Source of the DNA: Chloroflexota bacterium
Lineage (GTDB): Bacteria > Chloroflexota > Anaerolineae > Anaerolineales > DRMV01
Assembly (NCBI GenBank): GCA_011322445.1
Contig: DRMV01000021.1
Location: 1,629-65,628 of the forward strand
Direction: 5' to 3'
Length of the DNA: 64,000 bases
Below, piece by piece: positions 1 through 64,000 of this stretch (its first letter is position 1; the number at the start of each line of letters is the position of its first letter). The notes under the pieces were generated by a model, which saw only the letters and a list, made by a program, of their open reading frames with translations, had not been told where the DNA came from and searched no databases. A program made the translations under genes and the position numbers.

Positions 1-531
1 CCGCCACCAGCGGGGGAGGCGCTCTACCAGCGCAATCAGGCGCTGCAGGGCTTCATGCTGCTGGCGGAAGAGGATGTCGCGCGTCGCGTCGCGAAAGGCC
101 GGGACGCTCCAGACAGCATCAAGGACGCGCGCCGCGTACAGCCGGGCGGCTTCGGCGACGGCTTCAGCGTCTTCCCTGCCGTAGATGGCGCTGAGTTGGC
201 GCGTGAGTTCGGTGTGCAAGGCCGCGGGGTCACCTGCCGCGAGGGCGTCGCGCAGCGCGGCTTCAAAGGCGGGGAGGTCATGGATGGGCAGTTGGAGGAG
301 CGCGTCGGCCAGGTCGCCCCAGCCGCGGCCGCGGGCATCGGCGCGGAAGGCTTCTGCCGCCTTCTCAAGGGCTTCCTGCAGGGCTTGCCGCGCTTCGCTC
401 TTATCCATCTGCTTGGCGGCGGCATTCACCGCGTCGGCGGCTACTTCGCCGCCAGGGGCACCCGCCGCGCCCAAGGCTTTGAGGAGGAGGGTGAGGGTGG
501 TGCGGAGGTCTTTTTTAGTGAAAGTGGACAT
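1..531 (-). CDS. hypothetical protein, N-terminal 177 codons (ORF continues past the left edge)
   Basis: Absent from the supplied track because it is edge-truncated. Manual reverse-complement translation from ATG (531-529) gives 177 codons without a stop: MSTFTKKDLRTTLTLLLKALGAAGAPGGEVAADAVNAAAKQMDKSEARQALQEALEKAAEAFRADARGRGWGDLADALLQLPIHDLPAFEAALRDALAAGDPAALHTELTRQLSAIYGREDAEAVAEAARLYAARVLDAVWSVPAFRDATRDILFRQQHEALQRLIALVERLPRWWR. The composition is helical and protein-like, unlike the Arg/Pro-rich track ORFs 36..425(-) and 55..594(+). Confidence 0.6.
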   Translation of the reverse strand, partial: MSTFTKKDLRTTLTLLLKALGAAGAPGGEVAADAVNAAAKQMDKSEARQALQEALEKAAEAFRADARGRGWGDLADALLQLPIHDLPAFEAALRDALAAGDPAALHTELTRQLSAIYGREDAEAVAEAARLYAARVLDAVWSVPAFRDATRDILFRQQHEALQRLIALVERLPRWWR

Positions 532-642
532 GGTAGGAGGGGAAGAGATACCCGGTGCCCAGTGCCCGGTGAACGGCAAGGGACAACGACGTAACGAAGT
601 AACGAATCACGAAGCACGCTTTCAGTTTAGCACAACCCTGCC

Positions 643-684
643 CCAAAAGAAAAGCCCGCTCCTGCCAAAAATGCAGAGCGGACT
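643..684 (-). terminator. intrinsic terminator downstream of the peptide ABC operon
   Basis: On the minus strand, stem AGTCCGCTC / GAGCGGGCT (676-684 pairs with 653-661) is followed by TTTTCTTTTGG. Confidence 0.6.
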
Positions 685-773
685 ATTTCTGAGAAGGGAA
701 AACCTCAGATGCCACAGATTAGCCCAGAAAACACCAGGCAGCCGAATTCCGCATCCCGATTCCCTTTTCCCGG

Positions 774-1772
774 TTATCTCAAATGGCACGCCACGAAATG
801 CTCCGGCTCGCCTTCCACCGGGTGCAGGAGGGGCTGCTCGCGGCGGCAGACGTCTTCGGCCAGCGGGCAGCGGGGGTGGAAACGGCAGCCCGAGGGCGGG
901 TGAATAGGACTGGGGATTTCGCCCTTGGGCAGGGGTTCGGTGCGGCGGGCGTCGGGGTCGGGCACGGGCACCGCGGCCAGCAGCGCCTGGGTGTAGGGGT
1001 GGCGCGGGTTGCCATACACCTGCTCCAACGGCCCGATTTCCACAATTTGCCCCAAATACATCACCGCAATGCGGTCGCAGATGTATTTGGCCGTCGCCAG
1101 GTCGTGGGTAATGAAAAGATAGGTCAGGCCAAATTCTTTTTGCAGGTCGCGCATCAGTTTGAGCAATACCGCGCGCACCGAGACGTCGGCCATCGCGATG
1201 GGCTCGTCGGCCACCACCAGGTCGGGGCGCAGCACCAGCGAGCGGGCAATGACGGCGCGCTGCCGCTGCCCGCCCGAAAGTTGATGCGGATATTTGTTGA
1301 TGAACTGCGCCGGCGGTGTCAGGCCAACTTTTTCCAAAATATCCAGCACCTGGCGGCGCTCATCAGCGGCATCGGAAGCCAGCGCGTGGATGCGCAAGCC
1401 GTGGGCAATGGCCTGCCCAATGGTCATGCGGGGGTTGAGGGAAGCCGTTGGGTCCTGAAAGATGGGCTGCATCCGGCGGCGCAGGGGGCGCAGTTCGCTT
1501 TCCGGCAGGTGGGTGATATCCTGACCGTCGAACAAAATCGTGCCATCGGTGGGTTCCAGCAAACGCAACACCAACCGACCGGTAGTGGTCTTGCCCGAAC
1601 CAGACTCACCGGCCAGTCCCAGCGTTTCGCCGGGGTAGATGTCGAAATCCACGCCATCCACCGCGCGCACAGCCAACGCCTCGCGGCCAAACAGTTTATC
1701 CAACGGCCCCTGCCCCAGGGGGAAGTGTTTCTTCAGGTTGCGGACGGAAACCAAAGGCTGGCGGTCGGTCAT
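774..1772 (-). CDS. oligopeptide/dipeptide ABC transporter ATP-binding protein (OppF/DppF-like)
   Basis: 332 aa. Walker [13 protein letters not shown] signature [10 protein letters not shown], Walker B LVVADEP, and an Opp/Dpp-type C-terminal extension with GCRFHPRCP. 4-nt overlap with the upstream ATPase gene. Confidence 0.92.
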
Positions 1773-2746
1773 GCTTCCTCCTCAGCGTACAGCCAGCAGG
1801 CCGTACCGTGGCCAGGATGGATTTCCTGCCATGCAGGAACGCGCTGGGCGCAAACGGGTTTTGCCTGGGGGCAGCGGGGGTGGAAACGACAACCCGGCGG
1901 CGGGGAAAGCAAACTCGGCGGCGCGCCGGCTAAGGTTTCCAGTTCCAGGCCGTCTTCCAGCCGAATGCTGGGCACCGAAGCCAGCAAGCCACGGGTGTAG
2001 GGGTGCAGGGTGCGGTGGAAAACGTCGTGCACCGGCCCAATCTCGGCCATGCGCCCGGCATACATCACCGCCACCCGGTCGGCCAGTTCGGCCACCACGC
2101 CGATGTTGTGGGTGATGAGGATCATGGTGAGGTTGAATTCGTCGCGCAATTCGCGCAGCAGGTCGAGGAATTGCGCTTCGACGATGACGTCGAGGCTGGT
2201 GGTCGGCTCGTCGGCGATGATGAGGTCAGCGTTGAGCGCCAGCCCGATGCCGATCATGATGCGCTGACGCATGCCGCCGGAAAGCTGGTGAGGGTAATCT
2301 CTCAGCCGGTCGGGGGAAATGCCCAGGCGCTCGATCAACTGGGCGGCGCGGTCCCAGGCTTCCTTTTTGGAAACCTGCGGCTCGTGGGTGCGGATGGTCT
2401 CCACGATGTGGTCGCCAATGCGCTGCAGCGGGTTGAGCGAGGTCATCGGGTCCTGGAAGACCATCGAAATGTGCCGCCCCCGCAGTTTGCGCATTTCGCT
2501 CTCGGAGAGTTGAATCAGGTCACGCCCCTGGAAGATCATCCGGCCGGAGGCAATCCGCCCCGGCGGGCGCACCATGCGCAGCAACGCCATGCCCAAAGTG
2601 GACTTGCCGCAGCCGCTCTCCCCCACCAGGCCCAGCACTTCACCGCGATAGACGGTGAAACTGACGTCGTCCACTGCGCGCACCGGCCCCTGGCGGGTTT
2701 CGTAGGTTACAGTGAGGTTTTCAACTTGCAAAAGAGGTTCGGTCAT
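1769..2746 (-). CDS. oligopeptide/dipeptide ABC transporter ATP-binding protein (OppD/DppD-like)
   Basis: 325 aa. Walker A GESGCGKST, signature LSGGMRQR, Walker B LIIADEPTTSLD, C-terminal GCRFHPRCP. Confidence 0.92.
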   Translation of the reverse strand: MTEPLLQVENLTVTYETRQGPVRAVDDVSFTVYRGEVLGLVGESGCGKSTLGMALLRMVRPPGRIASGRMIFQGRDLIQLSESEMRKLRGRHISMVFQDPMTSLNPLQRIGDHIVETIRTHEPQVSKKEAWDRAAQLIERLGISPDRLRDYPHQLSGGMRQRIMIGIGLALNADLIIADEPTTSLDVIVEAQFLDLLRELRDEFNLTMILITHNIGVVAELADRVAVMYAGRMAEIGPVHDVFHRTLHPYTRGLLASVPSIRLEDGLELETLAGAPPSLLSPPPGCRFHPRCPQAKPVCAQRVPAWQEIHPGHGTACWLYAEEEA

Positions 2747-2786
2747 GGTTAGTCGGGGTAGTCAGGTAGTTGAGTAGTCAGGGGAG

Positions 2787-3938
2787 TCATTCTTCGGTAA
2801 GGCGGGGGTTGAGAATTTCACCCAGCCCTTCGCCCAGGAGGCTGAAGCCCAGGGCCACCAGCGTAATCATCATGCCGGGGAAGGTAATCGGCCACCAGTA
2901 GCCCCGCGGCAGATAGGCTTTCCCTTTGTTGAGGTCGAAGCCCCAGTCGGGCGTGGGCGGTTGCAGCCCCAGCCCCAGGAAGGCCAGCCCCGCCTCGGTG
3001 AGGATGGCGTCGGCCACATTCAGGCTGAAGACCACCACTAAGGTGGAAATCACATTCGGGAAGATATACATGCCCAGAATTTCGCGCTGCCTGGCACCCA
3101 GGGCGCGAGCGGCTTCCACGTAGAGTTCCTCTTTGATGGAAAGCACCTGCGAGCGCGTCATGCGGAAATAGGTGGGAATGTAAACCACCGAAATAGCGAT
3201 CGCGATATTGACCACCCCCGTGCCCAACACCGCGGCAACGGCAATCGCCAGAATGAGGCCGGGGAAGGAGTAAACGCTATCCATGATGAGGGAAAGCACG
3301 CGGTCGAACCAGCCGCCGAAGAAGCCGGAAAGCAGCCCCAGGGGCACGCCGATGGCCGCGGAGAAAAGCGCCGAAAGAATGGCCACGGCGAGCACGGCGC
3401 GCGCCCCCCAAATCAGGCGGCTGAGGATATCGCGGCCCAGGTTGTCGGTGCCCAAAAGGAAGCGCGGGCCAAAAGGCTTGCCAACCTGCACGAAATCGGG
3501 GTTTTGCTGCAGGGCTTGCCGGGCATCGCGCGCCGAAATCAGCACGGCCTGGGCTTCGCCGGCGCGCACTTTGGCAAACAGATCTTTGTCGACCTGATAG
3601 GGGCGCGCCGTCAGGCCGTATTTATCGGCCACCACAGCAGCCGTGGTGTTGTAAAACACGGCTACCTTCAAGCCTTTCTGCACGGCGGTGATGCCGCTAT
3701 CTTTCGGTGCCAGCAGCACAATCTGCCCGCCGCCAGGGCGCTCGAAGGGGCCGCCGACCGTCACAATGGGGTCGTAAGGGCTGATCACCGGTGCGAGAAT
3801 CGTGATGGCAATAATCAGCACCAGCAAAATGCCGCCCGTGACCGTCCAATACCACTCAGCGCCGTACCAGTATGCGCCGCGCAACAGACGGCCCATCAGG
3901 CTGGTGGGTTCTTCTCGGGGTTTTTGCGTCTTGGTCAT
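2787..3938 (-). CDS. peptide ABC transporter permease (OppC/DppC-like) with enlarged extracytoplasmic insert
   Basis: 383 aa. Binding-protein-dependent permease core (LGTDNLGRDILSRL, multiple TM segments, EAA-like loop EAARALGA). About 100 extra residues lie between TM1 and the LGTDxxGRD motif compared with typical ~300-aa DppC proteins. Confidence 0.88.
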   Translation of the reverse strand: MTKTQKPREEPTSLMGRLLRGAYWYGAEWYWTVTGGILLVLIIAITILAPVISPYDPIVTVGGPFERPGGGQIVLLAPKDSGITAVQKGLKVAVFYNTTAAVVADKYGLTARPYQVDKDLFAKVRAGEAQAVLISARDARQALQQNPDFVQVGKPFGPRFLLGTDNLGRDILSRLIWGARAVLAVAILSALFSAAIGVPLGLLSGFFGGWFDRVLSLIMDSVYSFPGLILAIAVAAVLGTGVVNIAIAISVVYIPTYFRMTRSQVLSIKEELYVEAARALGARQREILGMYIFPNVISTLVVVFSLNVADAILTEAGLAFLGLGLQPPTPDWGFDLNKGKAYLPRGYWWPITFPGMMITLVALGFSLLGEGLGEILNPRLTEE

Positions 3939-3941
3939 GGC

Positions 3942-4961
3942 TCAGTACCGAATGCGGGGGTCAATCCAGGCGTAGAGGACATCCACCAGCAGGCTGACGC
4001 TGGCGACCAGCAGGGCAAAGACCACCACCGCGCCCTGAATGGAGGGGAAGTCGCGGTAAGTGATCCGCTCGACGAGGAAACGCCCCAGGCCCGGCCACGA
4101 AAAAGTGCTCTCGGTCAGCACGGCGCCTGCCAGCAGCAAGGCAAACTGCAACCCCATCATGGTGATGATGGGGATGAGCGCGTTCTTCAGCGCGTGGTGA
4201 TACACCACCGTGCGCTCACGAATGCCGCGCGCCCGCGCCGCGGTCACGAAATCCATCTTCAAAATTTGGAGCATGTTGGAACGCGTCAGTCGCACAAACA
4301 CGCCCGAAAGGTAAAGCCCCAAAGTGAGCGCCGGCAAAGCCAGGTGCATGATGCTATCTTTGAACGCCGGCCAGTTTCCGGTCAGCAAGCTGTCGACAGT
4401 GTAAAGGCCGGTGATGTGCCTGGGGGCCACGGCCAGGCTGCTGATGCGCCCCGCAATGGGGAACCAGCCAAGCCACACGCCAAAGATAAGTTGGAACATC
4501 AAACCCAGCCAAAACACCGGAATGGCATAAATCACAATGGCATAAAGACGGAGGGAATAATCGGCCACAGAACGCCGGTGATGGGCTGCATACGCCCCCA
4601 TGCCCACACCAACCACCGCGGTGACGAACATCCCGGCCAGGGCCAGTTCCAGCGTCGCCGGGAAGTGCTCCCAAATCTGCTTGGATACCGACTGCCCCCG
4701 CACCGGGCTGAGGGTGGTGCCCAGGTCGAAGTGGAGCAAATCCCACAGGTAGTCACCATACTGCACATAGAGAGGCTTGTCTAACCCCAAAGTATGGCGA
4801 ATTTCGTCAATGTATTCCTGCGGCGCGCCAGGGCGAATGGAAGACTTCACCGGGTCGCCAGGCATCACCCGCAGGATGATAAACACCAGCGTGACCAGCA
4901 CGAAAATCATCGGGATGGTCAGCAAGGTGCGCACGAGAAGGTAACGACCGAGAGAGCGCAT
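3942..4961 (-). CDS. peptide ABC transporter permease (OppB/DppB-like)
   Basis: 339 aa. Polytopic permease with N-terminal MRSLGRYLLVRTLLTIP typical of DppB/OppB, and the loop FVTAARARGI. Confidence 0.9.
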   Translation of the reverse strand: MRSLGRYLLVRTLLTIPMIFVLVTLVFIILRVMPGDPVKSSIRPGAPQEYIDEIRHTLGLDKPLYVQYGDYLWDLLHFDLGTTLSPVRGQSVSKQIWEHFPATLELALAGMFVTAVVGVGMGAYAAHHRRSVADYSLRLYAIVIYAIPVFWLGLMFQLIFGVWLGWFPIAGRISSLAVAPRHITGLYTVDSLLTGNWPAFKDSIMHLALPALTLGLYLSGVFVRLTRSNMLQILKMDFVTAARARGIRERTVVYHHALKNALIPIITMMGLQFALLLAGAVLTESTFSWPGLGRFLVERITYRDFPSIQGAVVVFALLVASVSLLVDVLYAWIDPRIRY

Positions 4962-5046
4962 AGGCGTTGACCCAAAAGGGAGGAAAAGGGAAATGCCGGA
5001 GAAAAACAGACGTCACGGTGCGCTCTGACCATGTGCGGGGCGCACC

Positions 5047-5088
5047 ACCAAAAGCAAAATCGGGGGAGGGTCAACGTCACCCTCCCCC
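5047..5088 (-). terminator. intra-operon hairpin/attenuator after the substrate-binding protein gene
   Basis: On the minus strand, GGGGGAGGGTGACGTTGACCCTCCCCC (perfect GC-rich stem, 5060-5088) is followed by ATTTTGCTTTTGG. It sits in the 142-nt gap between the SBP and permease genes. Confidence 0.6.
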
Positions 5089-5103
5089 GAACATCACCAG
5101 ACG

Positions 5104-6690
5104 TTACTTGGTCTTCTGGAACAGGAAGTAGTGGTTCGCCATCACCGGATCGAGCACGATGCCGGAGACGTTCTTCTGAGCCACCACAAGCAGTTTACCC
5201 TGCGACAGCGGGATGGTGGGGACATCCTGCGCCCAAAGTTGCTGGATTTCCTCGAACACCTTTTCGCGATCCGCACCACGCAAATCGGTGGCCGCCTGCT
5301 CTTTGGCGAAGAGGGCATCCATCTTCGGCGAGGAGTAGTTCGAGCCGATGTCGTCCGACGCATCCGACGCCGCGAAGGGGTAGGTGTAGTCGTCAGGATC
5401 CATGTAGTCGGGGTACCAACCCAGCAGGAACATGCCCATCGAGCCAAACTGCTCGGTGTAGGTCGCCCACTCGGCGGACTGGAGGTTGACCTTGATCATG
5501 CCGGTCTCTTCCAGGGCTTCCTTGACCACCGAAGCCATGTCGGATTCGGTGTCGCCATAGTGCGTGGGCGTCCACCAGAGGTCAATCTGCAGGGGGTTGT
5601 CGGCGCTGTAACCGGCTTCCTGAAGCAGTTGCTTGGCTTTGTCGAGGTCACGCTTGGGGAAGGTATCTTTGTGGCTCCACATGCCGATGGGAATCATGGT
5701 GTAAAGCGGCTCGTGGGTGCCCTGGTACACCTTGTCCACAATCGTCTGACGATCCACCGCGTAGGAAATCGCCTGGCGGACTTTGGGGTCGTCAAACGGC
5801 TTCATCTTGACGTTGAAGACGATGTAGCGGATGTAAGCCCCCGGGCCCTCGATGACCTGCAAGTTGGGGTTCTTCTTCAGGTCGGCGTAGTCGGTGGGGT
5901 TCAGGCTCTTGAGGGCGATGTCGATTTCGCCGTTTTCCACCGCCAGACGCATGGTGGTGGCATCGGCGAAGTATTTGATGATGATATTGGGGGTCTTGGG
6001 CGGGTCGCCGTACCAGTTGGGGTTCGCCACCAGATCCATTTCCTGGTCGCGCACCCATTTGGAGATCTTGTAAGGCCCAATGCCGCCGCAGGTGCTGTCG
6101 GAGTCGATTTTGTCAGGCGAGTAGCACTTCGGGCTGACCGGGGCATAGGGGTAAGTCGCCACCAGCAGCGGGAAGTAGTTGACCGCCTTCTTGAGCACGA
6201 ACTTCACCGTGTTGTCATCCACCACCTCAACGTGGTCGACGAAAGACGTCACCAGCCAGTTGGGGTCGCCCTGGATCTTGACCACGCGGTCGATGGACCA
6301 TTTCACCGCCTCGGCGTTGAAGGGCGTGCCATCGTCGAACTTGAGGCCCTTGCGCAGGTGGAAGGTGTATTCCTTCCCATCCTTGCTGACGTCGTAAGAA
6401 GTCGCCAGCCCCGGCTCTAAATCGGTCGTTCCGGGCTTGTAGTGCAGCAAGGTGTCCATCGTGTTGTGGAAGATTTCCCACGTGTGAAAGTCGTAGGCGT
6501 TGGCCGGGTCAAGGTCGGTCACCTTGTCGGTCGTACCGATCACGATGGTATCGGCATACTGCGCCTTCGGGGCCTGCGTGGCGGCAGGCTGGGCGCTGCT
6601 CGTGGGCGTGGCCTTCTGACCGCACGCGCTCAGCCCCAGCGCCAACACCAGCGCCATCGCGAGCAAAACGAACAGGACTTTACGTTTCAC
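5104..6690 (-). CDS. ABC transporter substrate-binding lipoprotein, family 5 (peptide/nickel type)
   Basis: 528 aa. Lipoprotein signal with lipobox LGLSAC. Size and composition fit family-5 SBPs. GTG start is preceded by AAGGAGGAG. It heads the opp/dpp-like operon. Confidence 0.9.
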
Positions 6691-6886
6691 GGCTTCTCCT
6701 CCTTAAAGGAAATGGAAACGGATACGAGAATCTCGCGTCCTTCTTGGACCTGCAACTGCACCTCCCCGTGGCGGCAAGAAGGGCACACCCAAATTATAGC
6801 GCAAGGCGTGGAGAGGTCAAGCCTACCACACGGTCGGGTTTTTCTCGCCTGCCCAATTAGAGTTTTGTTAGAGTCTTACCCCTCGC

Positions 6887-6916
6887 TTGACTTTTGCCCT
6901 CCGAGTGGCATACAAT
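6887..6916 (+). promoter_or_regulatory. sigma-70-type promoter for the J-protein/HtrA genes
   Basis: TTGACT (6887-6892), 18-nt spacer, TACAAT (6911-6916), about 50 nt upstream of the ATG at 6967. Confidence 0.5.
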
Positions 6917-6966
6917 CTAAACGGGGGCGACACCCTGTCGCAAAACGGCAACATCGCGAGGTGCCC

Positions 6967-7920
6967 ATGGAATACAAAGACTACTACAAAATCTTAGGCG
7001 TCGATCGTAACGCCAGCGCGGAGGAAATCAAAAAAGCCTACCGCAAACTGGCTTTGAAATATCACCCTGATCGCAATCCCGGCGACAAAGCCGCGGAAGA
7101 AAAATTCAAGGAAATCAACGAAGCCTACCAGGTGCTCTCCGACCCGGAGAAGCGCGCCAAATATGACCAGTTTTCCACCACCTACCAGCGCTGGCAGGCA
7201 GGGGGCGGGCAGGCGCCCTTCGACTGGAGCGCCTGGGGCGCGCCCCAAGGTGGTGTGCGGGTGGAATTCCGTGACCTGGACGACCTGCTGGGTGGCATCG
7301 GCGGGTTTTCCGAGTTTTTCCGAAGCCTGTTCGGCGGCTTCGGCGGCATCGATTTTGGCGAAATGGGTGCGAGCAGCCGGGGAAGCCGGCGCGCCACGCG
7401 CACCCGCCAACCCAAACGCCGCCCGGCCTACGAACAGCCCATTGCCATCACCCTGCAGGAAGCCTACCACGGCTCGACCCGCCACATTGCCGTCAACGGT
7501 CGCCGGTTGGAAGTGAAAATTCCGCCCGGCGCACGCACCGGCACGAAAATTCGCCTGCCCGAAGCCGTGCCGCTGCCTGACGGTACCAAAGCCGACCTCT
7601 ACCTGGTGGTGGAAGTCATGCCCGACCCGCGGTTCGACATCCAGGGGCACGACCTCCACACCGAGGTCACGATAGACCTTTACACCGCCGTGTTGGGCGG
7701 CGAGGTGAAAGTGCCCACACCGGGAGGCAACGTGCTGCTTTCCATCAAACCGGGCACGCAGCCCGGCCAGGTCTATCGCCTTCGCGGGCGGGGCCTGCCT
7801 CACCTGAAAAACCCCAACCGCCACGGCGACCTGTACGTCCACATCAAGGTCGAACTGCCCCGCAAACTCTCGCCGCGGGAACGGCAACTGTTCGAGGAAC
7901 TGGCCCAACTGCGGCATTGA
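6967..7920 (+). CDS. J-domain co-chaperone, type II (CbpA-like, no zinc-finger)
   Basis: Track ORF 6442..7920 trimmed to ATG 6967 ([12 protein letters not shown]). J-domain with HPD (KYHPDRNP), G/F-rich linker, two C-terminal substrate-binding beta domains. No CxxCxGxG repeats. Confidence 0.9.
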
Positions 7921-7923
7921 ACG

Positions 7924-7960
7924 CACCTGCGCGCCGAAGTGGCGCGCAGGTCTGATTTTT
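7924..7960 (+). terminator. intrinsic terminator / attenuator after the J-protein gene
   Basis: Stem CACCTGCGCGCC / GGCGCGCAGGT followed by CTGATTTTT. Confidence 0.65.
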
Positions 7961-7982
7961 CTACCCTTCAAGGAGTTTTACC

Positions 7983-9179
7983 ATGACCCACCAAAAACGC
8001 TGGCTGCTTTTCGCTTTCCTGCTTCTGCTGCTGGCAGGCCTTTCGGTGGCCTGTGTGTTCACCCCTAACCTGACCGCCCCCAAAGCCACCACGCCGCAGG
8101 CTCTGCCCACCCTGCCCCCGCCGCCCACGGCCGCCGCAGCGCCGACGGCTTCCACGGCGCTTACCCCCGCCGGGTTGCAAACCCAACTGGTGGACCTCTA
8201 CAACCAAATTTCGCCAGGCGTGGTCGCCATCCGCATTTACGCCAAAGAGGGCGGCGCGCAGGGTTCCGGCTTCGTTTACGACAAAAAAGGCCACATCATC
8301 ACCAACTTCCATGTGGTCGATGGTGCAGAAAAAATCGAGGTGGATTTCATGAGTGGCCTCAAAGCCTGGGCGCACGTCGTCGGCACCGACACCGACTCAG
8401 ACCTGGCTGTCCTTCAGGTGGAAGACGTACCCGCGAGCCAACTCCACCCCCTGCCCCTGGCCGACTCCGATAAAGTCCAGGTCGGGGAAATTGTCGTGGC
8501 GTTAGGCAACCCCTTCGGGCTGAAAGGCACCATGACGATGGGCATCGTTTCGGCCCGCGGGCGCACCCTGCCTTCGGAACACGCTGCCGCACAAGGCGGC
8601 TTTTTCACCACCGGCGACGTCATCCAAACCGACGCGCCCATCAACCCCGGGAATTCCGGCGGGCCGCTGGTCAACCTGAAAGGCGAGGTCATCGGCATCA
8701 ACCGCGCCATTCGCACCACCAACATGACCGCATTCGGCGAGCCGAGCAACAGCGGCATTGGGTTTGCCGTGCCCAGCAACATCGTGCGGCGGGTGGTGCC
8801 CGTGCTTATCAAGCAAGGCTATTACGACTACCCCTACCTTGGCATCACCAGCATTGACGACCTGACGCTGGAAGAGGTGGAACGCCTCAACCTGCCGCAA
8901 GATACCGGCGCGTATGTCATCTCGGTGGTTCCCGGCAGCCCTGCCGACAAAGCCGGCGTGCACGGGGCCATCCCCTTGAACAAGCAAAACGAAGCCACGG
9001 AAATTCCCCCCGGCGGCGACCTGATCGTGGCAGTAGACGGCCACCCCGTGCGCGAATTCAACGACCTGCTGCACTACCTCTTCACCTACACCAGCCCTGG
9101 TGACACCATCACCCTCACCGTGCTGCGCGAGGGCAAGAAAATCGACCTGAAACTGACCTTAGGGAAGCGACCTCACTAA
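7983..9179 (+). CDS. htrA: HtrA/DegP-family serine protease with PDZ domain
   Basis: 398 aa. N-terminal membrane anchor, PT-rich linker, trypsin-like domain with active-site motif GNSGGPL, one C-terminal PDZ domain. AAGGAG lies 8 nt upstream of the ATG. Confidence 0.9.
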   Translation: MTHQKRWLLFAFLLLLLAGLSVACVFTPNLTAPKATTPQALPTLPPPPTAAAAPTASTALTPAGLQTQLVDLYNQISPGVVAIRIYAKEGGAQGSGFVYDKKGHIITNFHVVDGAEKIEVDFMSGLKAWAHVVGTDTDSDLAVLQVEDVPASQLHPLPLADSDKVQVGEIVVALGNPFGLKGTMTMGIVSARGRTLPSEHAAAQGGFFTTGDVIQTDAPINPGNSGGPLVNLKGEVIGINRAIRTTNMTAFGEPSNSGIGFAVPSNIVRRVVPVLIKQGYYDYPYLGITSIDDLTLEEVERLNLPQDTGAYVISVVPGSPADKAGVHGAIPLNKQNEATEIPPGGDLIVAVDGHPVREFNDLLHYLFTYTSPGDTITLTVLREGKKIDLKLTLGKRPH

Positions 9180-9269
9180 CCTGATTGCGGCGTCAAGCCC
9201 CGCGCCTCAGAGGCGGGGTTGCAGTTCCTGGCGGGTTTCCCTTTCACCCTCACGAAAGGAGGTTCTCTC

Positions 9270-10376
9270 ATGGACACGACCGCCATCACCGAGCAAGAAC
9301 TGCGCGAACTGGCCGAGATGGCCTTCGATGTGCCTGTGCTCTCGGTCTATCTCAACACCGCACCGACGTCAGGCAACGCCGACGACCATCGCGCCCGTCT
9401 GCGGGCAATGTTGAAACATACAGGCCTGAACGACGACGCCGAAGCCGTATTACGCTACTTCGAGCAAAGCCACCCCTGGAGCGGGCGCGGTGTGGCCGTG
9501 TTCTCGGCCCAGGCTGCCGATTTCTTCCGGGTTTACACCATGCAGGTCAGCGTGCGCGACCAGGTGTGGGAAAGCAAACACCCCTACGTTCGCCCGCTGG
9601 TTTCCCTTTTCGACGCCTACGGCTACTATGGCGTGGTGCTGATCGACAAAACCCGGGCCCGCTTCTTCCTCTTCCACCTGGGCGTGCTCACCGAGCAAGA
9701 TGGCTTCGAAGGGCAGGAAGTCCGCCAGGTCAAAGCAGGCGGCGGTTCGTCGGCGCGGGGGCGACGGGTTGGCGCACCGGGGCTGGATAACTACATCGCC
9801 GAGGTGGTCGAGCGCAACATGCGGGAAGCCGCCCACGCGGCGATGCGCTTCTTTACCCGCCATAAAGTGCGGCGCATTTTGCTGGGCGGCAGCGAAGAAA
9901 ACGTCGCCCTCTTCCGCAAAATGCTGCCCAAGCGCTGGCAAAGCCTGATTGTGGGCGCATTCCCCATGGAAATGCGCGCCAGCCATGCCGAAGTGTGGCA
10001 AAAAGCCATGGAAATCGGCGAAGCAGCCGAGCGCAAGCAGGAAGCCCGGCTTCTGGAGCGCCTGCAAACCGAGGCAGCGCGCGGCGGGCTGGCCGTGCTG
10101 GGGTTAGACGAGACCTTAGGCGCCGTCCACGAAGGGCGGGCGCACATCGTGGTGGTGGAAGAAGGCTACCAGGAAGCCGGCTATCGCTGCACCGGCTGCG
10201 GCTTCCTGACCACTCAGGCGATGGAAACCTGCCCCTTCTGCGGCAGCCCCTTTGAGCAGGTGCCCGATGCCGTGGAACTGGTGGTGCGCAAAGCCCTCGA
10301 CGAAGGCGCCGAGGTGGAAATGGTGCCCCGCCCGCTGGACGAAATCGGCCACATCGGGGCCCTGTTACGCTATTGA
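9270..10376 (+). CDS. eRF1-fold (Vms1/Ankzf1- or baeRF-like) protein with C-terminal zinc ribbon
   Basis: Track ORF 9219..10376 trimmed to ATG 9270 (AAGGAGG 7 nt upstream). N-terminal VLSVYLNT...DHRARLRAML pattern, central Gly-rich loop VKAGGGSSARGRR at the position of the GGQ/GSQ loop, C-terminal CTGCG...CPFCG zinc ribbon. The family assignment is from pattern memory, not a search. Confidence 0.55.
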   Translation: MDTTAITEQELRELAEMAFDVPVLSVYLNTAPTSGNADDHRARLRAMLKHTGLNDDAEAVLRYFEQSHPWSGRGVAVFSAQAADFFRVYTMQVSVRDQVWESKHPYVRPLVSLFDAYGYYGVVLIDKTRARFFLFHLGVLTEQDGFEGQEVRQVKAGGGSSARGRRVGAPGLDNYIAEVVERNMREAAHAAMRFFTRHKVRRILLGGSEENVALFRKMLPKRWQSLIVGAFPMEMRASHAEVWQKAMEIGEAAERKQEARLLERLQTEAARGGLAVLGLDETLGAVHEGRAHIVVVEEGYQEAGYRCTGCGFLTTQAMETCPFCGSPFEQVPDAVELVVRKALDEGAEVEMVPRPLDEIGHIGALLRY

Positions 10377-10397
10377 CCCCTTGTAACGGTAAAAGCA

Positions 10398-10431
10398 ACG
10401 GCCAGGCGGAAGTTTCGCCTGGCCGTTTTTC
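10398..10431 (+). terminator. intrinsic terminator (usable from both convergent genes)
   Basis: Stem AACGGCCAGGCG / CGCCTGGCCGTT followed by TTTTCG. An A-run lies on the other side. Confidence 0.7.
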
Positions 10432-10452
10432 GTTGGCTCTGAGAGGAAAAAA

Positions 10453-11007
10453 TCAATCGGTAAACACCGGCAAGTGCCCCAGCGCAATGATATCGCGCCA
10501 TTTTGCCCGGTCCCCCTCGGTAAAAATTGCCGCCTCGGCCACCACCTGCGCGCCAGCCTTGTCCATCACCAGCCGCATGCCCTGCAACGTCGACCCGGTG
10601 CTGATGACGTCATCCACCAGCACCACGCGCTTGCCTTTCAGCATGGCGCGGTCCTTCTCATCGAGGTAAAGCGTCTGCGGCTTGCCGGTGGTAATGGAAA
10701 GGGTTTCGGCCTGAATGGTGTTGCCCATGTAGGGCTTGTAAGCCTTGCGAAGCACGACGTAGGGCTTGCGGGTGCGTAGGGCCAGAGCATAAATCAATGG
10801 AATACTCTTGGCTTCAGCCGTGACCAAGACGTCAAAATCTACATTTTTCAGACGCTCAGCCAAAGCCTCGGCCGCGGCTTCGGTGAGTTCCACATCGCCC
10901 AGAATGTTGAGCACAGCAATCCGCACCCCCGGCGCAACCTCAAAAAGCGGCAAATCTCGTTTCACCCCCGCAATTTCAACAGAATAGACCTCACGACCTT
11001 CTCCCAT
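10453..11007 (-). CDS. phosphoribosyltransferase (type I PRTase, purine/adenine PRT-like)
   Basis: Track ORF 10453..11145 trimmed to ATG 11007 (GAAGGAGGAAGG upstream). PRPP-binding motif VVLVDDVISTGSTL. 184 aa. Confidence 0.8.
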   Translation of the reverse strand: MGEGREVYSVEIAGVKRDLPLFEVAPGVRIAVLNILGDVELTEAAAEALAERLKNVDFDVLVTAEAKSIPLIYALALRTRKPYVVLRKAYKPYMGNTIQAETLSITTGKPQTLYLDEKDRAMLKGKRVVLVDDVISTGSTLQGMRLVMDKAGAQVVAEAAIFTEGDRAKWRDIIALGHLPVFTD

Positions 11008-11080
11008 GCCTTCCTCCTTCAAAACAGAATAGGGCTTGGGTGCCCGCTCAATTATACTCGCGAGTCGGCAAGGCGGCGCG

Positions 11081-11118
11081 AAAAAACGCTCACGCCAGGG
11101 AAAACCACGGGCGTGAGC
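11081..11118 (-). terminator. intrinsic terminator after the Memo-like gene
   Basis: On the minus strand, stem GCTCACGCC / GGCGTGAGC followed by GTTTTTTCG. Confidence 0.75.
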
Positions 11119-11175
11119 CGCTTCACAACATCTTCGCTTTGGCACGCGCGTGCCCCCTCCTGCGCGCGAAACCCT

Positions 11176-12030
11176 TTACCGCAACACCGCCACCGCACCA
11201 TAGCCCACCACGGCGCTGGTATCGCCAGTGACATCCCCCGAGGAAGCGCGTTTGAGCACCACCGCCCGTCGCGCCCCCAAGGCCTTGGTGGCCCACAACA
11301 TAGACGCAATCGGCCCTGCGCCGCAGGCAAAGCCGACGCCTCGGGCTTCGGCTTCCAGCACGGCCAGTGGGTCCATGGCGGCCACGCGGCGCAACATTTC
11401 CTCATCCAGGGGGCGCGCCACGGTTTCCGGGTAGTAATGCGAGAGATCGCTGCTGGCCACCACCAAAGCAGGGCGCTCGGCCAGCACCTCGGCCAGGGCT
11501 TCCCCCACGGCGCGACAAACTTCAGGCCGATAATCGCGCATCATCAACGGCAACAGCGTAAAAGCGCCTCGCAGGGCCCGCTGGAGGAAGGGCAATTCCA
11601 TTTCCAACGCATGCTCTGGATCGTTCGCCACACGCTGGAATGCCCCGCCCCCCCGTCGCTGCACACCTGCTTCCCACGCCGCCAGCAGGTCGTGCGCCAC
11701 AGGCACTTCGCCCAAAGGGGTGGCGTAAGCCTCGTGAGCAGTGGTCAGCAAGGTCGCCTCGTAGGGGTAATGCATGGGGGAAAGCACCGCCACGACTTCC
11801 GGCGCTTGACCCCGTACAGCAGCAAAAGCATAACCCGCCACCGGCCCGGAATATTGAATGCCCGCATGCGGCGCAACCAGCCCTATCACCTCACCCCCCA
11901 GCGGCGGCATCGCCTCGGCTGCCGCCGCCAGGTAGCCATCGACCATTGCCGCCAGGGCTTCCGGGCGCGCCGGATACCATTGCCCGGCAATCGGCGAGGG
12001 ACGAACAGGGGTAATGGTCCTCCCAAACAT
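11176..12030 (-). CDS. MEMO1-family protein (AmmeMemoRadiSam system protein B-like)
   Basis: Track ORF 11176..12321 trimmed to ATG 12030 (GGGAGGGAG upstream). Motifs GQWYPA and APHAGIQYSG are typical of Memo/dioxygenase-B-like proteins. 284 aa. Confidence 0.8.
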   Translation of the reverse strand: MFGRTITPVRPSPIAGQWYPARPEALAAMVDGYLAAAAEAMPPLGGEVIGLVAPHAGIQYSGPVAGYAFAAVRGQAPEVVAVLSPMHYPYEATLLTTAHEAYATPLGEVPVAHDLLAAWEAGVQRRGGGAFQRVANDPEHALEMELPFLQRALRGAFTLLPLMMRDYRPEVCRAVGEALAEVLAERPALVVASSDLSHYYPETVARPLDEEMLRRVAAMDPLAVLEAEARGVGFACGAGPIASMLWATKALGARRAVVLKRASSGDVTGDTSAVVGYGAVAVLR

Positions 12031-12063
12031 GGCTCCCTCCCTTCTCAACGCGAAGTCGCTTAA

Positions 12064-12072
12064 ATTGTAGCA
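12064..12072 (-). promoter_or_regulatory. extended -10 promoter (TGCTACAAT) for the Memo-like gene
   Basis: Minus-strand TGCTACAAT about 35 nt upstream of ATG 12030. No clear -35 element. Confidence 0.45.
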
Positions 12073-12169
12073 CGCCGCACAAGGGGGAAATCCCCGCAAA
12101 CCTGTGGATAACCGGGCGTTTCCTGGGGAAAACTCGCGGTATTTGGGGAAAACTTTTTTTTGCAAAAGC

Positions 12170-12199
12170 AACGCGCGCCCCAAAATTTTGGGGCGCGTT
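12170..12199. terminator. palindromic GC hairpin, bidirectional-terminator-like
   Basis: AACGCGCGCCCCAAAATTTTGGGGCGCGTT, flanked by a T8 run on the plus side (A-run on the minus side) and GCTTTTGC on the minus side. Confidence 0.55.
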
Positions 12200-12480
12200 G
12201 GCGTGCCTTCCCAGATATGGCGGGCGCGATAACCCTGGGGATGTTTTTCGGAAAACTGTGGAAAAGATTTCCCCATCTCATCCCCACAAGCGAGGAAAAC
12301 TACCTTCCCTATGCCCCCCAAATATCGGGGCCACCACCGCTATTTCTGCCTTCAGTGCCATATCTTGGGGAACCCGCCGCGTTCTTCCCCTTTTCCCCAA
12401 CCCCTACGGCGGCTACGACAATCATTCTTTCTTATGTGATGGGGAAAGTAAAACCGGCCTGCCCTTTCACCCCAACCAGA

Positions 12481-12507
12481 AAGCCCCCTGAAAACTCAGG
12501 GGGCTTC
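12481..12507 (-). terminator. hairpin immediately downstream of the aminotransferase gene
   Basis: On the minus strand, GAAGCCCCCTGA-GTTT-TCAGGGGGCTTTC followed by TGGTTGG. The U-tract is weak. Confidence 0.5.
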
Positions 12508-12525
12508 GAAAGGCACCACAAGGGG

Positions 12526-13611
12526 TTAGAGCAAGCCTTTGTTTTTGAGAAATTCGTCCATTGCGGCCAAAAGGGTGTCGATATCGCTCATTTGCAATTC
12601 GCCCATGTGAGCAATGCGGAAGGTTTTGCCCTTGAGCGCGCCGTAGCCGTTGGCAATGCGCATGTCGCGTTCCAGCAGGAAGGCATTGATTTCGCCCACA
12701 TCCAGGCCGTGCGTGTTACGGATGGCCGTCACGGTTTTGGAGCGATAACCTTCGGCCGCGAACAAATCAAGACCCCGGGAAAGCGCCCACGAGCGCACGC
12801 GCTTGGCCATGGCTTCGTGGCGGGCAAAGCGGGCTTCCAGCCCTTCTGCGAGAATGCGGTCGAGCTGGTAGTCGAGGGCAAAGACCAGCGAAACGGCGGG
12901 GGTCGCGGGGGTGGAATCCTTCAAGCGGTGCTTTTCCAGGCGCAGGAAGTCGAAATACCAGCCGCGATGCGGCACTTGCTCGGCACGCGCCATGGCACGG
13001 TCGGAAACCGCACCTAATGCCAGGCCGGGCGGCAGGGCAAGGCATTTCTGGGACGAGGTGAGCACCATGTCAAGCCCCCAGGCATCCATTTCCAACTTGG
13101 CGCCGCCCAGCGAAGAGACGGCATCGACGCAGATGAGCGTGTCGGGGCTGATTTCGTGCACCACCGCGGCGATGTCTTTGATGGGGTTTTCCAGCCCTAC
13201 CGAAGTTTCGTTGTGTACCACGGTGATGATTTCGTAGTGATCTTTTTTCAGGGCTTCGGCCACGGCTTCCGGGGTTACCGGCTGCCCCCATTCGATTTCC
13301 AGGCGGGTGACGTTTTTGCCGTTGGTTTCGGCCACTTCGGCCCAGCGTTTGCCGAAAGCACCGTTGACACAGGCCAGCACTTTTTCCCTGGCCAGGTTGC
13401 GCACGGCGGCTTCCTGCAGGCCGGTGCCGGAAGATGCGGTGATGAACACGCGATATTGCGTGAAGAACAACTGGCGTGCTTTTTGCTCAGCGCGGTGGAA
13501 GACGGTCTCAAACTCGGCGCTGCGGTGAGGAATCATGGGATGGGTTTGCGCCTGGAGGACGTCTTCCGCGACATCCACCGGGCCGGGCACGAACATGGGA
13601 GACATGGTCAA
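12526..13611 (-). CDS. class V pyridoxal-phosphate aminotransferase (serine-pyruvate/alanine-glyoxylate/phosphoserine type)
   Basis: 361 aa. Class V fold pattern with PLP-lysine context TSSQKCLALPPG and N-terminal FVPGPV. Confidence 0.85.
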   Translation of the reverse strand: MTMSPMFVPGPVDVAEDVLQAQTHPMIPHRSAEFETVFHRAEQKARQLFFTQYRVFITASSGTGLQEAAVRNLAREKVLACVNGAFGKRWAEVAETNGKNVTRLEIEWGQPVTPEAVAEALKKDHYEIITVVHNETSVGLENPIKDIAAVVHEISPDTLICVDAVSSLGGAKLEMDAWGLDMVLTSSQKCLALPPGLALGAVSDRAMARAEQVPHRGWYFDFLRLEKHRLKDSTPATPAVSLVFALDYQLDRILAEGLEARFARHEAMAKRVRSWALSRGLDLFAAEGYRSKTVTAIRNTHGLDVGEINAFLLERDMRIANGYGALKGKTFRIAHMGELQMSDIDTLLAAMDEFLKNKGLL

Positions 13612-13662
13612 CCTCCTAAGGGCGAAGATGGGTCAGGGAGATTGTAACACGCCTCGGCGGGC

Positions 13663-14262
13663 CTAACACGCGCCGGGGAAGAGGAAGGGAAACACGGTGC
13701 ACCAGAAACTGGCCGGGGCAAAGTAGAGGAAAACACCCACGGCAACGCAGACAAACACCAGCGCCGCGATCAAAATCAGGAGCCAGGCGGTCGATCGGCG
13801 TTTGGTCGGGGCCGATGGAGGGCGTGCGGCAGCAGGCGCCGGGCGCGCGGGCGCGGGGGCGGCAGGCGGCGGGGAAGGCGGCGGAGCCGGAGGAGCGGCG
13901 GCCGGCGGTGCAGCCTGCAACGTTTCGGCCGAGATGGCCACCGTCGCGTTGGGGTCGGTGACCTGTTCGTAAACCAACACCACTTTCGGGCCTAAGCGTA
14001 CTTCGTCGCCCGGCTGAAGGGGATGGGGGGCCGTGAGGCGCTGGCCGTTGACGAAGGTGCCGTTGGTCGAGCCGAGATCTTCGAGAATGTAGCCGTTTTC
14101 TTGGCGCGTCAGGCGGGCGTGGCGGCGGGAGATGTCGGCTTCGGCAATGACGATGTCGTTGTGCGCGTCGCGCCCGATGTGAATTTCCGCACTTTCCAGC
14201 GCGTAAGCGGTGCCGATGATGCCTCCTGCTCTGACCACCAGCCGATAGAGCGAGCCGTTCAT
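13663..14262 (-). CDS. FHA-domain membrane protein
   Basis: Track ORF 13663..14385 trimmed to ATG 14262 (AAGGAGG upstream). FHA signature GRDAHNDIVI...SRRHARL...DLGSTNGTFVNG, then a Pro/Ala-rich linker and a C-terminal TM helix. Confidence 0.85.
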   Translation of the reverse strand: MNGSLYRLVVRAGGIIGTAYALESAEIHIGRDAHNDIVIAEADISRRHARLTRQENGYILEDLGSTNGTFVNGQRLTAPHPLQPGDEVRLGPKVVLVYEQVTDPNATVAISAETLQAAPPAAAPPAPPPSPPPAAPAPARPAPAAARPPSAPTKRRSTAWLLILIAALVFVCVAVGVFLYFAPASFWCTVFPFLFPGAC

Positions 14263-14389
14263 AAGAAGTCCTCCTTTTTCCAACATAGGGGCGGCGGAAA
14301 TCGGGGTTGGGGTGTGGGGGGGGGCGGTGTCTCCCGCTGCCGTTGTGCGGAGCATTGTTGCATCGGGAAAGCAAAGCGTTGACATTCTT

Positions 14390-14398
14390 ACTATAGCA
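14390..14398 (-). promoter_or_regulatory. extended -10 promoter (TGCTATAGT) for the FHA gene
   Basis: Minus-strand TGCTATAGT directly downstream of the dnaK terminator. Confidence 0.4.
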
Positions 14399-14431
14399 TA
14401 AAAAACAGCCCTTGCGTTGACGCAAGGGCTG
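14399..14431 (-). terminator. intrinsic terminator after dnaK
   Basis: On the minus strand, CAGCCCTTGCG-TCAA-CGCAAGGGCTG followed by TTTTTTA. Confidence 0.85.
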
Positions 14432-14460
14432 GGGGAATGCCTGGGGAAGGCAGCGCCGCC

Positions 14461-16377
14461 TTAGGCTTCGCGGAATTCACCGTCTACTACTTCGCTTTCA
14501 CCGTCATCGGGTTTGCTTTCCCCGCCCGGGGTGGCGGTGCCGCCATTCGCGCCGGGCGCGCTGCCGCTGGTTTGTTGCTGTTGGTAGAGCTGCTGGCTGA
14601 GCGCGTGCCACATTTGTTGTACTTCTTCAGTCAGGCGCTTGATGTGTTCGGTATCTTCGCCTTTCATCGCTTCTTTCAGTTCGTTGACCTTGTTCTGGAT
14701 GCGCTCGCGCTCACCGGCGGGCAGTTTGTCGCCCAGTTCGCGCATGGCTTTTTCGGTTTGGTAGACCATCGCGTCGGCCGCGTTGCGGGCTTCCACCAGT
14801 TCGCGGCGGCGCTGGTCTTCTGCCTCGTGGGCTTTGGCTTCTTGTACCATCCGCTCGACTTCTTCTTTGCTCAGATTGGTCGAGGCGGTGATGGTCACCT
14901 GCTGTTCTTTACCGGTGGCACGGTCGCGTGCCGTGACGTTGAGGATGCCATTGGCGTCGATGTCAAAGGTGACCTCGATTTGCGGCACGCCACGCGGCGC
15001 AGGCGGGATGCCTTCCAGCCGGAAGCGGCCCAGGCTCATGTTGTCGGCTGCCATCGGGCGCTCGCCCTGGAGTACGTGGATGTCTACGGCGGTTTGGTTG
15101 TCGGTCGCGGTGCTGAAGATTTCGGTCTTCTTCACCGGGATGGTGGTGTTACGCGGGATGAGTACGGTCATCACGCCGCCTTCGGTTTCCACGCCCAGGC
15201 TCAGCGGGGTGACATCCAGCAGAAGGACGTCTTTCACTTCACCCGCGAGCACGCCGGCCTGAATGGCCGCGCCGATGGCAACCACTTCGTCGGGGTTGAC
15301 GCCTTTGTGCGGCTCTTTGCCGGTCAGTTGACGCACCAGTTGCTGCACCATCGGCATGCGGGTTGCCCCACCGACCAGCACCACTTCGTTCAGGTCTTGC
15401 GGCTGCAGGTTGGCGTCTTTCAGCGCCGCGTAGAAGGGGCCTTTCAGCCGTTCTACCAGGTCTTCGGTGAGTTGCTCGAACTTAGCCCGGGTGATCTTGG
15501 TCACCAGGTGTTTGGGGCCGTCTTGCGTGAGGGTGATGTAAGGCAGGTTGACTTCGGTTTCCATCACGGTGGAAAGTTCGATCTTGGCCTTTTCGGCAGC
15601 CTCACGCAGGCGCTGGAGGGCATCCTTCTGCTGGCGCAGGTCGATGCCGTGTTCTTTCTGGAATTCGTCGGCAAGGTAGTTCACCAGGCGCTCGTCCCAG
15701 TTGTCGCCACCCAGGTGCGTATCGCCATTGGTGGCTTTCACCTCGATGACGCCCTCGCCCACTTCCAGGATGGAAACATCGAACGTACCACCGCCCAGGT
15801 CGAAGACCAGGATGGTTTCGTTGGTCTTCTTATCCAGCCCGTAGGCCAGGGCTGCCGCGGTCGGTTCGTTGATGATGCGCAGCACTTCCAGACCGGCGAT
15901 TTTGCCGGCGTCTTTGGTGGCCTGGCGCTGGCTGTCGTTGAAGTAGGCGGGTACCGTGATCACAGCCTTGGTGACCGGCTCGCCCAGGTAGGCTTCGGCG
16001 TCAGCCTTGAGTTTGGCGAGAATCATCGCCGAAATCTCTTGGGGCGTGTAGTCTTTTCCGGTGGCCGGAATGTGAACGCGCGCATCGCCCGCGGGTCCCT
16101 TGATGACTTTGTAAGAGACCATCTTGCGTTCTTCTTCGACCTCATCGTAGCGCCGCCCCATGAAGCGCTTGATGGAGTAGATGGTGTTCTCGGAGTTGGT
16201 AATGGCTTGCCGTTTGGCAAGTTGCCCGACCAGTCGCTCTCCGCTTTTGGTGAAAGCAACCACCGACGGGCAAAGACGCGAACCCTCGGCGGTGGGAATG
16301 ACGACCGGATTGCCGCCTTCCATCACTGCTACCACACTGTTTGTCGTCCCCAGGTCAATGCCAATGATCTTGGCCAT
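14461..16377 (-). CDS. dnaK: molecular chaperone DnaK (Hsp70)
   Basis: 638 aa. Unmistakable Hsp70 sequence ([27 protein letters not shown]). AAGAGGAGG upstream. Confidence 0.98.
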
Positions 16378-16602
16378 AGAAAACCTCCTCTTTTTCGGGT
16401 TCAGGCTGCGGGGCCTGTTGTTTTCCTTAGGTGTGCATCTTTAGCATACCAGCACTTTGCAAGAAGTTTATTAACAGGGCGTAGGAAAAAGATTAGAGTG
16501 GAAAAGGCTCAAGGCGAGGGAAAGCGTGGTAGACTTTAAGCGAGTGGCGACACTCATTGCTTGCATCCGATGTTTCCTACCATACCAAGGAGGAAGTGCA
16601 AG

Positions 16603-18060
16603 ATGAAAGCCAAAAAGTTACTTGCTCTGATCGCCCTTCTGGCCTTTGTGTTGCCTGCCGTGCTGACGGCGTGCGCGCCGAAGGCCACGCCGACGCCAGC
16701 GGCGCCGGTCAAGACTGAAGCCCCCGCGGCCACGGAAGCGCCTGCGGCGACCGAGGCCCCGGCGGCGACCGAAGCGCCTACCAAGGCCCCCGAGAGCCCC
16801 TTGGGCGTCAAGCCGGAGGACCTGCAAGGCGTGACCATCACGTTCTGGCACGTCTGGAGCCGCGGCACCGGTGAACAACTCCAGAAACTGGTGGATGAGT
16901 TCAACGCCACCAACAAGTGGGGCATCACCGTGAAGGCCGAAAACCAGCAAGGCTATGGCCAGATGTTCGACAAGATGAACGCGGCCATCAACTCCGGCGA
17001 CCTGCCCAATATCGTGGTGGGTTACAACAACCAGATGGCGGCGTGGGACGATGCCGGCGGCGTGATCGCCGATATGAACCCTTACGTCAACGACCCGGTT
17101 TATGGCCTCACCAAAGAGGAACAGGCAGACTTCTACCCCACGTTCTGGAATCAGGACGTGATGAATGGCAAACGCCTGGGCTTCCCGGTGATGCGCTCGG
17201 CGCAGGTGATGTTCTACAATGTCACCTGGGCAAAAGAACTCGGCTTTGACAACCCACCGAAGACCATTGACGAGTTCAAAGCCCAGACTTGCGCTGCGGC
17301 CAAAGCCAACAACAGCGATGATAACCCCGACAACGACGGCACCGGCGGCTACATTTTGAAACCGGGGGCTTCGGTAATCGCTAACTGGATTTGGGCCTTT
17401 GGTGGCGACATTGTGGATGCCAGCGGTAAGTACACGCTCGACACCCCGCAGGCTGTGGAAGCCCTCACTTACCTGAAAGACCTCTACGATGCTGGCTGCA
17501 TCTGGAGCGGTGTGAACAAGTACCCGAACCCCGAGTTCGCTACTCGCCAGGCGCTGTTTACCACCAGCAGCATCGCCGGTTTGCCCTACCAGGCCAAAGC
17601 GATGAAGGAAAACAACAGCACCGATGAGTGGACGCTCATCCCCTTCCCCTCCAAGACCGGCAAGCCGGTGATGGATGTCTACGGGCCTTCCTTCGCGATT
17701 GTGAAATCTACCCCCGAGCAGGAACTGGCTTCCTGGCTGTTCATCAAGTGGTTCACCTCGCCTGAGAACCAGGCTAAGTGGGTGGAAGCCAGCGGCTACT
17801 TCCCCACCCGCAAAGCCACCTTCAAGTACCTGGGTGACTACATCAAGGCGCACCCGCAATGGGCTGCCGTGCGCGCGATGGTGGAAGCCGGTTACGGCAA
17901 GTTTGAGCCGCGCGATGCTTCCTGGAATGCTGTGCGCCAGGCGATGGGTGAGGCTTACGCCCAGATCTTCCAGCAAGACTTCAAGAAAGACCAGATTCCG
18001 CAGGTGTTGAAAGACCTGCAAAAGCAGGCGGAAGAGGCTTACGCCGAAGCCCATCAGTAA
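16603..18060 (+). CDS. ABC transporter substrate-binding lipoprotein, family 1 (sugar-type), solitary
   Basis: Track ORF 16561..18060 trimmed to ATG 16603 (AGGAGGAAG upstream). Lipobox LTAC. The post-signal linker contains an 18-bp repeat encoding APAATE x3 (about 16717-16775). No permease or ATPase genes are adjacent. Confidence 0.8.
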   Translation: MKAKKLLALIALLAFVLPAVLTACAPKATPTPAAPVKTEAPAATEAPAATEAPAATEAPTKAPESPLGVKPEDLQGVTITFWHVWSRGTGEQLQKLVDEFNATNKWGITVKAENQQGYGQMFDKMNAAINSGDLPNIVVGYNNQMAAWDDAGGVIADMNPYVNDPVYGLTKEEQADFYPTFWNQDVMNGKRLGFPVMRSAQVMFYNVTWAKELGFDNPPKTIDEFKAQTCAAAKANNSDDNPDNDGTGGYILKPGASVIANWIWAFGGDIVDASGKYTLDTPQAVEALTYLKDLYDAGCIWSGVNKYPNPEFATRQALFTTSSIAGLPYQAKAMKENNSTDEWTLIPFPSKTGKPVMDVYGPSFAIVKSTPEQELASWLFIKWFTSPENQAKWVEASGYFPTRKATFKYLGDYIKAHPQWAAVRAMVEAGYGKFEPRDASWNAVRQAMGEAYAQIFQQDFKKDQIPQVLKDLQKQAEEAYAEAHQ

Positions 18061-18084
18061 ACCGCTCTGCGTAGGGAACGCCAA

Positions 18085-18115
18085 CGCCCCCGACCTCGTC
18101 GGGGGCGTTTTGTTT
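18085..18115 (+). terminator. intrinsic terminator between convergent SBP and cysC genes
   Basis: CGCCCCCGA-CCTCG-TCGGGGGCG followed by TTTTGTTT. Confidence 0.85.
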
Positions 18116-18142
18116 CACTTTGGCGCGTCACGCCGCAGCAGG

Positions 18143-18682
18143 TCAGTTTAGCGGCAGCAGCCAGCCGCGGCTTTCCAGATATTGCAGCACTTTCTGGACG
18201 CTTTCTTCGACGGTTTCCTCTGCCGTGTGGCAGATGACTTCGGGGTTTTCCGGCGGTTCGTAGGGGTCGGAGATGCCGGTGAAGTTTTGAATTTCGCCCG
18301 CAAGGGCTTTTTTGTAAAGGCCTTTCACGTCGCGGCGGATGACCTCTTCCAGCGGGGCTTCTACGAACACTTCGACGAAGTTAGGAATGCGCTCGCGCAC
18401 TTTGTTGCGCGTCTCGCGATAGGGGGAAATCAGGGCGCACACCGCGGCCACGCCGTTGCGGCTCAGCACTTCGGCAACCCACCCCACGCGTAACACGTTG
18501 GTATCCCGATCTTCTTTCGAAAACCCCAGCCCTTTGCTAAGGTTGGTGCGGATGACGTCGCCATCCAGCACTTCCACTTTCATGTTCCGGCGGCGGAGTT
18601 CTTCGGCGACCCGGTGGGCAATGGTGGATTTCCCCGCGCCGGAAAGGCCGGTGAACCAAACGGTAAAGCCTTCATGTTCCAT
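18143..18682 (-). CDS. cysC: adenylyl-sulfate kinase (APS kinase)
   Basis: 179 aa. P-loop GLSGAGKST and a typical APS-kinase sequence throughout. Confidence 0.95.
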
Positions 18683-18713
18683 AGTGTTGTGCTCCTGAAT
18701 TTAAGTTGTGGCG

Positions 18714-19898
18714 TTAGGGTGAAGAGGTGGCGAGCTTTTTGAGCCCTTCAATGAGGACGCGACTGACTTCAGGCCGGGTAAACTCGACGGGCAGCGGTTC
18801 GCCGCGGCGTAGCATTTCCCGCACCTGGGTGCCTGAGAGGTAAACCCAGTCTTCCTTGCCGTGGGGGCAGGTTTTGGCGGTGACCACAGCCTGGCATTTG
18901 CGGCAGTAGAAAGCGTGTTCGAAAAACAGCGGGGTGATGCCGATTTCTTCGGGCAGGAAGTCGTCGAAGATGTGTTGGGCATCGTAAGTGCCGTAATAGT
19001 TGCCCACGCCTGCATGGTCGCGCCCCACGATGAAATGGGTGCAACCGTAGTTCTTGCGGGCCAACGCGTGCATGATGGCTTCTCGAGGCCCGGCGTAGCG
19101 CATGGCTGCGGGGAAGACACCCAGCACAACCCGGTCGCGCGGGTAGTAAGCATCCAGCACGGCGCGGTAACTGGCGATGCGCACGTCGGCGGGGATATCG
19201 TCTTTCTTGGTTTCCCCAACCAGGGGGTGGAGCAACAGACCGTCCACGACTTCCAGCGCAGTCTTTTGGATGTATTCATGCGCTCGGTGGATGGGGTTGC
19301 GCGTTTGGAAACCTACCACTCGCCGCCAGCCGCGCTCGACGAACATGCGCCGCAATTGCGCGGGTGTGTAGCGAAATTCGGGGAATTCCGTGGTGGTGGC
19401 CGTGGGCCAATCGAAGAGCCAGAAGTCGCCGCCCAGCAACACATCCCCCTGGGCGTAAATACGGGCTACGCCAGGATGGGCTTCGTCGGCCGTGCGATAA
19501 ACTTCGCGAGCCTCGTGGTGTTTGTCGTAGGGATAAATTTCGTCGATTACCATGATGGCAAGCGGCCGGTTGCCCTGACAGAGGGCAATTTCTTGTCCTT
19601 CGTGTAAGGTGCTGGCTTGGGCTTCACTCACGGCCAGGGTCACCGGTATCGGCCATACCAGACCGTTGCTTAAGCGCATTTCGTCCACCACGCGGCGATA
19701 GTCTTCAGAGCGCATAAAGCCGGTGAGAGGGCTGTAGGCGCCGACGGCGATCATTTCCAGGTCGGCGAGGTTCATCCGCGACAGGGGAATGCAGGGCAGG
19801 GAGGCGGCTTTGTCACGCGCCGCGGCGCGTAAACTGCCACGCAGCGAGCGGTCGACTAATGCGCCGCCGTGAGGGGGAATCAATTGAGCGTTTTGCAT
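18714..19898 (-). CDS. sat: sulfate adenylyltransferase (ATP sulfurylase)
   Basis: 394 aa. Hallmark [14 protein letters not shown] and VGRDHAG motifs. Confidence 0.95.
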
Positions 19899-19939
19899 TA
19901 TTCACCTCATGCCTTGGAATTGCCAACGTGGCTTGCAGA

Positions 19940-20704
19940 CTATACCACACCCATCAGCAAGCGTGCGCCGGCAAGAAAGATGATGACACCTAAAAGCATC
20001 TGCACGTAGCGGGTAGGTACTCGGGTTACCAGGCGGCTTCCGAGCACCGCACCGGGCAGGGCACCAATGAGCAGTGTGCCTAACAATTGCCAGGCAACCA
20101 TGCCGTGCCAGGCGTAGGTCATGGCCGGGAAGAAGGCTAACACGGCCCCCACCAACACGTTCAGCCCTACTAAATGTGCGGGCGGGAGGGAAAAGAGCAA
20201 TAACATGGTGCTCACAAGAAGCGTGCCGCTTCCGATGGAAGTGGCGCCTACCAGCAGCCCCATCAGAATGCCCAATAACACGTTTTGCCACCACGCGGGC
20301 CAGCGTTCTTGGGCAGGCTCGGCGGGTTTCTGCAGCCATTGGGCTGCCCGAGCTATCACGACACACGCGACCACCATTAAGGTGCCGCCGATTACCCTCG
20401 GGAGGACGCGCTCCACCTGAGGCTGATGGACATGCCCTACGATGAAAGTGGCTGCTAACAACGAGGCGGGGACACTGCCCAGCGAAATGTAGAAGGCAGG
20501 CAGGAGCCATACTGTGCGTTGACGCCGGTGCTGCACCGTGCTTGCGCTTTTGACGACGAAGGAAAATACTAAGTCGGTGCCGATGGCAACGGCTGGGTGT
20601 AAATGGGCCACCAGCAACAAAAAGGGTGTCAGAAGCGCGCCACCACCGATCCCTGTAGGCCCCAAGAGAAAACCAATGACTGCCCCGGCCACAAGGTTAA
20701 CCAC
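19940..20704 (-). CDS. TauE/SafE-family anion (sulfite/sulfate-type) membrane transporter
   Basis: 254 aa. About 8 TM helices and a Gly-rich duplicated architecture typical of TauE/SafE. Confidence 0.8.
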   Translation of the reverse strand: MVNLVAGAVIGFLLGPTGIGGGALLTPFLLLVAHLHPAVAIGTDLVFSFVVKSASTVQHRRQRTVWLLPAFYISLGSVPASLLAATFIVGHVHQPQVERVLPRVIGGTLMVVACVVIARAAQWLQKPAEPAQERWPAWWQNVLLGILMGLLVGATSIGSGTLLVSTMLLLFSLPPAHLVGLNVLVGAVLAFFPAMTYAWHGMVAWQLLGTLLIGALPGAVLGSRLVTRVPTRYVQMLLGVIIFLAGARLLMGVV

Positions 20705-20749
20705 GATGCCTGTCCTTTGCTGCCCGTGTTTACAAGCAACAACACAACC

Positions 20750-20779
20750 ACCCGCCCGTACTGTTTGCGGGCGGGTTTT
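20750..20779. terminator. GC hairpin between the glycosyltransferase and tauE-sat-cysC genes (possible attenuator)
   Basis: ACCCGCCCG-TACTGTTT-GCGGGCGGGT with TTTT on the plus side and TGGTTGTGTTGTTG on the minus side. Confidence 0.4.
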
Positions 20780-20797
20780 GTGAGCTCTTTATCAGGT

Positions 20798-22036
20798 TCA
20801 CAGGCCATACAAACGCCGCAGGGCGTTAGTGTGGCCTGTGGGAGAATGTTCTGTTTGGATGTACGCCAGCGCTGCCTGCCCTTTACGGGCAATTTCGTCA
20901 GGGGTGGTTAGAATTTTTTCCAAGACGCTTGCCAACCCATTGCGGATTGCCTGGCTCATTGCTTCCCGCCCTTCAGCGGTGTGGTACGTGCCGACGCCCA
21001 GGGCATCGCGAGGCACTGGAATGCTCCACCCGCGGTCGGGGGCATTAATATCGGCCAGGGCTTGCACATTCGTGGTGACAACGGGGCAGCCTGCAGCCAT
21101 AAATTCCAGTACCGAGTAGCCGTATGAATCGGCGTAGGTTGGTAGCAGCCCCACGTGTGAGCGTTTCATCCACGCAATCACCTCGTCATGGGGCAATTGG
21201 GGAAAATGCTTGATCCAGTCTTGGTGTGCTGCTAACAGTTTTTGGGCGTGGTGTAATTCTTGAAGCCCGGCGTGGGTGGCAAAGTCGTCAATTCGCAAGG
21301 CACTGACAATGATGAGTTCAAAAGGTTGAGGGCTTGCTTCGCGAAGAGCGATGAAACTTTCCAGCATTTCAACGCCCCCTTTGCGGAAGAAGTCGTGCCC
21401 CACAAACATGAAGCGCAATAAGTTTTCAGGCAGGGGCTTGTCTTCGTAACGCTCGACCGTCAGAGGTTGAGGAGGCTGCAGAACCTCCATTTTGCGCTCA
21501 ATTTGCCCTGCTACTTCGCTCGGCATCCACCGTAAGACCTGGCGCTGCACGCGTTGAGCGTAAGGGGAAAGTGCTACCACCCCTCGGCAGGCAGGGGCGG
21601 CCAGGGCTTGGGCGGCTTTCTCAAAACGGCGGCGTTGGGGCAAGGAAAAGTTCGGCGTCTCGGTGCCTAAGTTGGTCAAGACGGAGCGGAACCGTGGCAC
21701 CAAGGTTTCAAACGTAGTAACCCACGGAATTTTCCCGTAACTGACACCATTGAAGAGGTGCACCAGGTCAACGACGTTGGGATCGCGTTCCTGGAATTGG
21801 TTATTGAGATCGAAATGTAGCGCCCATTGGCGGTGGGTTAATCGGTGTCCCCACCAATTGAGGCGCCGGAGCCAGGGAACTGCCCTACCGAATTTGTCTT
21901 CCACGGGAAGGTACTCAACCTCAGGAACCCGCCCGATAATGTTGTATTGGTAAGAATAGTAGCTCCACCGATGCTTGGGAATCCCGACGCGGAGAGATTT
22001 TGCCCGCGTTTCGGAAGGTTTCTCCTTAGGGCTCAT
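20798..22036 (-). CDS. glycosyltransferase, GT-B fold (family 4/1-like)
   Basis: Track ORF 20798..22108. I prefer the ATG at 22036 (MSPKEK), which overlaps the upstream gene end by 11 nt. C-terminal EX7E-type motif YGYSVLEFMAAGCPVV. Confidence 0.8.
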   Translation of the reverse strand: MSPKEKPSETRAKSLRVGIPKHRWSYYSYQYNIIGRVPEVEYLPVEDKFGRAVPWLRRLNWWGHRLTHRQWALHFDLNNQFQERDPNVVDLVHLFNGVSYGKIPWVTTFETLVPRFRSVLTNLGTETPNFSLPQRRRFEKAAQALAAPACRGVVALSPYAQRVQRQVLRWMPSEVAGQIERKMEVLQPPQPLTVERYEDKPLPENLLRFMFVGHDFFRKGGVEMLESFIALREASPQPFELIIVSALRIDDFATHAGLQELHHAQKLLAAHQDWIKHFPQLPHDEVIAWMKRSHVGLLPTYADSYGYSVLEFMAAGCPVVTTNVQALADINAPDRGWSIPVPRDALGVGTYHTAEGREAMSQAIRNGLASVLEKILTTPDEIARKGQAALAYIQTEHSPTGHTNALRRLYGL

Positions 22037-23036
22037 GGCGGGCTCTCCTGCGACGCCACGGGGAGAGCAGCCGTGCCCGCAGCTGCCTCCATTGTTGCCG
22101 AAGGACATGGTAGCGATAAAGTGTGCTGGATTCCCAATAGCGATCGGGGATGATGAAGGCCCAATGGATGGAAATCTCGATAAAGGCTTCCATCAACTCA
22201 CCATTTTCAAGGTAGTCTTTCATGGGCGCTTCCTGCAGCCACGGCGTTTCCTGCAAAAAGCGTTCCCTCCACGCGAGCGAGGTGCGGTCTGCTTGCTTGG
22301 CGAGCGAGGGAGGCGGCGGCTCCGCTGTGACCCCAAGATAGCGATACACCGATGCCAGGGTTTCGGAGAACTTTTTAGAAAGGTCTTCGTACCATACTTC
22401 TAAGTGGGGAATCTGGTAGCGCCGCAAAAACGAGAGCCATGCATTGTCAATGGCTAAAAGTTTCCATAGGCTATACTCGATCAGCCGGCGGTCATACTGG
22501 GGAGGATGGGCAATGCGAATTTCGCCGCTTTTGGGGCGTAGCCATTCGCCGGTTTGTAAGGCTTTGGAGTATGAAATGGCTTGGGCAAGTTTGTCCCGGC
22601 GCTTGATGTGAATGTAGAGCAAATTGGGGAAGAACACTTCTAAGGTTTCGTGCGGCTCCAGAGAAGGTGCGCCGATACCATCCAGGAAGTTGCGAGCAAT
22701 TTTCAAGAATCGCTGGAATTGCCCCCAATTCAATTTCATGCCCAAGATACCGTTGCGGGTTTGGTACTCCAAGACTTGGACTAAATACTCGTAAGGATCG
22801 TCAAAGTTGATATCCCATCCATACTGGTCGCGAAGGGCGCGCTCTTTGTGAAAGGCTTCGATGGGATTGCCGAACTCGACATCGCCTAACGATTTGCATA
22901 GCAAAGTGCTCCCGCTGCGGGGGGCCATTAAAACCACATAACTCTTGTTGGGCGTGGGGAAATCTTCAAATCGTTGCTTGATGAGGGCGCGAGTTTGTTC
23001 AACTTTTTCTGAACGGATAAGCATTGTTTTCACCAT
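22026..23036 (-). CDS. PAPS-dependent sulfotransferase (Stf0-like)
   Basis: 336 aa. 5'-PSB loop PRSGSTLL and 3'-PB-like KRRDKLAQAISYSKA, as in Stf0/trehalose sulfotransferase-type enzymes. The start is ambiguous (M1 at 23036 or M5 at 23024, both overlapping the upstream gene). Confidence 0.7.
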   Translation of the reverse strand: MVKTMLIRSEKVEQTRALIKQRFEDFPTPNKSYVVLMAPRSGSTLLCKSLGDVEFGNPIEAFHKERALRDQYGWDINFDDPYEYLVQVLEYQTRNGILGMKLNWGQFQRFLKIARNFLDGIGAPSLEPHETLEVFFPNLLYIHIKRRDKLAQAISYSKALQTGEWLRPKSGEIRIAHPPQYDRRLIEYSLWKLLAIDNAWLSFLRRYQIPHLEVWYEDLSKKFSETLASVYRYLGVTAEPPPPSLAKQADRTSLAWRERFLQETPWLQEAPMKDYLENGELMEAFIEISIHWAFIIPDRYWESSTLYRYHVLRQQWRQLRARLLSPWRRRRARHEP

Positions 23037-23991
23037 CTATTCTCAAAATGAGGTTCAATGTTGCCAGGCCGTCTTCCAGGGTAACTTCTGGAAGGCTCTG
23101 GCCCCTTATTATATCTAAAAAATGCTTCATTTCATCCAAAAACATGGTATTGCGTTCCCAACCTGGGGGCAGGGAAGCCACTTCCCAGGCTTGTGTGGCG
23201 CTTTGCCACAATTGTGCCTCCCCTGTGGCGTAAGCCCAGCGGATGGTGCCTTCGGTGCCTAACACTTCCAGCCAATGGGAAGGGGGGCGCTGGTGGTAGT
23301 TCAAATGTACGCTCCCCCAGGCTCCGTTTGCGAAGCGCAGGGCGATTTCGGCGGTATCTTCCACGCCTTGAAGTTTCAGGTTGCTCAGGTGGCCTGTGGC
23401 TGCCCAGGTGACCTCGGTTTCGCCCAAAAGATAGCGGAGGTAATCCAGGGGGTGGCAAAGGGTCCGCACCACGCCCCCGCCCAGGTCGGCGCGGGCGGCA
23501 TAACTCTGGCGGTAGTCTTCCCACGGGTGCCAGTCGGGCAGATATTCACCCCAGTGGGCGCGGACGAATAAGGGGCGCCCAATGGCTTCTTGCTGCAACC
23601 ATTTTCGCACCTGTCGGAGCGTTGGGTGAAAGCGAAACTGGAAGCCCACCAGCACGCGCACGCCGTGTTCCCGCACGGCGCGTTGCAGTGCCTCGGTGCC
23701 TTCCAGCGAAGGGGCAATGGGTTTTTCCAGCAGCAGATGGCAGCCTGCCTGCGCCGCGGGCACCGCGACTTCCATGTGCTGAGCCGTGGGGTTGGCGACG
23801 ATGACCGCATCGGGGCGGTAATGTGCGAGGGCATGCTGCAGGTCGGTTTCCGTAGGGAAGCCGGCCAATTCATCGTCGGGCAGCGTGCTGCGGTGCGTGC
23901 GGTAGAGCACGATGTCCTGTTGGCCTAAAGCGAGCAGGTTGCGCAAATGGCGGCGACCAATGGAGCCTAAACCAGCGATGAGGAAACGCAT
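22999..23991 (-). CDS. Gfo/Idh/MocA-family NAD(P)-dependent sugar oxidoreductase
   Basis: Track ORF 22999..24045 trimmed to ATG 23991 (MRFLIAGLGSIGRRH Rossmann motif). The trimmed start removes the overlap with the upstream gene. Confidence 0.85.
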   Translation of the reverse strand: MRFLIAGLGSIGRRHLRNLLALGQQDIVLYRTHRSTLPDDELAGFPTETDLQHALAHYRPDAVIVANPTAQHMEVAVPAAQAGCHLLLEKPIAPSLEGTEALQRAVREHGVRVLVGFQFRFHPTLRQVRKWLQQEAIGRPLFVRAHWGEYLPDWHPWEDYRQSYAARADLGGGVVRTLCHPLDYLRYLLGETEVTWAATGHLSNLKLQGVEDTAEIALRFANGAWGSVHLNYHQRPPSHWLEVLGTEGTIRWAYATGEAQLWQSATQAWEVASLPPGWERNTMFLDEMKHFLDIIRGQSLPEVTLEDGLATLNLILRIDGENNAYPFRKS

Positions 23992-23996
23992 CACAA

Positions 23997-24980
23997 CTAT
24001 TCCAGTGGGTGCAGAATGTAGAAGAGGCGGTTGTAAAGCGCCCATAACAGTCGCCCCATGCCCGGCACACGAAGCAGCCAGTGGCGCGATGAGGCCTGGA
24101 AGCGTTTCGCAGGCGCTATGCCAAGGGCGCGGATGTCTTCAGCGATGTCGGGGGAAATGACGTTGCCGATATGGCGGACATAGCGTTCTACCGTAGCGAG
24201 GCGCAGGTAGCCCAGGCGATCGATAGCGGTATCCAGTTCGCGCATTTGCCCCATTAACTGCCCGCTCCAGGTTTTAGGCAGCACCTCTAACATGAGCGCT
24301 TTGGGGGCGAGGAACTGGAAATGACTTGCTCCTCCAATGGCCTCTGTGTCGCCCATGCGGAAAACCCAGTCAAGGTGGTCGGCTGTGGCTGTGAGGTGTT
24401 CTTGAGGGTCGCGTCCGGTGCTTCGCGCCCAATCGGCTTCCCATTCGTCGGGAATGCGGCGTTCTCGGCGCACTTTAAGCCCGGGCGGAGGGTGGGCGGC
24501 TATGGTTTCCAGAGCGTGAGAGGCATACGTGCTGGCGTCACGTACGGGAACGCCGCTTACCATCCCTGCTTTGGGGAAAGTGTCCAGCAAGCGGAGTTGG
24601 GCTTCCAGCCAGCCGTCGTAAAAGAGAATGTCGTCGTCGCTGTAAGCGATGAATTCGCCAGGAGCCGCGGGAAAAGCCACTTGGAAAGCCCCAATTTTGC
24701 CGAGATTGCGGCGCGAGAGCAACAAATAGTCAATGCTGCCATTGCGGTGCATTTCCAGCAGGTAATCTTGCACGGGTTGGCAACTGGCGTTATCGAAAAC
24801 GAGGAGGTCGAAAGGCTCGCTGGTGCGTTGTAGGCTGGTGAGTGTGGCTTTGAGGATATCCAGCCGCTGGCGGAAGTAACCATCTAACGAAGGAATGTAG
24901 GTAATAACGATGGCGGTAACGCGGGCAGGGCGGTAGGAGGATGTTTTGCCGCGAGCAGGGTTGATGCCGATGCGTGCCAC
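23997..24980 (-). CDS. glycosyltransferase family 2 (GT-A fold)
   Basis: 327 aa. N-terminal VTAIVITY, DNAS and YSDDD (DxD) motifs. Confidence 0.8.
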   Translation of the reverse strand: MARIGINPARGKTSSYRPARVTAIVITYIPSLDGYFRQRLDILKATLTSLQRTSEPFDLLVFDNASCQPVQDYLLEMHRNGSIDYLLLSRRNLGKIGAFQVAFPAAPGEFIAYSDDDILFYDGWLEAQLRLLDTFPKAGMVSGVPVRDASTYASHALETIAAHPPPGLKVRRERRIPDEWEADWARSTGRDPQEHLTATADHLDWVFRMGDTEAIGGASHFQFLAPKALMLEVLPKTWSGQLMGQMRELDTAIDRLGYLRLATVERYVRHIGNVISPDIAEDIRALGIAPAKRFQASSRHWLLRVPGMGRLLWALYNRLFYILHPLE

Positions 24981-24996
24981 TGAATTTCTCCGGGGC

Positions 24997-26313
24997 TTAC
25001 AAGAGGAAGATGTTGTCGAACTCGGCGCGGAAGGGGGCGGTGACGTTGCGCGTATCCAGGACTTGTGGGGCGTGTTGTGCTACGAAGCGGTAGTCTATGC
25101 CCTTGTGGGGAGTAATGATGACCGCGAGATCCACGGCTTGTAAAGTCTCGGCCGTCAAAGGCACGTTTTCCACCGTTTGCCCGTTTGCCACGAGGTGGGG
25201 CACAAAGGGATCATGGTAAACGACGTCAACGCCGCTTTCTTGCAAAAGGCGGATGATCTCTAAGGCAGGGGATTCTCGCAGGTCGCCCACGTTGGGTTTG
25301 TATGCCACGCCGAGGATGAGGATGCGAGAGCGGGAAGGGGCTTTTCCGACGGCGTTCAAGCGCCGCCAGATTTTAGCGTGAACAAAGGGCGGCATTTGGC
25401 GGTTGATCTCGCCCGCGGTGCGGATGAAACGCGTGGGGAAGTTGTATTCGCGGGCTTTCCATTCCAAGTAGTGGGGGTCAATGGGCACGCAATGTCCTCC
25501 AACCCCGGGGCCGGGGTAAAAGGGCATGATGCCGAAAGGCTTTGTAAAGGCCGCGTCTAACACTTCCCAAAAGTTGATGCCCATGCGATCGGCCAGGAGG
25601 AGAAATTCGTTGACTAACCCTATGTTGACGGCGCGAAAAGTGTTTTCAAAAATTTTCGTCATTTCGGCCACCCGCGCCGATTGGACGGGTACCACGGTTT
25701 CGACGACCTGGCTGTAAAAAGCCGTGGCCACCTCGGTGGAGTGGGGGCCGACACCCCCCACCACTTTCGGCGTATTGTGGGTATGCCACTTTGGGTTGCC
25801 AGGGTCCACGCGTTCCGGCGAGTGAGCAAGGAAAAAGTCTCGCTCAACGACAAGCCCACTTTGTTCCAGAATAGGCAGCATGACTTCGTCGGTCGTACCA
25901 GGGTAGGTGGTGGATTCCAGGCTAATGAGTTGGCCTAGCCGCAAGTGGGCGGCTATGCCCTCGGTGGCGCGGCGAATGTAGGTGAGGTCGGGCGTAAGGC
26001 GGGTGTCTAAGGGGGTGGGCACAGCGATGACGATAACGTCCAGTTCGCCGATGCGTTCATAATTGTCGGTTGCATCCAACAAACCTGTGGAAAGCGCCGA
26101 GCGCAGGTCTGCGGCGGGGATGTCTTCGATATAACTTTCGCCTTCCAGCACGGCTTTGACTCGTTGGGGGTTGAGGTCAATTCCTTGGGTAGCAAAGCCT
26201 GCCTTGACGGTTTCCAGGGCAAAAGGTAAACCGACGTAACCTAACCCAATCACGCCAACTTTGGCTTTTCGGCGAGCGATTTTTTCGGCAAGGAGGTGCT
26301 TCGGCGTTTCCAT
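24997..26313 (-). CDS. nucleotide-sugar 6-dehydrogenase (UDP-GlcNAc/UDP-ManNAc dehydrogenase type)
   Basis: 438 aa. NAD motif VGVIGLGYVGLP and catalytic-Cys context GVGGHCVPIDP. Confidence 0.9.
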   Translation of the reverse strand: METPKHLLAEKIARRKAKVGVIGLGYVGLPFALETVKAGFATQGIDLNPQRVKAVLEGESYIEDIPAADLRSALSTGLLDATDNYERIGELDVIVIAVPTPLDTRLTPDLTYIRRATEGIAAHLRLGQLISLESTTYPGTTDEVMLPILEQSGLVVERDFFLAHSPERVDPGNPKWHTHNTPKVVGGVGPHSTEVATAFYSQVVETVVPVQSARVAEMTKIFENTFRAVNIGLVNEFLLLADRMGINFWEVLDAAFTKPFGIMPFYPGPGVGGHCVPIDPHYLEWKAREYNFPTRFIRTAGEINRQMPPFVHAKIWRRLNAVGKAPSRSRILILGVAYKPNVGDLRESPALEIIRLLQESGVDVVYHDPFVPHLVANGQTVENVPLTAETLQAVDLAVIITPHKGIDYRFVAQHAPQVLDTRNVTAPFRAEFDNIFLL

Positions 26314-26325
26314 GGTGGTTTGTCC

Positions 26326-27231
26326 TTATGTAGCGCGAAAATGGGTCTGGAGCCGGCGACTTAGCCTGAGGAGAGCAAGGCCGCCTCGCGAAGTGGGGTA
26401 GCCTCGGCGTTGCAGGCCTAACTCAATGCTGCGCAAGAGGGCGATGTGGGGCCGGTGCAAGCGCCGCACTTTACCGTCGCTCAGGGTGTAATTGGCTTCT
26501 AAAATGCTAAACATGTGGCTGCGCCCACCAGCAAGCCGGATGTTTTCCTGCGATTCTTCCAACCGGTAATGAGGCTGGCCGCCGGGGAGATGGGCGTAAT
26601 CGTGTCGTTGATGGATGACGGTGGTGGCCTGTGTCGCGTCGATGACTTTCCACCCTTGTTTGCGGGCGTGGTAAATCATCCAGTTATCCCAGCCCGCGCG
26701 GCCCACGGCAAAGGGCGGCATATCGGCGTAGGCCGCTTTGGGGAAGACAAAGTAATCGATGCCGAAAGATGAGTGCAGCCTGCCGTTTGCTCGTGCAAAA
26801 GTGCGCAGCCGTTGGGCCCACCCTTCGGTGGTTTCAAGGGGTGTGGTGATGTCTACATCCCAGCGGCGGCCTACCATCAGGAAGTCATCCGGCGTCTGTG
26901 CGAGGATGGCTTCTACCGCTTCCAGAAAATCGGGTAGCAGGATGATGTCGGCATTGACGTAGCACAGGTAAGGTGCTGAAGCGGCGTCCCGCGCGAGGGC
27001 GAAAATGGATGAAACCAACGGCGTGCCTTGCTCGTTGCGAGCCACTTCGGGCAAATGGCGCACGCCCATTTCGGCGGCTACTTCGGCCAGGCCATTTTCT
27101 GCGCCAAGGAGAAGCACTTCGACCTTTTCGCCCAGCGCCAGCCATGAACGGATGGCGTTGCGTTGAATCAGGGCGATGTGCTCGCGATCGAAGGGCTTGG
27201 GAGCGGAAAAAAGGGTCAGCAAAGGCTTCAT
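26326..27231 (-). CDS. putative glycosyltransferase (GT-A-like), uncharacterised family
   Basis: Track ORF 26326..27570 trimmed to ATG 27231 (ATGA overlap with the upstream stop at 27228). N-terminal TLFSAPKPF...IQRNAIRSW and a YVNADIIL acidic motif. Assigned by context and weak pattern only. Confidence 0.5.
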   Translation of the reverse strand: MKPLLTLFSAPKPFDREHIALIQRNAIRSWLALGEKVEVLLLGAENGLAEVAAEMGVRHLPEVARNEQGTPLVSSIFALARDAASAPYLCYVNADIILLPDFLEAVEAILAQTPDDFLMVGRRWDVDITTPLETTEGWAQRLRTFARANGRLHSSFGIDYFVFPKAAYADMPPFAVGRAGWDNWMIYHARKQGWKVIDATQATTVIHQRHDYAHLPGGQPHYRLEESQENIRLAGGRSHMFSILEANYTLSDGKVRRLHRPHIALLRSIELGLQRRGYPTSRGGLALLRLSRRLQTHFRAT

Positions 27232-28823
27232 GGTTTCACCGTAGGGCGGCAATACAACGCCCCGATAGCATCGGTAGCGCAAGGGGTGCCACCATTGTGT
27301 TTCAAGAGCGCCTTCCACCATAAGCGGCTGCGGTCGGCGCCCGGTTGCCACAGCAGCACCACAGCGCCGCCGTGCGCCCGCCATTGTATCAGACGCGGGT
27401 TTTTCGTGGAAGCCTCCTCCCATAACATATAGTAGGGCAGTTCGTTCAGCGCAAAGGCTGGTCGTGCCAGCCAGATAAGCACCCCCGGCCAGTTGTTGGA
27501 GTACAGCGGGGTGTCTGCTGGCAGGGCGGCCACATCGTGCAACACGCCTGCGGTCATGCTTTCCTGCCACGGCCTTGCGGTATAGCCTTCCCCAAAATAG
27601 CGCATGGTGAGGAGGGCCTGATGAGCCGCAGAGGCGGGAGATTTCATCCAGCCCAGCAGCACAAGGATGGCAACAGCCGCAGCAATTTGTTGCAGCCGTG
27701 CCCGCTCAGGCCACTTTGCCTGCAACCACGCCGCCAGCGCGGCCAGGCCGCTCACCAGCCACATGGTGAATGCGGGGGTGTACATGCGGAAATCCAGCGC
27801 AGGGGGCGGCGCGATGAAGACGAACATGAAAGCCAGAAAGGGAAACCACGCGAAGGCATCCAGCGCGGCCAGCAAACTCAGCGTGGCTAGAGGGGAAGCC
27901 GACGCTTTGCGCCAGCGCGCGACTGCCACACCCCAGCCCGCGGCCACGGCGATTACGGCAACCCAGAAGGCGACAATAGCCGCCAGCGGCGGATGGAGCC
28001 AGTAGGGGAAAATTGCAGCCAGAAAGGTGTTGCCGGTAAGGTGCAGGAACTGGCCGAAAGCGGGCAGCCATTGGTGGGGGGCTGTCCATCCTCCCGGCGA
28101 CTGCCCTGCCACGCGGCCGTAGACCATCCACGCGCCGAAAGGCAGTAGAAAGATTGCCCCGCTGATAATCGCCCGCCGCAGCCGTGCGCGCCAGGGCCGT
28201 GAAGGCCAAAAGAGCAGCGGCACGAGCACCAGCACAATGCCCGCGTGCAGGCCGGCATAGCGCACGCTCACGCTGAGGGCGGCGATCATGACCGCGGCCC
28301 ACCACCAGGGACTGCTATCTCGCTGCACGCTGCGCCACATGCTATAAAGCCATGCTGCCAGCATGACCAGAAACGGCGGTTCCGACATCAGGCTGGTAAA
28401 CGCTCGCGCCACCGGCAGGCTGGTTGCCAACATCACCATGCCCAACAGTGCCAGGAGCAGGCGGTCGCTGGCTTCGTAAAGCCACCAGCCGACGATGAAC
28501 AAGAACAGCGCCAGGGAAAGCACATCCAGCAGGCGCCCGGCGGCAATCCAGTCGTTGTGGGTGAGGCGCATCGCCTCCGCGATCAGGGTTGGATAGCCCG
28601 GTGGATAGTGCGTGAGCAAGATGACACTGCCGTCGCTTTGGAGGGAAAGCACGCCTTGCCCGGCAAGAATGTGCCGGGCGGCGTCGACGTAGGCCGCGGA
28701 GTCGGTATAGGCCCACGGCCCCCAGGGAGCCAGGGCGTAAGCGTATACCGCGGCGGCAAGGACGGCGGCGGCAAAGATGAGGAACATCGGCAAGCGTTTG
28801 TCGGAGAAAATGAATCGTTGCAT
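27228..28823 (-). CDS. polytopic membrane glycosyltransferase-like protein (GT-C/ArnT-PMT-like)
   Basis: Track ORF 27228..29036 trimmed to ATG 28823 (MQRFIFSDKRLPMFLIF). More than 10 TM helices. Early loop YTDSAAYVDAARHI resembles the acidic first loop of GT-C enzymes. Confidence 0.6.
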   Translation of the reverse strand: MQRFIFSDKRLPMFLIFAAAVLAAAVYAYALAPWGPWAYTDSAAYVDAARHILAGQGVLSLQSDGSVILLTHYPPGYPTLIAEAMRLTHNDWIAAGRLLDVLSLALFLFIVGWWLYEASDRLLLALLGMVMLATSLPVARAFTSLMSEPPFLVMLAAWLYSMWRSVQRDSSPWWWAAVMIAALSVSVRYAGLHAGIVLVLVPLLFWPSRPWRARLRRAIISGAIFLLPFGAWMVYGRVAGQSPGGWTAPHQWLPAFGQFLHLTGNTFLAAIFPYWLHPPLAAIVAFWVAVIAVAAGWGVAVARWRKASASPLATLSLLAALDAFAWFPFLAFMFVFIAPPPALDFRMYTPAFTMWLVSGLAALAAWLQAKWPERARLQQIAAAVAILVLLGWMKSPASAAHQALLTMRYFGEGYTARPWQESMTAGVLHDVAALPADTPLYSNNWPGVLIWLARPAFALNELPYYMLWEEASTKNPRLIQWRAHGGAVVLLWQPGADRSRLWWKALLKHNGGTPCATDAIGALYCRPTVKP

Positions 28824-28829
28824 GGAAGG

Positions 28830-28875
28830 AGTCGGGGAGTCAGATAGTCGGATAGTCGGGGAGTCAGATAGTCGG
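28830..28875 (-). repeat. 22-nt direct repeat (24-nt period) spanning a stop codon and an intercistronic spacer
   Basis: AGTCGGGGAGTCAGATAGTCGG occurs at 28830-28851 and at 28854-28875. The second copy contains the TGA stop (28864-28866) and the last codons of the upstream GT gene. Confidence 0.85.
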
Positions 28876-29976
28876 GGCGAGGCGGCGGTAAAGGGCCAGC
28901 AGGCGCTGGAAGTTCTGCGGCCAGTCGGCGCGGGCTTCGGCGCGGGCTCGGGCTGCCCTTCCGTGGGCTTGCAACGCGGCGGGCGGGGTGTGGGCGGCTT
29001 CCAGCAGGGCTTCGGCGAGGGCGTTGACGCTGCCATCGGAGAACAGCCAGCCTTCCTGCCCGTGGATAACCCATTCGCGGTTGGAAGGAATGTCGGAAAC
29101 CAGCACCGGCAGGCCGCTGGCGAGGGCTTCCATCAGGGAAACCGATGAGCCGTCGCTGTGGGATGCGCTGAGGTAGAGGTCGGCAGCGCGGTAATAGCGC
29201 GGCAGGTCGCGCTGGGAAACCTGCCCAAAGAAGTGCACGCGGTCGAGCAGGCGGGCTTCCTGAAAAATGCGGTGCAGCAGCGGTGCCAGAGACCCGCCGC
29301 CGAGGAGCATCAGCCGCAGGCGGGGTTCCTGCCGCGCGGCCTGCACGAAAGCCCGCGCCATCACATCCACGCCGTAAACCGGCTCCCACGAGCGGTTGTG
29401 GAGCACCACGAAGGCGTCTTCCCAGCCTAAGCGGGCGCGCAGGCCGTCGTCGGGGCCGGGCGAAAAATGTTGTAAATCCACGCCCCAGGGGAAGACCGTG
29501 ACGCGCTCGCGGGGGAAGCCGAAATCGGCGGCGCGGCGGGCGACGGTTTCGCAATCGGCCACTAAGGCGTCGCTGCGGCGGAGCACGAAGCGGGTCAGGC
29601 GGCGGTAAAAGCCGCTACGGTCGGCGTCGCGCAGCAGGTCGGAACCCCACGACATGCTCACGAGGGGGTGAAAGCCCAGCAGCGCGGGGAAGGCAGCCAC
29701 GGTCTGAATTGGCCCGGCGTGGATGAGGTCAGGTTTGACCTGGCGCACCACCCGCCGGAAATCGGCAAACAGCGCCAGGAAATCGCGCCAGCGAAAGGGC
29801 TTTTGCCCGCCCTGCCAGCGGATTTGCCGCACCGGGGGCGGGAGGGGACGGTCTTCGGTCTGCCGCCTGCCGCGTTGCAAGCGCAGGTAAGCCACCTCGT
29901 GCCCGCTTTCGGCGAGGGCGGTCAGAAAGCGGTGGTCGTGGGGGGTGTAGTCGAGGGAGAAGTAGAAGAGGCGCAT
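28864..29976 (-). CDS. glycosyltransferase family 4 (GT-B fold)
   Basis: 370 aa. Motif DGSSVSLMEALASGLPVLVSD (EX7E region). Confidence 0.85.
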   Translation of the reverse strand: MRLFYFSLDYTPHDHRFLTALAESGHEVAYLRLQRGRRQTEDRPLPPPVRQIRWQGGQKPFRWRDFLALFADFRRVVRQVKPDLIHAGPIQTVAAFPALLGFHPLVSMSWGSDLLRDADRSGFYRRLTRFVLRRSDALVADCETVARRAADFGFPRERVTVFPWGVDLQHFSPGPDDGLRARLGWEDAFVVLHNRSWEPVYGVDVMARAFVQAARQEPRLRLMLLGGGSLAPLLHRIFQEARLLDRVHFFGQVSQRDLPRYYRAADLYLSASHSDGSSVSLMEALASGLPVLVSDIPSNREWVIHGQEGWLFSDGSVNALAEALLEAAHTPPAALQAHGRAARARAEARADWPQNFQRLLALYRRLAPTI

Positions 29977-30000
29977 GGGAGGGTTAGGGATGGCCTGAGG

Positions 30001-30145
30001 GGATGCTCGGATGCCCTGTGAAGGGATGCCCGGTGGGGGGATGCCTTGATGCCCCGTGAAGGGATGCTCAGTGAGAGGGTGCCCGGATGCCCAATAAAAA
30101 AGTGCCCGGATGCCCGGTGGGGGGATGCCCGGATGCCCGGTGGGC
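30001..30145. repeat. array of about ten GGATGCCC-type octamer words
   Basis: Plus-strand GGATGCTC GGATGCCC ..GGATGCCC ..GGATGCCT TGATGCCC ..GGATGCTC ..GGTGCCC GGATGCCC ..GTGCCC GGATGCCC ..GGATGCCC GGATGCCC. It fills the spacer between the GT4 start and the stop of the four-helix-bundle gene. Confidence 0.9.
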
Positions 30146-30532
30146 CTAACGGCGGTGGCTTTTTGCCGAGCGGCGGCGGACGGAAGCCAGCAGCCCGCCG
30201 CTTAAGGCTTTGGTCTCTTCCGCAAGGCGGTAGAGCAATTCGAAATTTTCTCGGGAGAGATACCCCGCGTCCAGCGCCACATAAAGCAACGATTGTACCT
30301 CCGCGGCAGAAGCGCGGGCATAGGCCAAAAAGCGGGAAAAATCGCCGTCCGTGCCGCTGTCAAATCCTTCGGCAATATTGCTCATAGCCGAAACGGCAGC
30401 CCGTTGGATCTGGTCGCGCAGGCCAAAGTCGCGGGCAAAGGGTTCCTGTCGTGTGGCGGCGTATACGCTGCTGACCAACTTGCGGGCGCTTTGCCATGCC
30501 CGCAAATCTTCAAACCGCTTCACCAGCGCCAT
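30146..30532 (-). CDS. four-helix-bundle protein (23S rRNA intervening-sequence protein / Avd-like family)
   Basis: 128 aa. FEDLRAWQSARKL...NIAEGF...ARASAAEVQSLL pattern, characteristic of the TIGR02436/PF05635-type family. Confidence 0.85.
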   Translation of the reverse strand: MALVKRFEDLRAWQSARKLVSSVYAATRQEPFARDFGLRDQIQRAAVSAMSNIAEGFDSGTDGDFSRFLAYARASAAEVQSLLYVALDAGYLSRENFELLYRLAEETKALSGGLLASVRRRSAKSHRR

Positions 30533-30548
30533 CGCTCACCTCTCCACC

Positions 30549-30617
30549 GGGCATCAAGGCACCAGGCATCAGGACACAGGGCATCGGGGCACACAGCCTC
30601 AGGGCATCCCCACATCC
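30549..30617. repeat. array of GGGCATC words (reverse complement of the 30001-30145 words)
   Basis: Plus-strand GGGCATCA..GGCATCA..GGGCATCG..GGGCATCC..CACATCC. It overlaps the last codons of the NeuB-family gene (GGG ATG CCC TGA on the minus strand). Confidence 0.85.
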
Positions 30618-31672
30618 ACCCACCGCACCGCATCTCCCTTCGGAATGTCGCGCAGGGCTTTGGTGCCCACCACCGCGTCCATTTCCCACGACTGAATTGC
30701 GCCGATGACGTTCGGGCGGAGCACATCCAGCATGTCGCGGGTGATGGTTTCCCCGGCTTTGATGTCGCGGGCGGCGCGCGCGCAGCGGCGCTGGACGAGG
30801 TAGGTTTCCTTTTCGTTGCCCGCCACGAATTTGTCGCCGGAGCCGAGGGCGCGTTCCAGTTTGCGGGTTTCTTCCACCATCAGCGCCCATTCGTCGGGGT
30901 TGGTGGCAAACTTGTGGTCGGGGCCTTCGCGGTCGTTGTCGTCGGTGAAGTGGCGTTCCACCACGCGAGCGCCCAACGCCACCGCACCCAAAATCACCGC
31001 CAGCCCGCGGGTGTGGTCGGAAATGCCCAGCACGGCATTGGGCCACATCTGGCGGTAGGTTTTCAGCACGTTGAGGTGAATGTGGTCGAAGTTTTCTTCG
31101 CTGGCAGTGTAGTTGGTATTGCACTGCATCAGCACGATCTGGTCGTTGACTTCCTGCACCATGCGCATTGCCCGGGCCACGTCGCTGATATCCGAAGCGC
31201 CGGTAGCCATCATGATGGGCTTGCCCTTCTTCGCCATGTAAACCAGCAGTTCCGGCCACGACATCAGCCCCGAACCCGCTTTGTAAACCGGCACGTAGGG
31301 TTCGATGTGGTCCACCGAGTCGAAATCGTAGGGCGAGGAGAAGAAGTCAATGCCGACCTTGTCGCATTCCTCTTTGAGGTAGGGCGTCCAGTCGCGGGGC
31401 AGGGAAGCCTCTTCGTAGACCTGATAAACCGACTTCTTCCAGGAAGCCTGGTGGGAGAGCTGCTTCCCGAAGGCGCGGAAGCCGTAATCGGAGACGATTT
31501 TGGGGGCGAGGAAGTGCTGGAATTTGGCCGCGTCCGCGCCGGCTTCCTTGGCGAGGCGGATGAGCAGTTTAGCGCGTTCTAAGGAGCCATCGTGGTTGGC
31601 GGCGATGTCGGCAATGAAATAGGTGGGATGGCCGTCGCCAATCAGGCGGTTGCCAATGCGGATTTCGGGCAT
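30599..31672 (-). CDS. NeuB-family nonulosonic/sialic-acid-type synthase with C-terminal SAF domain
   Basis: Track ORF 30599..31777 trimmed to ATG 31672 (GGAGGTG upstream). Motif FIADIAANHDGSLERAKLLIRLAKEAGADAAKFQ. Confidence 0.85.
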   Translation of the reverse strand: MPEIRIGNRLIGDGHPTYFIADIAANHDGSLERAKLLIRLAKEAGADAAKFQHFLAPKIVSDYGFRAFGKQLSHQASWKKSVYQVYEEASLPRDWTPYLKEECDKVGIDFFSSPYDFDSVDHIEPYVPVYKAGSGLMSWPELLVYMAKKGKPIMMATGASDISDVARAMRMVQEVNDQIVLMQCNTNYTASEENFDHIHLNVLKTYRQMWPNAVLGISDHTRGLAVILGAVALGARVVERHFTDDNDREGPDHKFATNPDEWALMVEETRKLERALGSGDKFVAGNEKETYLVQRRCARAARDIKAGETITRDMLDVLRPNVIGAIQSWEMDAVVGTKALRDIPKGDAVRWVDVGMP

Positions 31673-31712
31673 GGGAACACCTCCGGGGTTTTCGTGGGGT
31701 TCTTGCAGGGCG

Positions 31713-32540
31713 TTATGTGCCCCAGTCGCGCAGGTAGAGGAAGTCGTAACCGATGGTGCGGTTGGAAAGTTTGGCAATCGGGGGCATCAGGCGCTTGAAG
31801 TGGTTGCGGCGCATCCGCCGGACGACGGCTTGCACAAAGGCTTCATCGAAGCCCTCTTCGATGCATTCCTGGGGGGTGTAGCGCCGGTCCACCAGCAGGT
31901 AGAGCAGCCGGTCGGCTTCCCGATACGAAAAGCCGAGTTCCTGCTCGTCGGTTTGGCCTGCCCACAGGTCGGCCGTAGGGGCTTTTTTGATGATGACTTC
32001 CGGCACACCGACGGCTTCGGAAAGTTGCCACACCTGCGTTTTGTAAAGGTCGCCGATGGGGTTGATGGCATAGGCCGAATCGCCGTAAAGGGTGGAATAG
32101 CCCAGCAGGATTTCGGTTTTGTTGCTGGTGCCCACGACCAGGCCCCCAAAGGCCGCCGACTGGTCGTAGAGCACCATCATGCGGGCGCGGGCCATCATAT
32201 TGCCGCGGCGGCGCTTATCCATTTCGGGGAAGCGGGCGAAATAAGGCTCCACCATCTCGGTGATGTCGACCGTGAGCGAGCGCACGCCCGTGGCGTCGAT
32301 GACCATTTGGGCGTGTTCCAGCGATTCGCGGGATGAGGTGCGGTAAGGCATCCGCACCGCGAGAACGTTTTCGGGGCCAAGGGCTTCGGCGGCCAGGAAG
32401 CAGGAAAGCGCCGAATCCACGCCGCCGGAAAGCCCCACCACGGCGCGTTTCAGGCCAATGCGGCCGATTTCGCTGCGGATGAAGCCGGTGAGGATGCGGC
32501 GGGCTAAATCGGTGTTGATGGCGAGGTCAATGGGGGGCAT
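31713..32540 (-). CDS. nadE: NAD+ synthetase, single-domain (NadE)
   Basis: 275 aa. PP-loop [10 protein letters not shown] and a typical NadE C-terminal region. Confidence 0.92.
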
Positions 32541-32552
32541 GAAAGCACCTCG

Positions 32553-33035
32553 TTAGCGGTAGCGTTTGACGGCTTCCCGGAAGCGTTTTTGGGTGGCAGT
32601 GAGTTTACGGCGGCGGACAACCTGGGAGCCGACCAGTTGATCGTGGAGGGTGGTGTGCTGCCGTACCAGGTAGAAGAGCATGATCAGCCACCCGAACATC
32701 ACGACGAAGAGGGTAAAGAGTTTTGCGAGTTCCCGCAGAATGGCGCTCCGCACCGTCAGGCGACGCGCTCGCGGGCCGATGACTTCCAGCCCGAACAGCC
32801 ATTTGCCCGGGGTGGTTTGCCAGAGCGCCGTGGGCACGCCCAGCAACACCGCGGTCAGCAAAAAGAAAAGGGCAATGGCGGCCAGTCCCCACAATTCTGC
32901 GACGAGACCGCTTTTCAGAGAAAGCCGAGCGAGCAGCGCCGAAGGCCACGCGATGCCAAAGGCGGCTGCCGTCATTGCCCAGAAGAGATCGACTACTGCA
33001 GCGAAGAGCCGTCTTGCCACCATGTTCCCCTCCAA
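32553..33035 (-). CDS. RDD-family membrane protein
   Basis: 160 aa (or 156 aa from M5). Three TM helices with Arg/Asp spacing typical of the RDD domain. Confidence 0.6.
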   Translation of the reverse strand: MEGNMVARRLFAAVVDLFWAMTAAAFGIAWPSALLARLSLKSGLVAELWGLAAIALFFLLTAVLLGVPTALWQTTPGKWLFGLEVIGPRARRLTVRSAILRELAKLFTLFVVMFGWLIMLFYLVRQHTTLHDQLVGSQVVRRRKLTATQKRFREAVKRYR

Positions 33036-33038
33036 TGA

Positions 33039-33905
33039 CTAACGCAAGCGGTTGGGTTGGGCGAGGATGCGGTTGAGTTCCCGTTGCACCAGCGCGGTGC
33101 GCTCGTCGCGCAGCAGCGGCAGGCGGGCGCGCACGCGGTGCAGTTCCCGCAAATCCACTTCATGGAAAATGAGGGCTTCTTCGTCGTAGGGGGCTTGGGC
33201 CAATAATTCGCCTGCCGGGTCGAAGAGGGTGCTGCCGCCCCAGAAGTGCAGGCCGTCTTCGTAGCCGACGCGGTTGGCGTGGGCGACGAACACGGTGAAC
33301 AGGCTGGCGTAAGCGCGGTTGATGTGCTCTACCCAGCGGGCCGATTCCAGTTGCGGGGCGGCGCTGAGGCCGCGGCCGGGGGAAGCCGAGGTGAAGAGCA
33401 GCATATCGGCGCCATCGAGCCAGAGCAGGTAAGGGGGCGACGCGTGCCAGAAGTCTTCGCAGATGAGCATGCCCATGCGGCCGAAGCGGGTATCAAAGGC
33501 GCGCACCTCGTCGCCCCAGGCGAAGAAGCGGCCTTCGTCGAACAGGCCGTAGGTGGGCAGGTACACCTTGCGGTGGACGTGGACGACTTCCCCCGCGGCG
33601 AGGTAAGCGTCGGCGATGTAGAAGCGGTGGCGGGGGCCTTCCTCGACAAAGCCGACCACAATATCCAGGCTGTGGCTGGCTTCCAGCAGTGGTGTGAACA
33701 GCGGGTCGTCGGCGGTGGGGCGGTGGGCGACTTCGGGGGCCAGGTCTTGCAGCACGTAGCCGGTGAGCGAGAGTTCGGGGAAGACGAGCAAATCGGCCCC
33801 TGCCCCTTTGGCTTCCTGAATGAGAGCCAGGTGTTTTTCCAGGTTGGCTTCGGGTGCGCCCAGGCGGGTGTTGATTTGGGCCAGTCCTAAGGTGAATTTG
33901 CGCAT
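33039..33905 (-). CDS. carbon-nitrogen hydrolase (nitrilase superfamily; probable glutaminase partner of NadE)
   Basis: Track ORF 33039..34049 trimmed to ATG 33905 (GAGGTG upstream). Catalytic-triad contexts VFPELSLTGY, HRKVYLP and MLICEDFWH. Confidence 0.85.
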   Translation of the reverse strand: MRKFTLGLAQINTRLGAPEANLEKHLALIQEAKGAGADLLVFPELSLTGYVLQDLAPEVAHRPTADDPLFTPLLEASHSLDIVVGFVEEGPRHRFYIADAYLAAGEVVHVHRKVYLPTYGLFDEGRFFAWGDEVRAFDTRFGRMGMLICEDFWHASPPYLLWLDGADMLLFTSASPGRGLSAAPQLESARWVEHINRAYASLFTVFVAHANRVGYEDGLHFWGGSTLFDPAGELLAQAPYDEEALIFHEVDLRELHRVRARLPLLRDERTALVQRELNRILAQPNRLR

Positions 33906-33932
33906 GAGCACCTCGCAGTCAAGGGTGGTTAA

Positions 33933-33941
33933 ATCATACCA
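33933..33941 (-). promoter_or_regulatory. extended -10 promoter (TGGTATGAT) at the head of the long minus-strand gene string
   Basis: Minus-strand TGGTATGAT about 28 nt upstream of ATG 33905. Confidence 0.4.
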
Positions 33942-34017
33942 CTGGTATTGCGCCTGGTTCACGCGATTTCCTCTGGCCTGCTCGTTGCTGGGAGACCGGT
34001 TCACGCCAACGAAACCC

Positions 34018-34046
34018 TTGCCAACCTTTTTTGCCTCTGCTATAAT
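34018..34046 (+). promoter_or_regulatory. sigma-70 promoter of tRNA-Val
   Basis: TTGCCA (34018-34023), 17-nt spacer, TGcTATAAT (-10 at 34041-34046). The tRNA starts at 34057. Confidence 0.7.
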
Positions 34047-34056
34047 CAAGGCGCTT

Positions 34057-34130
34057 GGGCGCGTAGCTCAGTTGGTTAGAGCGCATCACTCACATTGATG
34101 AGGTCAGGGGTTCAAGTCCCTTCGCGCCCA
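34057..34130 (+). tRNA. tRNA-Val (anticodon CAC)
   Basis: Manual cloverleaf: acceptor GGGCGCG/CGCGCCC, D-arm GCTC-AGTTGGTTA-GAGC, anticodon stem CATCA/TGATG with loop CTCACAT, T-arm AGGGG-TTCAAGT-CCCTT. CCA is not encoded. A downstream hairpin TCACCCCGG...CCGGGGTGA lies at 34137-34166. Confidence 0.9.
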
Positions 34131-34218
34131 CACTTTTCACCCCGGTCGTTCCCCATGCCGGGGTGAAATGCTTTAAGAAACCCTTCTGCCTTGGCTCAAA
34201 ATCGGGTATGATAAGGCC

Positions 34219-35595
34219 ATGTCTTCACTGTTTGCTGCTCTCCATCCTTACTTGCTGTGGATTGTTGCCGCCGTTGTGGCATTGCTTGCTTTTTTGTTGG
34301 GGTGGAGCGCGCGAGCCTGGGTGCTTGGCCGCCGCCAGCAGCAGAAGACGAAGCGCCTTCAGCAAGTGGTGTTGAAACGGTGCCGCGCCGAATATCAAGA
34401 GCGGCTGGCGCTGTTGGATGAACTTTCGCAAACGCTGACCGCGACCCTGAATTACCAGCGCGTGCTGGACGTGGCGCTGGATGTCGCCATGCGGGCGCTT
34501 AGCCCCAAAGGGAATGCTGCCATTCCGCTGGTATGCGCCGTTTTGCTGTTCGACGACCGGGGCATTTTGCGGGTGGGCTCGGCGCGCCGGTTCACGCCAG
34601 CCGATATGCGGTTGGGCCTGGAAGCGACCCGGGGCGCTTTGGCGCGCACCGTGGAGCAGCGCACTCCCCTCAATGTGCACGAGCCTTCTCGCGACGCCGA
34701 ATTGCGCCAGATTATCGCCCTCCATGCGACCCGCTCGGCGCGCCTCTTCCCCTTGACCACGGGCCTTGATGTGTATGGCGTGCTGCTTTATGCCCACCCT
34801 TCCCCCGATTTCTTCACCCCCGAGCGCGTCGAACTGCTGGATTTCTTAGGTAAACAGGCCACCACGGCGATCCAGAACGCGCGTCTCTACCATGATCTGG
34901 AGCGGGAAAAGCAGCGTCTCGCCGAGGTAGAGGAAGAAGCCCGTAAAAAACTGGCGCGTGACCTGCACGACGGCCCCACGCAGACCATTGCTGCCATTGC
35001 CATGCGGGCTGACTTTGTCCGCCGCTTGATAGAGAAGAACCCCCAGGCGGCAGCCGAAGAACTGGCAAAAATCGAAGACCTGGCGCGCCACACGACCAAA
35101 GAAATCCGTCATCTGCTGTTTACCCTGCGGCCATTGGTACTGGAAACCGACGGGCTGGGCGCGGCTTTGCAGGCCATGGCCGACAAGGTGAACCAGCTCT
35201 ATAACCAGAATGTGATTGTTGAGGTGGACCCCCAGGCGGTGGAAAAACTGGATTCCAGCCAGCAGACGACCGTTTTTGCCATTGCCGAAGAGGCGGTCAA
35301 CAATGCTCGCAAGCATGCCAACGCCCCCCACATTTGGGTGCGGTTGAAACTCATCCGCCCTGATATTGCGCTGTTGGAAATCGAAGACGATGGGGTGGGT
35401 TTTGACCTGGGTTCGGTCAGCACCAACTACGAATACCGCGGCAGCCTGGGCATGGTCAACATGCGCGAGCGCGCCGAGTTGATCGACGGCCAAGTAGAAA
35501 TTCACACCGCGCGCGGCAAGGGCACCACCATTCGGTTGTGGATTCCGCTTTCCGCCGAGGCTGCCGAGCGGCTGCGGCAGGGGGAACTGAGCTGA
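34219..35595 (+). CDS. sensor histidine kinase, NarL/DegS type (TM - GAF-like - HisKA_3 - HATPase_c)
   Basis: 458 aa. N-terminal TM helix, H-box LARDLHDGPTQ, N-box EEAVNNARKHA, G-boxes DDGVGF and GSLGMVNMRERA. No response regulator gene is adjacent. Confidence 0.88.
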   Translation: MSSLFAALHPYLLWIVAAVVALLAFLLGWSARAWVLGRRQQQKTKRLQQVVLKRCRAEYQERLALLDELSQTLTATLNYQRVLDVALDVAMRALSPKGNAAIPLVCAVLLFDDRGILRVGSARRFTPADMRLGLEATRGALARTVEQRTPLNVHEPSRDAELRQIIALHATRSARLFPLTTGLDVYGVLLYAHPSPDFFTPERVELLDFLGKQATTAIQNARLYHDLEREKQRLAEVEEEARKKLARDLHDGPTQTIAAIAMRADFVRRLIEKNPQAAAEELAKIEDLARHTTKEIRHLLFTLRPLVLETDGLGAALQAMADKVNQLYNQNVIVEVDPQAVEKLDSSQQTTVFAIAEEAVNNARKHANAPHIWVRLKLIRPDIALLEIEDDGVGFDLGSVSTNYEYRGSLGMVNMRERAELIDGQVEIHTARGKGTTIRLWIPLSAEAAERLRQGELS

Positions 35596-35646
35596 CCGCG
35601 GGCCGGTTTCGCGCCACCTTTTTGAAAGGCTTGCAGGAGATGGCTC

Positions 35647-36423
35647 ATGCCCCAAGTTGACCACATTTACTACGCGGAAGCCGATTTGCGCGCCGAGGCT
35701 GGGGACGCGCCTTACCCCATTGTGCTGGTGCATGGTGCAGGGGGAACGCACCTTCACTGGCCGCCGCAGGTGCGCCGCCTGCCAGGTTTCCACACCCTGG
35801 CGGTAGATTTGCCTGGCCACGGGCGCAGTGAAGGGGTCGGGGAGCAGGAAATCGAGGCATACGCCCGGCGGTTGGTGAACTGGGCGGAGGCCGTAGGGTT
35901 CTCGCAGGCATTATGGGTGGGGCATAGCATGGGCGGCGCGATTGTGCTGACCCTTGCCCTGACTTACCCGGAAAAAGTGAGCGGCCTGGGGTTGGTTGCC
36001 ACGGGCGCCCGGTTGCCGGTCAACGCACGGCTGCTGGAAAGCACCGCCCACGCGGAAACTTTCCCCCTTGCGGTGGAAACTATTATGAAGTGGGCGTTTA
36101 GCCCCCAGGCCCCGGCCCGACTGCGGGAACTGGCGACGCAACGGATGCAAGAAGTGCGCTACACCGTCGTGCACAACGATTTTGCTGCTTGCAACCGCTT
36201 TGATGTCAGCAAACAGTTGGGCAACATTCGCTCCCCCGCGGTGGTCATCCACGGCACGACCGATAAAATGACGCCCTACTATTACGGTGAATTTCTTGCC
36301 CAGGCCATTCCCCAGGCGCGGCTGGTGACGGTGCCCGATGCCGGCCACATGGTGATGTTAGAGCAGCCCGAGATGGTGGCCGAAGCCCTGCGAGGGTTTG
36401 CTCAGCAAGTGTTGGCTGTCTGA
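35647..36423 (+). CDS. alpha/beta-fold hydrolase
   Basis: 258 aa. HG oxyanion motif (LVHGAGG), nucleophile elbow VGHSMGG, C-terminal DAGH. Confidence 0.88.
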   Translation: MPQVDHIYYAEADLRAEAGDAPYPIVLVHGAGGTHLHWPPQVRRLPGFHTLAVDLPGHGRSEGVGEQEIEAYARRLVNWAEAVGFSQALWVGHSMGGAIVLTLALTYPEKVSGLGLVATGARLPVNARLLESTAHAETFPLAVETIMKWAFSPQAPARLRELATQRMQEVRYTVVHNDFAACNRFDVSKQLGNIRSPAVVIHGTTDKMTPYYYGEFLAQAIPQARLVTVPDAGHMVMLEQPEMVAEALRGFAQQVLAV

Positions 36424-36480
36424 GGCCCTTTACCCCGCTGCCGGTATTTTTAGCCCCAGTTTTGGGCGTTGCTTCTTGCG

Positions 36481-36622
36481 GCGTTTCGTGCCGAGCCGCG
36501 CCAAAGCACCTGCGCTGAGCGACGTCGAAGCACCTGCGCTGAGCGATGTCGAAGCGCCTGCGCTGAGCGATGTCGAAGCGCCAGTGCTAAGCGATGCCGA
36601 GGCACGAAACGCGACGAACAGC
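36481..36622. repeat. 24-bp tandem repeat (4 good and 1 degenerate copies) bracketed by a 12-bp inverted repeat
   Basis: Units (G/A)AAGC(A/G)CCTGCGCTGAGCGA(C/T)GTC at 36503, 36527, 36551 and 36575, plus a degenerate unit at 36599. GCGTTTCGTGCC (36481-36492) is the exact reverse complement of GGCACGAAACGC (36601-36612). Confidence 0.9.
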
Positions 36623-36664
36623 GTGTCTCGAGGACGATTGCTGCGCAATCTCTGCCCGGCGCGC

Positions 36665-37273
36665 TTAACCTGCACTCAGGTTTTTTAGCACGGGATGAAT
36701 GGCCACTGCCGCCCGCCCTCGATGGCTGAGGCGGTTTTTTTCTTCCGGCAGCAGTTCGGCCATGGTGCGCTGAAGCGCCGGCAACCAGAAGATGGGGTCG
36801 TAGCCAAAGCCGTGGGCGCCGCGTTCGGTTGGAATGATTTCCCCCGGGCAGGTGCCTTCCGCAAAATGCAGGTCGCCCGTGGGGGTTGCCACGGCAATCA
36901 CACAGACGAACCGCGCCCGCCACGGCCGCGGGTGGCCTTCTAACTGGCGCAACAGGTAGCGTCGGCGGTCGGCATCGGTGGGGGAAGGCCCCGGCGCGTA
37001 ACGAGCGGAATACAACCCCGGCGCGCCGCCCAGGGCTTCGACTTCCAGGCCAGAGTCGTCGGCAAGAGTCAGCAGGCCTGTCGCCTCGGCCCATGCCTGC
37101 GCCTTGAGCGCCGCGTTTTCCGCGTAAGTCTGGCCGGTTTCTTCAACCGTGAGCGTCGCGTCCACGTCGTCCGGAAATACCAGGCGCAGGGGCAGGTCGG
37201 CGAGCAACTGACGATATTCCTGCTGCTTGCCGCGGTTGGTGGTGGCGATGAGGAGGGTAAAATTATGTCTCAT
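36665..37273 (-). CDS. rdgB: non-canonical purine NTP pyrophosphatase (RdgB/HAM1 family)
   Basis: 202 aa. N-terminal IATTNRGKQQEY, and FGYDPIF near the C-terminus. Confidence 0.92.
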   Translation of the reverse strand: MRHNFTLLIATTNRGKQQEYRQLLADLPLRLVFPDDVDATLTVEETGQTYAENAALKAQAWAEATGLLTLADDSGLEVEALGGAPGLYSARYAPGPSPTDADRRRYLLRQLEGHPRPWRARFVCVIAVATPTGDLHFAEGTCPGEIIPTERGAHGFGYDPIFWLPALQRTMAELLPEEKNRLSHRGRAAVAIHPVLKNLSAG

Positions 37274-37278
37274 TGTCG

Positions 37279-37307
37279 TTGACTTCCCTTGGGCGGTGTG
37301 TTATACT
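37279..37307 (+). promoter_or_regulatory. sigma-70 promoter for yceD-sigA
   Basis: TTGACT (37279-37284), 17-nt spacer, TGtTATACT (-10 at 37302-37307). Confidence 0.65.
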
Positions 37308-37345
37308 GTAAATCGCTTTGCGAAAATTCCTGCAGGAGCAGCACC

Positions 37346-37852
37346 GTGGCTCACGACAACCCCTTCCGGCTGAATGTGGGCTTTGTTGCCCATGAACAGG
37401 TGGGCTACAGCCGGGATTTCCTCTTTGACATCCCCGAAGTGCACCTTGAAGACCTGCCGTTGCAGCGGGTCACAGGGCATGTGCTGGTCACCCGCACGCC
37501 GCAGGGGTTGCTTGTGCAGGCGCATCTTGAAGCCGATACACCTGCGGAGTGCGTACGTTGTCTGGAGCCTTTTGACTTGCACCTGACGACCGATTTTACC
37601 GAATTATACGCCTTCACACGCAAAAACATGGGGGAATCGGGCTTGCTTTACCCTGAAAGTGGACAAATTAACCTCGCGCCGCTGGTGCGCGAGTATATGT
37701 GGTTGGCCTTCCCTATCAAACCTTTGTGTTCGGAAGATTGCAAGGGGCTTTGTCCGGTGTGTGGTGCGAACCGTAATGTGGAAGACTGCGGCCATCGCCC
37801 GGAAAGCATTGACCCCCGCCTGGAAATTCTGAAAACCCTTCTTGAGCAGTAA
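37346..37852 (+). CDS. yceD: YceD/DUF177-family protein
   Basis: Track ORF 37289..37852. I prefer the in-frame GTG at 37346 (AGGAG 7 nt upstream). C-terminal CxxxCxGLCPVCGxN motif typical of DUF177. Confidence 0.8.
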
Positions 37853-37869
37853 GGCAAGGAGGCAAGTGC

Positions 37870-38988
37870 ATGTCAGCCATGCCTGAGCCACATGCTGCGC
37901 TCAACATGTTGTTGGAGCAAGCAGCCGTGCGGGGTTATCTGACCACCGATGACATCGTAGCCTGTTGCCCCGACACCAGCCGTCAGGCGTTCTCTCAAAT
38001 GTTGGGCTATCTTCAAAAGCAGGGTGTTGAAGTCATTGAAGATGGCTCGGCGCCGCCTGCGGCGCTGTATGAAGATGTGGACACCGTGGGGCAATATCTC
38101 AAAGAGATGTCGCGTGTGCCCTTGCTCACCGCGGAGGAAGAGGTACGCCTGGCAAAGCAGGTGGCGCGCGGCAAAGTGGCAGCAGCCAGACTCGAGGAAA
38201 ACCGCCGCGACCTGCCGCCCGGCGAGCGTGCCCGCCTGCAAGCCGAGGTGGAAGCCGGCATGGCGGCCCGCGAGCACCTCATTCGCGCCAACACCCGCCT
38301 GGTGGTCAGCATTGCGAAGCGCTATGTGGGACGAGGCGTGCCCTTCGCCGACCTGATTCAAGAAGGCAACCTGGGTTTGATGAAAGCCGTGGAGAAGTTC
38401 GATTACCGCCGCGGCTTTCGTTTTTCCACCTACGCCACCTGGTGGATTCGCCAGACTATCAGCCGCGCCATCGCTGACCAGGGGCGCACCATTCGCTTGC
38501 CGGTGCACATGCTGGAACGCATTCGAGTGCTTTACCGGGAGCGCCAAAAACTGGAACAGCGCCTTGGCCGCCCTCCTACGGCTGAGGAACTGGCACAGGC
38601 CCTCGAGACCACCCCCGACAAAGTGGAATGGATGCTGCGGATTTCGTGGTATCCGCTTTCCCTGGAAACCCCCATCACCGACGCCGATAACGAAGAAACC
38701 GAACTCGGCGCTTTTGTGGAAGACCGGCGCGCGCCGGCGCCGGCCCAACTGGCCTATCAGGAAATCTTGCGGGAACGCATTCGGGCTGTGCTCGACACGT
38801 TGCCCCCGCGCGAAGCCCAGGTGATTCGCCTGCGCTATGGCCTGGATGGCAGCCCGCCGCTCACGCTGGAAGAGATTGCCGGAAAGTTTGGCCTCACCCG
38901 CGAGCGCATTCGCCAGATCGAAAACAAAGCCCTGCGTCGCCTGCGGCATCCCAGCCGCACCCGCCAGTTGCGCGATTATCTGGAATAA
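37870..38988 (+). CDS. sigA: RNA polymerase sigma factor, group 1/2 (SigA/RpoD-like)
   Basis: 372 aa. Region 2 [33 protein letters not shown], region 4.2 [29 protein letters not shown]. Confidence 0.93.
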
Positions 38989-38996
38989 GCCGTTTC

Positions 38997-39980
38997 TTGC
39001 CTATGCGCCTGACCCCCGAAAAACTCCGCCGCTACGCCGAAAAATTCGTCAGCCAGCAGAAGCGCGATCTGCGCCTGCTGGCCGTTTACCTCACCGGCTC
39101 GCTGTTGCGTGGTCAACCGTTTCTCGGCGGCGCTGCCGACGTGGACCTGGTGCTCATCTACAATGGCGCTCCCACGACCGAACGCGAAGTGGCGCCCCTG
39201 CCGGGTGAGGCTCACCTTGATATCCGCCGCCACGACCGCAGCCACTACGAACCGGCGCGCCACCTGCGCACCGAGCCTTTCCTCGGGCCTACGCTGTTTC
39301 GCGCCGAAGCCTTGTATGACCCTCAGCACTTTTTGGATTTTGCCCAAGCCGCCGTGCGCAGCCGCTTTCGCTCTCCCGAAAGCGCCGCGGCCCGCGCGCG
39401 GGCGCTGACCCAGGCTGCTCGCGAAGCGTGGTTTGCACTCGACGACGATCTCACCCCGGCAGCCCTCGAGGCCTACCTTGAGGCGGTCTTCCAGGCCGCC
39501 AACGCCCCGGCGACGCTGTTGGGCTACACCTTTTCGCGGCGGCGCGTGTTGCTGGATTTCCCTCCCGCGGCGCAGCATTGGGGCTACCCCCGCCTGACGG
39601 GCTTGCTTTTTCAAGCGCTTGGCGCGCCTCAAGCCACGGCAGAAGCCCTCAAAGCGGCCCTCCCCGCGTGGGAAGCCGCCTTGACCGCGGCCGCAGGCGC
39701 TTCCCCTGCCCCGATAGAACTGGCTTCCCCCCGGTTGCCTTACTACCGCCGCGCGGTCGAAGCCTACCTTGGCAGTAGCACACCCGCGAATGCGCTTTAT
39801 CCCCTCTTGTTTACGTGGACCCTGGCCGTGCAGCACGCCGGCGAAGCGCACCTTTCGCCGTGGCAGCAATTTGTGGAAGCCCTTGGGCTGGCTGCCGGCC
39901 GCCAGGAGGCGCTGGATGCTTACCTGGACGCGCTGGAAGAGGCGGTGGAAGCCTGGGCGCGACAGCGCGGCGTGGGGTGA
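38997..39980 (+). CDS. nucleotidyltransferase-fold (Pol-beta-like) domain protein, uncharacterised
   Basis: 327 aa (TTG at 38997, or ATG at 39003). Minimal NTase motif LTGSLLRGQPFLGGAADVDLVLI (GS...DxD), then a helical Ala-rich C-terminal domain. Confidence 0.55.
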   Translation: MPMRLTPEKLRRYAEKFVSQQKRDLRLLAVYLTGSLLRGQPFLGGAADVDLVLIYNGAPTTEREVAPLPGEAHLDIRRHDRSHYEPARHLRTEPFLGPTLFRAEALYDPQHFLDFAQAAVRSRFRSPESAAARARALTQAAREAWFALDDDLTPAALEAYLEAVFQAANAPATLLGYTFSRRRVLLDFPPAAQHWGYPRLTGLLFQALGAPQATAEALKAALPAWEAALTAAAGASPAPIELASPRLPYYRRAVEAYLGSSTPANALYPLLFTWTLAVQHAGEAHLSPWQQFVEALGLAAGRQEALDAYLDALEEAVEAWARQRGVG

Positions 39981-40002
39981 TGCGCTCCCTTCTCGGCAGA
40001 TC

Positions 40003-40048
40003 AAAAAACCTGTCAGGTTTTCGAAAACCTGACAGGTTTTTTTTGCGC
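40003..40048. terminator. bidirectional intrinsic terminator
   Basis: Perfect palindrome AAAAAACCTGTCAGGTTTTCGAAAACCTGACAGGTTTTTTTT between convergent genes. Confidence 0.9.
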
Positions 40049-40057
40049 AAGCGGGCT

Positions 40058-41050
40058 TCATGGTGCCCAAAACGCATCGGCGTTGGTGATGCCAAGGGCC
40101 TGGGCTTCGGCCGGTGTTTTGCCCCACGCTTGGCGGTAATACCACTTCCGCAAAGGCTTGCCCAGCCCCACCGTGCCCAGCAGGGCGAAAGCCATCCGGT
40201 GGGCTTCCTGCAGCGCGGTGGGGGGGTGCCAGGCCAACGCGCGCAGGTAGCCGCCCAGGGCTGCCGGGTAATGGGCGGCATCCAGCAGGTAGCGAGCGCG
40301 AAAGCGGTGCGCCGCTGCCCACACCGGGCGCTTCAGGTGACGGTAAGCCCGGCCGAAAGCGGGGTCGGTTGCCAGCCAGCCTGCCAGCCGCAGGGCCTCT
40401 TCTCCAAACTCGGCCGCGTGGGCGGCGTTCTTGGCTTCCGCATGGTAGCGGGCAAACGCCCACACGGCGGGCACGTAAACCATTTCGGCGCGCGCCGCGA
40501 TTTTCAGCCAGAGCCGATGGTCGAGCAAGAAGTGAAAGTCCTCATCCAGGAAGCCCACAGCCGCGGCCACCTCGCGCCGCATGAACACCGCTGGTTGGGT
40601 GAGGATGTGGAAGGTCATCAAATCTTTCAGCCCCCACGGCCCGGCCTTGAGGGTGTGGAAGGCCCGGCCGGTGGCATCGATGGAAAGCGCATCGCCGAAG
40701 ACCAGCCCGGCTTCCGGGTGCTTTTGGAAGACTTCCACCGCGGCGCGCACGGCACCGGGCGCGTAGGCATCGTCGGAATTGAGCCAGGCTACAACCTCGC
40801 CCTGGGCGCGACGCAGGCCTTTGTTGATGCCGTCGGCCTGACCCCGGTCGGGCTCTGAAACCCACCACGCGAGGCGGTCGGCGTAACGGCGGATGATCTC
40901 CACGCTGCCATCGGACGAGCCGCCGTCCACGATGAGGTATTCCAGCCGCGGGTAATCTTGCCCCAGCACCGAGCGGATGGTGGTTTCCAGGTAACGCGCC
41001 TGGTTGAATGAGGGGGTGACAATCGAAACCAGCAATTCATCCGCTGCCAT
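40058..41050 (-). CDS. glycosyltransferase family 2
   Basis: Track ORF 40058..41134 trimmed to ATG 41050 (MAADELLVSIVTPSFNQARYL). Motifs DGGSSDGS and NSDDAY. Confidence 0.85.
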   Translation of the reverse strand: MAADELLVSIVTPSFNQARYLETTIRSVLGQDYPRLEYLIVDGGSSDGSVEIIRRYADRLAWWVSEPDRGQADGINKGLRRAQGEVVAWLNSDDAYAPGAVRAAVEVFQKHPEAGLVFGDALSIDATGRAFHTLKAGPWGLKDLMTFHILTQPAVFMRREVAAAVGFLDEDFHFLLDHRLWLKIAARAEMVYVPAVWAFARYHAEAKNAAHAAEFGEEALRLAGWLATDPAFGRAYRHLKRPVWAAAHRFRARYLLDAAHYPAALGGYLRALAWHPPTALQEAHRMAFALLGTVGLGKPLRKWYYRQAWGKTPAEAQALGITNADAFWAP

Positions 41051-42575
41051 GCTGCTCCTCCTGGGGCGGAAACCTGGGCAACGGCTTGAGGGGGTGAGCG
41101 AGGTCATACACCTGGTAGCCCGGCCCTTTGGCAATGCAAGGGTAATAGTGGGTGAGAATGTATTTCAACTGCGGCTCGGCATCCAGAAAGCCCCCGGCAG
41201 CCACCAGGAAGTAGCGGTAGCCTTTAGTGCGCCATTGGAAGTCATGCCATACGCTGGCCGGGCGGTCTTGCAGTCGGGCGACGGCATATTCCCCGGGGGG
41301 CGGCCAGTAGCCGATGGGCCGCCAGCCGAAGTAACGAATGCGCATGCCATACGTTGGCGTCAGGCCAATGACCTTGCCGTCGGTAGGCACAGCAGCGGCC
41401 ACCGCGGCCCAGCGTTCTTCCTCACCCCAATAATAAGCCTTCAGCATGTGCAGGTCGGCGCGCACCCCCACGGCCACGAAGAGCAGCCCTAACGCCACCA
41501 CGCTCATCCATGCCCAGCGCCCCGCCGCGCGCGCCCAACCCCACACCGCCTCTACCGTGGGGGCCAGCGCGACGGCGACCCAGAAAGTGGCCGGCAGGCT
41601 ATAATAGTTGTGGCTGATGATGAGGTAAGGCACGCTAAAGCCTAACAGCCCATAGCCCACCATCCAGCCCAGAAGCAGCAGGCGACCTTCTCGGCGGGCA
41701 AAATACAGCCCGGCAAAGGCCAGCAGCACAGCCAGCGGGGTAAACCAGTCCAGAAAATGAAAGGCCCAGCGGGTGTAGAAGTGACGGGTGAACCAGAGTT
41801 TGAAAAAGTCCACCATCCAGTAGGAAATGTAGCCACCGGCGGCATGCTCGCCGCGCAAAAGCAGGTAAAGCCCCAGCGGCGCTATCATCATGCCGCCGAT
41901 GGCCCACGTTTGCCACCGCCGCAGGGCTGTCTTCCAGCCCAAAACGAGCACCGCCCCTGCCATGATGCCGGCGATCTCGAACACGGCAAATGCTTTGACC
42001 AGAATTGCCAGCCCGCCCAGCACACCGGTGAGCCATGCTCGCCGCCAGGTCGGGCCGGTTGCCCACCGGTAAGCGGCGTAGGCTGTCCACACAATGAGGG
42101 TGCTCATCAGCGGGTCGGGCTGAAAAGAGCGGCTGGCTTGAACGGCCAGGGGCAACACCAGCGGGAAGGCCGCCGCGGCCAGCGCGCCGGCTTCCTCCGC
42201 CAGCAAGCGCGCCAGCAGGAAGACGCCCAGTACCCCCAGCAGCCAAAACAGGATGCTGTAAATGCGCGCAATCCAGACGTGCTCGCCGCCGACCACGAGG
42301 TAAGTCGCGGCCACCAGCCCTTCCAACAAAGGCGGCTCAAAATTCTCAATTTGCCCCGGTGCAGCGGTTTCCTGTGCCAGACGCGCCTTTTCGGGGTCGG
42401 GGTGCGGTTGCCAGCGGTAGTAGAGTGCGCGGGCAATGATGGCGTCGCGCAACTGGCGGGTGGGGTGGAAATCTACCGGCGGCTCGGTGAGGTCGATAAA
42501 GCGAATGGCCGCCCCCAAGGCCATCAGGGCCACCAGCAGCCCCCATGTGAAGCGAGAAATCTTGTGAGGCTTCAT
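41037..42575 (-). CDS. GT-C-fold membrane glycosyltransferase (family 39/83-like), paralog 2
   Basis: 512 aa. More than 10 TM helices. N-terminal PPVDFHPTRQLRDAIIARALYY. Clear paralog of the adjacent 42641..44113 product. Confidence 0.7.
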   Translation of the reverse strand: MKPHKISRFTWGLLVALMALGAAIRFIDLTEPPVDFHPTRQLRDAIIARALYYRWQPHPDPEKARLAQETAAPGQIENFEPPLLEGLVAATYLVVGGEHVWIARIYSILFWLLGVLGVFLLARLLAEEAGALAAAAFPLVLPLAVQASRSFQPDPLMSTLIVWTAYAAYRWATGPTWRRAWLTGVLGGLAILVKAFAVFEIAGIMAGAVLVLGWKTALRRWQTWAIGGMMIAPLGLYLLLRGEHAAGGYISYWMVDFFKLWFTRHFYTRWAFHFLDWFTPLAVLLAFAGLYFARREGRLLLLGWMVGYGLLGFSVPYLIISHNYYSLPATFWVAVALAPTVEAVWGWARAAGRWAWMSVVALGLLFVAVGVRADLHMLKAYYWGEEERWAAVAAAVPTDGKVIGLTPTYGMRIRYFGWRPIGYWPPPGEYAVARLQDRPASVWHDFQWRTKGYRYFLVAAGGFLDAEPQLKYILTHYYPCIAKGPGYQVYDLAHPLKPLPRFPPQEEQHGSG

Positions 42576-42640
42576 GGTGCGTTTCCTTCAAAACCCTTTG
42601 GAGCGGCCACTTGCGCCTTGTGAGCGAGGCCGCCCGAAAC

Positions 42641-44113
42641 TCAGTTTCCTTTGGGGTGGCGCAGGTCGTACAAGATGTACCCTTCGCCCTCCGCCACCAC
42701 GGGGTAGTGGGCTGAGAGGTAGTGCCGCAGGGTTTTCTGCCGGGCAAATTCGTCGAAATCGGTCACCAGGAAGTAAGCGTGGCCGCGCGTGCGCGTCGCG
42801 AACAGGCGCTTGAAGGCGTCGGGTGAGAGGTCGAACACCCGTTGGTAACGGCTGGTTGGCCAGAAATCGACCGTCAGGTTGCCATAATACATCAAGGGGT
42901 AGCCATAAGCCTCGGTAAGCGCCACGATGGGGCCGTCTTTGGGCAGCGTTTTCCCCAACTGTGCAAAGGTAGCGGCTTCCTGGCGGCAGGTGCATTGCTG
43001 CATTTGCCATGCCGTAATGCCGATGGGGTACACCGCGGCGGCTACCACTCCCACCCCAAACAACGCTTGAGCCCATTTGGGGCGCGAGGCAAGCGCCGGC
43101 ACCAGGGTTTGCGCCGCCCCGGCCAGCCCCAGCGCCACCCAGGGGAGCAGCGGCAACTGGTAGTAGGAATGTGTGGCGATGTGAAACGGCACCAGGAAAC
43201 CATAAGCCAGGTAAGCCGCACCCCACCCCAGGGCCAAAGCGCGTCCCCGCCCGCGCAAAGTCACGGCCCCGAGCAACGCCAGCAACAGAAAGCCGCCGCC
43301 GAAAGCCCCGCCCAATTGCTGCAACCACCCCCCGTACAACTTGGGCGAAAACCATAGCGGTATCATCCGCAGCGTCCACGTGCGCAGGAAATCGCCGCCG
43401 ACTTCCCCGCGAGGCATGGCTAAGTAAACGGCGACGACCGGCACGGTCATCCCCGCCAGGGCGGCCCAAAACGTCCAGCGTTTCCAGAACCGCCGCGGGG
43501 CGCGCCAGATTTCCACCGCCGCGAAAATGCCCAGAGCGAAAATCAGGCCATACGCCTTGACCATGCCTGCCAAAGCCCCCAGCGGAAGCGCCCAGAAACG
43601 AGCCTTCCCCTCTTGGGTAGCGGTATAGGCCGTCCACACCAGCAATACCGTCATCAGGGGGTCGGGCTGGAACGAGCGGCTGGCCTGGATGGCGAAAGGC
43701 AGCAGCATCCAATAAGCCACCGCGACCAGCGCCGCGTCGGGGTTCGTCAGGCGGCGCGCCAATAGATAAAGCCCCCACGCCCCCAGCAGCCAAAAGAGCA
43801 GGTCATACAGCCGCACCACCCATAAGTGGAAGCCGAAGTGCTGCCCGGCCCAGACGCAAGTTTGGGCAACCAGCGCCTCGAACAGGGGCGGCTCGTAACG
43901 CGCCATGCGGTTGCCCAAGGCGCGTTGTTCTGTTTCGGCGGGGGTGATGGTGCCCGGCCGCCACGTGAGGTAAAACTGGCGCGCAATCAGCGCGCTGTGC
44001 ATCTGGCGGGTTGGGTGGAAATCCAGCGGTGGGTCGGTAAGGTGATAGAGGCGGATGCCCGCCCCTGCCAGGAGAAGGATTGCCAGTAGAATCCAACGCA
44101 AGCGACGCGGCAT
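42641..44113 (-). CDS. GT-C-fold membrane glycosyltransferase (family 39/83-like), paralog 1
   Basis: Track ORF 42641..44170 trimmed to ATG 44113 (MPRRLRWILLAILLLAG). PPLDFHPTRQMHSALIARQFYL aligns with paralog 2, and the two are collinear throughout. Confidence 0.7.
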   Translation of the reverse strand: MPRRLRWILLAILLLAGAGIRLYHLTDPPLDFHPTRQMHSALIARQFYLTWRPGTITPAETEQRALGNRMARYEPPLFEALVAQTCVWAGQHFGFHLWVVRLYDLLFWLLGAWGLYLLARRLTNPDAALVAVAYWMLLPFAIQASRSFQPDPLMTVLLVWTAYTATQEGKARFWALPLGALAGMVKAYGLIFALGIFAAVEIWRAPRRFWKRWTFWAALAGMTVPVVAVYLAMPRGEVGGDFLRTWTLRMIPLWFSPKLYGGWLQQLGGAFGGGFLLLALLGAVTLRGRGRALALGWGAAYLAYGFLVPFHIATHSYYQLPLLPWVALGLAGAAQTLVPALASRPKWAQALFGVGVVAAAVYPIGITAWQMQQCTCRQEAATFAQLGKTLPKDGPIVALTEAYGYPLMYYGNLTVDFWPTSRYQRVFDLSPDAFKRLFATRTRGHAYFLVTDFDEFARQKTLRHYLSAHYPVVAEGEGYILYDLRHPKGN

Positions 44114-44127
44114 GGCACGCTCCTCAA

Positions 44128-45240
44128 TTAGTCCGGCCCGGCTGCCTGGCCGAGCACCGCTTCTGCCCATGCCTCGAAGCGGCCGGCGATGATGGCTTCC
44201 CGCATGTCGCGCGCCAGTTGCACCAGCGTGTGCAGGTTGTGGATGGAAAGCAGCGTCGCGGCCAGCATCTCTTTGGCCACGATGAGGTGCCGGATGTAGG
44301 CGCGGCTAAAGTGCTGGCAGGTGTAGCAGGTGCAGGTTTCGTCGATGGGGCGGGGGTCGCGGGCGAATTCCTGACGGCGCATGTTCAGCCGCCCGCCGTT
44401 TTGCAGCATCGCGGCATGATGGCGAGCGAGGCGGGTGGGCAGCACGCAATCGAAAATGTCTACCCCGCGGCGCACACCCTCGATCAAATCCTGCGGCGTG
44501 CCCACGCCCATCAGGTAGCGCGGCTTTTCGGGCGGCAGCACTGCGTTGACCACCTCGATCATCGCGTACATTTCTTCCTTGGTTTCGCCCACCGAAAGCC
44601 CGCCAATGGCATGGCCGGGGAAGCCCAGGGAGGCGATGAACTCGGCGGATTGCTCCCGCAGGTCGGGGAACACGCCGCCCTGCACAATGCCGAAAAGCGC
44701 CTGGTCGGCGCGTTTGTGGGCTTTCAGGCTGCGCTCAGCCCAGGCGTGGGTGCGGGCAAGGGCTTCCTCGTTGTAGGCGCGGTCGTAGGGTGGCGGGCAT
44801 TCGTCGAAGGCCATGATGATGTCCGCGCCGAGGTTTTCCTGAATGGCGATGGATTTTTCCGGCGTGAAGCGGTGCACCGAGCCGTCGAGGTGACTGCGGA
44901 AGGTCACGCCCTCGGCGTCAATTTCCCGAATTTTGGCAAGGGAAAACACCTGGAAGCCGCCGGAGTCGGTCAGCATGGGGTGCGGCCATTGCATGAATTC
45001 GTGCAAACCGCCCATTTCGGCCACCAGGTCGTCGCCCGGGCGCAGGTAAAGGTGGTAGGTGTTCGCCAGCACCAGCGAAGCGCCGAGGGCTTCCAGGTGG
45101 TCGGGCGTGACGGCTTTCACGGTGGCCTGCGTGCCCACGGGGGCGAAAACCGGCGTCAGCAGGTCGCCGTGGGGGGTGTGGAAAACGCCCGCGCGGGCGT
45201 GGCCGTCGGTGGCAATGATGTCAAAAGAAAACATAGGCAA
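44128..45240 (-). CDS. tgt: tRNA-guanine transglycosylase (queuine tRNA-ribosyltransferase)
   Basis: 370 aa. LTDSGGFQ, GGLSVGE and the zinc site CTCYTCQHFSRAYIRHL. Confidence 0.96.
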   Translation of the reverse strand: MPMFSFDIIATDGHARAGVFHTPHGDLLTPVFAPVGTQATVKAVTPDHLEALGASLVLANTYHLYLRPGDDLVAEMGGLHEFMQWPHPMLTDSGGFQVFSLAKIREIDAEGVTFRSHLDGSVHRFTPEKSIAIQENLGADIIMAFDECPPPYDRAYNEEALARTHAWAERSLKAHKRADQALFGIVQGGVFPDLREQSAEFIASLGFPGHAIGGLSVGETKEEMYAMIEVVNAVLPPEKPRYLMGVGTPQDLIEGVRRGVDIFDCVLPTRLARHHAAMLQNGGRLNMRRQEFARDPRPIDETCTCYTCQHFSRAYIRHLIVAKEMLAATLLSIHNLHTLVQLARDMREAIIAGRFEAWAEAVLGQAAGPD

Positions 45241-45305
45241 CTCGGTCTAAAGGGAAGATAAGGGCGAGACGGGAACAGCCCTGCAACCTGCATCCTGCAA
45301 CCTGC

Positions 45306-46151
45306 CTACCGCTTCCAGACGCCGTTTTGGTAATGCCACACCAGCCGCTGGCCGTCGCCGGTTTCGATGATGAAATCCAGAATGCCATCCTTGTTAGGGT
45401 CGGCGAGGAAAGGCACCGGCGAGGCAAAGGGTTGGTCGGCGTCTTCCAGCAGGTCACGCAGGCGGCCATCGCGCCAGCCCAGGATGGCGAATTTCTCCAC
45501 GCAGTTGGCATCGTTGGCGTCACAGTGGGCGACGGAAACCACCAGTTCGATGCGGCCGTCGGCGTTCATATCCTGGGCAAAGTGGACGATGGGCATCCCC
45601 CAGGCGTAGCGGTCGGCGGGTTCCTGAAACACCACCGGCGGGGCGTAATGGCCCTGGTCGCAAAGGTAAATGTAAAGGGCGCCTTGAGGCGGTCGTGCCT
45701 GGGGGGAAAGCAGCAATGCCACCACGGCATCTTCCCAATGGTCGCCATTCATATCCACGGAAAGCACAGCCTGCGGATACCCCCCCAGGCCGGCGCGCTG
45801 CAGGGCGCGATCGAGGTTGGGGAGGGGCATGCCCGCATTGAGCACCTGCAGCAAACCGCCGTGGAGCAATTGGGTGGTGCTCATGTTCAGCGTTTTGCGC
45901 TCAGGGTTTTGGGGAACGCAGGGGCGCAGGCTGACTGCCGCGGGGGAAGGTGTGGGTGCTGGCGAAGCGGTGACCGGCGGGCTGGTGGGGGTGGGGAAGA
46001 GCAGCGGTGTGGGCTGCGGCAGCGGAGCAATGTGAAGCGGCGAGGGGGAAGGCGTGGGGAGCAGGTGTGGTTGCACGGGCGGCGGTGCCAGGCAACCCCA
46101 CAGGGTCAGAAAAGCGACGAGGAGCATTCCCAAAAAGGATTTTTTCGCCAT
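45306..46151 (-). CDS. secreted lipoprotein with FG-GAP/VCBS-like repeats
   Basis: Track ORF 45306..46160. I prefer the ATG at 46151 (GAGGAG upstream). Lipobox LWGC, PT-rich linker, three Dx(N/D)xDGxxD(h) repeats (DMNGDHWEDAVV, DMNADGRIELVV, DPNKDGILDFII). Confidence 0.7.
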   Translation of the reverse strand: MAKKSFLGMLLVAFLTLWGCLAPPPVQPHLLPTPSPSPLHIAPLPQPTPLLFPTPTSPPVTASPAPTPSPAAVSLRPCVPQNPERKTLNMSTTQLLHGGLLQVLNAGMPLPNLDRALQRAGLGGYPQAVLSVDMNGDHWEDAVVALLLSPQARPPQGALYIYLCDQGHYAPPVVFQEPADRYAWGMPIVHFAQDMNADGRIELVVSVAHCDANDANCVEKFAILGWRDGRLRDLLEDADQPFASPVPFLADPNKDGILDFIIETGDGQRLVWHYQNGVWKR

Positions 46152-46189
46152 GGCACACACTCCTCACATAGCGCCGCCCAAAGGCGGAA

Positions 46190-46231
46190 ACAGAAAAGAC
46201 GGGCTCACAGCGTACGCGAGAAGCCCGTCTT
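46190..46231 (-). terminator. terminator hairpin after tRNA-Gln
   Basis: On the minus strand, AAGACGGGCT...AGCCCGTCTT followed by TTCTGTTT. Confidence 0.6.
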
Positions 46232-46237
46232 GCCAGG

Positions 46238-46309
46238 CTGGGGCGCCTGGACTCGAACCAGGATTAACGGATCCAAAGTCCGCTGTGCTGCCGATTGCAC
46301 CACGCCCCA
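46238..46309 (-). tRNA. tRNA-Gln (anticodon TTG)
   Basis: Minus-strand TGGGGCGTGGTGCAATCGGCAGCACAGCGGACTTTGGATCCGTTAATCCTGGTTCGAGTCCAGGCGCCCCAG. Acceptor TGGGGCG/CGCCCCA (U1-A72 as in Gln tRNAs), anticodon loop CTTTGGA, T-arm CCTGG-TTCGAGT-CCAGG. CCA is not encoded. Confidence 0.9.
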
Positions 46310-46320
46310 ACGATGGGGCA

Positions 46321-46350
46321 ATTTTATCATGATTCCGCATGGTGGGGCAA
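46321..46350 (-). promoter_or_regulatory. promoter of tRNA-Gln
   Basis: Minus-strand TTGCCC (46350-46345), 18-nt spacer, TGaTAAAAT (-10 at 46326-46321), about 12 nt upstream of the tRNA 5' end. Confidence 0.55.
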
Positions 46351-46375
46351 CGGTTTCGCGTGTTCGTGAGGGTTG

Positions 46376-46411
46376 GGGAAACAACGGCCGCGCGGAAACT
46401 TCCGCGCGGCG
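46376..46411 (-). terminator. intrinsic terminator closing the 54.8-46.4 kb operon
   Basis: On the minus strand, CGCCGCGCGGAA-GTTT-CCGCGCGGCCG followed by TTGTTTCC. Confidence 0.65.
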
Positions 46412-46446
46412 AGGTGGGCTATCGTCCCTGGAAGAGCAGGAGGAGA

Positions 46447-47091
46447 TCAGACCGATTGGCGTAAGCGACGGGCGAGGAAAATCACGATGATGAGCAGCGC
46501 AGCCACGGCCACCAGCCCCGGCAGGCCGACCTGGTCGGCGAAGCCGGTTTGTGCCAGCGAAGTGGGCTGGACGTTTGCTGCGGCGGCCGCGTTGGTCACC
46601 GCAATGGAAGTTGCCGTGAGGGCAAAGGCCGTCGCGTTGATGGCGGCCACCGGCGTGGGTGAAGCCTGCGCAACCACCGGCGTGGGGGTGGCAGGGACGA
46701 CGGTGTTGGTGGGCTTCGGCGTGGGCGTGCTGATGGGCGTCGGGGTCGGTGTGTCCGTCCACAACGCCGCGGCTGCCGTGGCCGTCAGCCCCTGGGCGAT
46801 GGCCGTGTTTTGGGCGTTGATCTGGGCTGCCTGCGTGGCCTGGGCCTTTTTCTTGGATGGCAGCACGAAGAAGGCGTAGGCTGCCATCAACGCCATGGCC
46901 AGAACGAGAAAGCCAATCAGCCCCGCGACGGCGATGATGAAGGTCTTGTTGTCGGTAGGACCGCCAGGTTCCTCGCCAAAGGGTTCTTCGCCATCAAACG
47001 CCTTGGGCTCGTCTTCGTCGAAGCCCATGTCGTCGGTGGGCAGTTCGTCTTCGGGAAAAGGCGGAATGGTGGAATTATCGTCGAAAGCCAT
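46447..47091 (-). CDS. PT-rich surface protein with N-terminal signal-anchor and C-terminal LAQTG sorting-signal-like tail
   Basis: 214 aa. Acidic N-terminus, one TM helix, Thr/Pro/Ala-rich region. C-terminus is LAQTG, then a 23-residue hydrophobic stretch, then ARRLRQSV, which is the tripartite sortase-signal architecture. Confidence 0.6.
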   Translation of the reverse strand: MAFDDNSTIPPFPEDELPTDDMGFDEDEPKAFDGEEPFGEEPGGPTDNKTFIIAVAGLIGFLVLAMALMAAYAFFVLPSKKKAQATQAAQINAQNTAIAQGLTATAAAALWTDTPTPTPISTPTPKPTNTVVPATPTPVVAQASPTPVAAINATAFALTATSIAVTNAAAAANVQPTSLAQTGFADQVGLPGLVAVAALLIIVIFLARRLRQSV

Positions 47092-47125
47092 CGGCTACTC
47101 CTCCTGGGGCAAAACAGCGACATCA

Positions 47126-48193
47126 TTATGATTGTATCAAAACTTCCACGTTGGCAACAGGCACGGTGACGCGTTCGCCGCTTTCCAGTCGCACGTCGAC
47201 AGCAGGGGCGCGTACACCGTTGGCAAAGCGGACAACCCCATTGGGCAAGGCAACCACCGTGCCCACTGCACCCAGGTAAGGCGCTCGCACCACCCGCACT
47301 GTGGTGCCTTCCTCAAGGGGCGCGGCCGCGGGGGGTTCCGGCGGAAAATCGGCGCTTGTGAGAGGAATGGCAATCACTGGTCGCTGCCCTTCGTACGGCG
47401 AAGGGGTTTCGGCCAGCACGGCGGCCTGCCTCTCGGCGCTGGTGCTCAGCAGCCGGAAGGCCCGTGCATTCATGCCGCCGCTGCCAAAGCCATCGGTGAC
47501 CACGATGGCGAAAGGGGCTTGCAAGGCTTCGGGAATGAGCGAGGCGCGCATACTGCCGACAATCAATGCACGCGCCGGAAGTTCTTGGGCCAGTTTCAGC
47601 ACGCGAGCGTCTTCCAACACACCGCCTACCAGCACCAATCCGCGCAGTTCCACGCTCAACAGGTCGGCGGTGATGGGTTGGGCGGCTGTTTCGGTGATAG
47701 GGTGCACCAGCCCGTAGGCGATTTTCCCGTTGCCCCACGCGCCGTCGATGACTGTGCCTTTGGTGCTCAGCACAACGCCGCGCTCGGCAAACACCTGAAT
47801 CACCTTGCCCGGCAAACCGGCGGGCAGTTCCCACGGCTGGCGGTATTCCCGCAACAACACCTGCCCTTCCCCGGCGACCACCACTTCGCCGTCCACGGGC
47901 GAGTGAACCACCTGCCGGACGACGCCTTTTTTTTCGGCAAGCACATCGCCCTGATGCACGACCTCGCCTGCCCGGCAGGTGATGTATTCGTCGGCGCGAG
48001 CACGCGGCACCTTGAGCGCCTGCGCTACGTTGACCAGCCGATAGTGGGGCTCTAAATGGGCTTCGGCCACGGTCGCGGTGGCGCTTACAGCCTGCCCCTG
48101 ATTGACCACGACGCGGCCAGGCACGGGCAACATTCGTGGCTGCTTGATGGTTGCCAGGGGCATCACCCGCACGACCGGTCTTTCGATGCTCAT
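47126..48193 (-). CDS. hypothetical protein (lipoyl/hybrid-barrel-like N-domain, Rossmann-like middle, KOW/SH3-like C-domain)
   Basis: 355 aa. The domain guesses come from local patterns only: GEVVHQGDVLAEK...SPVDGEVV, LVLVGGV...ALIVGSM, and GTTVRVVRAPYLGAVGTVVAL...VTVPVANVEVL. Confidence 0.5.
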   Translation of the reverse strand: MSIERPVVRVMPLATIKQPRMLPVPGRVVVNQGQAVSATATVAEAHLEPHYRLVNVAQALKVPRARADEYITCRAGEVVHQGDVLAEKKGVVRQVVHSPVDGEVVVAGEGQVLLREYRQPWELPAGLPGKVIQVFAERGVVLSTKGTVIDGAWGNGKIAYGLVHPITETAAQPITADLLSVELRGLVLVGGVLEDARVLKLAQELPARALIVGSMRASLIPEALQAPFAIVVTDGFGSGGMNARAFRLLSTSAERQAAVLAETPSPYEGQRPVIAIPLTSADFPPEPPAAAPLEEGTTVRVVRAPYLGAVGTVVALPNGVVRFANGVRAPAVDVRLESGERVTVPVANVEVLIQS

Positions 48194-48230
48194 GCTGCTC
48201 CTCTCACTTCAAGGTTTGCAAGAAATGTGC

Positions 48231-49991
48231 CTACCCGCCCAGGGCGTCCAGCCACTGGCGGTGCAGGGCACGGCGTTTTTCAGCGTCTTTGGGCAGGAAG
48301 ATCGGGCGGCCGCGACCGTCGAGCACCAGCCCCAGCGCGCTGCCGTTGACGACCGCCGATCCGCGCCGGCCCGGCCCGAAGCCGGCGTCGCTGCCGCGCA
48401 GCGGTTGAATTTCTACCCTGGCCGTTTGCCCGGGCCGCAGGCGCACCACGCGCAACTGGCCAGTTTTGAGTTCCACTTTGCCTTTTTCGCCGGTATCGGT
48501 TTCGATGCGCAGCCGTAGGATCGGCGCACCCATTTTGGTGACCCGATGCGCGACGGTGATGACCGTCGCCAGCGGCACAAAATGGTGTGATTCCAGCACT
48601 TGCACGCTGAGCACCGGGTTGAGGTCAGCGGCTGCACCTAAGGCTGGCAGCAAGTGGTTGTCGTCCAGCACGAAGGTGGTGATGCCGCTGGGCTGAATGC
48701 CGTCGAGCAGGGTCAACAGCGCCTGGGCGTGGGTGGCGCCGCGAGTGAGCACGCTGCCGGAAGCCAGAATGGGTTCGAAATAAGGCAACAGCGCGCCGAA
48801 CTTCTGGCGTTGCTGCACCGGGAAACTACGCCAGGCTCGCTGCACTGCCGTCCGCAGCACCAGCCGCGTCAGGGCCTGTTCTACGGCCAAATCTTCTTCG
48901 GTCAGGGGAATGCTTTCCGGGTGCAGCGATTTGTTGTAGAGGTAATCGACCAGGTCGTCGGTGGGCACGTCGATGGGCAGCCAGCGCAGGATGCGCTCGG
49001 CGGGCACGTGGCGCAACAGGTCGGGCAGGCTGCTGCCCAATCCTAACCCCGCAAAGGTTTTGAGCACCCCTTCGCCGCCCCACGCCGCGGCTACCGTGAC
49101 TGCTTCGGCGCCGACATCCACCCCCAGCACGCCTTTGGAGGGGTCGTACACGCGGCTGAGGAAGCGCACCATGCGCCCAAAAGCGTACCCTGTGGGGTAA
49201 AAGGTGCTTCGCCCCTGCAGAGGGGCCAGCCAGTCTTGCAGGCCGGGGATCTGGCGTTCCCGCACGTGGCGGTAGATTTCCAGCAGGGCTTCCTGTGCTG
49301 GGCCAGGTTGCTCTTGCGCGAGGGCAGGCCGGACGTTGGCCGCGGTGTAAAGGGGCGTGATGCCTTCCAGCATTTCTTTGATGCCTTCCTGCAAGCGGCT
49401 GTTGCCGGCAAAGAGCACCTCAGGGCGTTGTCCCTGGGGGATGAGGTATGCTGCCAGCCCTACCGCCTCGGCGGTTTGCAGCACCGCCTGCGAAGCGCCG
49501 TTTTCTATCCCCCCCGCCAGGATGACGACATCGGGCCGCGCTTGCACCACCGCGTTGATGCGGCCTTCCATGCCCAGGTGATCGTTGAGGTGCAATTGAG
49601 CCGCAATGCGCCCGTAGATGGTTTCGGCCAGACGGCGGGCGCTGCGCACAGAAACCTGGGGCAACACCCCTGCCACCACGATGCTGAGCGGTTTGCCTGC
49701 CGAGAGCGTCACAACCACCTGGTCCACACCAGCCCCTTCTTCGGCGGGGATGATGATTTGCCCGTCTTTGCTGAGCAGTTTGCGGCCGGTGACTTCGGCC
49801 ACCTGGTTGAGGGCCTGGTGGATGCCAGCGCGAACGTCGCGTCGCGGCGCGCCTGCGGTGGTCGGCGCGACGCCCATCGCCACCAGGCGGTAGCGGTCTT
49901 CCACCGCGTCGAAGAGCATCGCGCGGGTATGGGTGCTGCCTACATCGAGGGCCAACAGGCTGTCGGCGTCCACTAACGAAGTTGCCATCAT
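48231..49991 (-). CDS. GlmL/MutL-like ASKHA (actin/Hsp70-fold) ATPase with C-terminal beta-rich extension
   Basis: 586 aa. Phosphate-1 motif LLALDVGSTHTRAMLFD, DVVILAGGIENGASQAVL (compare ILLAGGTDGG of glutamate mutase L), second-lobe LGVDVGAEAVTV, and an extra C-terminal domain of about 110 aa. Confidence 0.65.
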   Translation of the reverse strand: MMATSLVDADSLLALDVGSTHTRAMLFDAVEDRYRLVAMGVAPTTAGAPRRDVRAGIHQALNQVAEVTGRKLLSKDGQIIIPAEEGAGVDQVVVTLSAGKPLSIVVAGVLPQVSVRSARRLAETIYGRIAAQLHLNDHLGMEGRINAVVQARPDVVILAGGIENGASQAVLQTAEAVGLAAYLIPQGQRPEVLFAGNSRLQEGIKEMLEGITPLYTAANVRPALAQEQPGPAQEALLEIYRHVRERQIPGLQDWLAPLQGRSTFYPTGYAFGRMVRFLSRVYDPSKGVLGVDVGAEAVTVAAAWGGEGVLKTFAGLGLGSSLPDLLRHVPAERILRWLPIDVPTDDLVDYLYNKSLHPESIPLTEEDLAVEQALTRLVLRTAVQRAWRSFPVQQRQKFGALLPYFEPILASGSVLTRGATHAQALLTLLDGIQPSGITTFVLDDNHLLPALGAAADLNPVLSVQVLESHHFVPLATVITVAHRVTKMGAPILRLRIETDTGEKGKVELKTGQLRVVRLRPGQTARVEIQPLRGSDAGFGPGRRGSAVVNGSALGLVLDGRGRPIFLPKDAEKRRALHRQWLDALGG

Positions 49992-49998
49992 ACCTCAA

Positions 49999-50676
49999 TC
50001 AATGGGGAAGCCAGCGGAGGATGAACTGCCACACGGTGCTGGCGCTGGAAGCCAGGGCAGTGGCGGCTGCCAGGTATACCCCCGCGAACAGCGCCCCAAA
50101 AGTGATTGCGATGAACCATTCGCCCACAACCCCTAAGGCGGAAATCCACTTGCGCCGTTGCGGTGGGCGGTTTTTGCGCGGATGGGCCCCGAAATGGAAA
50201 TAGGCCAGGGTCGTCACGGTGCCCACGAGCATAAACGTGCCGGTGGTGAGGAATTCGGCCCACCCGATACCGCGCGCCGTCATCAGGCGGAAGTTGAAGG
50301 CGTCCATGGTGGTGAGGGTTTGGGGCAGGATGGTGCCCTGCACCGCACCGCCAACGGCCACCGCAGCCCCCACCCCCACCAGGTAAGCCACGGCCACATT
50401 GCCCCACCGGCTGATTTTGCCTTCGAAGGCTTTGGTCAGCAGCAAGAGCACCAGAAAGAGCGGCACGAGCAGCAGCAGTTGCCGGTCGAAGATCAACGGC
50501 TGGAACAGCATCGGCCACAGCACGCTGCGAAAGGCCACGGCGCCAGCATAGCCGGCCGTGACGCCGATGAAAACGTACATCACCAGCCGAAACAGCGCCC
50601 AGTCGTGGAAAAAGACGTAACTAAGCACCGTGATGGTGATGAGAAAACCTACCAGAGCGCCAAGCAGGGACGCCAT
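49999..50676 (-). CDS. polytopic membrane protein (about 6 TM), uncharacterised
   Basis: 225 aa. Hydrophobic helices throughout. Architecture resembles the 53087..53710 product. Confidence 0.6.
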   Translation of the reverse strand: MASLLGALVGFLITITVLSYVFFHDWALFRLVMYVFIGVTAGYAGAVAFRSVLWPMLFQPLIFDRQLLLLVPLFLVLLLLTKAFEGKISRWGNVAVAYLVGVGAAVAVGGAVQGTILPQTLTTMDAFNFRLMTARGIGWAEFLTTGTFMLVGTVTTLAYFHFGAHPRKNRPPQRRKWISALGVVGEWFIAITFGALFAGVYLAAATALASSASTVWQFILRWLPH

Positions 50677-50679
50677 GCG

Positions 50680-53094
50680 TTATGCCTCTTCTTCCTCGGA
50701 ATCTGCCTCTGCCATCTCGGCTTCGGCCGCGAGCGCGCGTCGGGCGCGGGCTTCCTTCCAGCCCAGCGCAAGGTTGTAAAGCCCGGCTGCTGCCACCATC
50801 AGAGCGGCGAACAGCACCACGTAACTGTAACTGCTCCACTGGCCGCGCAGCGGTGCCTCGGGCTGCTGCCCTCGGGCGGCGCTGTAAGCCAGGCTGCCTG
50901 CCATGCCGGTAACCACCCCTGCTACCTGATGAGAGGCGGTTTCGTAATAAGGCTCGATCATCGGTTCGGCCTGCGCACTGATGAGCGCGATGAGCGGTGT
51001 GTGAGCGCCTAAGGTAGGGCGCACTTGCTCAATCCAGGCGCGTGCCGTGTCGGCGTCTTCGGTGATGACGACGACCATCGCGAAGTTGTCCATCTGGTGG
51101 ACGGTGTTCAGGAAGGGCGTTTCCCACAGCCGGGTGTGCCCGGCGGCGTGGGTGAAGACCAGACGGGGGTTTTGGGCAAAGGCGAACAGCCCCGCCGTGC
51201 CGCCCGGCAGGTAGCCCAGGTTGAGGTATTGCTGGCCTTCCTGGGCGTTTAGCCCCTGCCGGAAGAGGCGCGTGGCCAGCGCCGGCCCGGTGGGCTGGGT
51301 GGAAACCACGGTCAGCCGGGCGCCTTTGGCTAAGAGGTCGCGCAGCAGGGGTGCGGCGGTGGTTTCCATTTCGGCGGCGAAAGCGGGGGAGTAGTCTACC
51401 CCCACGAGCACTGGCGCGCCTTGGGGCACGGTGTCAACCGCTTGCAGGGCCGCGCGCGCCGCGGGAAGGATGCGGTCGGGGGGCGGGGCCTGCAAGGGGG
51501 GCAAAACCAAGGGCAGGAAGGCCATTACCAGCAGCACCACCCCAATGAACCACCGCAGGGCACGCTGCCGACTGAGCGTGGGGGGCTTCTTGGGCTCGCG
51601 GGGGGCAAATTCTTCTGCCAGCAGCGCCTGCAGGGTTTTCGCCTGCGCTTCCTGTTGGTCGGTGAGGAACAGTTTGCCGCCGATGGTGGCTACCCGGCCG
51701 GGTTTGACCAGCGTCGGTTCCGGCGGGGTGATCACCCCTCGCAGCCCTGCCAGCGGCCCCTCGGTTTCGATCGCTTCGTCTTCCCCTGCGCCGCCGACCG
51801 AGGTGGCCGCAATGGGGCGCATGGCCTCTAACCAGGAAGGCAGTTCGCCTGCCGTCAGCGCGCCCGACGGCTCGCCTTCTTCGGCCGTGGCCGGTTTCTC
51901 CTGGGCTTCGCCGGTGGGTTCTTCGTCGGGGGAAAGCAGCGCCAGCCAGTCGGGCGTTTCTTGCAGCAGGTCTTCTGGCAGTTCGGCGTCGGCCACGAAG
52001 GGTTGTGGCGTTGGCTGGACTGGAGCAGGTTCGGCTTCGGCCTCGGGCTGGGGTTCGCCCGCGAGCCAATCTGGCAGGCCTGTGGCTTCCTCGGCGGCGG
52101 GGGTTTCTTCGGCCGGGGTTGCCTCGCCCGCGAGCCAGTCGGGGAGTTCGGCCTCGTCGGCGGGGAGGGGCGAGGCGGGTTCGGCTTCGGCCTCGGGCTG
52201 GGGTTCGCCCGCGAGCCAATCTGGCAGGCCTGTGGCTTCTTCGGCGGCGGGTGCCTCTTCGGCGGGGGCTTCCTCGCCCGCGAGCCAGTCGGGGAGTTCG
52301 GCCTCGTCGGCGGGGAGGGGCGAGGCAGGTTCGGCTTCGGCCTCGGGCTGGGGTTCGCCCGCGAGCCAATCGGGCAGGCCTGTGGCTTCCTCGGCGGCGG
52401 GGGGGGCCTCGGCCGGGGTTGCCTCGCCCGCGAGCCAGTCGGGGAGTTCGGCCTCGTCGGCGGCGAGGGGCGGGGCGGGTTCGGCTTCGGCCTCGGGCTG
52501 GGGTTCGCCCGCGAGCCAATCGGGCAGGCTTGCAGCTTCCTCGGCGGCGGGGGTTTCCTCGGCCGGGGTTGCCTCGCCCGCGAGCCAGTCGGGGAGTTCG
52601 GCCTCGTCGGCGGGGAGGGGCGAGGCGGGTTCGGCTTCCGCCTCGGGCTGGGGCGCGGGCGGCGGCGTTTCGGCAGGCGGTGCTTCGGCTTCCGGCGCGG
52701 CCGGGGCGCTTTCCGCGGCCTCGTTGGCTTCGCCCCCTAACGATTTCAACCAGTCGGGCAGGTCTTCCTCTTCTTCGTCGGGTGCCCACAGCAGGCCGTC
52801 TTCGGCGGGTTCCTCTTCTTCAGGGGGCAGAGGTTTTTCCGCGGGTTCGGCCCCTGCCGTCAGGTCCAGCGGCAGCTCGCCGGTTTCGGGCAGGGCGTCG
52901 GGGGTGGCGTTTTCCCGCAGGTTTTGCATCCACGGTGGCAGGGTACCTTCCAGTTCAGCCGTGGATTTGGGTTGAGGGGCTTCCCCCGGCCGAAGGGGTT
53001 TGAGACGCGCGTGGCAATAGCGGCAGATTTCGGCGTCTGCCGGGTTGGGCTTACCACACATTGGGCAACGGATCTGGTCGCTCATGTCATTCAC
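50680..53094 (-). CDS. zinc-ribbon / acidic PDWL-repeat / membrane-anchored domain protein, uncharacterised
   Basis: 804 aa. N-terminal zinc ribbon CPMCG...CRYCH, about 250 aa of acidic 50-aa repeats (LPDWLAGEPQPEAEAEPASPLPADEAELPDWLAGEATPAEETPAAEEATG), one TM helix, an alpha/beta-looking domain of about 250 aa, a second TM helix, and an acidic tail. Confidence 0.65.
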   Translation of the reverse strand: MNDMSDQIRCPMCGKPNPADAEICRYCHARLKPLRPGEAPQPKSTAELEGTLPPWMQNLRENATPDALPETGELPLDLTAGAEPAEKPLPPEEEEPAEDGLLWAPDEEEEDLPDWLKSLGGEANEAAESAPAAPEAEAPPAETPPPAPQPEAEAEPASPLPADEAELPDWLAGEATPAEETPAAEEAASLPDWLAGEPQPEAEAEPAPPLAADEAELPDWLAGEATPAEAPPAAEEATGLPDWLAGEPQPEAEAEPASPLPADEAELPDWLAGEEAPAEEAPAAEEATGLPDWLAGEPQPEAEAEPASPLPADEAELPDWLAGEATPAEETPAAEEATGLPDWLAGEPQPEAEAEPAPVQPTPQPFVADAELPEDLLQETPDWLALLSPDEEPTGEAQEKPATAEEGEPSGALTAGELPSWLEAMRPIAATSVGGAGEDEAIETEGPLAGLRGVITPPEPTLVKPGRVATIGGKLFLTDQQEAQAKTLQALLAEEFAPREPKKPPTLSRQRALRWFIGVVLLVMAFLPLVLPPLQAPPPDRILPAARAALQAVDTVPQGAPVLVGVDYSPAFAAEMETTAAPLLRDLLAKGARLTVVSTQPTGPALATRLFRQGLNAQEGQQYLNLGYLPGGTAGLFAFAQNPRLVFTHAAGHTRLWETPFLNTVHQMDNFAMVVVITEDADTARAWIEQVRPTLGAHTPLIALISAQAEPMIEPYYETASHQVAGVVTGMAGSLAYSAARGQQPEAPLRGQWSSYSYVVLFAALMVAAAGLYNLALGWKEARARRALAAEAEMAEADSEEEEA
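52028..52660 (-). repeat. 150-bp in-frame tandem repeat, about 4.2 copies
   Basis: GGTTCGGCTTCGGCCTCGGGCTGGGGTTCGCCCGCGAGCCAATC recurs at 52028, 52178, 52328, 52478 and (partially) 52628. The copies are near-identical. Confidence 0.92.
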
Positions 53095-53710
53095 CGTAAG
53101 GGCGATCGCTGCCCAGGAGGATGCGCAGGCCGGTAGCCACGGTGCCGAGGGCGACGCCTAATAAAATGCCGCGCGCCCCGGCTGCGGCGGGCACCTGGGC
53201 CAGCCAGGGCCGCAGGGTATCACCGATGAAGGGGAGCATGCCCACGCCTGGCAGGGCCACCGCACCCAGCATGATGAGCACCGCCGTGCCCAGGAAGAGC
53301 ACGGCCATCAAGCCAGGGCGACGCCGCGGCAGGCGTACCGCCGCGTAAGCCAGGGTAAAGGCCAGCAGCCCCAGCAGCGCCACGCTGGTGGGGACGATGA
53401 TGGCGTTGAAGAGCCATTGGATGGGCGTACTGGCTGGGGAGGCGTAAAGCGCCAGCGCAAAGGTCAGCCACAGGGAAATCATGACCACGACGCTGCCAAG
53501 CGGTTTCCGGCGGTTGCGGATGTTCGCCCAGTGATATTGGCTCAGGTTGACCATCCCGACGAAGAGCGCCGTGCCCGCGAGGATGAGCGCCCATTGGAGC
53601 AAAAGGGTGCGCAGGCCGGTGAAGACTGGCAGGGGGAAGAAGTAGCCAAAGAGCACAATCAGCCCCACGGCCATGGCTACGGCGGTCGCGACGGGTGATT
53701 TCATCTTCAT
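53087..53710 (-). CDS. polytopic membrane protein (about 6 TM), uncharacterised
   Basis: 207 aa. 8-nt overlap with the downstream gene and an ATGA overlap with the upstream gene. Confidence 0.6.
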   Translation of the reverse strand: MKMKSPVATAVAMAVGLIVLFGYFFPLPVFTGLRTLLLQWALILAGTALFVGMVNLSQYHWANIRNRRKPLGSVVVMISLWLTFALALYASPASTPIQWLFNAIIVPTSVALLGLLAFTLAYAAVRLPRRRPGLMAVLFLGTAVLIMLGAVALPGVGMLPFIGDTLRPWLAQVPAAAGARGILLGVALGTVATGLRILLGSDRPYGE

Positions 53711-54474
53711 GGCAACACCCCCAACATTTTGACGATAGTGCCGCCGATGATAGCAAGGATGATCAGCCAGCGGAAGATATCTTGCGTGAGCAGGCTGGTG
53801 CCGTGGAGGGGGCCGGCATTCAGGTAAGCGCCGCTGGCAAAGACTTCTTCACCGATGAGCGGTTCGTCGGCTGCGGCGTAGAGCACGGCTTGTGCGGCCA
53901 CGCTATCGGTGCCCGCGACGGTGAGGGTGTCTTCGTCGGTCAGGCCGTCGGCCATGAGGGCGACTTCAGCGCCAAAGCTGCCGCTGAGAAAGTTGGCGGC
54001 GGCTGCGTCGTCGCGTGCCGCGAGCATAGCCCCCGCGGCGTAGGCAAAGGGCGTCAGCCCGGTTACGCGGCCGTAAGCGGGGCGATAGCGGCTGCCCTGC
54101 TCTCCGGCGGCGTAGGCGCTGTGGAGGGTGCTGCGCGCCAGAATGCCCAGCGGCCCCGTGCCAGCGGTGATGATGGCCGGGCGGTCGCTGACGGCGGTGG
54201 CTTCCACCAGGCGGTGGGCGGCGCTAAGGCCTACGAAAGCGCTGGCTGTGCGGGGGTGGGTGATTTCGCCGCGCCCTAACGAAATGTGGAAGCGGGTGCC
54301 TGCCTCAACGGTGAGGCTGAGCGCATGGCGCAGGCGGCTGAGGGCTTGAAGCGGTCGCAGGTCGCGCCCCGGCCGCGGCCGTTTGATGACAGGCAAAACG
54401 ACCATCAACAGGCCAAACAGCACCACAAAGGCCAGGCCAACGATGCTGAGAATGCCGCTGCTCAACGAAATCAT
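53707..54474 (-). CDS. bitopic membrane protein with central soluble domain, uncharacterised
   Basis: 255 aa. N- and C-terminal TM helices flank an Ala/Gly-rich domain of about 190 aa. ATGA overlaps on both sides. Confidence 0.55.
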   Translation of the reverse strand: MISLSSGILSIVGLAFVVLFGLLMVVLPVIKRPRPGRDLRPLQALSRLRHALSLTVEAGTRFHISLGRGEITHPRTASAFVGLSAAHRLVEATAVSDRPAIITAGTGPLGILARSTLHSAYAAGEQGSRYRPAYGRVTGLTPFAYAAGAMLAARDDAAAANFLSGSFGAEVALMADGLTDEDTLTVAGTDSVAAQAVLYAAADEPLIGEEVFASGAYLNAGPLHGTSLLTQDIFRWLIILAIIGGTIVKMLGVLP

Positions 54475-54737
54475 GGGGCTGCTGCTCCTGGGGGGTGGTG
54501 CAGGGCTTGCAGGAAGGCGGAGCGGGTTTCCTCATCGGTTACCAGGGCATCAAGGGCTTGTAAAGCCTCTGGCGAGGCCCACGGGCTGAGGAAGAATTTC
54601 CCTCCTACGAAAAGCGCCTCGCCGAGGGGCTGCAAGGGGGCTGCGGCTTCGAGAAGCGCTGCCACGCCGGTGGCCCAGCCGCGCGCCCGCAGGTGTGCGG
54701 CCCAACGCGTGAGGGTTGAGGAAGGTGTGGGGTTCAT
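54471..54737 (-). CDS. small hypothetical protein (88 aa), first gene of the operon
   Basis: Track ORF 54471..55100 trimmed to ATG 54737 (MNPTPSSTLTRWAAHL), because the upstream part runs through promoter-like non-coding DNA. The start choice is uncertain. Confidence 0.4.
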   Translation of the reverse strand: MNPTPSSTLTRWAAHLRARGWATGVAALLEAAAPLQPLGEALFVGGKFFLSPWASPEALQALDALVTDEETRSAFLQALHHPPGAAAP

Positions 54738-54812
54738 CGCGCCACCAATACCCAACCCGCGCCATTCCCTTGTGCCGGAACGGCGCCGGTGGTGCAGGTC
54801 AGGATTGCTTAG

Positions 54813-54821
54813 AGTATAGCA
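54813..54821 (-). promoter_or_regulatory. extended -10 promoter (TGCTATACT) for the eight-gene operon
   Basis: Minus-strand TGCTATACT in the 257-nt gap, about 75 nt upstream of ATG 54737. Confidence 0.45.
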
Positions 54822-54994
54822 TATTTTGCCGTAAGCGGTACCTTTTGAACGGATATGCGAAAGGCAGGGGTATAGTCCAATGGTCAGGTTGGAGCCTCTG
54901 CCGGCCACCAGGACGGTGTAAAGTACAGCCCCGGCGGGCAACAGGGGCCTGCCGGGGCGGGGGAAGTTCAAGGACGCCATGCCAGGGGCGCGCT

Positions 54995-55891
54995 TTAGGG
55001 CTGCGGCGTAGGCGTGGGGGTCGGTGTAGGCGGTGCGGTCGCCGGCGTCGCGGTGGGAGTAGGCGTGGCGTGGGGCAGCAAGCCGTTCAGCCATTGCCAC
55101 GTGGCTTCGATGTCCTGTAAAGCCAGGTCGGGGGAAGCCGGGAGGGCCTGGGCAGCAAGGGTAAGATGGTCAGCGGCCTGCTGCAAGGCCTCGTTTTGGG
55201 CGTTGGGTTGTTGCTGGAGCCAGGCTACCGCGGCCTGCGCCCGGGCGACTTCGGCCGCGGCCAGGCCGTTGTTGTGCTGCCCAATGAGCACACGCGCGCG
55301 GGTCAGCGATTCCAGCGCCTGCAGCACCACCACTTGCATTTGCATGGCCTGGATGGTGGCTTCTTCTTGCTGCCAGGCAGTTTGCAGCGCCGCAGCAGTG
55401 GCCTGCGCGTGGGCTGCGCTGGCGTCGGCCGCGTCGAGCCGTTTGGCAAGGCTGTCTAACTGGTCGGCAAGGGCCGCGCGCTGTTTTTCCAGCGTCTCCA
55501 GGCGGGCTTGCAGCGCGTCGAGGCTGCTTTGCTGTTGCGCCACCCGTTCTGCCAGCGCTTGTTGTTGGTCGTTGAGGTGCGCCAGGTCGCCTTGCAGAGC
55601 AAGCAGGCGGTTGTTGACTTCTTCCGCGCGAGTCGCGGATTGCTGTTGCAGCGTGGCAACCTGGGCCTGCAGGGCTTCCAACGGTTGGACATAACGGCGG
55701 TAGAGGTAAGGCACGCCGAAGTACACGGCCGCGCCCAGCGCGCCGAGGATGGCTAAAATGACCAGCAGGCGCACCACGAAGCGCACCAGGGCCAGGAAGG
55801 CGCCCGACAGACGCTCGCCGAAGGAGGGCTTGGGCTCGGACGGCGCGGCGGAGGCGCTGTTTTCGGGGGTGGGGGAAGCATTTTCGCTCAT
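54995..55891 (-). CDS. membrane-anchored coiled-coil protein with PT-rich C-terminal tail
   Basis: 298 aa. One TM helix (residues about 30-55), a long Gln/Ala/Leu heptad-like region, and a C-terminal TPTPTATPATAPPTPTPTPTPQP. Confidence 0.6.
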   Translation of the reverse strand: MSENASPTPENSASAAPSEPKPSFGERLSGAFLALVRFVVRLLVILAILGALGAAVYFGVPYLYRRYVQPLEALQAQVATLQQQSATRAEEVNNRLLALQGDLAHLNDQQQALAERVAQQQSSLDALQARLETLEKQRAALADQLDSLAKRLDAADASAAHAQATAAALQTAWQQEEATIQAMQMQVVVLQALESLTRARVLIGQHNNGLAAAEVARAQAAVAWLQQQPNAQNEALQQAADHLTLAAQALPASPDLALQDIEATWQWLNGLLPHATPTPTATPATAPPTPTPTPTPQP

Positions 55892-56018
55892 GGAACACCT
55901 CGTTCAGGGTGGAAACTTACGCATTGGAATGGGTTGCGCTGGCAGTCTTTCCCTCTCTCATCCGGCGGGCGGCGTGCGAGGGGGAGAGAGGCTTCTTAGG
56001 CGCTCAACGACGCTGCGT

Positions 56019-56954
56019 TCAGGGTGTGGGTGTCGGGCTGGGGGTAGGCGTTGGGGGCTGAGGCGTGGCCGTGGGGGAGGTGGAAGGCGTCGCTGTGGGG
56101 GAAAGGCCGTTCAGCAGGTCTTGTAACCCTTGCAGGAAGGCGTTGAATTTCTCGGCGCTGGCCTGAACGGCGGCGACGGCCTCGGCCACATCGTTGACCT
56201 GCTGTTGGAGCCGCTGCTGCCCCTCAGAGAGTTGATTGACTTGTGAGGCCACGGCTTTCAGGTCGCTGACCTGGCGCTGGAGGGTCTCGGCGCGCATTTG
56301 CAGTTGGGTGATTTCCTCTTGCATGACCTGCACCTGCCGTTGGGTGGCGGCGTATTGGGCGGCGTTGGGGTAAGCGAGGGTGCCGTTGATCGCACGCAGC
56401 ACACCCAGGGAGAGGCCAAACGCCAGCAGGAAGGCCACAAAGGCGCTGGTGAGCGCCATGGCCCAGGCGCCGCGGCGGGTCACGTAGTGCCCGGCGGCGG
56501 GCGGCGGGGGAGCGGGCGCGGGTTCCGGGGGCGGGGTGTTTTCTGGAGGCGCCTCGGTTTCGGCTTCGGGGCCGGGTTCGACCGGTGGGGCGGTCTCGGC
56601 TTCGGCGGTGCCCCTGGCCTCAGCAGCGGCTTCGGGTTCGGTTGGGGCCGCTTCAGCGGTTTCTTCCCCGGCTTCGACGGCTTCGGCGGGGGTTTCCTCG
56701 GCCGGGGCTGCTTCTTCCGAGGCTGCGGGGGTTTCTTCGGCTTCGGTTGTGGCTTCCGGTAGGGTGACCGTCACCAACGGGCGGATTTTTCCCAGCACGG
56801 CCTCGGTAAAACCGGGAAGGTTTTGCAGGTCGTCCACGCTGCGCAACGGGCGCGCGGCCAGAATGCGCTCGGCCAGCACCTCACCGATGCCCGGCAGGGC
56901 GATGAGTTCTTCTTTGGTCGCACGGTTGAGGTCGAGGGGGGAATTTTCAGGCAT
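56019..56954 (-). CDS. ComEA-like helix-hairpin-helix protein fused to acidic linker, TM helix, coiled coil and PT tail
   Basis: 311 aa. N-terminal LDLNRATKEELIALPGIGEVLAERILAARP (HhH/ComEA motif), a Glu/Ala/Pro-rich spacer, a TM helix, a coiled coil, and a C-terminal PTPTPSPTPTP. AAGGAGG upstream. Confidence 0.65.
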   Translation of the reverse strand: MPENSPLDLNRATKEELIALPGIGEVLAERILAARPLRSVDDLQNLPGFTEAVLGKIRPLVTVTLPEATTEAEETPAASEEAAPAEETPAEAVEAGEETAEAAPTEPEAAAEARGTAEAETAPPVEPGPEAETEAPPENTPPPEPAPAPPPPAAGHYVTRRGAWAMALTSAFVAFLLAFGLSLGVLRAINGTLAYPNAAQYAATQRQVQVMQEEITQLQMRAETLQRQVSDLKAVASQVNQLSEGQQRLQQQVNDVAEAVAAVQASAEKFNAFLQGLQDLLNGLSPTATPSTSPTATPQPPTPTPSPTPTP

Positions 56955-57039
56955 GGTAAGCCTCCTTGGGGGGGAGAGAAGCGGTTACAGCAGGGACGCG
57001 GTTTGGCGCCGGTTTTTGCGGGCTGGCCGAAAGGGCCGG

Positions 57040-58773
57040 TCAACCGGTGCCGGAGGGTGGGTTTTGCGGGCTTTCCAGCAGGGCGCGCGCCGAGTGTAGC
57101 ATTTCGGGCGTCGAACCGCCGAGCATTTGCGCCAGTTCGCGCACGCGCGCTTCATCGGTCAGCGGGGTGACGGTGGTGGTGGTGCGGCCTTTTTGCACGG
57201 TTTTGGCGACACGGTAATGGGCATCGCCATAGGCTGCCAGTTGGGGCAGGTGGGTGATGACGAGCACCTGATGGTGGCGCGCCAGGTCGTGCAGTTTGCG
57301 CCCCACCACCGCGCCAATGCGCCCGCCGATGCCCTGGTCGATTTCGTCGAAAATCAGGGTGGGGGTGGGGTCGGCCAGGGCCAGCACTCGTTTGAGGGCC
57401 AGCATCAGGCGGGAACTTTCGCCGCCGGAGGCAATTTTGGCAAGGGGTTTGAAGCCTTCGCCCGGGTTGGGGGCGAGCAGGAATTCCACTTGGTCGATGC
57501 CCCGGTCGTCGTAGGCCACGCGTCCCCCGTTGGGGATGGGCAAGCCGTGCGGGTCGGGGCGGCGGCGGAGGTCCACCGCGAAGCGAGCGCCGGCCATACG
57601 CAGGTCTTGCAGTTCGGTTTCCACGCCGGCGGCGAGTTTTCGGGCGGCTTCCTGCCGTTTTTGGGAAAGCGCCAAAGCCTGCGCCGCGAGGTCGGTTTCC
57701 AGAGAGGTGATTTCGGCTTCCAGCGCGGCGATTTGCTCTTCGGCGTGGGTGATGTTTTCCAGTTCGTCGTGCGCCTGCGCGGCGTAGGCGAGGATTTCGG
57801 CAATGCTGCCGCCGTATTTGCGCTTCAGGTCGGCGATGAGAGCCAGGCGCTCTTCGACGGTGGCCAGGCGACGTGGGTCGAATTCCAGGGTTTCGGCGTA
57901 GTCGCGCAGGCGGCGGGTGAGGTCGGCCAGGGCTTCGGCCACATCGGCAGCCGCCGTGGCAAGGTCGGCTTGTTCGCGATCGGTTTGGGCGATGGCTTCC
58001 AGCGCGTGGCTGACTTGCCCGAAAAGGTCGGTGATGGCGGGGATGTCGGCGGTGCCTTCGTCGAGCAGGAAGACGGCTTGCCGGGTGTGTTCGGCCAGGG
58101 TTTCGGCGTGGGCAAGGCGTTCACGCTCGGCGGTGAGGCGGGCTTCTTCGTCGGGGTCGAGGCCCGCATTTTCAATTTCCTGGATTTGGAAGGCCAGGAA
58201 GTCGGCGCGGCGGGCAGCGTCGGCTTCGTTTTGTTGCAGAGCTTCCAGGCGGCGGCGGGCTTGCTGCAGCCGCCGATAGGTGGCCTGGTAGGCGGCCAGC
58301 GCGTCTTCCAGCCCGGCGAAGCGGTCGAGCAAGCGGATGTGCTCGCGCACGCGGAAAAGGGAAAGGTGTTCGGCCTGGCCGTGGATGTCAACCAGCAGGT
58401 TGCCGACGGCGCGCAGCAGGCCGAGGTTGACGGTGCGGCCGTTGATGCGGGCCAGGTTGCGCCCGTTGCGGCGGATTTCGCGCCCCAGCACCACAGTGTC
58501 GGGGGTATCCCACAAGCCTTCGGGCTCGAGCAGGGTGCGCACCGCTGCCTGTACCGGCGGTTCGAGGCGGAAGATGCCTTCCAGCACGGCGCGCTCAGCC
58601 CCCCTGCGCACCACGATGCTTTCGGCGCGCCCTCCCAGCAGAAGCATGACCGCGTCGACGATGATGGATTTACCGGCCCCTGTCTCGCCGGTAAACACCA
58701 CCAGCCCGGGGCCCAGCGGCAGTTCCAGGTTGTCGATGATGGCAAAGTTTTGAATGCGGAGTTCTTCTAACAT
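57040..58773 (-). CDS. recN: DNA repair protein RecN
   Basis: 577 aa. Walker A GETGAGKSI, long coiled coil, C-terminal SGGE signature and Walker B LIFDEID. Confidence 0.96.
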   Translation of the reverse strand: MLEELRIQNFAIIDNLELPLGPGLVVFTGETGAGKSIIVDAVMLLLGGRAESIVVRRGAERAVLEGIFRLEPPVQAAVRTLLEPEGLWDTPDTVVLGREIRRNGRNLARINGRTVNLGLLRAVGNLLVDIHGQAEHLSLFRVREHIRLLDRFAGLEDALAAYQATYRRLQQARRRLEALQQNEADAARRADFLAFQIQEIENAGLDPDEEARLTAERERLAHAETLAEHTRQAVFLLDEGTADIPAITDLFGQVSHALEAIAQTDREQADLATAAADVAEALADLTRRLRDYAETLEFDPRRLATVEERLALIADLKRKYGGSIAEILAYAAQAHDELENITHAEEQIAALEAEITSLETDLAAQALALSQKRQEAARKLAAGVETELQDLRMAGARFAVDLRRRPDPHGLPIPNGGRVAYDDRGIDQVEFLLAPNPGEGFKPLAKIASGGESSRLMLALKRVLALADPTPTLIFDEIDQGIGGRIGAVVGRKLHDLARHHQVLVITHLPQLAAYGDAHYRVAKTVQKGRTTTTVTPLTDEARVRELAQMLGGSTPEMLHSARALLESPQNPPSGTG

Positions 58774-58818
58774 GGCTGTTTTGGCGCGCTCGATGATGTG
58801 GGGTCGCGGGTGTTACTT

Positions 58819-60573
58819 CTATTCTACCGTACTTTCCCACCTCAAGAGCCTGCCGGGGCAAAGAGGCAAGGGTGCCTTGGCCGTAGGGCCGTGCCACGCC
58901 TTGAGCCGCAGGTGCATAATGAACCAACGGCACCCCGCTGTGGTTGTCAGCATGGGGTGCCGCCGTGTGTTGAAGGTTGTTGGTTGTGCCCCCACGGGGG
59001 AGAAGTGTATAGGCAACAACCCCGAGGGGGCGGGGGCGGCGGGGTCAGGCCCCCTCGGGGTCGGTGGGAAAGGGGGCGGCGGCTGGGCAAGGGGGGTGTA
59101 GTATTGGATGACGCCTTCGATGTGGTCGCCTTCGCGGGTTACGGTGATTTTGGCGATGAGGCCGCGAAGGAGTCGGCGTTGGGTTTCTTTGTCGGCGGTC
59201 TGGATGTAGTGTATCAGGCGTTCGGAGATTTGGGTGATTTCTTCGGGGGTGAGTTCGCGGGGTTCCGGTTGGGGGCGCTGGAGTTCTTGGAGTTGGGCTT
59301 CGATGACGGCTTTTTCGGTTTCCAGTTCTTTGAGTTCGGTGAGGAGGGAGGGGAGGGGGCCTGCTTGCGCTATGGCGGCGGTGATGTTGGTGATGCGTTT
59401 GCGTAGGGCGCTTTGGCGTTTGCGCAGGGCGCGGGCCTGGGCCTGGCGCTCGGCCTGGCGGCGCTGGGCGGCGGCGCGATGGGTTTGCTGGATTTGGGCG
59501 AGGTTTTCGGGGGTGAGGATGTGCCGGATGAGGGCTTCGAGGACGGCTTTTTCTAAGATGTGGCGGGGGATGCGGGGGGCATCGCAGCCGGCTTTGCGTT
59601 TGGCGCGGGTACAGCGGTAGGCTTCGTCGCGGCCTTTGCCCGGGCGGGTGGTGACGTGGCCGTAGAGAGGCGCGCCACATTGGCCGCAGTAGGCTATGCC
59701 GCTGAGCAAAAAGGGGGAGTTGACGCGGCGGGGGTGACGGCGGCCGAATCGCTCGGCGTTGTCTTCCATGATTTTTTGCACGGTGCGCCAGGTTTGCGGG
59801 GCCACAATGGGTTCGCAGTAGCCTTCGTAGGTCTCGCCGCCGTATTTCAGGATGCCAACATAGATGGGGTTGCGGAAAAAGGTGGTGTAGGCGTTGAGGG
59901 TGCGGTAGAGGTGGAGTTTGGCGTGGATTTGTGAGATGGGCGTTCCGGCGGCGCGCATTTCAAAGGCGCGGCGGATGAGGGGAACGAGGTCGGGGTCGGG
60001 TTCCCAGCGGTGGCAGATGTGTTTTGAGCCGTCACGGCGCTTGCCAATGACAACGGGGACGCGCTTGAAGCCGCGGGGCGGGGTGCCGGGAACGCAGCCG
60101 TATTGAGCAACGATGTGCCGCAGGCCGCGTTTGACATCGGTGGAGAGGTCTATGAGGAATTGCTGGTTCATCCAGTCCAGCGCCGCTTCGTAGAGGCGGC
60201 CGGCGGGGCCTTCGGGAATCTGGTCGTGCAGGGAAATGACGCGGACGCCGCGGCGGCGCAGGTCGGCGCGGTAGAACTGGGCGTCGTCTATATCGCGGGA
60301 GAAGCGGGAGTATTTCCAGATGATGAGGGCTTTTTCGGGTGCCTCGCCGCTGCGGAAGTGGCGCATCATTTGCTGGAAGCCCTCACGCCCAACGACGCTG
60401 GAGCCCGGGCGGGCTTCGTCGCGAAAGATGCGAGTAAGCGCCAGCCCGCGGGCTTCGCACCAGGCGCGGATTTCGGTTTCTTGCTGGGCAAGGGAGAGTT
60501 CTTGTTCTTCGCCGCCGCTGTCGCGGAGGTAGGCGGCAACAGGGGCCCCGGGAGGAAGTGGTTGTTCTTTCAT
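58819..60573 (-). CDS. large serine recombinase (integrase)
   Basis: Track ORF 58819..60624 trimmed to ATG 60573. Resolvase domain with AAYLRDSGGEEQ (catalytic Ser), recombinase domain, zinc ribbon CGQCGAPLYG...YRC, coiled coil. The last roughly 90 codons are Pro-rich read-through across a 12-bp-stem hairpin (59019-59061) and end inside the recN promoter region. Confidence 0.85.
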   Translation of the reverse strand: MKEQPLPPGAPVAAYLRDSGGEEQELSLAQQETEIRAWCEARGLALTRIFRDEARPGSSVVGREGFQQMMRHFRSGEAPEKALIIWKYSRFSRDIDDAQFYRADLRRRGVRVISLHDQIPEGPAGRLYEAALDWMNQQFLIDLSTDVKRGLRHIVAQYGCVPGTPPRGFKRVPVVIGKRRDGSKHICHRWEPDPDLVPLIRRAFEMRAAGTPISQIHAKLHLYRTLNAYTTFFRNPIYVGILKYGGETYEGYCEPIVAPQTWRTVQKIMEDNAERFGRRHPRRVNSPFLLSGIAYCGQCGAPLYGHVTTRPGKGRDEAYRCTRAKRKAGCDAPRIPRHILEKAVLEALIRHILTPENLAQIQQTHRAAAQRRQAERQAQARALRKRQSALRKRITNITAAIAQAGPLPSLLTELKELETEKAVIEAQLQELQRPQPEPRELTPEEITQISERLIHYIQTADKETQRRLLRGLIAKITVTREGDHIEGVIQYYTPLAQPPPPFPPTPRGPDPAAPAPSGLLPIHFSPVGAQPTTFNTRRHPMLTTTAGCRWFIMHLRLKAWHGPTAKAPLPLCPGRLLRWESTVE

Positions 60574-60622
60574 GGCAAGTTGTGGTTTTGGGGAGCGCGG
60601 GCGGGTGTTTTCAGTATAACGC

Positions 60623-60650
60623 AAAAGCCGCCCGTGAGGGGCGGCTTTTT
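60623..60650. terminator. bidirectional-type hairpin terminator upstream of the recombinase gene
   Basis: AAAAGCCGCCC-GTGA-GGGGCGGCTTTTT. It lies downstream of the 60737..61195 gene on the minus strand. Confidence 0.8.
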
Positions 60651-60736
60651 AGGCAGGAACAGGCAACAGGGTAAATATATTTGACCCGCAGAATTGGCTT
60701 GTGGGCCCTTCAGAATCAAAAAGCAGTAAAAAGGTA

Positions 60737-61195
60737 TTAGTGCCGGAAGGAATTAATAGCCGCAGAAGTATTGGCTATACTTCCCCTATCGCGGTGTTGT
60801 TCCCTAATCCTTTTAGCTTCTGGCGGCGTTATAGTAAACTTACTTCGTTGCCTATAGGGAGAGGACAGCAGACTTGGCCTTACGTAGACAATCGTCTTTT
60901 TCTTTAGGAAAGTTTCTAATTCCTTATTGATAACATCACTTTGGTGGGATGAAGACGAGGGGGGTGGGGTTTGTAGTGCAGCGGACACTAATTCTTTAAG
61001 CAATTTGTAGGTGTTTTCCCTTAAATACCCAGACGCGATGAGGAAAATAGGCCATAGCAATAAAATTATTAGACTTTTTCCGTATTGAACTGCAAGTGTG
61101 GAATTAGAATCGCCGTCAAGGTATAAAGATGCTCCCGTTACAATTCCACCCACCACGTATACATAAATCGCTCCAATAAACAAAAAACCGGGCAT
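60737..61195 (-). CDS. small membrane protein (2 TM and a basic soluble tail), unknown
   Basis: 152 aa, in the lower-GC block. No recognisable motifs. Confidence 0.5.
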   Translation of the reverse strand: MPGFLFIGAIYVYVVGGIVTGASLYLDGDSNSTLAVQYGKSLIILLLWPIFLIASGYLRENTYKLLKELVSAALQTPPPSSSSHQSDVINKELETFLKKKTIVYVRPSLLSSPYRQRSKFTITPPEAKRIREQHRDRGSIANTSAAINSFRH

Positions 61196-61756
61196 TTCCT
61201 TCTCCTTTCTTCCCTTGTGAAGTAATAAATAGCGTCAGTGGCACGGCGTGTTCATTCCACAATTTCGTTGGTGAAAAAGCACGTTGCCCTGAAAGGGCTA
61301 AAATCGCGCACGGCGTAGCCGTGTCCGCTGCACGCTGGGTTGGGCTTTGCCCAACCAAAACCTTTGTGCATTAAAAGGAGCGCGTCCCAACCATGAAGCA
61401 CCCCTTTAGCACCTACCCATTTGCTCGCGATATGCGCGCAACAACCGACAAACCTCCCTTCCTCATTTTGCGGGTGGTTTGCCTTTGTAACAACCCACGC
61501 CCGCTTGGCTTGCCGCCCTGTAAAGGGAAATCAATCGTTTTTGGCAAGCCGGCTTATGTTTGTTTGTCAAGGGGCTTTGCTCTACTTTATAAGCCGCACA
61601 GCAGATTAACTTATCGAGTATACCTCAAAATTACTTTGGCCTACTCACTTTAGCCCTGACTTTGCTTTTTCCTCAACGCATCTCTGTCTACTTTGCCATC
61701 TTTTTGCCATCCTCATCAATTATATCTTATCAGTATAAAAAAAGCATAAAAAAGCG

Positions 61757-63349
61757 TTAATGCGAGGTAATACTTGCTAAAAAAGACAGGAGTTCAGAAG
61801 CCGTTTGGGATGGCAAAGGTACTGAGGAGGGAGTGGCGCAGGGCGGTTGGAGATGTTTGCTCAGGAAAAGATATTCCAAGGAGGAAAGGTCGTTCTTGGC
61901 GTTGCGCCTGTTACGCATGAGTATTAATACGAAAAGAAGAAAGACTGTTAGGGAAGTAAGATATGGCCAGTCAATGGGCCATGAGTGCAGGAACCCTGAA
62001 AAACGGTGCATTGCCCAAGCCGCGAGCACTGCAAAAAAGATGCTCGCAGTGCTTTGGATGATGCTACCTAACAGGAAGGCACTGTTCTTTTTGTATTGCT
62101 GGTTAATGGTTATTATCCACCATAGAGCCGCGGCTCCCATAAAAAGCGGCCTAGCAAAGGTATCTATATACTCTAACGTGGCGGCAGGCTCACTGTGTAG
62201 CGGAATCCTTATTCCCCGGTAAGAGAAGTAGATAAAGGCAGTGAATGCGAACCCTATAACAATGTGCAGCAGGAAAGTGGCAGCGAGTCGGGAGCGGGAT
62301 ACTTTTGTGGGAATGTACACATAAAGCCAAATTGATATGCCCAGGGAAACCGCGGCAAGAAAGAACCACAGTATGCAGCCATGTGGGGATAAGAGAAAGG
62401 AGTTTTTGAGGCAGACTGTTTTGAAGTTTAAAGTAGGCAGGTCAAAGATGCGGAAGCGTTCAAAGTAAGGATTGGCAAGTAAATGAACAAACAATAAGGT
62501 GATAATGAAAAAGGCGCTGGGGTGCGGGTAGGCAATGCGCTTTTCTACACAGATTGCAGCAAGGGGCGATTCGGAGACCAAACGGGTCAGTTTTCTGCGG
62601 CGAGGGGGAGAAAAGCACATTTGTTGGCGAATGTTTTCAAGCCAGCGACTTTCGCTTTCCAAAAAGGCGGCTAAAATGCCGGTAAGAGTTATTGCGATAA
62701 TAGGGTACAGAAGGGGAAAAGATGTGTTTGGGCGATAGCGGTAAAACTTGAGGAAAGTGTAAGCCGTAAACCCAGCCCCGATGGCCATTAAAGCCGCCCC
62801 TAAGGTGTGGGTTATCTCATGTAAGTAGCGGTGACGCCGGTAGAAAAGCGTGCCGCCCTTCTCTTCTGAGGCTAATTCGGTAAATATAAACTCTAAGTAG
62901 CGGGCTTTGAAGCCGTGCTCCGCTTTATAAAGAGGGTGGGAAAGGATGAACAGCCGCCACGGCTCGTCACGCAGTAAAACAGTTTGAGCGCTTCCTTTCC
63001 CCATGTTTTTCAGGGATTGGTTGAGGTCTGCCATTATGCCGGGTGCCAGCGCGGTGAATCCACGCCGGGCTATTGGGCTACTCCAGCGCAGGTAATAGTA
63101 CAGTTGGTAAATGATCAGCCCAATGGGAACGCCTGTTGTAAGCAAAAGGGCTGCCAAGACGGGGTCCATTGAGGAAAGCCTTTTGAGAAAAGAGGCTGGG
63201 TCGGGGTATATGCAGAGTTGTTGTTGGGCGCATGTAAAAGTGTCAACAGCAATGAAGAAGAAAAAAGAAAATACAGCAAGCCACCCGGGAATTACCCAGC
63301 GCCCTAATTTGGTCAGATCTGTATGTTGCTGTTCTGCAGAGTCTGCCAT
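61757..63349 (-). CDS. large polytopic membrane protein (about 12 TM), unknown
   Basis: 530 aa with AT-richer codon usage. No recognisable motifs. Confidence 0.6.
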   Translation of the reverse strand: MADSAEQQHTDLTKLGRWVIPGWLAVFSFFFFIAVDTFTCAQQQLCIYPDPASFLKRLSSMDPVLAALLLTTGVPIGLIIYQLYYYLRWSSPIARRGFTALAPGIMADLNQSLKNMGKGSAQTVLLRDEPWRLFILSHPLYKAEHGFKARYLEFIFTELASEEKGGTLFYRRHRYLHEITHTLGAALMAIGAGFTAYTFLKFYRYRPNTSFPLLYPIIAITLTGILAAFLESESRWLENIRQQMCFSPPRRRKLTRLVSESPLAAICVEKRIAYPHPSAFFIITLLFVHLLANPYFERFRIFDLPTLNFKTVCLKNSFLLSPHGCILWFFLAAVSLGISIWLYVYIPTKVSRSRLAATFLLHIVIGFAFTAFIYFSYRGIRIPLHSEPAATLEYIDTFARPLFMGAAALWWIITINQQYKKNSAFLLGSIIQSTASIFFAVLAAWAMHRFSGFLHSWPIDWPYLTSLTVFLLFVLILMRNRRNAKNDLSSLEYLFLSKHLQPPCATPSSVPLPSQTASELLSFLASITSH

Positions 63350-63370
63350 GTTTTCCCCGTTTACTATGTT

Positions 63371-63844
63371 TTAGAACTGAGTGACTTCAGCAGTTGCATC
63401 CTTGGTGATGAGGGCCGTCCACATAAATCCCGTTACAGTGTTCAGCCGGCATCGCCACCAAAAGCCTTCGTCGGACGTGAGAGGGAAGGCGAATGCTGCG
63501 GAGAGCAGGAAGTGGGCATCGCGCATGTAGAGGAAGTGAAGGATGGGTTTATCCAGGGGGTTGAATTCGTTATTGCCTTTTTTGTCGTATTCTTCACGAA
63601 TTTCCTTGGCTTGTTGTTGCGCTTCCTCTGCTTTTTGAGCAAACAATAGGCGCATTGGGCTCCCTTGCTTTTGTTCGGCGGCAAGGCCCTGATAATATTC
63701 AATAGGGCTAACAAGGTGGCCTGCGATGAGCATGCTGCCAGTGCTTATTGTTATCGGGATGTCTATTCCTTTGTCGTAATTGAGCAGTATAAACAACGCT
63801 ACCTGAAGGAGCAAAGGGTCGTAATCTAAGAGCATTGAAGGCAT
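63371..63844 (-). CDS. hypothetical protein, possibly GvpU-like fold
   Basis: 157 aa. IPITISTGSMLIAGHLVSPIEYYQGL and HFLYMRDAHFL...FWWRCRLNTVTGFMW resemble, from memory, the two conserved blocks of GvpU-type accessory proteins. GGAGGT upstream. Confidence 0.35.
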   Translation of the reverse strand: MPSMLLDYDPLLLQVALFILLNYDKGIDIPITISTGSMLIAGHLVSPIEYYQGLAAEQKQGSPMRLLFAQKAEEAQQQAKEIREEYDKKGNNEFNPLDKPILHFLYMRDAHFLLSAAFAFPLTSDEGFWWRCRLNTVTGFMWTALITKDATAEVTQF

Positions 63845-63899
63845 TGGGGAAGTACCTCCGACGGCGAGCGGTATGCCAAGCCTCTGGGCGAGGCGCGAT

Positions 63900-64000
63900 C
63901 AGTCAATGGCTTCGGCGGCGTATTTGAGCAATGTTGGCTTAATGTCTTCAAATCCTTCACCGGTATACGTGCCCAATTCTTTAACACAACCATCTAATCG
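63900..64000 (-). CDS. C-terminal 33 codons of an unknown protein (ORF continues past the right edge)
   Basis: Manual translation gives ...RLDGCVKELGTYTGEGFEDIKPTLLKYAAEAID with the stop at 63900-63902. It is co-directional with the downstream genes. Too short to classify. Confidence 0.4.

Follow-up and report, generated by a model that had tools for sequence, protein, structure and literature searches.

Genes for the synthesis of PAPS that lie together with sulfotransferases within a polysaccharide cluster are considered a hallmark of sulfated polysaccharide synthesis (PMC11641403). The capsule clusters of two marine Gammaproteobacteria, Vibrio sp. KMM 8419 and Cobetia marina KMM 1449, are of this kind, and the PAPS-synthesis genes they hold are extra copies. 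Other described systems include the NodPQ–NodH and LpsS/KpsS proteins of rhizobia, which bring about sulfation of Nod factor, LPS, and K-antigen, and RaxPQ–RaxST of Xanthomonas, where a dedicated PAPS supply serves a single sulfotransferase. In the synechan (xss) cluster of Synechocystis PCC 6803, the sulfotransferases reportedly reside within an exopolysaccharide assembly cluster. No member of the Chloroflexota is so far known to make a sulfated product.

The locus considered here lies in a 64 kb stretch of DNA (64,000 nucleotides, the window) taken from the metagenome-assembled genome of an uncultured vent Chloroflexota bacterium. Since genes for the import and activation of sulfate are found beside a sulfotransferase and enzymes that build sugar chains, a sulfated surface glycan is probable, and its sulfation would take place on the cytoplasmic side of the membrane. 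The core idea of the original prediction, that dedicated PAPS synthesis feeds a sulfotransferase in a glycan locus, is supported by profile matches, by the predicted fold, and by comparison with other loci.

Organization of the locus

The locus comprises 13 genes from the NeuB-family synthase to cysC, all on the minus strand (Table 1). The original prediction of 16 co-directional genes was right about direction; the count of 16 is reached only by including the upstream genes for NadE, an RDD protein, and a CN-hydrolase (31713-34049), which run the same way, and no additional minus-strand open reading frames (ORFs) were found in the intergenic gaps between NeuB and cysC. The genes are tightly packed, as had been noted, with gaps of −38 to +40 nt apart from three wider intervals (93 nt ahead of tauE, plus 169 and 66 nt flanking the IVP gene). 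The sulfotransferase gene overlaps both of its neighbors, by 11 nt on the side of the GT4 gene and by 38 nt on the other, which suggests translational coupling. The IVP gene is probably a passenger. Three further genes at some distance are possibly associated with the locus; in L009, the closest relative, their counterparts are some 2.5 kb away from the GT4 gene, with only TGT and FG-GAP genes between.

Table 1. Features of the locus and of the possibly associated genes
Feature	Position	Strand	Description
cysC	18143-18682	−	APS kinase, 179 aa; PF01583 E = 1.2e-61
sat	18714-19898	−	ATP sulfurylase, homomeric type, 394 aa; PF01747 5e-99 and PUA_2 2e-55
tauE	19940-20704	−	TauE/SafE (TSUP) permease; PF01925 3.8e-41; 8 predicted TM segments
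Structured spacer, 93 nt	20705-20797	−	Two adjacent hairpins; interval between GT4 gene and tauE
GT4-type (GT-B) glycosyltransferase, 412 aa	20798-22036	−	PF00534 2e-12
Stf0-family sulfotransferase, long form, 336 aa	22026-23036	−	PF09037 1.1e-32
Gfo/Idh/MocA NAD(P) oxidoreductase, 330 aa	22999-23991	−	PF01408 and PF22725
GT2 glycosyltransferase, 327 aa	23997-24980	−	PF00535 1e-12
UDP-HexNAc-type nucleotide-sugar 6-dehydrogenase, 438 aa	24997-26313	−	TIGR03026 392 bits
GT-A-fold glycosyltransferase-like protein, 301 aa	26326-27231	−	Predicted structure; no Pfam family
GT-C-like polytopic membrane protein, 531 aa	27228-28823	−	Sub-threshold PMT match, E = 0.005
GT4 (GT-B) glycosyltransferase, 370 aa	28864-29976	−	PF00534 4e-28 and PF13439 1e-16
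23S_rRNA_IVP four-helix-bundle protein, 128 aa	30146-30532	−	PF05635 4e-32
NeuB-family ulosonic-acid synthase, 357 aa	30599-31672	−	PF03102 1e-68 and SAF domain
GT2 (358 aa) and two PMT_2 GT-C enzymes, possibly associated	40058-44170	−	PF00535 8e-27; PF13231 5e-13, 7e-12

Sulfate activation and its link to the sulfotransferase

The proposed set of a TauE transporter, an ATP sulfurylase, and an APS kinase is borne out at the family level by Pfam profiles. Sat also passes two other models (NF003166, 566 bits against a cutoff of 387; TIGR00339, 448 bits against 323), and the translation of cysC contains the P-loop GLSGAGKST and shares 52-55% identity with the APS kinase part of the sat-cysC fusions in L005, L008, and L011. 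By family assignment, Sat would convert sulfate and ATP to APS, and CysC would convert APS to PAPS. The TauE/SafE permease, found among the sampled loci only in the window and L009, presumably imports the sulfate, an activity shown for one member of its family (PMC11535334).

One could consider these three genes an ordinary sulfate-activation operon, which serves cysteine synthesis via a PAPS reductase encoded elsewhere and is either a chance neighbor or in dual use, the sulfotransferase then taking its PAPS from the common pool of the cell. This reading is unlikely. The trio does stand last in the cluster, separated from the GT4 gene by 93 nt that fold into two strong hairpins (MFE −39.6 kcal/mol, z = −4.5), and could form a separate transcript; there is a promoter-like site ahead of sat (19926-19897), TauE is missing from the more distant loci, and permeases of its family have been tied to assimilatory sulfate uptake (PMC11535334). 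However, the hairpins, including the one anticipated near 20750-20779 and present at 20751-20775, are not followed by a U-tract and were not called by the terminator scan, so the spacer is not a canonical intrinsic terminator, and the promoter-like sites in the region (7, compared to 4.1 ± 2.1 in shuffles) are within expectation. The spacer region is 96% identical in L009 and is possibly an attenuator or an RNA-processing site. As was first claimed, the 64 kb window has no PAPS/APS reductase or sulfite reductase: the Pfam families of cysH and sir are not found among the ORFs scanned across it, and the ECG[LI]H signature is absent from all six of its frames. The sat of the window may nevertheless be the only one of the cell and serve assimilation as well.

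Other loci also speak against an ordinary operon; nine of them have sat/cysC beside sulfotransferases in rearranged order, with a fused gene in the middle of the cluster in five of the nine. Long-form Stf0 homologues of 42-44% identity adjoin sat or sat-cysC in L005, L008, L013, L014, and L015, while L009 has the same arrangement of sulfotransferase and sat as the window. In fact, sat/cysC adjoins the sulfotransferase in every long-form locus of sufficient length to judge, and gene orders and strands differ from those of the window in all of them but L009. The gene of a short-form Stf0 (P0007), by contrast, stands alone, without neighbors for PAPS synthesis or glycosyl transfer, so the linkage to PAPS synthesis is specific to the long-form clade. 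Fusions are seen among the homologues too, of GT2 with Stf0 in P0021 and P0032 and of Stf0 with a CysD-like domain in P0050. In L011, L016, and L019, orthologous Chloroflexota loci which keep the core of GT-A-like, GT2, GT4, and NeuB genes, a fused sat-cysC lies mid-cluster beside sulfotransferases of the PF00685/PF13469 families; here the transferase has undergone non-orthologous replacement, with the supply of the donor unchanged.

The glycan-assembly genes

The window locus belongs to a type widespread in Chloroflexota, with NeuB, GT4, CMP-transferase, GT-A-like, and GT2 genes and often Wzm/Wzt. One or more sulfotransferases and PAPS synthesis are found in 7 of 10 sampled loci of this type, in shuffled gene order, and sulfation genes are absent from the other 3, in a sample that is small and was mostly reached via genes of the window locus itself. 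Among the loci with sulfation genes, sat and cysC are fused in five, and three use other sulfotransferase families alone. Taken together, the sulfotransferases and PAPS synthesis appear to behave as an accessory decoration module of this glycan locus type.

The two GT-B enzymes and one GT2 enzyme first proposed are two GT4 and one GT2 by Pfam. The 370-aa GT4 gene is a core gene of the locus, with orthologues in L009 (84% identical), L010 (76%), and L011 (53%); for the 412-aa GT4, the L005 orthologue is 44% identical. The GT2 gene adjoins the GT-A-like gene in L005, L008, L009, L010, L011, L016, L017, L019, and L020. The GT-A-like assignment has no Pfam match behind it and holds by predicted structure (AF2 pLDDT 92.4), for which Foldseek finds the GT-A enzymes 6p61 (5e-9) and SpsA (1.5e-7). 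This protein has more than 6,293 homologues, and its gene is a marker of the conserved Chloroflexota locus. Support for the GT-C-like gene is weaker, resting on the PMT match, 8 TM segments, and distant identity to the PMT family (26% across 443 aa with a protein of L008 whose PF02366 match is above threshold); a PDB sequence search with the protein returned no match. It would act after export.

Modified or acidic sugars would come from the Gfo enzyme, the dehydrogenase, and NeuB. Both a UDP-HexNAc dehydrogenase and a Gfo/Idh/MocA oxidoreductase are present as predicted, but their reading as a WbpA/WbpB-like pair is not supported: the dehydrogenase is missing from L009 and from the other loci, while Gfo is kept, and none of the 13 genes was recognized as a partner of the WbpE/WbpD type. 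The dehydrogenase, well above the TIGR03026 cutoff of 190 bits for the nucleotide-sugar dehydrogenase subfamily, has its best PDB matches in UDP-ManNAc dehydrogenase 4r16 (4e-67) and Cap5O, and its absence from L009 points to a lineage-specific insertion. Gfo has IolG (inositol dehydrogenase) as its best NCBIfam match, at 134 bits against a cutoff of 355, and 3q2k (6.7e-23) as its best PDB match. Its orthologues in L005, L008, and L011 are 53-63% identical, and L020, where sulfation genes are absent, has a copy as well; Gfo is presumably a sugar-modifying enzyme. The NeuB-family synthase scores below both the NeuB and the PseI equivalog cutoffs. It is 70% identical to NeuB of L011, whose gene immediately precedes that of the GT4 orthologue, and the NeuB–IVP–GT4 arrangement recurs in L020.

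A CMP-ulosonate synthetase and Wzm/Wzt are absent from the window, and neither an initiating phosphoglycosyl transferase nor Wzx/Wzy was identified among the ORFs scanned. The pathway is therefore incomplete in the window. Relatives of the locus carry Wzm/Wzt and Capsule_synth genes, which suggests that the conserved locus makes an exported polymer.

The sulfotransferase and its acceptor

The predicted sulfotransferase matches PF09037 over profile positions 1-242 of 244 and matches the solved structure of Stf0, 1TEX, in a sequence-profile comparison (E = 1.4e-41). Its AF2 model (pLDDT 92.7) also has 1TEX as the best PDB match (TM 0.71). The two PAPS-binding loops that were pointed out, PRSGSTLL (residues 39-46, the 5'-phosphosulfate loop, PSB) and RRDKLAQAIS (residues 146-155, the 3'-phosphate loop, PB), fall on invariant columns of the family, and the Glu aligned with Stf0 E60, which we take to be the catalytic base, is invariant among the long forms. 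The enzyme belongs to a rare long form within the Stf0 family and would sulfate a hydroxyl group of a sugar, with PAPS as the sulfuryl donor.

Compared to Stf0, the model adds one N-terminal helix and two C-terminal helices, with a strongly basic, amphipathic C-terminal helical tail, and the protein has no TM segment. This means that the acceptor, rather than being a free sugar like trehalose, is most likely a glycan close to the membrane, lipid-linked or nascent, that the neighboring GT4, GT2, and GT-A-like enzymes make. The product could instead be a small sulfated molecule or a sulfoglycolipid (trehalose-2-sulfate, another disaccharide compatible solute, or an SL-1-like head group) and no polymer at all, since the sole characterized Stf0 enzyme, which this one resembles in family model and fold, sulfates free trehalose, none of the export and priming genes sought was identified among the ORFs scanned, and the weak NCBIfam matches of the GT4 enzymes include glycolipid synthases. 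We consider this improbable. The enzyme is no orthologue of the trehalose 2-sulfotransferase, reaching 93.7 bits in NF047724 against an equivalog cutoff of 400, and Pfam families for trehalose synthesis, acyltransferases, and polyketide synthases are not found among the ORFs scanned; also, the orthologous loci carry exporter, Capsule_synth, and ulosonic-acid genes typical of polymers, and in some of them Stf0 is replaced by other sulfotransferase families. That the protein is inactive or works with a different donor, leaving the glycan unsulfated, is very improbable given the invariant loops and Glu, a conservation between the window and L009 (95.5% identity) equal to that of its neighbors, and an adjacency to PAPS synthesis that is kept at 42-44% identity.

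Comparison with described systems

A sulfated glycan made by this locus would have parallels in several systems. As in the window, Xanthomonas devotes PAPS synthesis to one sulfotransferase; unlike in the window, the rax genes lie outside a glycan locus, and the acceptor of RaxST is a peptide tyrosine and no sugar. The synechan system, which shares with the window the placing of sulfotransferases among assembly genes, is said to be of the Wzx/Wzy type with sulfotransferases of other families, and we know of no PAPS-synthesis genes in its cluster. In rhizobia, NodPQ resembles the window in that a dedicated ATP sulfurylase and APS kinase feed a carbohydrate sulfotransferase whose target is a glycoconjugate, either secreted or at the cell surface. 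The rhizobial activation enzymes, however, are of the CysDN/CysC type, the sulfotransferase NodH is a PF13469 protein, and the sulfate goes onto lipo-chitooligosaccharide, LPS, or K-antigen in a diderm.

NodH and KpsS are mentioned alongside (PMC11625862) the mycobacterial Stf0 of the sulfolipid-1 pathway, which shares PF09037, the fold, and an Arg-containing PAPS loop with the window enzyme. The mycobacterial enzyme is about 260 aa long and opens the route to an acylated lipid by sulfating free trehalose at O-2, whereas the window enzyme has 336 aa. The window enzyme also differs in residing among glycosyltransferases and in missing the trehalose 2-sulfotransferase cutoff. The mycobacterial gene is, to our knowledge, without PAPS or glycosyltransferase genes on either side.

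The Vibrio and Cobetia clusters, like the window, have PAPS-synthesis genes and sulfotransferases among glycosyltransferase and nucleotide-sugar genes. They use a heterodimeric CysDN sulfurylase with CysC, whereas the window has a homomeric Sat and a TauE-family permease; they have a Kps-type ABC exporter and a product of solved structure, whereas the window holds no exporter and is known from its genes alone. The transferase of the window is of the Stf0 family. A pathway of this kind is thus already known elsewhere and, with no earlier description in the phylum, would be new for the Chloroflexota.

PAPS supply in related loci

PAPS genes and a sulfotransferase lie inside a glycosyltransferase cluster in the window and in nine other loci. 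Wherever a locus is long enough to judge, long-form homologs of the window's Stf0-family sulfotransferase (42-44% identity) are adjoined by sat or a fused sat-cysC gene, as in the related loci L013, L014, and L015. For example, L005 and L006 combine the long-form gene and sat or sat-cysC with genes for a Gfo/Idh/MocA oxidoreductase (Gfo), GT2 and GT4 glycosyltransferases, a second sulfotransferase, a methyltransferase, and an SDR protein. The locus L008, from a Chloroflexia genome, has four sulfotransferases, NeuB, a CMP-transferase, two PMT-family proteins, Gfo, GT2, and the GT-A-like gene. Gene order and strand vary between the long-form loci, which argues for selection on proximity and not for inherited synteny. 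A short-form Stf0 protein taken as a control (P0007) stands alone, with neither PAPS nor glycosyltransferase genes as neighbors. This comparative context, drawn from sequence, supports a functional tie between the PAPS trio and the glycan genes. The original prediction, a dedicated PAPS supply to a sulfotransferase in a glycan locus, is thus supported and extended through recurrent adjacency across loci.

In the closest relative, L009, the Stf0 protein is 95.5% identical to that of the window, and the order from GT4 to cysC is the same apart from a missing UDP-HexNAc dehydrogenase gene (window stretch compared, 24982-26420). Protein identity between the two is 93-97% from GT2 through cysC and 84-89% for the GT-A-like, GT-C-like, and GT4 proteins, and the step falls at the dehydrogenase insertion point. 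Segment 29980-46360 is inverted in L009, which brings the GT2 gene and both PMT_2 genes of 40058-44170 close to the cluster.

Organization of the locus

Genes in the window were called from the ORF listing, Pfam, NCBIfam, and public calls on identical contigs. All genes of the locus are on the minus strand and are transcribed in the order NeuB to CysC. Sixteen co-directional genes had been counted from NeuB to cysC; the genes are real, but the run has 13, and 16 is reached only by adding the upstream NadE, RDD protein, and CN-hydrolase. The gaps of the 13-gene run were searched for additional minus-strand ORFs, and none were found. Spacing is tight, with the Stf0-family gene overlapping its two neighbors by 11 and 38 nt. 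Wider gaps are seen before tauE (93 nt) and around the 23S_rRNA_IVP (IVP) gene (169 and 66 nt). The sulfotransferase is identical to NCBI entry ENJ54_03940 of a "Chloroflexi bacterium" metagenome-assembled genome, and its sequence is also found on hydrothermal-vent metagenome contigs.

Features of the window, with the 13-gene run first, in order of transcription
Feature	Coordinates	Strand	Basis of call
NeuB+SAF	30599-31672	-	Pfam, NCBIfam, ORF listing, public gene calls on identical contigs
23S_rRNA_IVP four-helix-bundle protein	30146-30532	-	Pfam
GT4 (first)	28864-29976	-	
Polytopic membrane protein, 531 aa (GT-C-like)	27228-28823	-	
301-aa protein, no Pfam family (GT-A-like)	26326-27231	-	
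Nucleotide-sugar 6-dehydrogenase	24997-26313	-	
GT2	23997-24980	-	
Gfo/Idh/MocA	22999-23991	-	
Stf0-family sulfotransferase	22026-23036	-	
GT4 (second)	20798-22036	-	
TauE	19940-20704	-	
Sat	18714-19898	-	
CysC	18143-18682	-	
CN-hydrolase (336 aa), RDD membrane protein, NadE (275 aa)	31713-34049	-	
tRNA gene	34057-34130	+	
GT2 and two PMT_2 enzymes	40058-44170		
baeRF (bacterial eRF1-like) protein	9219-10376	+	
700-aa ORF matching PF10712	14437-16539	+	
dnaK (HSP70)	14461-16377	-	Calls on identical contigs
Co-directional run, mostly proteins without Pfam match	46447-55891	-	
PF13941 "MutL"-type ATPase, within this run	48231-49991	-	
Large serine recombinase	58819-60624		
530-aa ORF, no Pfam match	61757-63349		

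Other features of the window can be noted here. The packed, co-directional CN-hydrolase, RDD, and NadE genes just upstream of NeuB, bordered by a tRNA gene, seem to encode a glutamine-dependent NAD synthetase in two parts, with the RDD gene between them. The 700-aa ORF matching PF10712, "NAD-specific glutamate dehydrogenase" (3.7e-174), is antisense to a real dnaK, and we take PF10712 to be a known spurious antisense family; AT skew in this stretch is -0.29. The baeRF gene, beside those for an HtrA-type protease and DnaJ, was recognized on the identical contig L007. The long run that carries the "MutL"-type ATPase also includes an 804-aa zinc-ribbon protein and a DUF6754 protein. After the serine recombinase (Resolvase, Recombinase, and Zn-ribbon domains), G+C falls from about 0.65 to 0.49-0.51 in a stretch that holds the 530-aa ORF, and an integrated mobile element may occupy this end of the window (58819-64000).

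PAPS synthesis and the tauE leader

Sat scores 566 bits against NF003166 (cutoff 387) and 448 against TIGR00339 (cutoff 323), and CysC, with its P-loop present, scores 207.6 bits against PF01583 (cutoff 21.1). With ATP sulfurylase and APS kinase both over curated cutoffs, the window has a PAPS pathway as read from its genes. No cysH, APS-reductase, or sulfite-reductase families were found among the ORFs scanned in the 64-kb window, and the ECG[LI]H signature is absent from all six of its frames, so the absence of reductase genes noted earlier holds for the ORFs scanned here.

In the 93-nt spacer upstream of tauE, two neighboring hairpins are predicted (-39.6 kcal/mol, z = -4.5). The spacer has no U-tract, and the hairpin at 20751-20775 was not called by the terminator scan. 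At gathering thresholds, Rfam recognized only two tRNAs in the whole window and nothing in the spacer. The scan sets no operon boundary: shuffled sequence gave more terminator-like sites than the real one, and the number of promoter-like sites stayed in the expected range. Conservation of the hairpins in L009 says little, since identity is about 92-96% throughout the region. That tauE, sat, and cysC form an assimilatory or dual-use operon is unlikely, given that no reductase gene was found among the ORFs scanned and that sat recurs next to sulfotransferases.

The sulfotransferase and its long-form clade

The Stf0 family profile PF09037 matches the window sulfotransferase at 113.9 bits (cutoff 22, E = 1.1e-32) over profile positions 1-242 of 244, and a profile of the protein and its homologs matches the solved Stf0 structure 1TEX (1.4e-41). 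An AF2 model (pLDDT 92.7) has 1tex as its top Foldseek match in the PDB (E = 1.8e-9, TM (target) 0.71), with tyrosylprotein sulfotransferase TPST2 second and far behind (3e-4). Together, these matches confirm the sulfotransferase fold that had been proposed. The trehalose 2-sulfotransferase equivalog NF047724 reaches only 93.7 bits against a cutoff of 400 and aligns with residues 91-264 only, which rules out an orthologue of Stf0 itself. By its sequence, the window enzyme is a member of the mycobacterial Stf0's family that falls short of orthology. The family tie would favor a mycobacteria-like product, such as a small sulfated sugar or sulfolipid, and the low equivalog score speaks against it; such a product is quite improbable.

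The two PAPS motifs of the original prediction proved to be conserved columns, corresponding to the 5'-phosphosulfate loop, which contains Arg, and the 3'-phosphate loop, a strand-turn-helix with Ser. Across 52 homologs, R40, G42, S43, R146, Q152, A153, and S155 are invariant and S41 nearly so, and an inactive sulfotransferase is hardly credible.

The window enzyme falls in a long-form clade of 324-336 aa, which has one additional helix at the N terminus and two at the C terminus (281-303 and 305-333). Net charge of the tail, examined in six members, ranges from +4 to +11, and no TM segment is predicted in the long-form sulfotransferase. A HMMER search over 1.84 billion representatives returned 6,853 family members, of which only about a dozen are full-length long-form representatives. 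Searches with the long-form profile found one locus in genome contigs and four in metagenome contigs, so the clade is rare and its statistics are limited. Among the other homologs, P0021 and P0032 (~575 aa) are GT2-Stf0 fusions, and P0050 (558 aa) is Stf0 fused to a CysD-like PF01507 domain. In P0335 (1332 aa) and P0337 (749 aa), three stretches each match the long-form profile.

The sugar-building enzymes

Over 6,293 homologs of the 301-aa protein were found. Its AF2 model (pLDDT 92.4) matches 6p61, SpsA, and heparosan and chondroitin synthases, all GT-A glycosyltransferases, so the label GT-A-like given to it earlier stands, backed by predicted structure. The GT-C-like call for the 531-aa protein is reasonable in view of its eight predicted TM segments and its similarity along 443 residues (E = 8e-17) to a protein of L008 scoring above the PF02366 (PMT) threshold, but its own PF02366 match is sub-threshold (16.9 bits, cutoff 22.7). 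A PDB sequence search with this protein gave no match. NeuB has a SAF domain and scores 231.8 bits against PF03102, and it can be assigned to family level only, being under both equivalog cutoffs (NeuB, 258 vs 400; PseI, 233 vs 340).

The dehydrogenase and Gfo had been read as a WbpA/WbpB-like pair, a reading that finds no support here. The WbpA/WbpB pathway leads from UDP-GlcNAc to UDP-GlcNAc(3-keto)A and on toward ManNAc3NAcA. There are no aminotransferase (WbpE) or acetyltransferase (WbpD) families among the 13 genes, and the two are not co-inherited: the dehydrogenase is missing in L009 and the other loci, and Gfo is kept. The dehydrogenase is nearest to UDP-ManNAc dehydrogenases and Cap5O. 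The best NCBIfam model for Gfo is inositol dehydrogenase IolG (134 bits), ahead of UDP-GlcNAc 3-dehydrogenase (85), both far below cutoffs. Its top PDB match, 3q2k (presumably WlbA), scores 84.7 bits, barely over levoglucosan dehydrogenase and anhydrofructose reductase, which are unrelated sugar oxidoreductases.

The window has no CMP-ulosonate synthetase, and neither the CTP_transf_3 genes nor the epimerase genes of L008, L010, and L011 have a homolog in it; such genes are present in L010, L011, L016, L017, L019, and L020. The window also has no Wzm/Wzt and no second sulfotransferase, and no Wzx/Wzy or priming transferase was identified among the window ORFs scanned. Among the relatives, Wzm/Wzt are found in L011 and L017 and Wzt in L016.

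A wider Chloroflexota locus type

Loci reached through the GT-A-like marker or Gfo have a core conserved in Chloroflexota/Anaerolineales: NeuB+SAF, GT4, CMP-transferase, GT-A-like, and GT2, with a large membrane protein in some. The core is often preceded by Wzm/Wzt ABC-exporter, methyltransferase, and epimerase genes and is followed by a variable region. In L011, L016, and L019, this region carries PF00685/PF13469 sulfotransferases, Gfo, fused sat-cysC, and SDR, and L010, L017, and L020 have no sulfation genes. Sulfation genes occur in seven of ten loci of this type, a small sample mostly reached through genes of the window locus. A strict association of Gfo with the sulfation cassette was ruled out by L020, which has Gfo, SDR, and a second NeuB/CMP-transferase without a sulfotransferase or sat-cysC.

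The IVP gene, the larger gaps, and the L009 rearrangement could make NeuB an accidental neighbor. This was rejected, since NeuB-(IVP)-GT4 adjacency recurs in L011, L016, L017, L019, and L020. The window NeuB is 70% identical to that of L011, itself directly upstream of the GT4 ortholog, and the NeuB-IVP-GT4 arrangement is common to the window and L020, so NeuB is part of the locus despite the IVP passenger gene. L020, whose Gfo shares 65% identity with that of the window, has its IVP gene at 3173-3544; the occurrence of this gene at the same place in both makes the insertion old or recurrent. Many related loci (L008, L011, L019, and L020) carry a second ulosonic-acid module, from which the window retains Gfo only. 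In this module NeuB either lacks SAF or is fused to AP_endonuc_2, CTP_transf_3 is in some cases accompanied by a HAD phosphatase, and SDR and Gfo complete the set. Such a gene content suggests that one glycan contains two different ulosonic acids.

Proposed mechanism and significance

Experiments have shown sulfate import by a TauE-family protein (PMC11535334), and the window's TauE-family permease would likewise import sulfate. Sat and CysC would then make PAPS, from which the peripheral sulfotransferase with its basic tail would sulfate a sugar of a lipid-linked or nascent glycan that the neighboring GT4, GT2, and GT-A-like enzymes assemble. The glycan would afterwards be exported and undergo any GT-C step. 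This route from sulfate import to an exported sulfated glycan is probably correct as a whole; family assignments and genomic linkage are observed, and acceptor, topology, and product are inferred.

Sulfated glycans are documented in few bacterial lineages, and their sulfotransferases are hard to recognize. Our literature search found no paper tying Anaerolineae or Chloroflexi to sulfated-glycan production, and one mat study reported sulfotransferases to be absent from the Chloroflexi genomes it examined (PMC9723792). In granular-sludge EPS, sialylated and sulfated glycoconjugates are common, and the responsible genes were not found (PMC10483923). We tentatively raise the possibility, itself somewhat doubtful, that many Chloroflexota, especially Anaerolineae, are coated with an exported ulosonic-acid and sulfated glycan made by a conserved locus with a swappable sulfation cassette (sulfotransferases and a dedicated PAPS synthase), and that the long-form Stf0 proteins are a new class of membrane-associated glycan sulfotransferases. 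If true, the sialylated and sulfated glycoconjugates known chemically from anaerobic granular sludge and mats could be assigned to producing organisms and to genes (PMC10483923). The GT-A-like marker, GT2, and NeuB with a sulfotransferase and sat-cysC give a searchable Chloroflexota gene signature, and TauE, Sat, CysC, and the 336-aa sulfotransferase are a predicted compact enzyme set for glycan sulfation trials or use.

PAPS genes and sulfotransferases within a cluster have been called a hallmark of sulfated polysaccharide synthesis (PMC11641403). Their placement side by side in a glycan cluster is, as a principle, already known; what is new is such a locus in a phylum for which none had been described, along with the rare long-form Stf0 clade. 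The value of the finding is taxonomic and enzymological, not conceptual. The sulfated capsule clusters of marine Vibrio and Cobetia follow the same logic as the window locus, as does the rhizobial NodPQ-NodH.

What the first reader, a model, noticed from the sequence alone, without database searches (positions are those of the whole stretch)
29977..30617. Four-helix-bundle (23S-IVS/Avd-family) gene bracketed by inverted arrays of the octamer GGATGCCC
The 128-aa gene interrupts an otherwise biosynthetic gene string. Its downstream spacer (30001-30145) contains about ten GGATGCCC-type words on the plus strand. Its upstream spacer (30549-30617) contains four to five copies of the reverse complement, GGGCATC.

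In the minus-strand transcript the ORF is therefore flanked by GAUGCCC words on the 5' side and GGGCAUC words on the 3' side, and these can pair into a long imperfect stem enclosing the ORF. This echoes the stem-loop organisation of rRNA intervening sequences, after which the protein family is named. The first upstream word is the end of the NeuB-family gene itself (GGG ATG CCC TGA), as if the array was seeded by, or targeted to, that sequence. The arrangement suggests a small mobile or processed RNA cassette.
Basis: seen in the sequence. Interest (0 to 1): 0.6.

Follow-up and report, generated by a model that had tools for sequence, protein, structure and literature searches.

The report
Hairpin-bounded four-helix-bundle gene cassette
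A small gene of the family first found inside ribosomal-RNA intervening sequences sits between two sugar-pathway genes, bracketed by mirror-image runs of an 8-base word. Relatives of this gene in many bacterial phyla have the same layout, which points to a widespread, swappable cassette that I could not find described as such.

Summary
A 128-aa PF05635/TIGR02436 gene (30146-30532, minus strand) is flanked by GATGCC-type words on its 3' side and their reverse complement on its 5' side. The minus-strand RNA folds into a 67-bp long-range stem (z = -5.3).

The pattern is general. In 74 of 80 relatives from many phyla, tandem 7-9-nt words lie upstream and their reverse complement lies downstream. 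The word differs between loci but tracks the protein clade and keeps a GAGT-like core.

A true 23S rRNA intervening sequence (IVS; Azospirillum) has the same ORF-plus-inverted-word architecture. Orthologous NeuB|GT4 junctions carry no spacer, an ORF-less word hairpin, or a full cassette. A population whose GT4 is 97% identical carries a different cassette (62% identical protein, other words) in the same slot.

The genes are promoterless, have their own Shine-Dalgarno site, and are almost always co-directional with their neighbours.

Best reading: an IVS-type cassette living in operon spacers, looped out of the host transcript and probably cut out by RNase III. The encoded Avd-like protein probably recognises the words. 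RNA processing is untested, and the mismatches between arms show no G·U bias.

The cassette supplies NeuB's last codons and stop.

The parts
30546..30607 (-). 5' arm: four to five GATGCC/GGTGCC-type words (period about 15 = 7+8). The outermost word supplies the last two codons and the TGA stop of the NeuB-family gene (30599-30607).
   Evidence: TRF 30545-30606, period 15 x 4.1. GATGCC on - at 30550, 30565, 30580 and 30603. Left cassette boundary placed between 30608 and 30607 by comparison with the alternative cassette.
30533..30545 (-). Spacer holding the cassette's own Shine-Dalgarno-like sequence (GGAGAGGUGAGCG) directly before the ATG. The fold pairs part of it at the inner end of the stem.
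   Evidence: Sequence read; pairing of positions 76-93 in the fold.
30146..30532 (-). 128-aa four-helix-bundle protein (PF05635 / TIGR02436, Avd-like). It is basic, with an Arg/Lys-rich C-terminal tail.
   Evidence: Pfam E = 4e-32. NCBIfam TIGR02436. PDB 2GSC E = 2e-15. AlphaFold2 pLDDT 92 with four helices. Foldseek hits 2GSC, 2RLD, then Avd 4DWL/8UB7. Family pI median 9.0.
29980..30145 (-). 3' arm: about ten GGGCAUC-type words in gene sense (periods 8, 15 and 23), running from the stop codon to 3 nt before the GT4 start codon. The outer half pairs with the 5' arm; the inner roughly 80 nt are surplus.
   Evidence: TRF 29996-30142; 8 GATGCC copies on +; fold; copy number differs between strains, with spacers of 170, 139 and 78 nt.
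30599..31672 (-). Upstream host gene: NeuB-family sugar-phosphate synthase with a SAF domain (357 aa). Its last eight codons lie inside the predicted stem.
   Evidence: Pfam PF03102 and PF08666; called as 357 aa in other assemblies; outermost pair at 30624.
28864..29976 (-). Downstream host gene: family-4 glycosyltransferase (370 aa). Its ATG lies 2 nt from the base of the predicted stem and has no Shine-Dalgarno sequence of its own.
   Evidence: Pfam; sequence; fold.

Best explanation
The gene and its two word arrays form one unit: an intervening-sequence-type cassette that sits in the spacer of an operon instead of inside an rRNA gene.

**Anatomy (shown).**
- The cassette runs from two codons before the upstream gene's stop to about 3 nt before the downstream gene's start.
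- It has no promoter or terminator of its own. It has its own ribosome-binding site and points the same way as its neighbours.
- It carries an Avd-like four-helix-bundle protein.
- Its arms are tandem 7-8-nt words in inverted orientation. The first arm is G-rich and the second is C-rich.

**Evolution (shown).**
- The same architecture surrounds relatives of the gene in many phyla and in a true 23S rRNA IVS.
- Both arms carry the same word, and that word changes from clade to clade.
- Cassettes are gained, lost, reduced to ORF-less hairpins, and exchanged at a fixed slot.

**Mechanism (inferred).**
- The cassette is transcribed by read-through from the host operon.
- In the transcript the two arms pair into a roughly 67-bp imperfect duplex that loops the ORF out. 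This brings the NeuB stop and the GT4 start to within a few nucleotides of each other.
- As in the homologous rRNA IVSs, that duplex is the expected substrate for RNase III, which would release the cassette RNA from the host transcript.
- The words are clade-specific but keep a GAGT-like core. They are therefore probably recognised by a sequence-specific factor, most likely the encoded basic protein. By analogy with Xcc0516, BT_0352 and Avd, that protein is probably pentameric.
For: **The window itself.**
- Word counts, arrays and fold are as given in the observation check.
- There is no sigma-70-like promoter or intrinsic terminator in 28700-31900.

**Generality.**
- In 74 of 80 loci the same 5-mer occurs at least twice upstream and its reverse complement at least twice downstream. 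Word spacing is 7 nt (195 cases), 8 nt (62) or 9 nt (16).
- Shared inverted 7-mers between the flanks have a median of 8. The median is 1 for offset controls and 0 for swapped partners.
- Arrays occur at 4.4 per kb beside these genes against 0.32 per kb elsewhere in the loci.
- Distant copies at 29-47% identity in Nostoc, Aulosira, Pseudanabaena, Picosynechococcus, Geminocystis and Riemerella also have arrays.

**Link to rRNA IVSs.**
- The Azospirillum 23S rRNA IVS has the same layout.
- The Coxiella IVS has variable tandem heptamers, and RNase III cuts at the first repeat (PMC4990558).

**Orientation and composition.**
- Upstream neighbours are co-directional in 58 confident calls against 1. 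Downstream neighbours are co-directional in 51 against 6.
- The first word starts a median of 2 nt after the upstream stop.
- Each arm folds weakly on its own (-0.15 and -0.07 kcal/nt). The inter-arm duplex gives -1.34 kcal/nt.

**Cassette behaviour.**
- Orthologous junctions are empty, hold a word hairpin, or hold a cassette.
- A different cassette sits next to a GT4 that is 97% identical.
- Two cassettes with different words lie on one contig.

**Constraint on the words.**
- Word sharing rises from 2-3% of pairs below 55% protein identity to 68% at 70% or more.
- The heptamer logo carries 5.36 bits against a null of 3.62 +/- 0.12.

**Protein.**
- The fold matches Xcc0516, BT_0352 and Avd.
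- The family has a median pI of 9.0 and a basic C-terminal tail.
Against: - No RNA data were available. Pairing and cleavage in this operon are predictions.
- Mismatches between arms show no excess of G·U-type over A·C-type changes (82 against 77). Sense and antisense duplexes are equally stable (more stable in 35 and 40 loci respectively). Selection on pairing in one transcript is therefore not demonstrated.
- A conserved word core and tandem organisation are not needed for pairing alone.
- The 3' array here is about twice as long as the 5' array.
- A few copies lie antisense to their neighbours, for example the Nostoc edaphicum copy between nrdB and nrdA.
- No catalytic or nucleic-acid-binding activity of the stand-alone protein is known. 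The Coxiella study concluded that its S23p is probably not made (PMC4990558).
- The mechanism of movement is unknown. No target-site duplication was seen by eye at the NeuB|GT4 junctions compared, and no recombinase or reverse-transcriptase family appears among the genes within 10 kb.
Confidence: 0.6

Rival explanations
1. The arrays act on DNA. They are binding sites in double-stranded or single-stranded DNA, arranged like the inverted sub-terminal repeats of a transposon or like REPINs around a RAYT gene. The four-helix-bundle protein is the trans-acting factor that maintains or spreads arrays carrying its own word. On this view, complementarity in RNA is a by-product of having the same word at both ends.
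For: - There is no G·U bias between arms and no difference between sense and antisense duplexes.
- The words have a conserved core and follow the protein clade.
- ORF-less hairpins and solo arrays exist, including window 28828-28877.
- In Thiohalocapsa (L036) an empty hairpin and two cassettes share one word family.
- Xanthomonas has 186 GGGAATC arrays, with 70 cases of convergent pairs, and one array lies directly upstream of the family member XCC0516 (PMC4692102).
Against: - Orientation is tightly tied to the host operon, which a DNA-only element with symmetric ends would not require.
- The homologous rRNA IVSs are experimentally RNA-level elements (PMC4990558).
- The protein has no known nuclease or recombinase features.
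- No target-site duplication was seen by eye at the junctions compared.
- Different cassettes in one genome use different words.
Confidence: 0.22
2. The hairpin is a host regulatory device. A long-range stem makes translation or stability of the downstream gene depend on the upstream gene, and the enclosed gene is incidental cargo.
For: - The base of the stem lies 2 nt from the GT4 start and encloses NeuB's last eight codons.
- GT4 has no Shine-Dalgarno sequence here.
- ORF-less word hairpins sit at the same junction in relatives.
Against: - Some orthologous junctions have only 3-17 nt and no hairpin, so the operon does not need one.
- The same cassette type occurs in unrelated operons, including cas, acc, restriction-modification-like and rRNA contexts.
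- Words travel with the protein, not with the host genes.
Confidence: 0.1
3. The arrays are neutral by-products of replication slippage at heptamer-type simple repeats, or G-quadruplex-forming repeats, and lie next to this gene by chance.
For: - Copy number varies between strains.
- Heptameric repeats are reported as over-represented in bacteria, and G-rich ones form quadruplexes in vitro (PMC4692102).
Against: - Inverted pairing of the same word around the gene occurs in 74 of 80 loci.
- Arrays are about 13-fold enriched beside these genes.
- Words stay the same at 60-80% protein identity across phyla.
- By inspection, most words have no G-tracts.
Confidence: 0.03

Closest known systems
ORF-containing 23S rRNA intervening sequences (Leptospira, Coxiella burnetii and some Alphaproteobacteria; the S23p / PF05635 ORF)
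   Same: - The ORF is homologous.
- The ORF is bracketed by complementary ends that form a stem.
- The Coxiella IVS has tandem heptamers of variable copy number at its 5' end (PMC4990558).
- The Azospirillum IVS found here has inverted heptamer-word arms.
- Distribution is sporadic, and ORF-less versions exist.
   Different: - The cassette lies between protein-coding genes of an operon, not in helix 9, 25 or 45 of 23S rRNA.
[quoted passage not shown]
- RNase III excision is shown for rRNA IVSs but is untested here.
Intergenic heptamer repeat arrays: GGGAATC in Xanthomonas and GGGGA(C/T)T in Nostoc (Rehm et al. 2015, PMC4692102), and the cyanobacterial STRR heptamers (recalled from memory, not checked here)
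   Same: - The units are tandem 7-nt repeats with about 3-4 units preferred.
- Copy number is variable.
- They lie between co-directional ORFs.
- The G-rich copy lies just after a stop codon and the C-rich copy just before a start codon.
- Pairs are frequently convergent.
- One such array lies directly upstream of XCC0516.
   Different: - Those studies treated the repeats as quadruplex-forming simple repeats of unknown function and made no link to the four-helix-bundle gene or to IVSs.
- Here the word varies from cassette to cassette and is mostly not G-tract-rich.
Avd, the accessory protein of diversity-generating retroelements
   Same: Avd has the same four-helix-bundle fold (Foldseek TM about 0.70-0.72 normalised to the query and about 0.78-0.84 to the target). 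It is basic. In the DGR ribonucleoprotein (8UB7) five Avd chains sit with the reverse transcriptase and a structured RNA.
   Different: No reverse-transcriptase family appears among the called genes within 10 kb, and no template/variable repeat pair was seen. Sequence identity to Avd is only 14-16%.
REPIN/RAYT systems and MITEs (resemblance of architecture only, recalled from memory)
   Same: A protein gene is flanked by inverted copies of a short repeat, and the repeat also occurs as many ORF-less hairpins in intergenic regions.
   Different: There is no Y1 transposase or any known transposase. The arms are tandem word arrays rather than a unique palindrome. No target-site duplication was seen by eye.

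Membership tests
PF05635 / TIGR02436 four-helix-bundle protein (23S rRNA IVS protein, 'S23 ribosomal protein') | Sequence match above the curated cut-offs | tested here: met
   Pfam 110.9 bits against a cut-off of 33.8. TIGR02436 99.1 bits against a cut-off of 24.
PF05635 / TIGR02436 four-helix-bundle protein | Four-helix-bundle fold like Xcc0516 (2GSC) and BT_0352 (2RLD) | tested here: met
   AlphaFold2 pLDDT 92 with four helices. Foldseek to 2GSC: target-normalised TM 0.85-0.87, rmsd 1.5-1.7 A. Foldseek to 2RLD: target-normalised TM 0.83-0.89.
PF05635 / TIGR02436 four-helix-bundle protein | Conserved polar motif R-x3-S-x3-N-x2-E on helix 2 (reported as GxxRxxxSxxxNxxE, PMC3936711) | tested here: met
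   R44, S48, N52 and E55 are invariant in a 25-sequence alignment. The position of the reported G is Q41 in this subfamily.
rRNA intervening sequence (IVS) | Inserted in a helix of a 16S or 23S rRNA gene | tested here: not met
   The cassette lies between the NeuB-family and GT4 genes. Rfam finds no rRNA in the window.
rRNA intervening sequence (IVS) | Bounded by complementary ends that close a stem around the insert | tested here: met
   67 long-range pairs, z = -5.3.
rRNA intervening sequence (IVS) | Excised from the transcript by RNase III | not testable with these tools
   This needs RNA end-mapping or in vitro cleavage. It has been shown for the Coxiella IVS (PMC4990558).
rRNA intervening sequence (IVS) | Sporadic presence or absence at a conserved site, with ORF-less forms | tested here: met
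   NeuB|GT4 junctions have spacers of 3-17 nt, word hairpins of 50-80 nt, or full cassettes.
Diversity-generating retroelement (Avd component) | Adjacent reverse transcriptase and a template/variable repeat pair | tested here: not met
   No reverse-transcriptase family appears among the called genes within 10 kb on either side. The only repeats near the gene are the word arrays.
Transposon / MITE | Transposase gene or matching autonomous element, and a target-site duplication | tested here: not met
   The only ORF is the 128-aa helical protein. No duplication was seen by eye at the boundaries defined by the cassette swap or against empty sites.
Intergenic heptamer repeat arrays (Xanthomonas/Nostoc type) | Tandem 7-nt-class units, variable copy number, between co-directional ORFs, often in convergent pairs | tested here: met
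   Periods of 7, 8 and 9 nt dominate. Copy number differs between strains. Orientation is shown. The features match those described in PMC4692102.

The most novel reading that the evidence does not exclude
Stand-alone Avd-like four-helix-bundle proteins may be the missing trans-acting partner of the heptamer-type repeat arrays that litter intergenic regions of many bacteria, such as the Xanthomonas GGGAATC repeats and the cyanobacterial STRR-like repeats. On this reading, each protein clade recognises its own word. The gene flanked by inverted arrays is the autonomous form. The ORF-less hairpins and solo arrays are its non-autonomous derivatives. This would be a new class of mobile or self-maintaining element that inhabits both operon spacers and rRNA helices and relies on RNA looping-out to be harmless.
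Probability: 0.25. Interest if true: 0.85.

Novelty: new variant of a known kind. Interest (0 to 1): 0.72.

Why it matters
- **It unites three separate observations.** These are the ORF-carrying intervening sequences of 23S rRNA (known since the 1990s, function and origin unclear), the large 'four helix bundle / S23 ribosomal protein' family that annotators see scattered through operons, and the unexplained excess of intergenic heptamer repeats in bacteria. All three would be one kind of element.
- **It explains reported associations as insertion.** Family members have been reported as associated with cas genes (PMC3936711). They also appear inside polysaccharide and acc operons, among others. 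The cassettes insert in spacers of co-directional genes, so these associations need not be functional.
- **It gives nucleotide-precise cassette boundaries and a natural swap.** These make direct experiments possible.
- **It raises a testable idea about Avd-like proteins.** They may read short nucleic-acid words.
- **For annotation:** the last codons and stop of the upstream gene can belong to the cassette.

Tried and rejected
- **Known RNA families.** Rfam at gathering threshold finds only two tRNAs in the window.
- **Defence systems.** PADLOC gives no hit.
- **HEPN membership.** The HEPN survey (PMC3710099) does not mention the family, so I make no HEPN claim.
- **TAACTGA direct repeats of Beggiatoaceae** (PMC4679880). 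This is a different phenomenon: one fixed word, direct repeats upstream of starts, and no link to this gene.
- **Own promoter or terminator.** None was found.
- **RNA strand test.** I compared sense and antisense duplex energies and counted wobble-type against A·C-type mismatches. Neither shows a strand-specific RNA signature.
- **'Seeded by the NeuB end'.** Rejected.
- **Heptamer period placing stop codons in all three frames.** On inspection of the words, only some contain TGA, TAG or TAA. This was not tested formally.
- **G-quadruplex explanation.** By inspection, most words lack G-tracts.
- **Distance from the last word to the downstream start.** The measure was too noisy, because start codons are ambiguous, to use as evidence.
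Full report
**1. What is in the window.**

The ORF 30146-30532 on the minus strand encodes 128 aa. It matches PF05635 (23S_rRNA_IVP, E = 4e-32) and TIGR02436 'four helix bundle protein'.

Upstream of it in gene sense lies a NeuB-family/SAF gene (30599-31672). Downstream lies a family-4 glycosyltransferase, called GT4 here (28864-29976). All three are on the minus strand.

GGATGCCC occurs 11 times in the window against 4.4 expected. Six copies are on the + strand at 30009-30138, and one is on the - strand across the last codons and stop of NeuB. The core GATGCC gives 8 + copies in 30010-30137 and 4 - copies in 30550-30608.

Tandem Repeats Finder (TRF) reports arrays at 29996-30142 and 30545-30606. 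Gapless inverted matches of up to 51 nt join the flanks.

**2. The fold.**

The minus-strand RNA 29977-30625 folds to -301.7 kcal/mol, against -266.3 +/- 6.7 for shuffles (z = -5.3). The fold has 67 pairs between the 5' and 3' flanks, only 4 of them G·U. The outermost pair is 30624:29978 and the innermost is 30539:30063. The mean probability that a 5'-flank base pairs with the 3' flank is 0.70.

The base of the stem therefore encloses NeuB's last eight codons and ends 2 nt from the GT4 ATG. The cassette's own Shine-Dalgarno-like GGAGAGGUGAGCG sits at the inner end. No sigma-70-like promoter or intrinsic terminator is found between 28700 and 31900.

**3. Strain variation.**

The identical protein occurs on ten other metagenome or MAG contigs with the same gene order. 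The arrays differ in length between them: the 3' spacer is 170, 139 or 78 nt, and the 5' spacer is 66, 81 or 60 nt. The arrays therefore expand and contract by whole words.

**4. The pattern is a property of the gene family.**

I fetched 80 loci of relatives (48-78% identity) from Chloroflexota, Verrucomicrobiota, Acidobacteriota, Pseudomonadota, Desulfobacterota, Planctomycetota, Bacteroidota, Nitrospirota and other phyla.

- In 74 of 80 loci, the same 5-mer occurs at least twice just upstream and its reverse complement at least twice just downstream. Spacings are 7 nt (195 cases), 8 nt (62) or 9 nt (16), or multiples of these.
- Shared inverted 7-mers between 120-nt flanks have a median of 8, and 81% of loci have at least 3. 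Windows offset by 500-1700 nt have a median of 1 (19% with at least 3). Swapped partners have a median of 0 (15%).
- Arrays are 4.4 per kb within 200 nt of these genes and 0.32 per kb elsewhere in the same loci.
- The word differs from locus to locus. Examples are GTGTCAC/GTGACAC, GAGTCCT/AGGACTC, AGTTGCG/CGCAACT and GGTTTCT/AGAAACC.
- One contig (L014) carries two cassettes. One, at the NeuB|GT4 junction, has GATGCC words. The other has GTTGCT upstream and AGCAAC downstream.
- Copies at 29-47% identity on plasmids of Nostoc, Aulosira, Pseudanabaena (between cas6 and cas4), Picosynechococcus (between cmr2 and cmr3), Geminocystis and Riemerella show the same layout.

**5. Link to rRNA intervening sequences.**

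One plasmid hit (Azospirillum lipoferum AZO_p2, L182) lies inside a 23S rRNA gene (Rfam LSU_rRNA_bacteria, 1089 bits). There the homologous ORF is flanked by CAGAGGA/CGGAGGA words on one side and TCCGTCC/TCTGTCT words on the other. A true intervening sequence (IVS) therefore has the same architecture.

For the Coxiella IVS, the literature reports terminal inverted repeats forming a 28-bp stem and three tandem GACAGAT heptamers upstream of the S23p ORF with strain-variable copy number. It also reports RNase III cleavage at the start of the first repeat (PMC4990558).

**6. Cassette behaviour at this very junction.**

A scan with the NeuB protein gave 80 metagenomic loci. Where NeuB and GT4 orthologues are adjacent, the spacer takes one of four forms:

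- 3-17 nt (L098, L101, L102);
- a plain GC hairpin (L105, L111, L113);
- an ORF-less hairpin of inverted words, such as L109 CGTAA.../...TTACG, L108 GGTAAT/ATTACC, L099 and L107 AGGTTG/CAACCT, and L106;
- a full cassette (L103, L104).

ORF-less word hairpins also occur elsewhere (L017, L025, L036), and L032 has a decayed copy with arrays.

Across 13 syntenic NeuB-cassette-GT4 loci, the cassette protein's identity correlates with that of NeuB (rho 0.72) and GT4 (rho 0.65). The cassette is therefore often inherited vertically while the word changes on both arms.

Replacement also occurs. In a population whose GT4 is 97% identical to the window's and whose NeuB C-terminus is nearly the same, the slot holds a protein only about 62% identical (P0094 clade). 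That cassette has CGGTGAA/CAGTGCA words upstream and GAACACT/GAGCACT words downstream.

Comparing the two cassettes places the left boundary between window 30608 and 30607. NeuB ends GGG|ATG CCC TGA here and GGG|CGG TGA next to the other cassette. The right boundary lies about 3 nt before the GT4 ATG.

**7. Constraints on the words.**

- Word sharing tracks protein identity. It is found in 68% of pairs at 70% identity or more, 20% at 60-70%, and 2-3% below 55%.
- The same word-plus-protein clades occur in different phyla and gene contexts. For example, GAGGACT occurs in Desulfobacterota, Acidobacteriota and Chloroflexota.
- Aligning 29 distinct heptamers by rotation gives a consensus C-Y-G-A-G-T-T. 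A, G and T at the core are present in 23, 27 and 25 of 29 words. The logo carries 5.36 bits against 3.62 +/- 0.12 for composition-matched random words.
- The first arm has positive GC skew in 52 loci against 15. There are mostly 3-4 units per arm. Each arm folds poorly on its own (-0.15 and -0.07 kcal/nt), while the inter-arm duplex gives -1.34 kcal/nt.

**8. Orientation.**

Confident neighbour calls are co-directional in 58 of 59 cases upstream and 51 of 57 downstream. The first word begins a median of 2 nt after the upstream stop codon.

**9. RNA or DNA?**

I looked for the signature of selection on pairing in one transcript and did not find it. Mismatches that would be G·U in the sense RNA number 82, against 77 that would be A·C. 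Sense and antisense duplexes are equally stable.

Together with the conserved core and the tandem organisation, this indicates that the identity of the word is constrained, not only complementarity. That leaves room for a DNA-level reading, in which a protein binds the same word at both ends.

Three points argue against a purely DNA-level element:

- orientation is strictly tied to the host operon;
- the cassette has no promoter of its own;
- the homologous rRNA IVSs are experimentally RNA-level.

I therefore rank the RNA loop-out/RNase III model first (0.6) and the DNA-level model second (0.22).

**10. The protein.**

The AlphaFold2 model (pLDDT 92) has four long helices. The best structural matches are Xcc0516 (2GSC) and BT_0352 (2RLD), each deposited with five chains. 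Next come Avd (4DWL) and the Avd chains of the DGR ribonucleoprotein 8UB7.

R44, S48, N52 and E55 are invariant. The family is basic, with a median pI of 9.0 and a net charge of +3 in the last 15 residues. No reverse-transcriptase family appears among the genes within 10 kb, so this is not a DGR. That the protein binds the words is an inference from the word-protein co-variation, not a demonstrated fact.

**11. Literature.**

Rehm et al. (PMC4692102) described 186 GGGAATC heptamer arrays in Xanthomonas campestris, with 70 cases of convergent pairs. The arrays prefer four units, lie between co-directional ORFs, and sit on the G-rich strand just after stop codons. Their function was left open.

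Their supplementary table lists array 15 between bccP (XCC0517) and XCC0516, overlapping the annotated start of XCC0516. XCC0516 is the crystallised family member (2GSC), but the paper does not draw that connection.

Family members have been reported inside cas loci as possible cas-associated genes (PMC3936711; PMC10910872).

Seven counted full-text searches found no paper that describes inverted word arrays as a general feature of this gene family, or that equates operon copies with IVSs. The library does not cover subscription-only papers.

**12. Verdict.**

It is best filed as a new variant of a known kind: an IVS-type, hairpin-bounded cassette living in operon spacers. Anatomy, distribution, co-variation of arms, presence/absence and swapping are shown. 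Transcript looping, RNase III cleavage, protein-word recognition and the mode of movement are inferred.

Noticed in passing
window 28828-28877 (minus-strand sense): The next junction, from the GT4 stop to the start of a 531-aa membrane-protein gene, is filled by a solo direct array of 8-nt words (CCCGACTAT / CTGACTCC). These are of the C-rich '3'-arm' type, and no inverted partner lies nearby. The array overlaps GT4's last codons and ends 6 nt before the next ATG. It may be a remnant of a lost cassette or a solitary array like those in Xanthomonas.
   Followed up: partly
L017 250-350; L025 4760-4870 and 5920-6010; L036 2140-2270; L099, L106, L107, L108 and L109 at the NeuB|GT4 junction: ORF-less hairpins built from inverted word arrays occur in intergenic spacers. 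In L036 (Thiohalocapsa marina) the empty hairpin and two nearby cassettes use the same GCGAGT-type word family.
   Followed up: partly
L179 (Pseudanabaena plasmid, between cas6 and cas4); L183 (Picosynechococcus plasmid, between cmr2 and cmr3): Cassettes with word arrays sit inside CRISPR-cas operons. This suggests that published 'associations' of 23S_rRNA_IVP genes with cas genes may reflect insertion into operon spacers rather than function.
   Followed up: partly
L178 (Nostoc edaphicum plasmid pNe_5): A cassette with AGTAGGG/AGTGGGG words upstream and CCCTACT words downstream lies between nrdB and nrdA on the opposite strand. This is an exception to the co-orientation rule. The G-rich heptamers resemble the cyanobacterial repeats studied as quadruplex formers.
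   Followed up: no
L077, L079, L084 and L090 (flanks of the cassette gene): In a few loci the downstream flank also carries the word in direct orientation (11-43 shared direct 7-mers in L077, L079 and L090; 10 in L084). In L077, L084 and L090 this is followed by inverted copies, as if a second, empty hairpin abuts the cassette.
   Followed up: no
L032 3935-4385: A decayed family member with an in-frame stop is still bracketed by AAGGTTA / TAACCTT arrays. The arms can therefore outlast the ORF.
   Followed up: no
L003 3794-3843 and L004 (N-filled joins): The MAG scaffolds GCA_027041885.1 and GCA_027023625.1 join pieces from different strain variants across runs of N at exactly this locus. Assemblies evidently break at the arrays. 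The cassette swap was found through one of these joins.
   Followed up: yes
window 36504-36605: A 24-nt unit (AAGCACCTGCGCTGAGCGATGTCG) is repeated 4.2 times at 89% identity. It lies in the roughly 240-nt spacer between two convergent genes (an alpha/beta hydrolase and a Ham1-like gene).
   Followed up: no
window 52028-52653: A 150-nt unit is repeated 4.2 times at 93% identity inside a long minus-strand ORF (50680-53094, 804 aa). It is presumably a repeated protein segment.
   Followed up: no
L112 3559-4722: At one NeuB|GT4 junction, a 5' word array (GGTAAT words) is followed by about 1.1 kb of unrelated sequence. That sequence includes a 49-codon fragment of the GT4 N-terminus. The intact GT4 follows, which points to rearrangement at the slot.
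   Followed up: no
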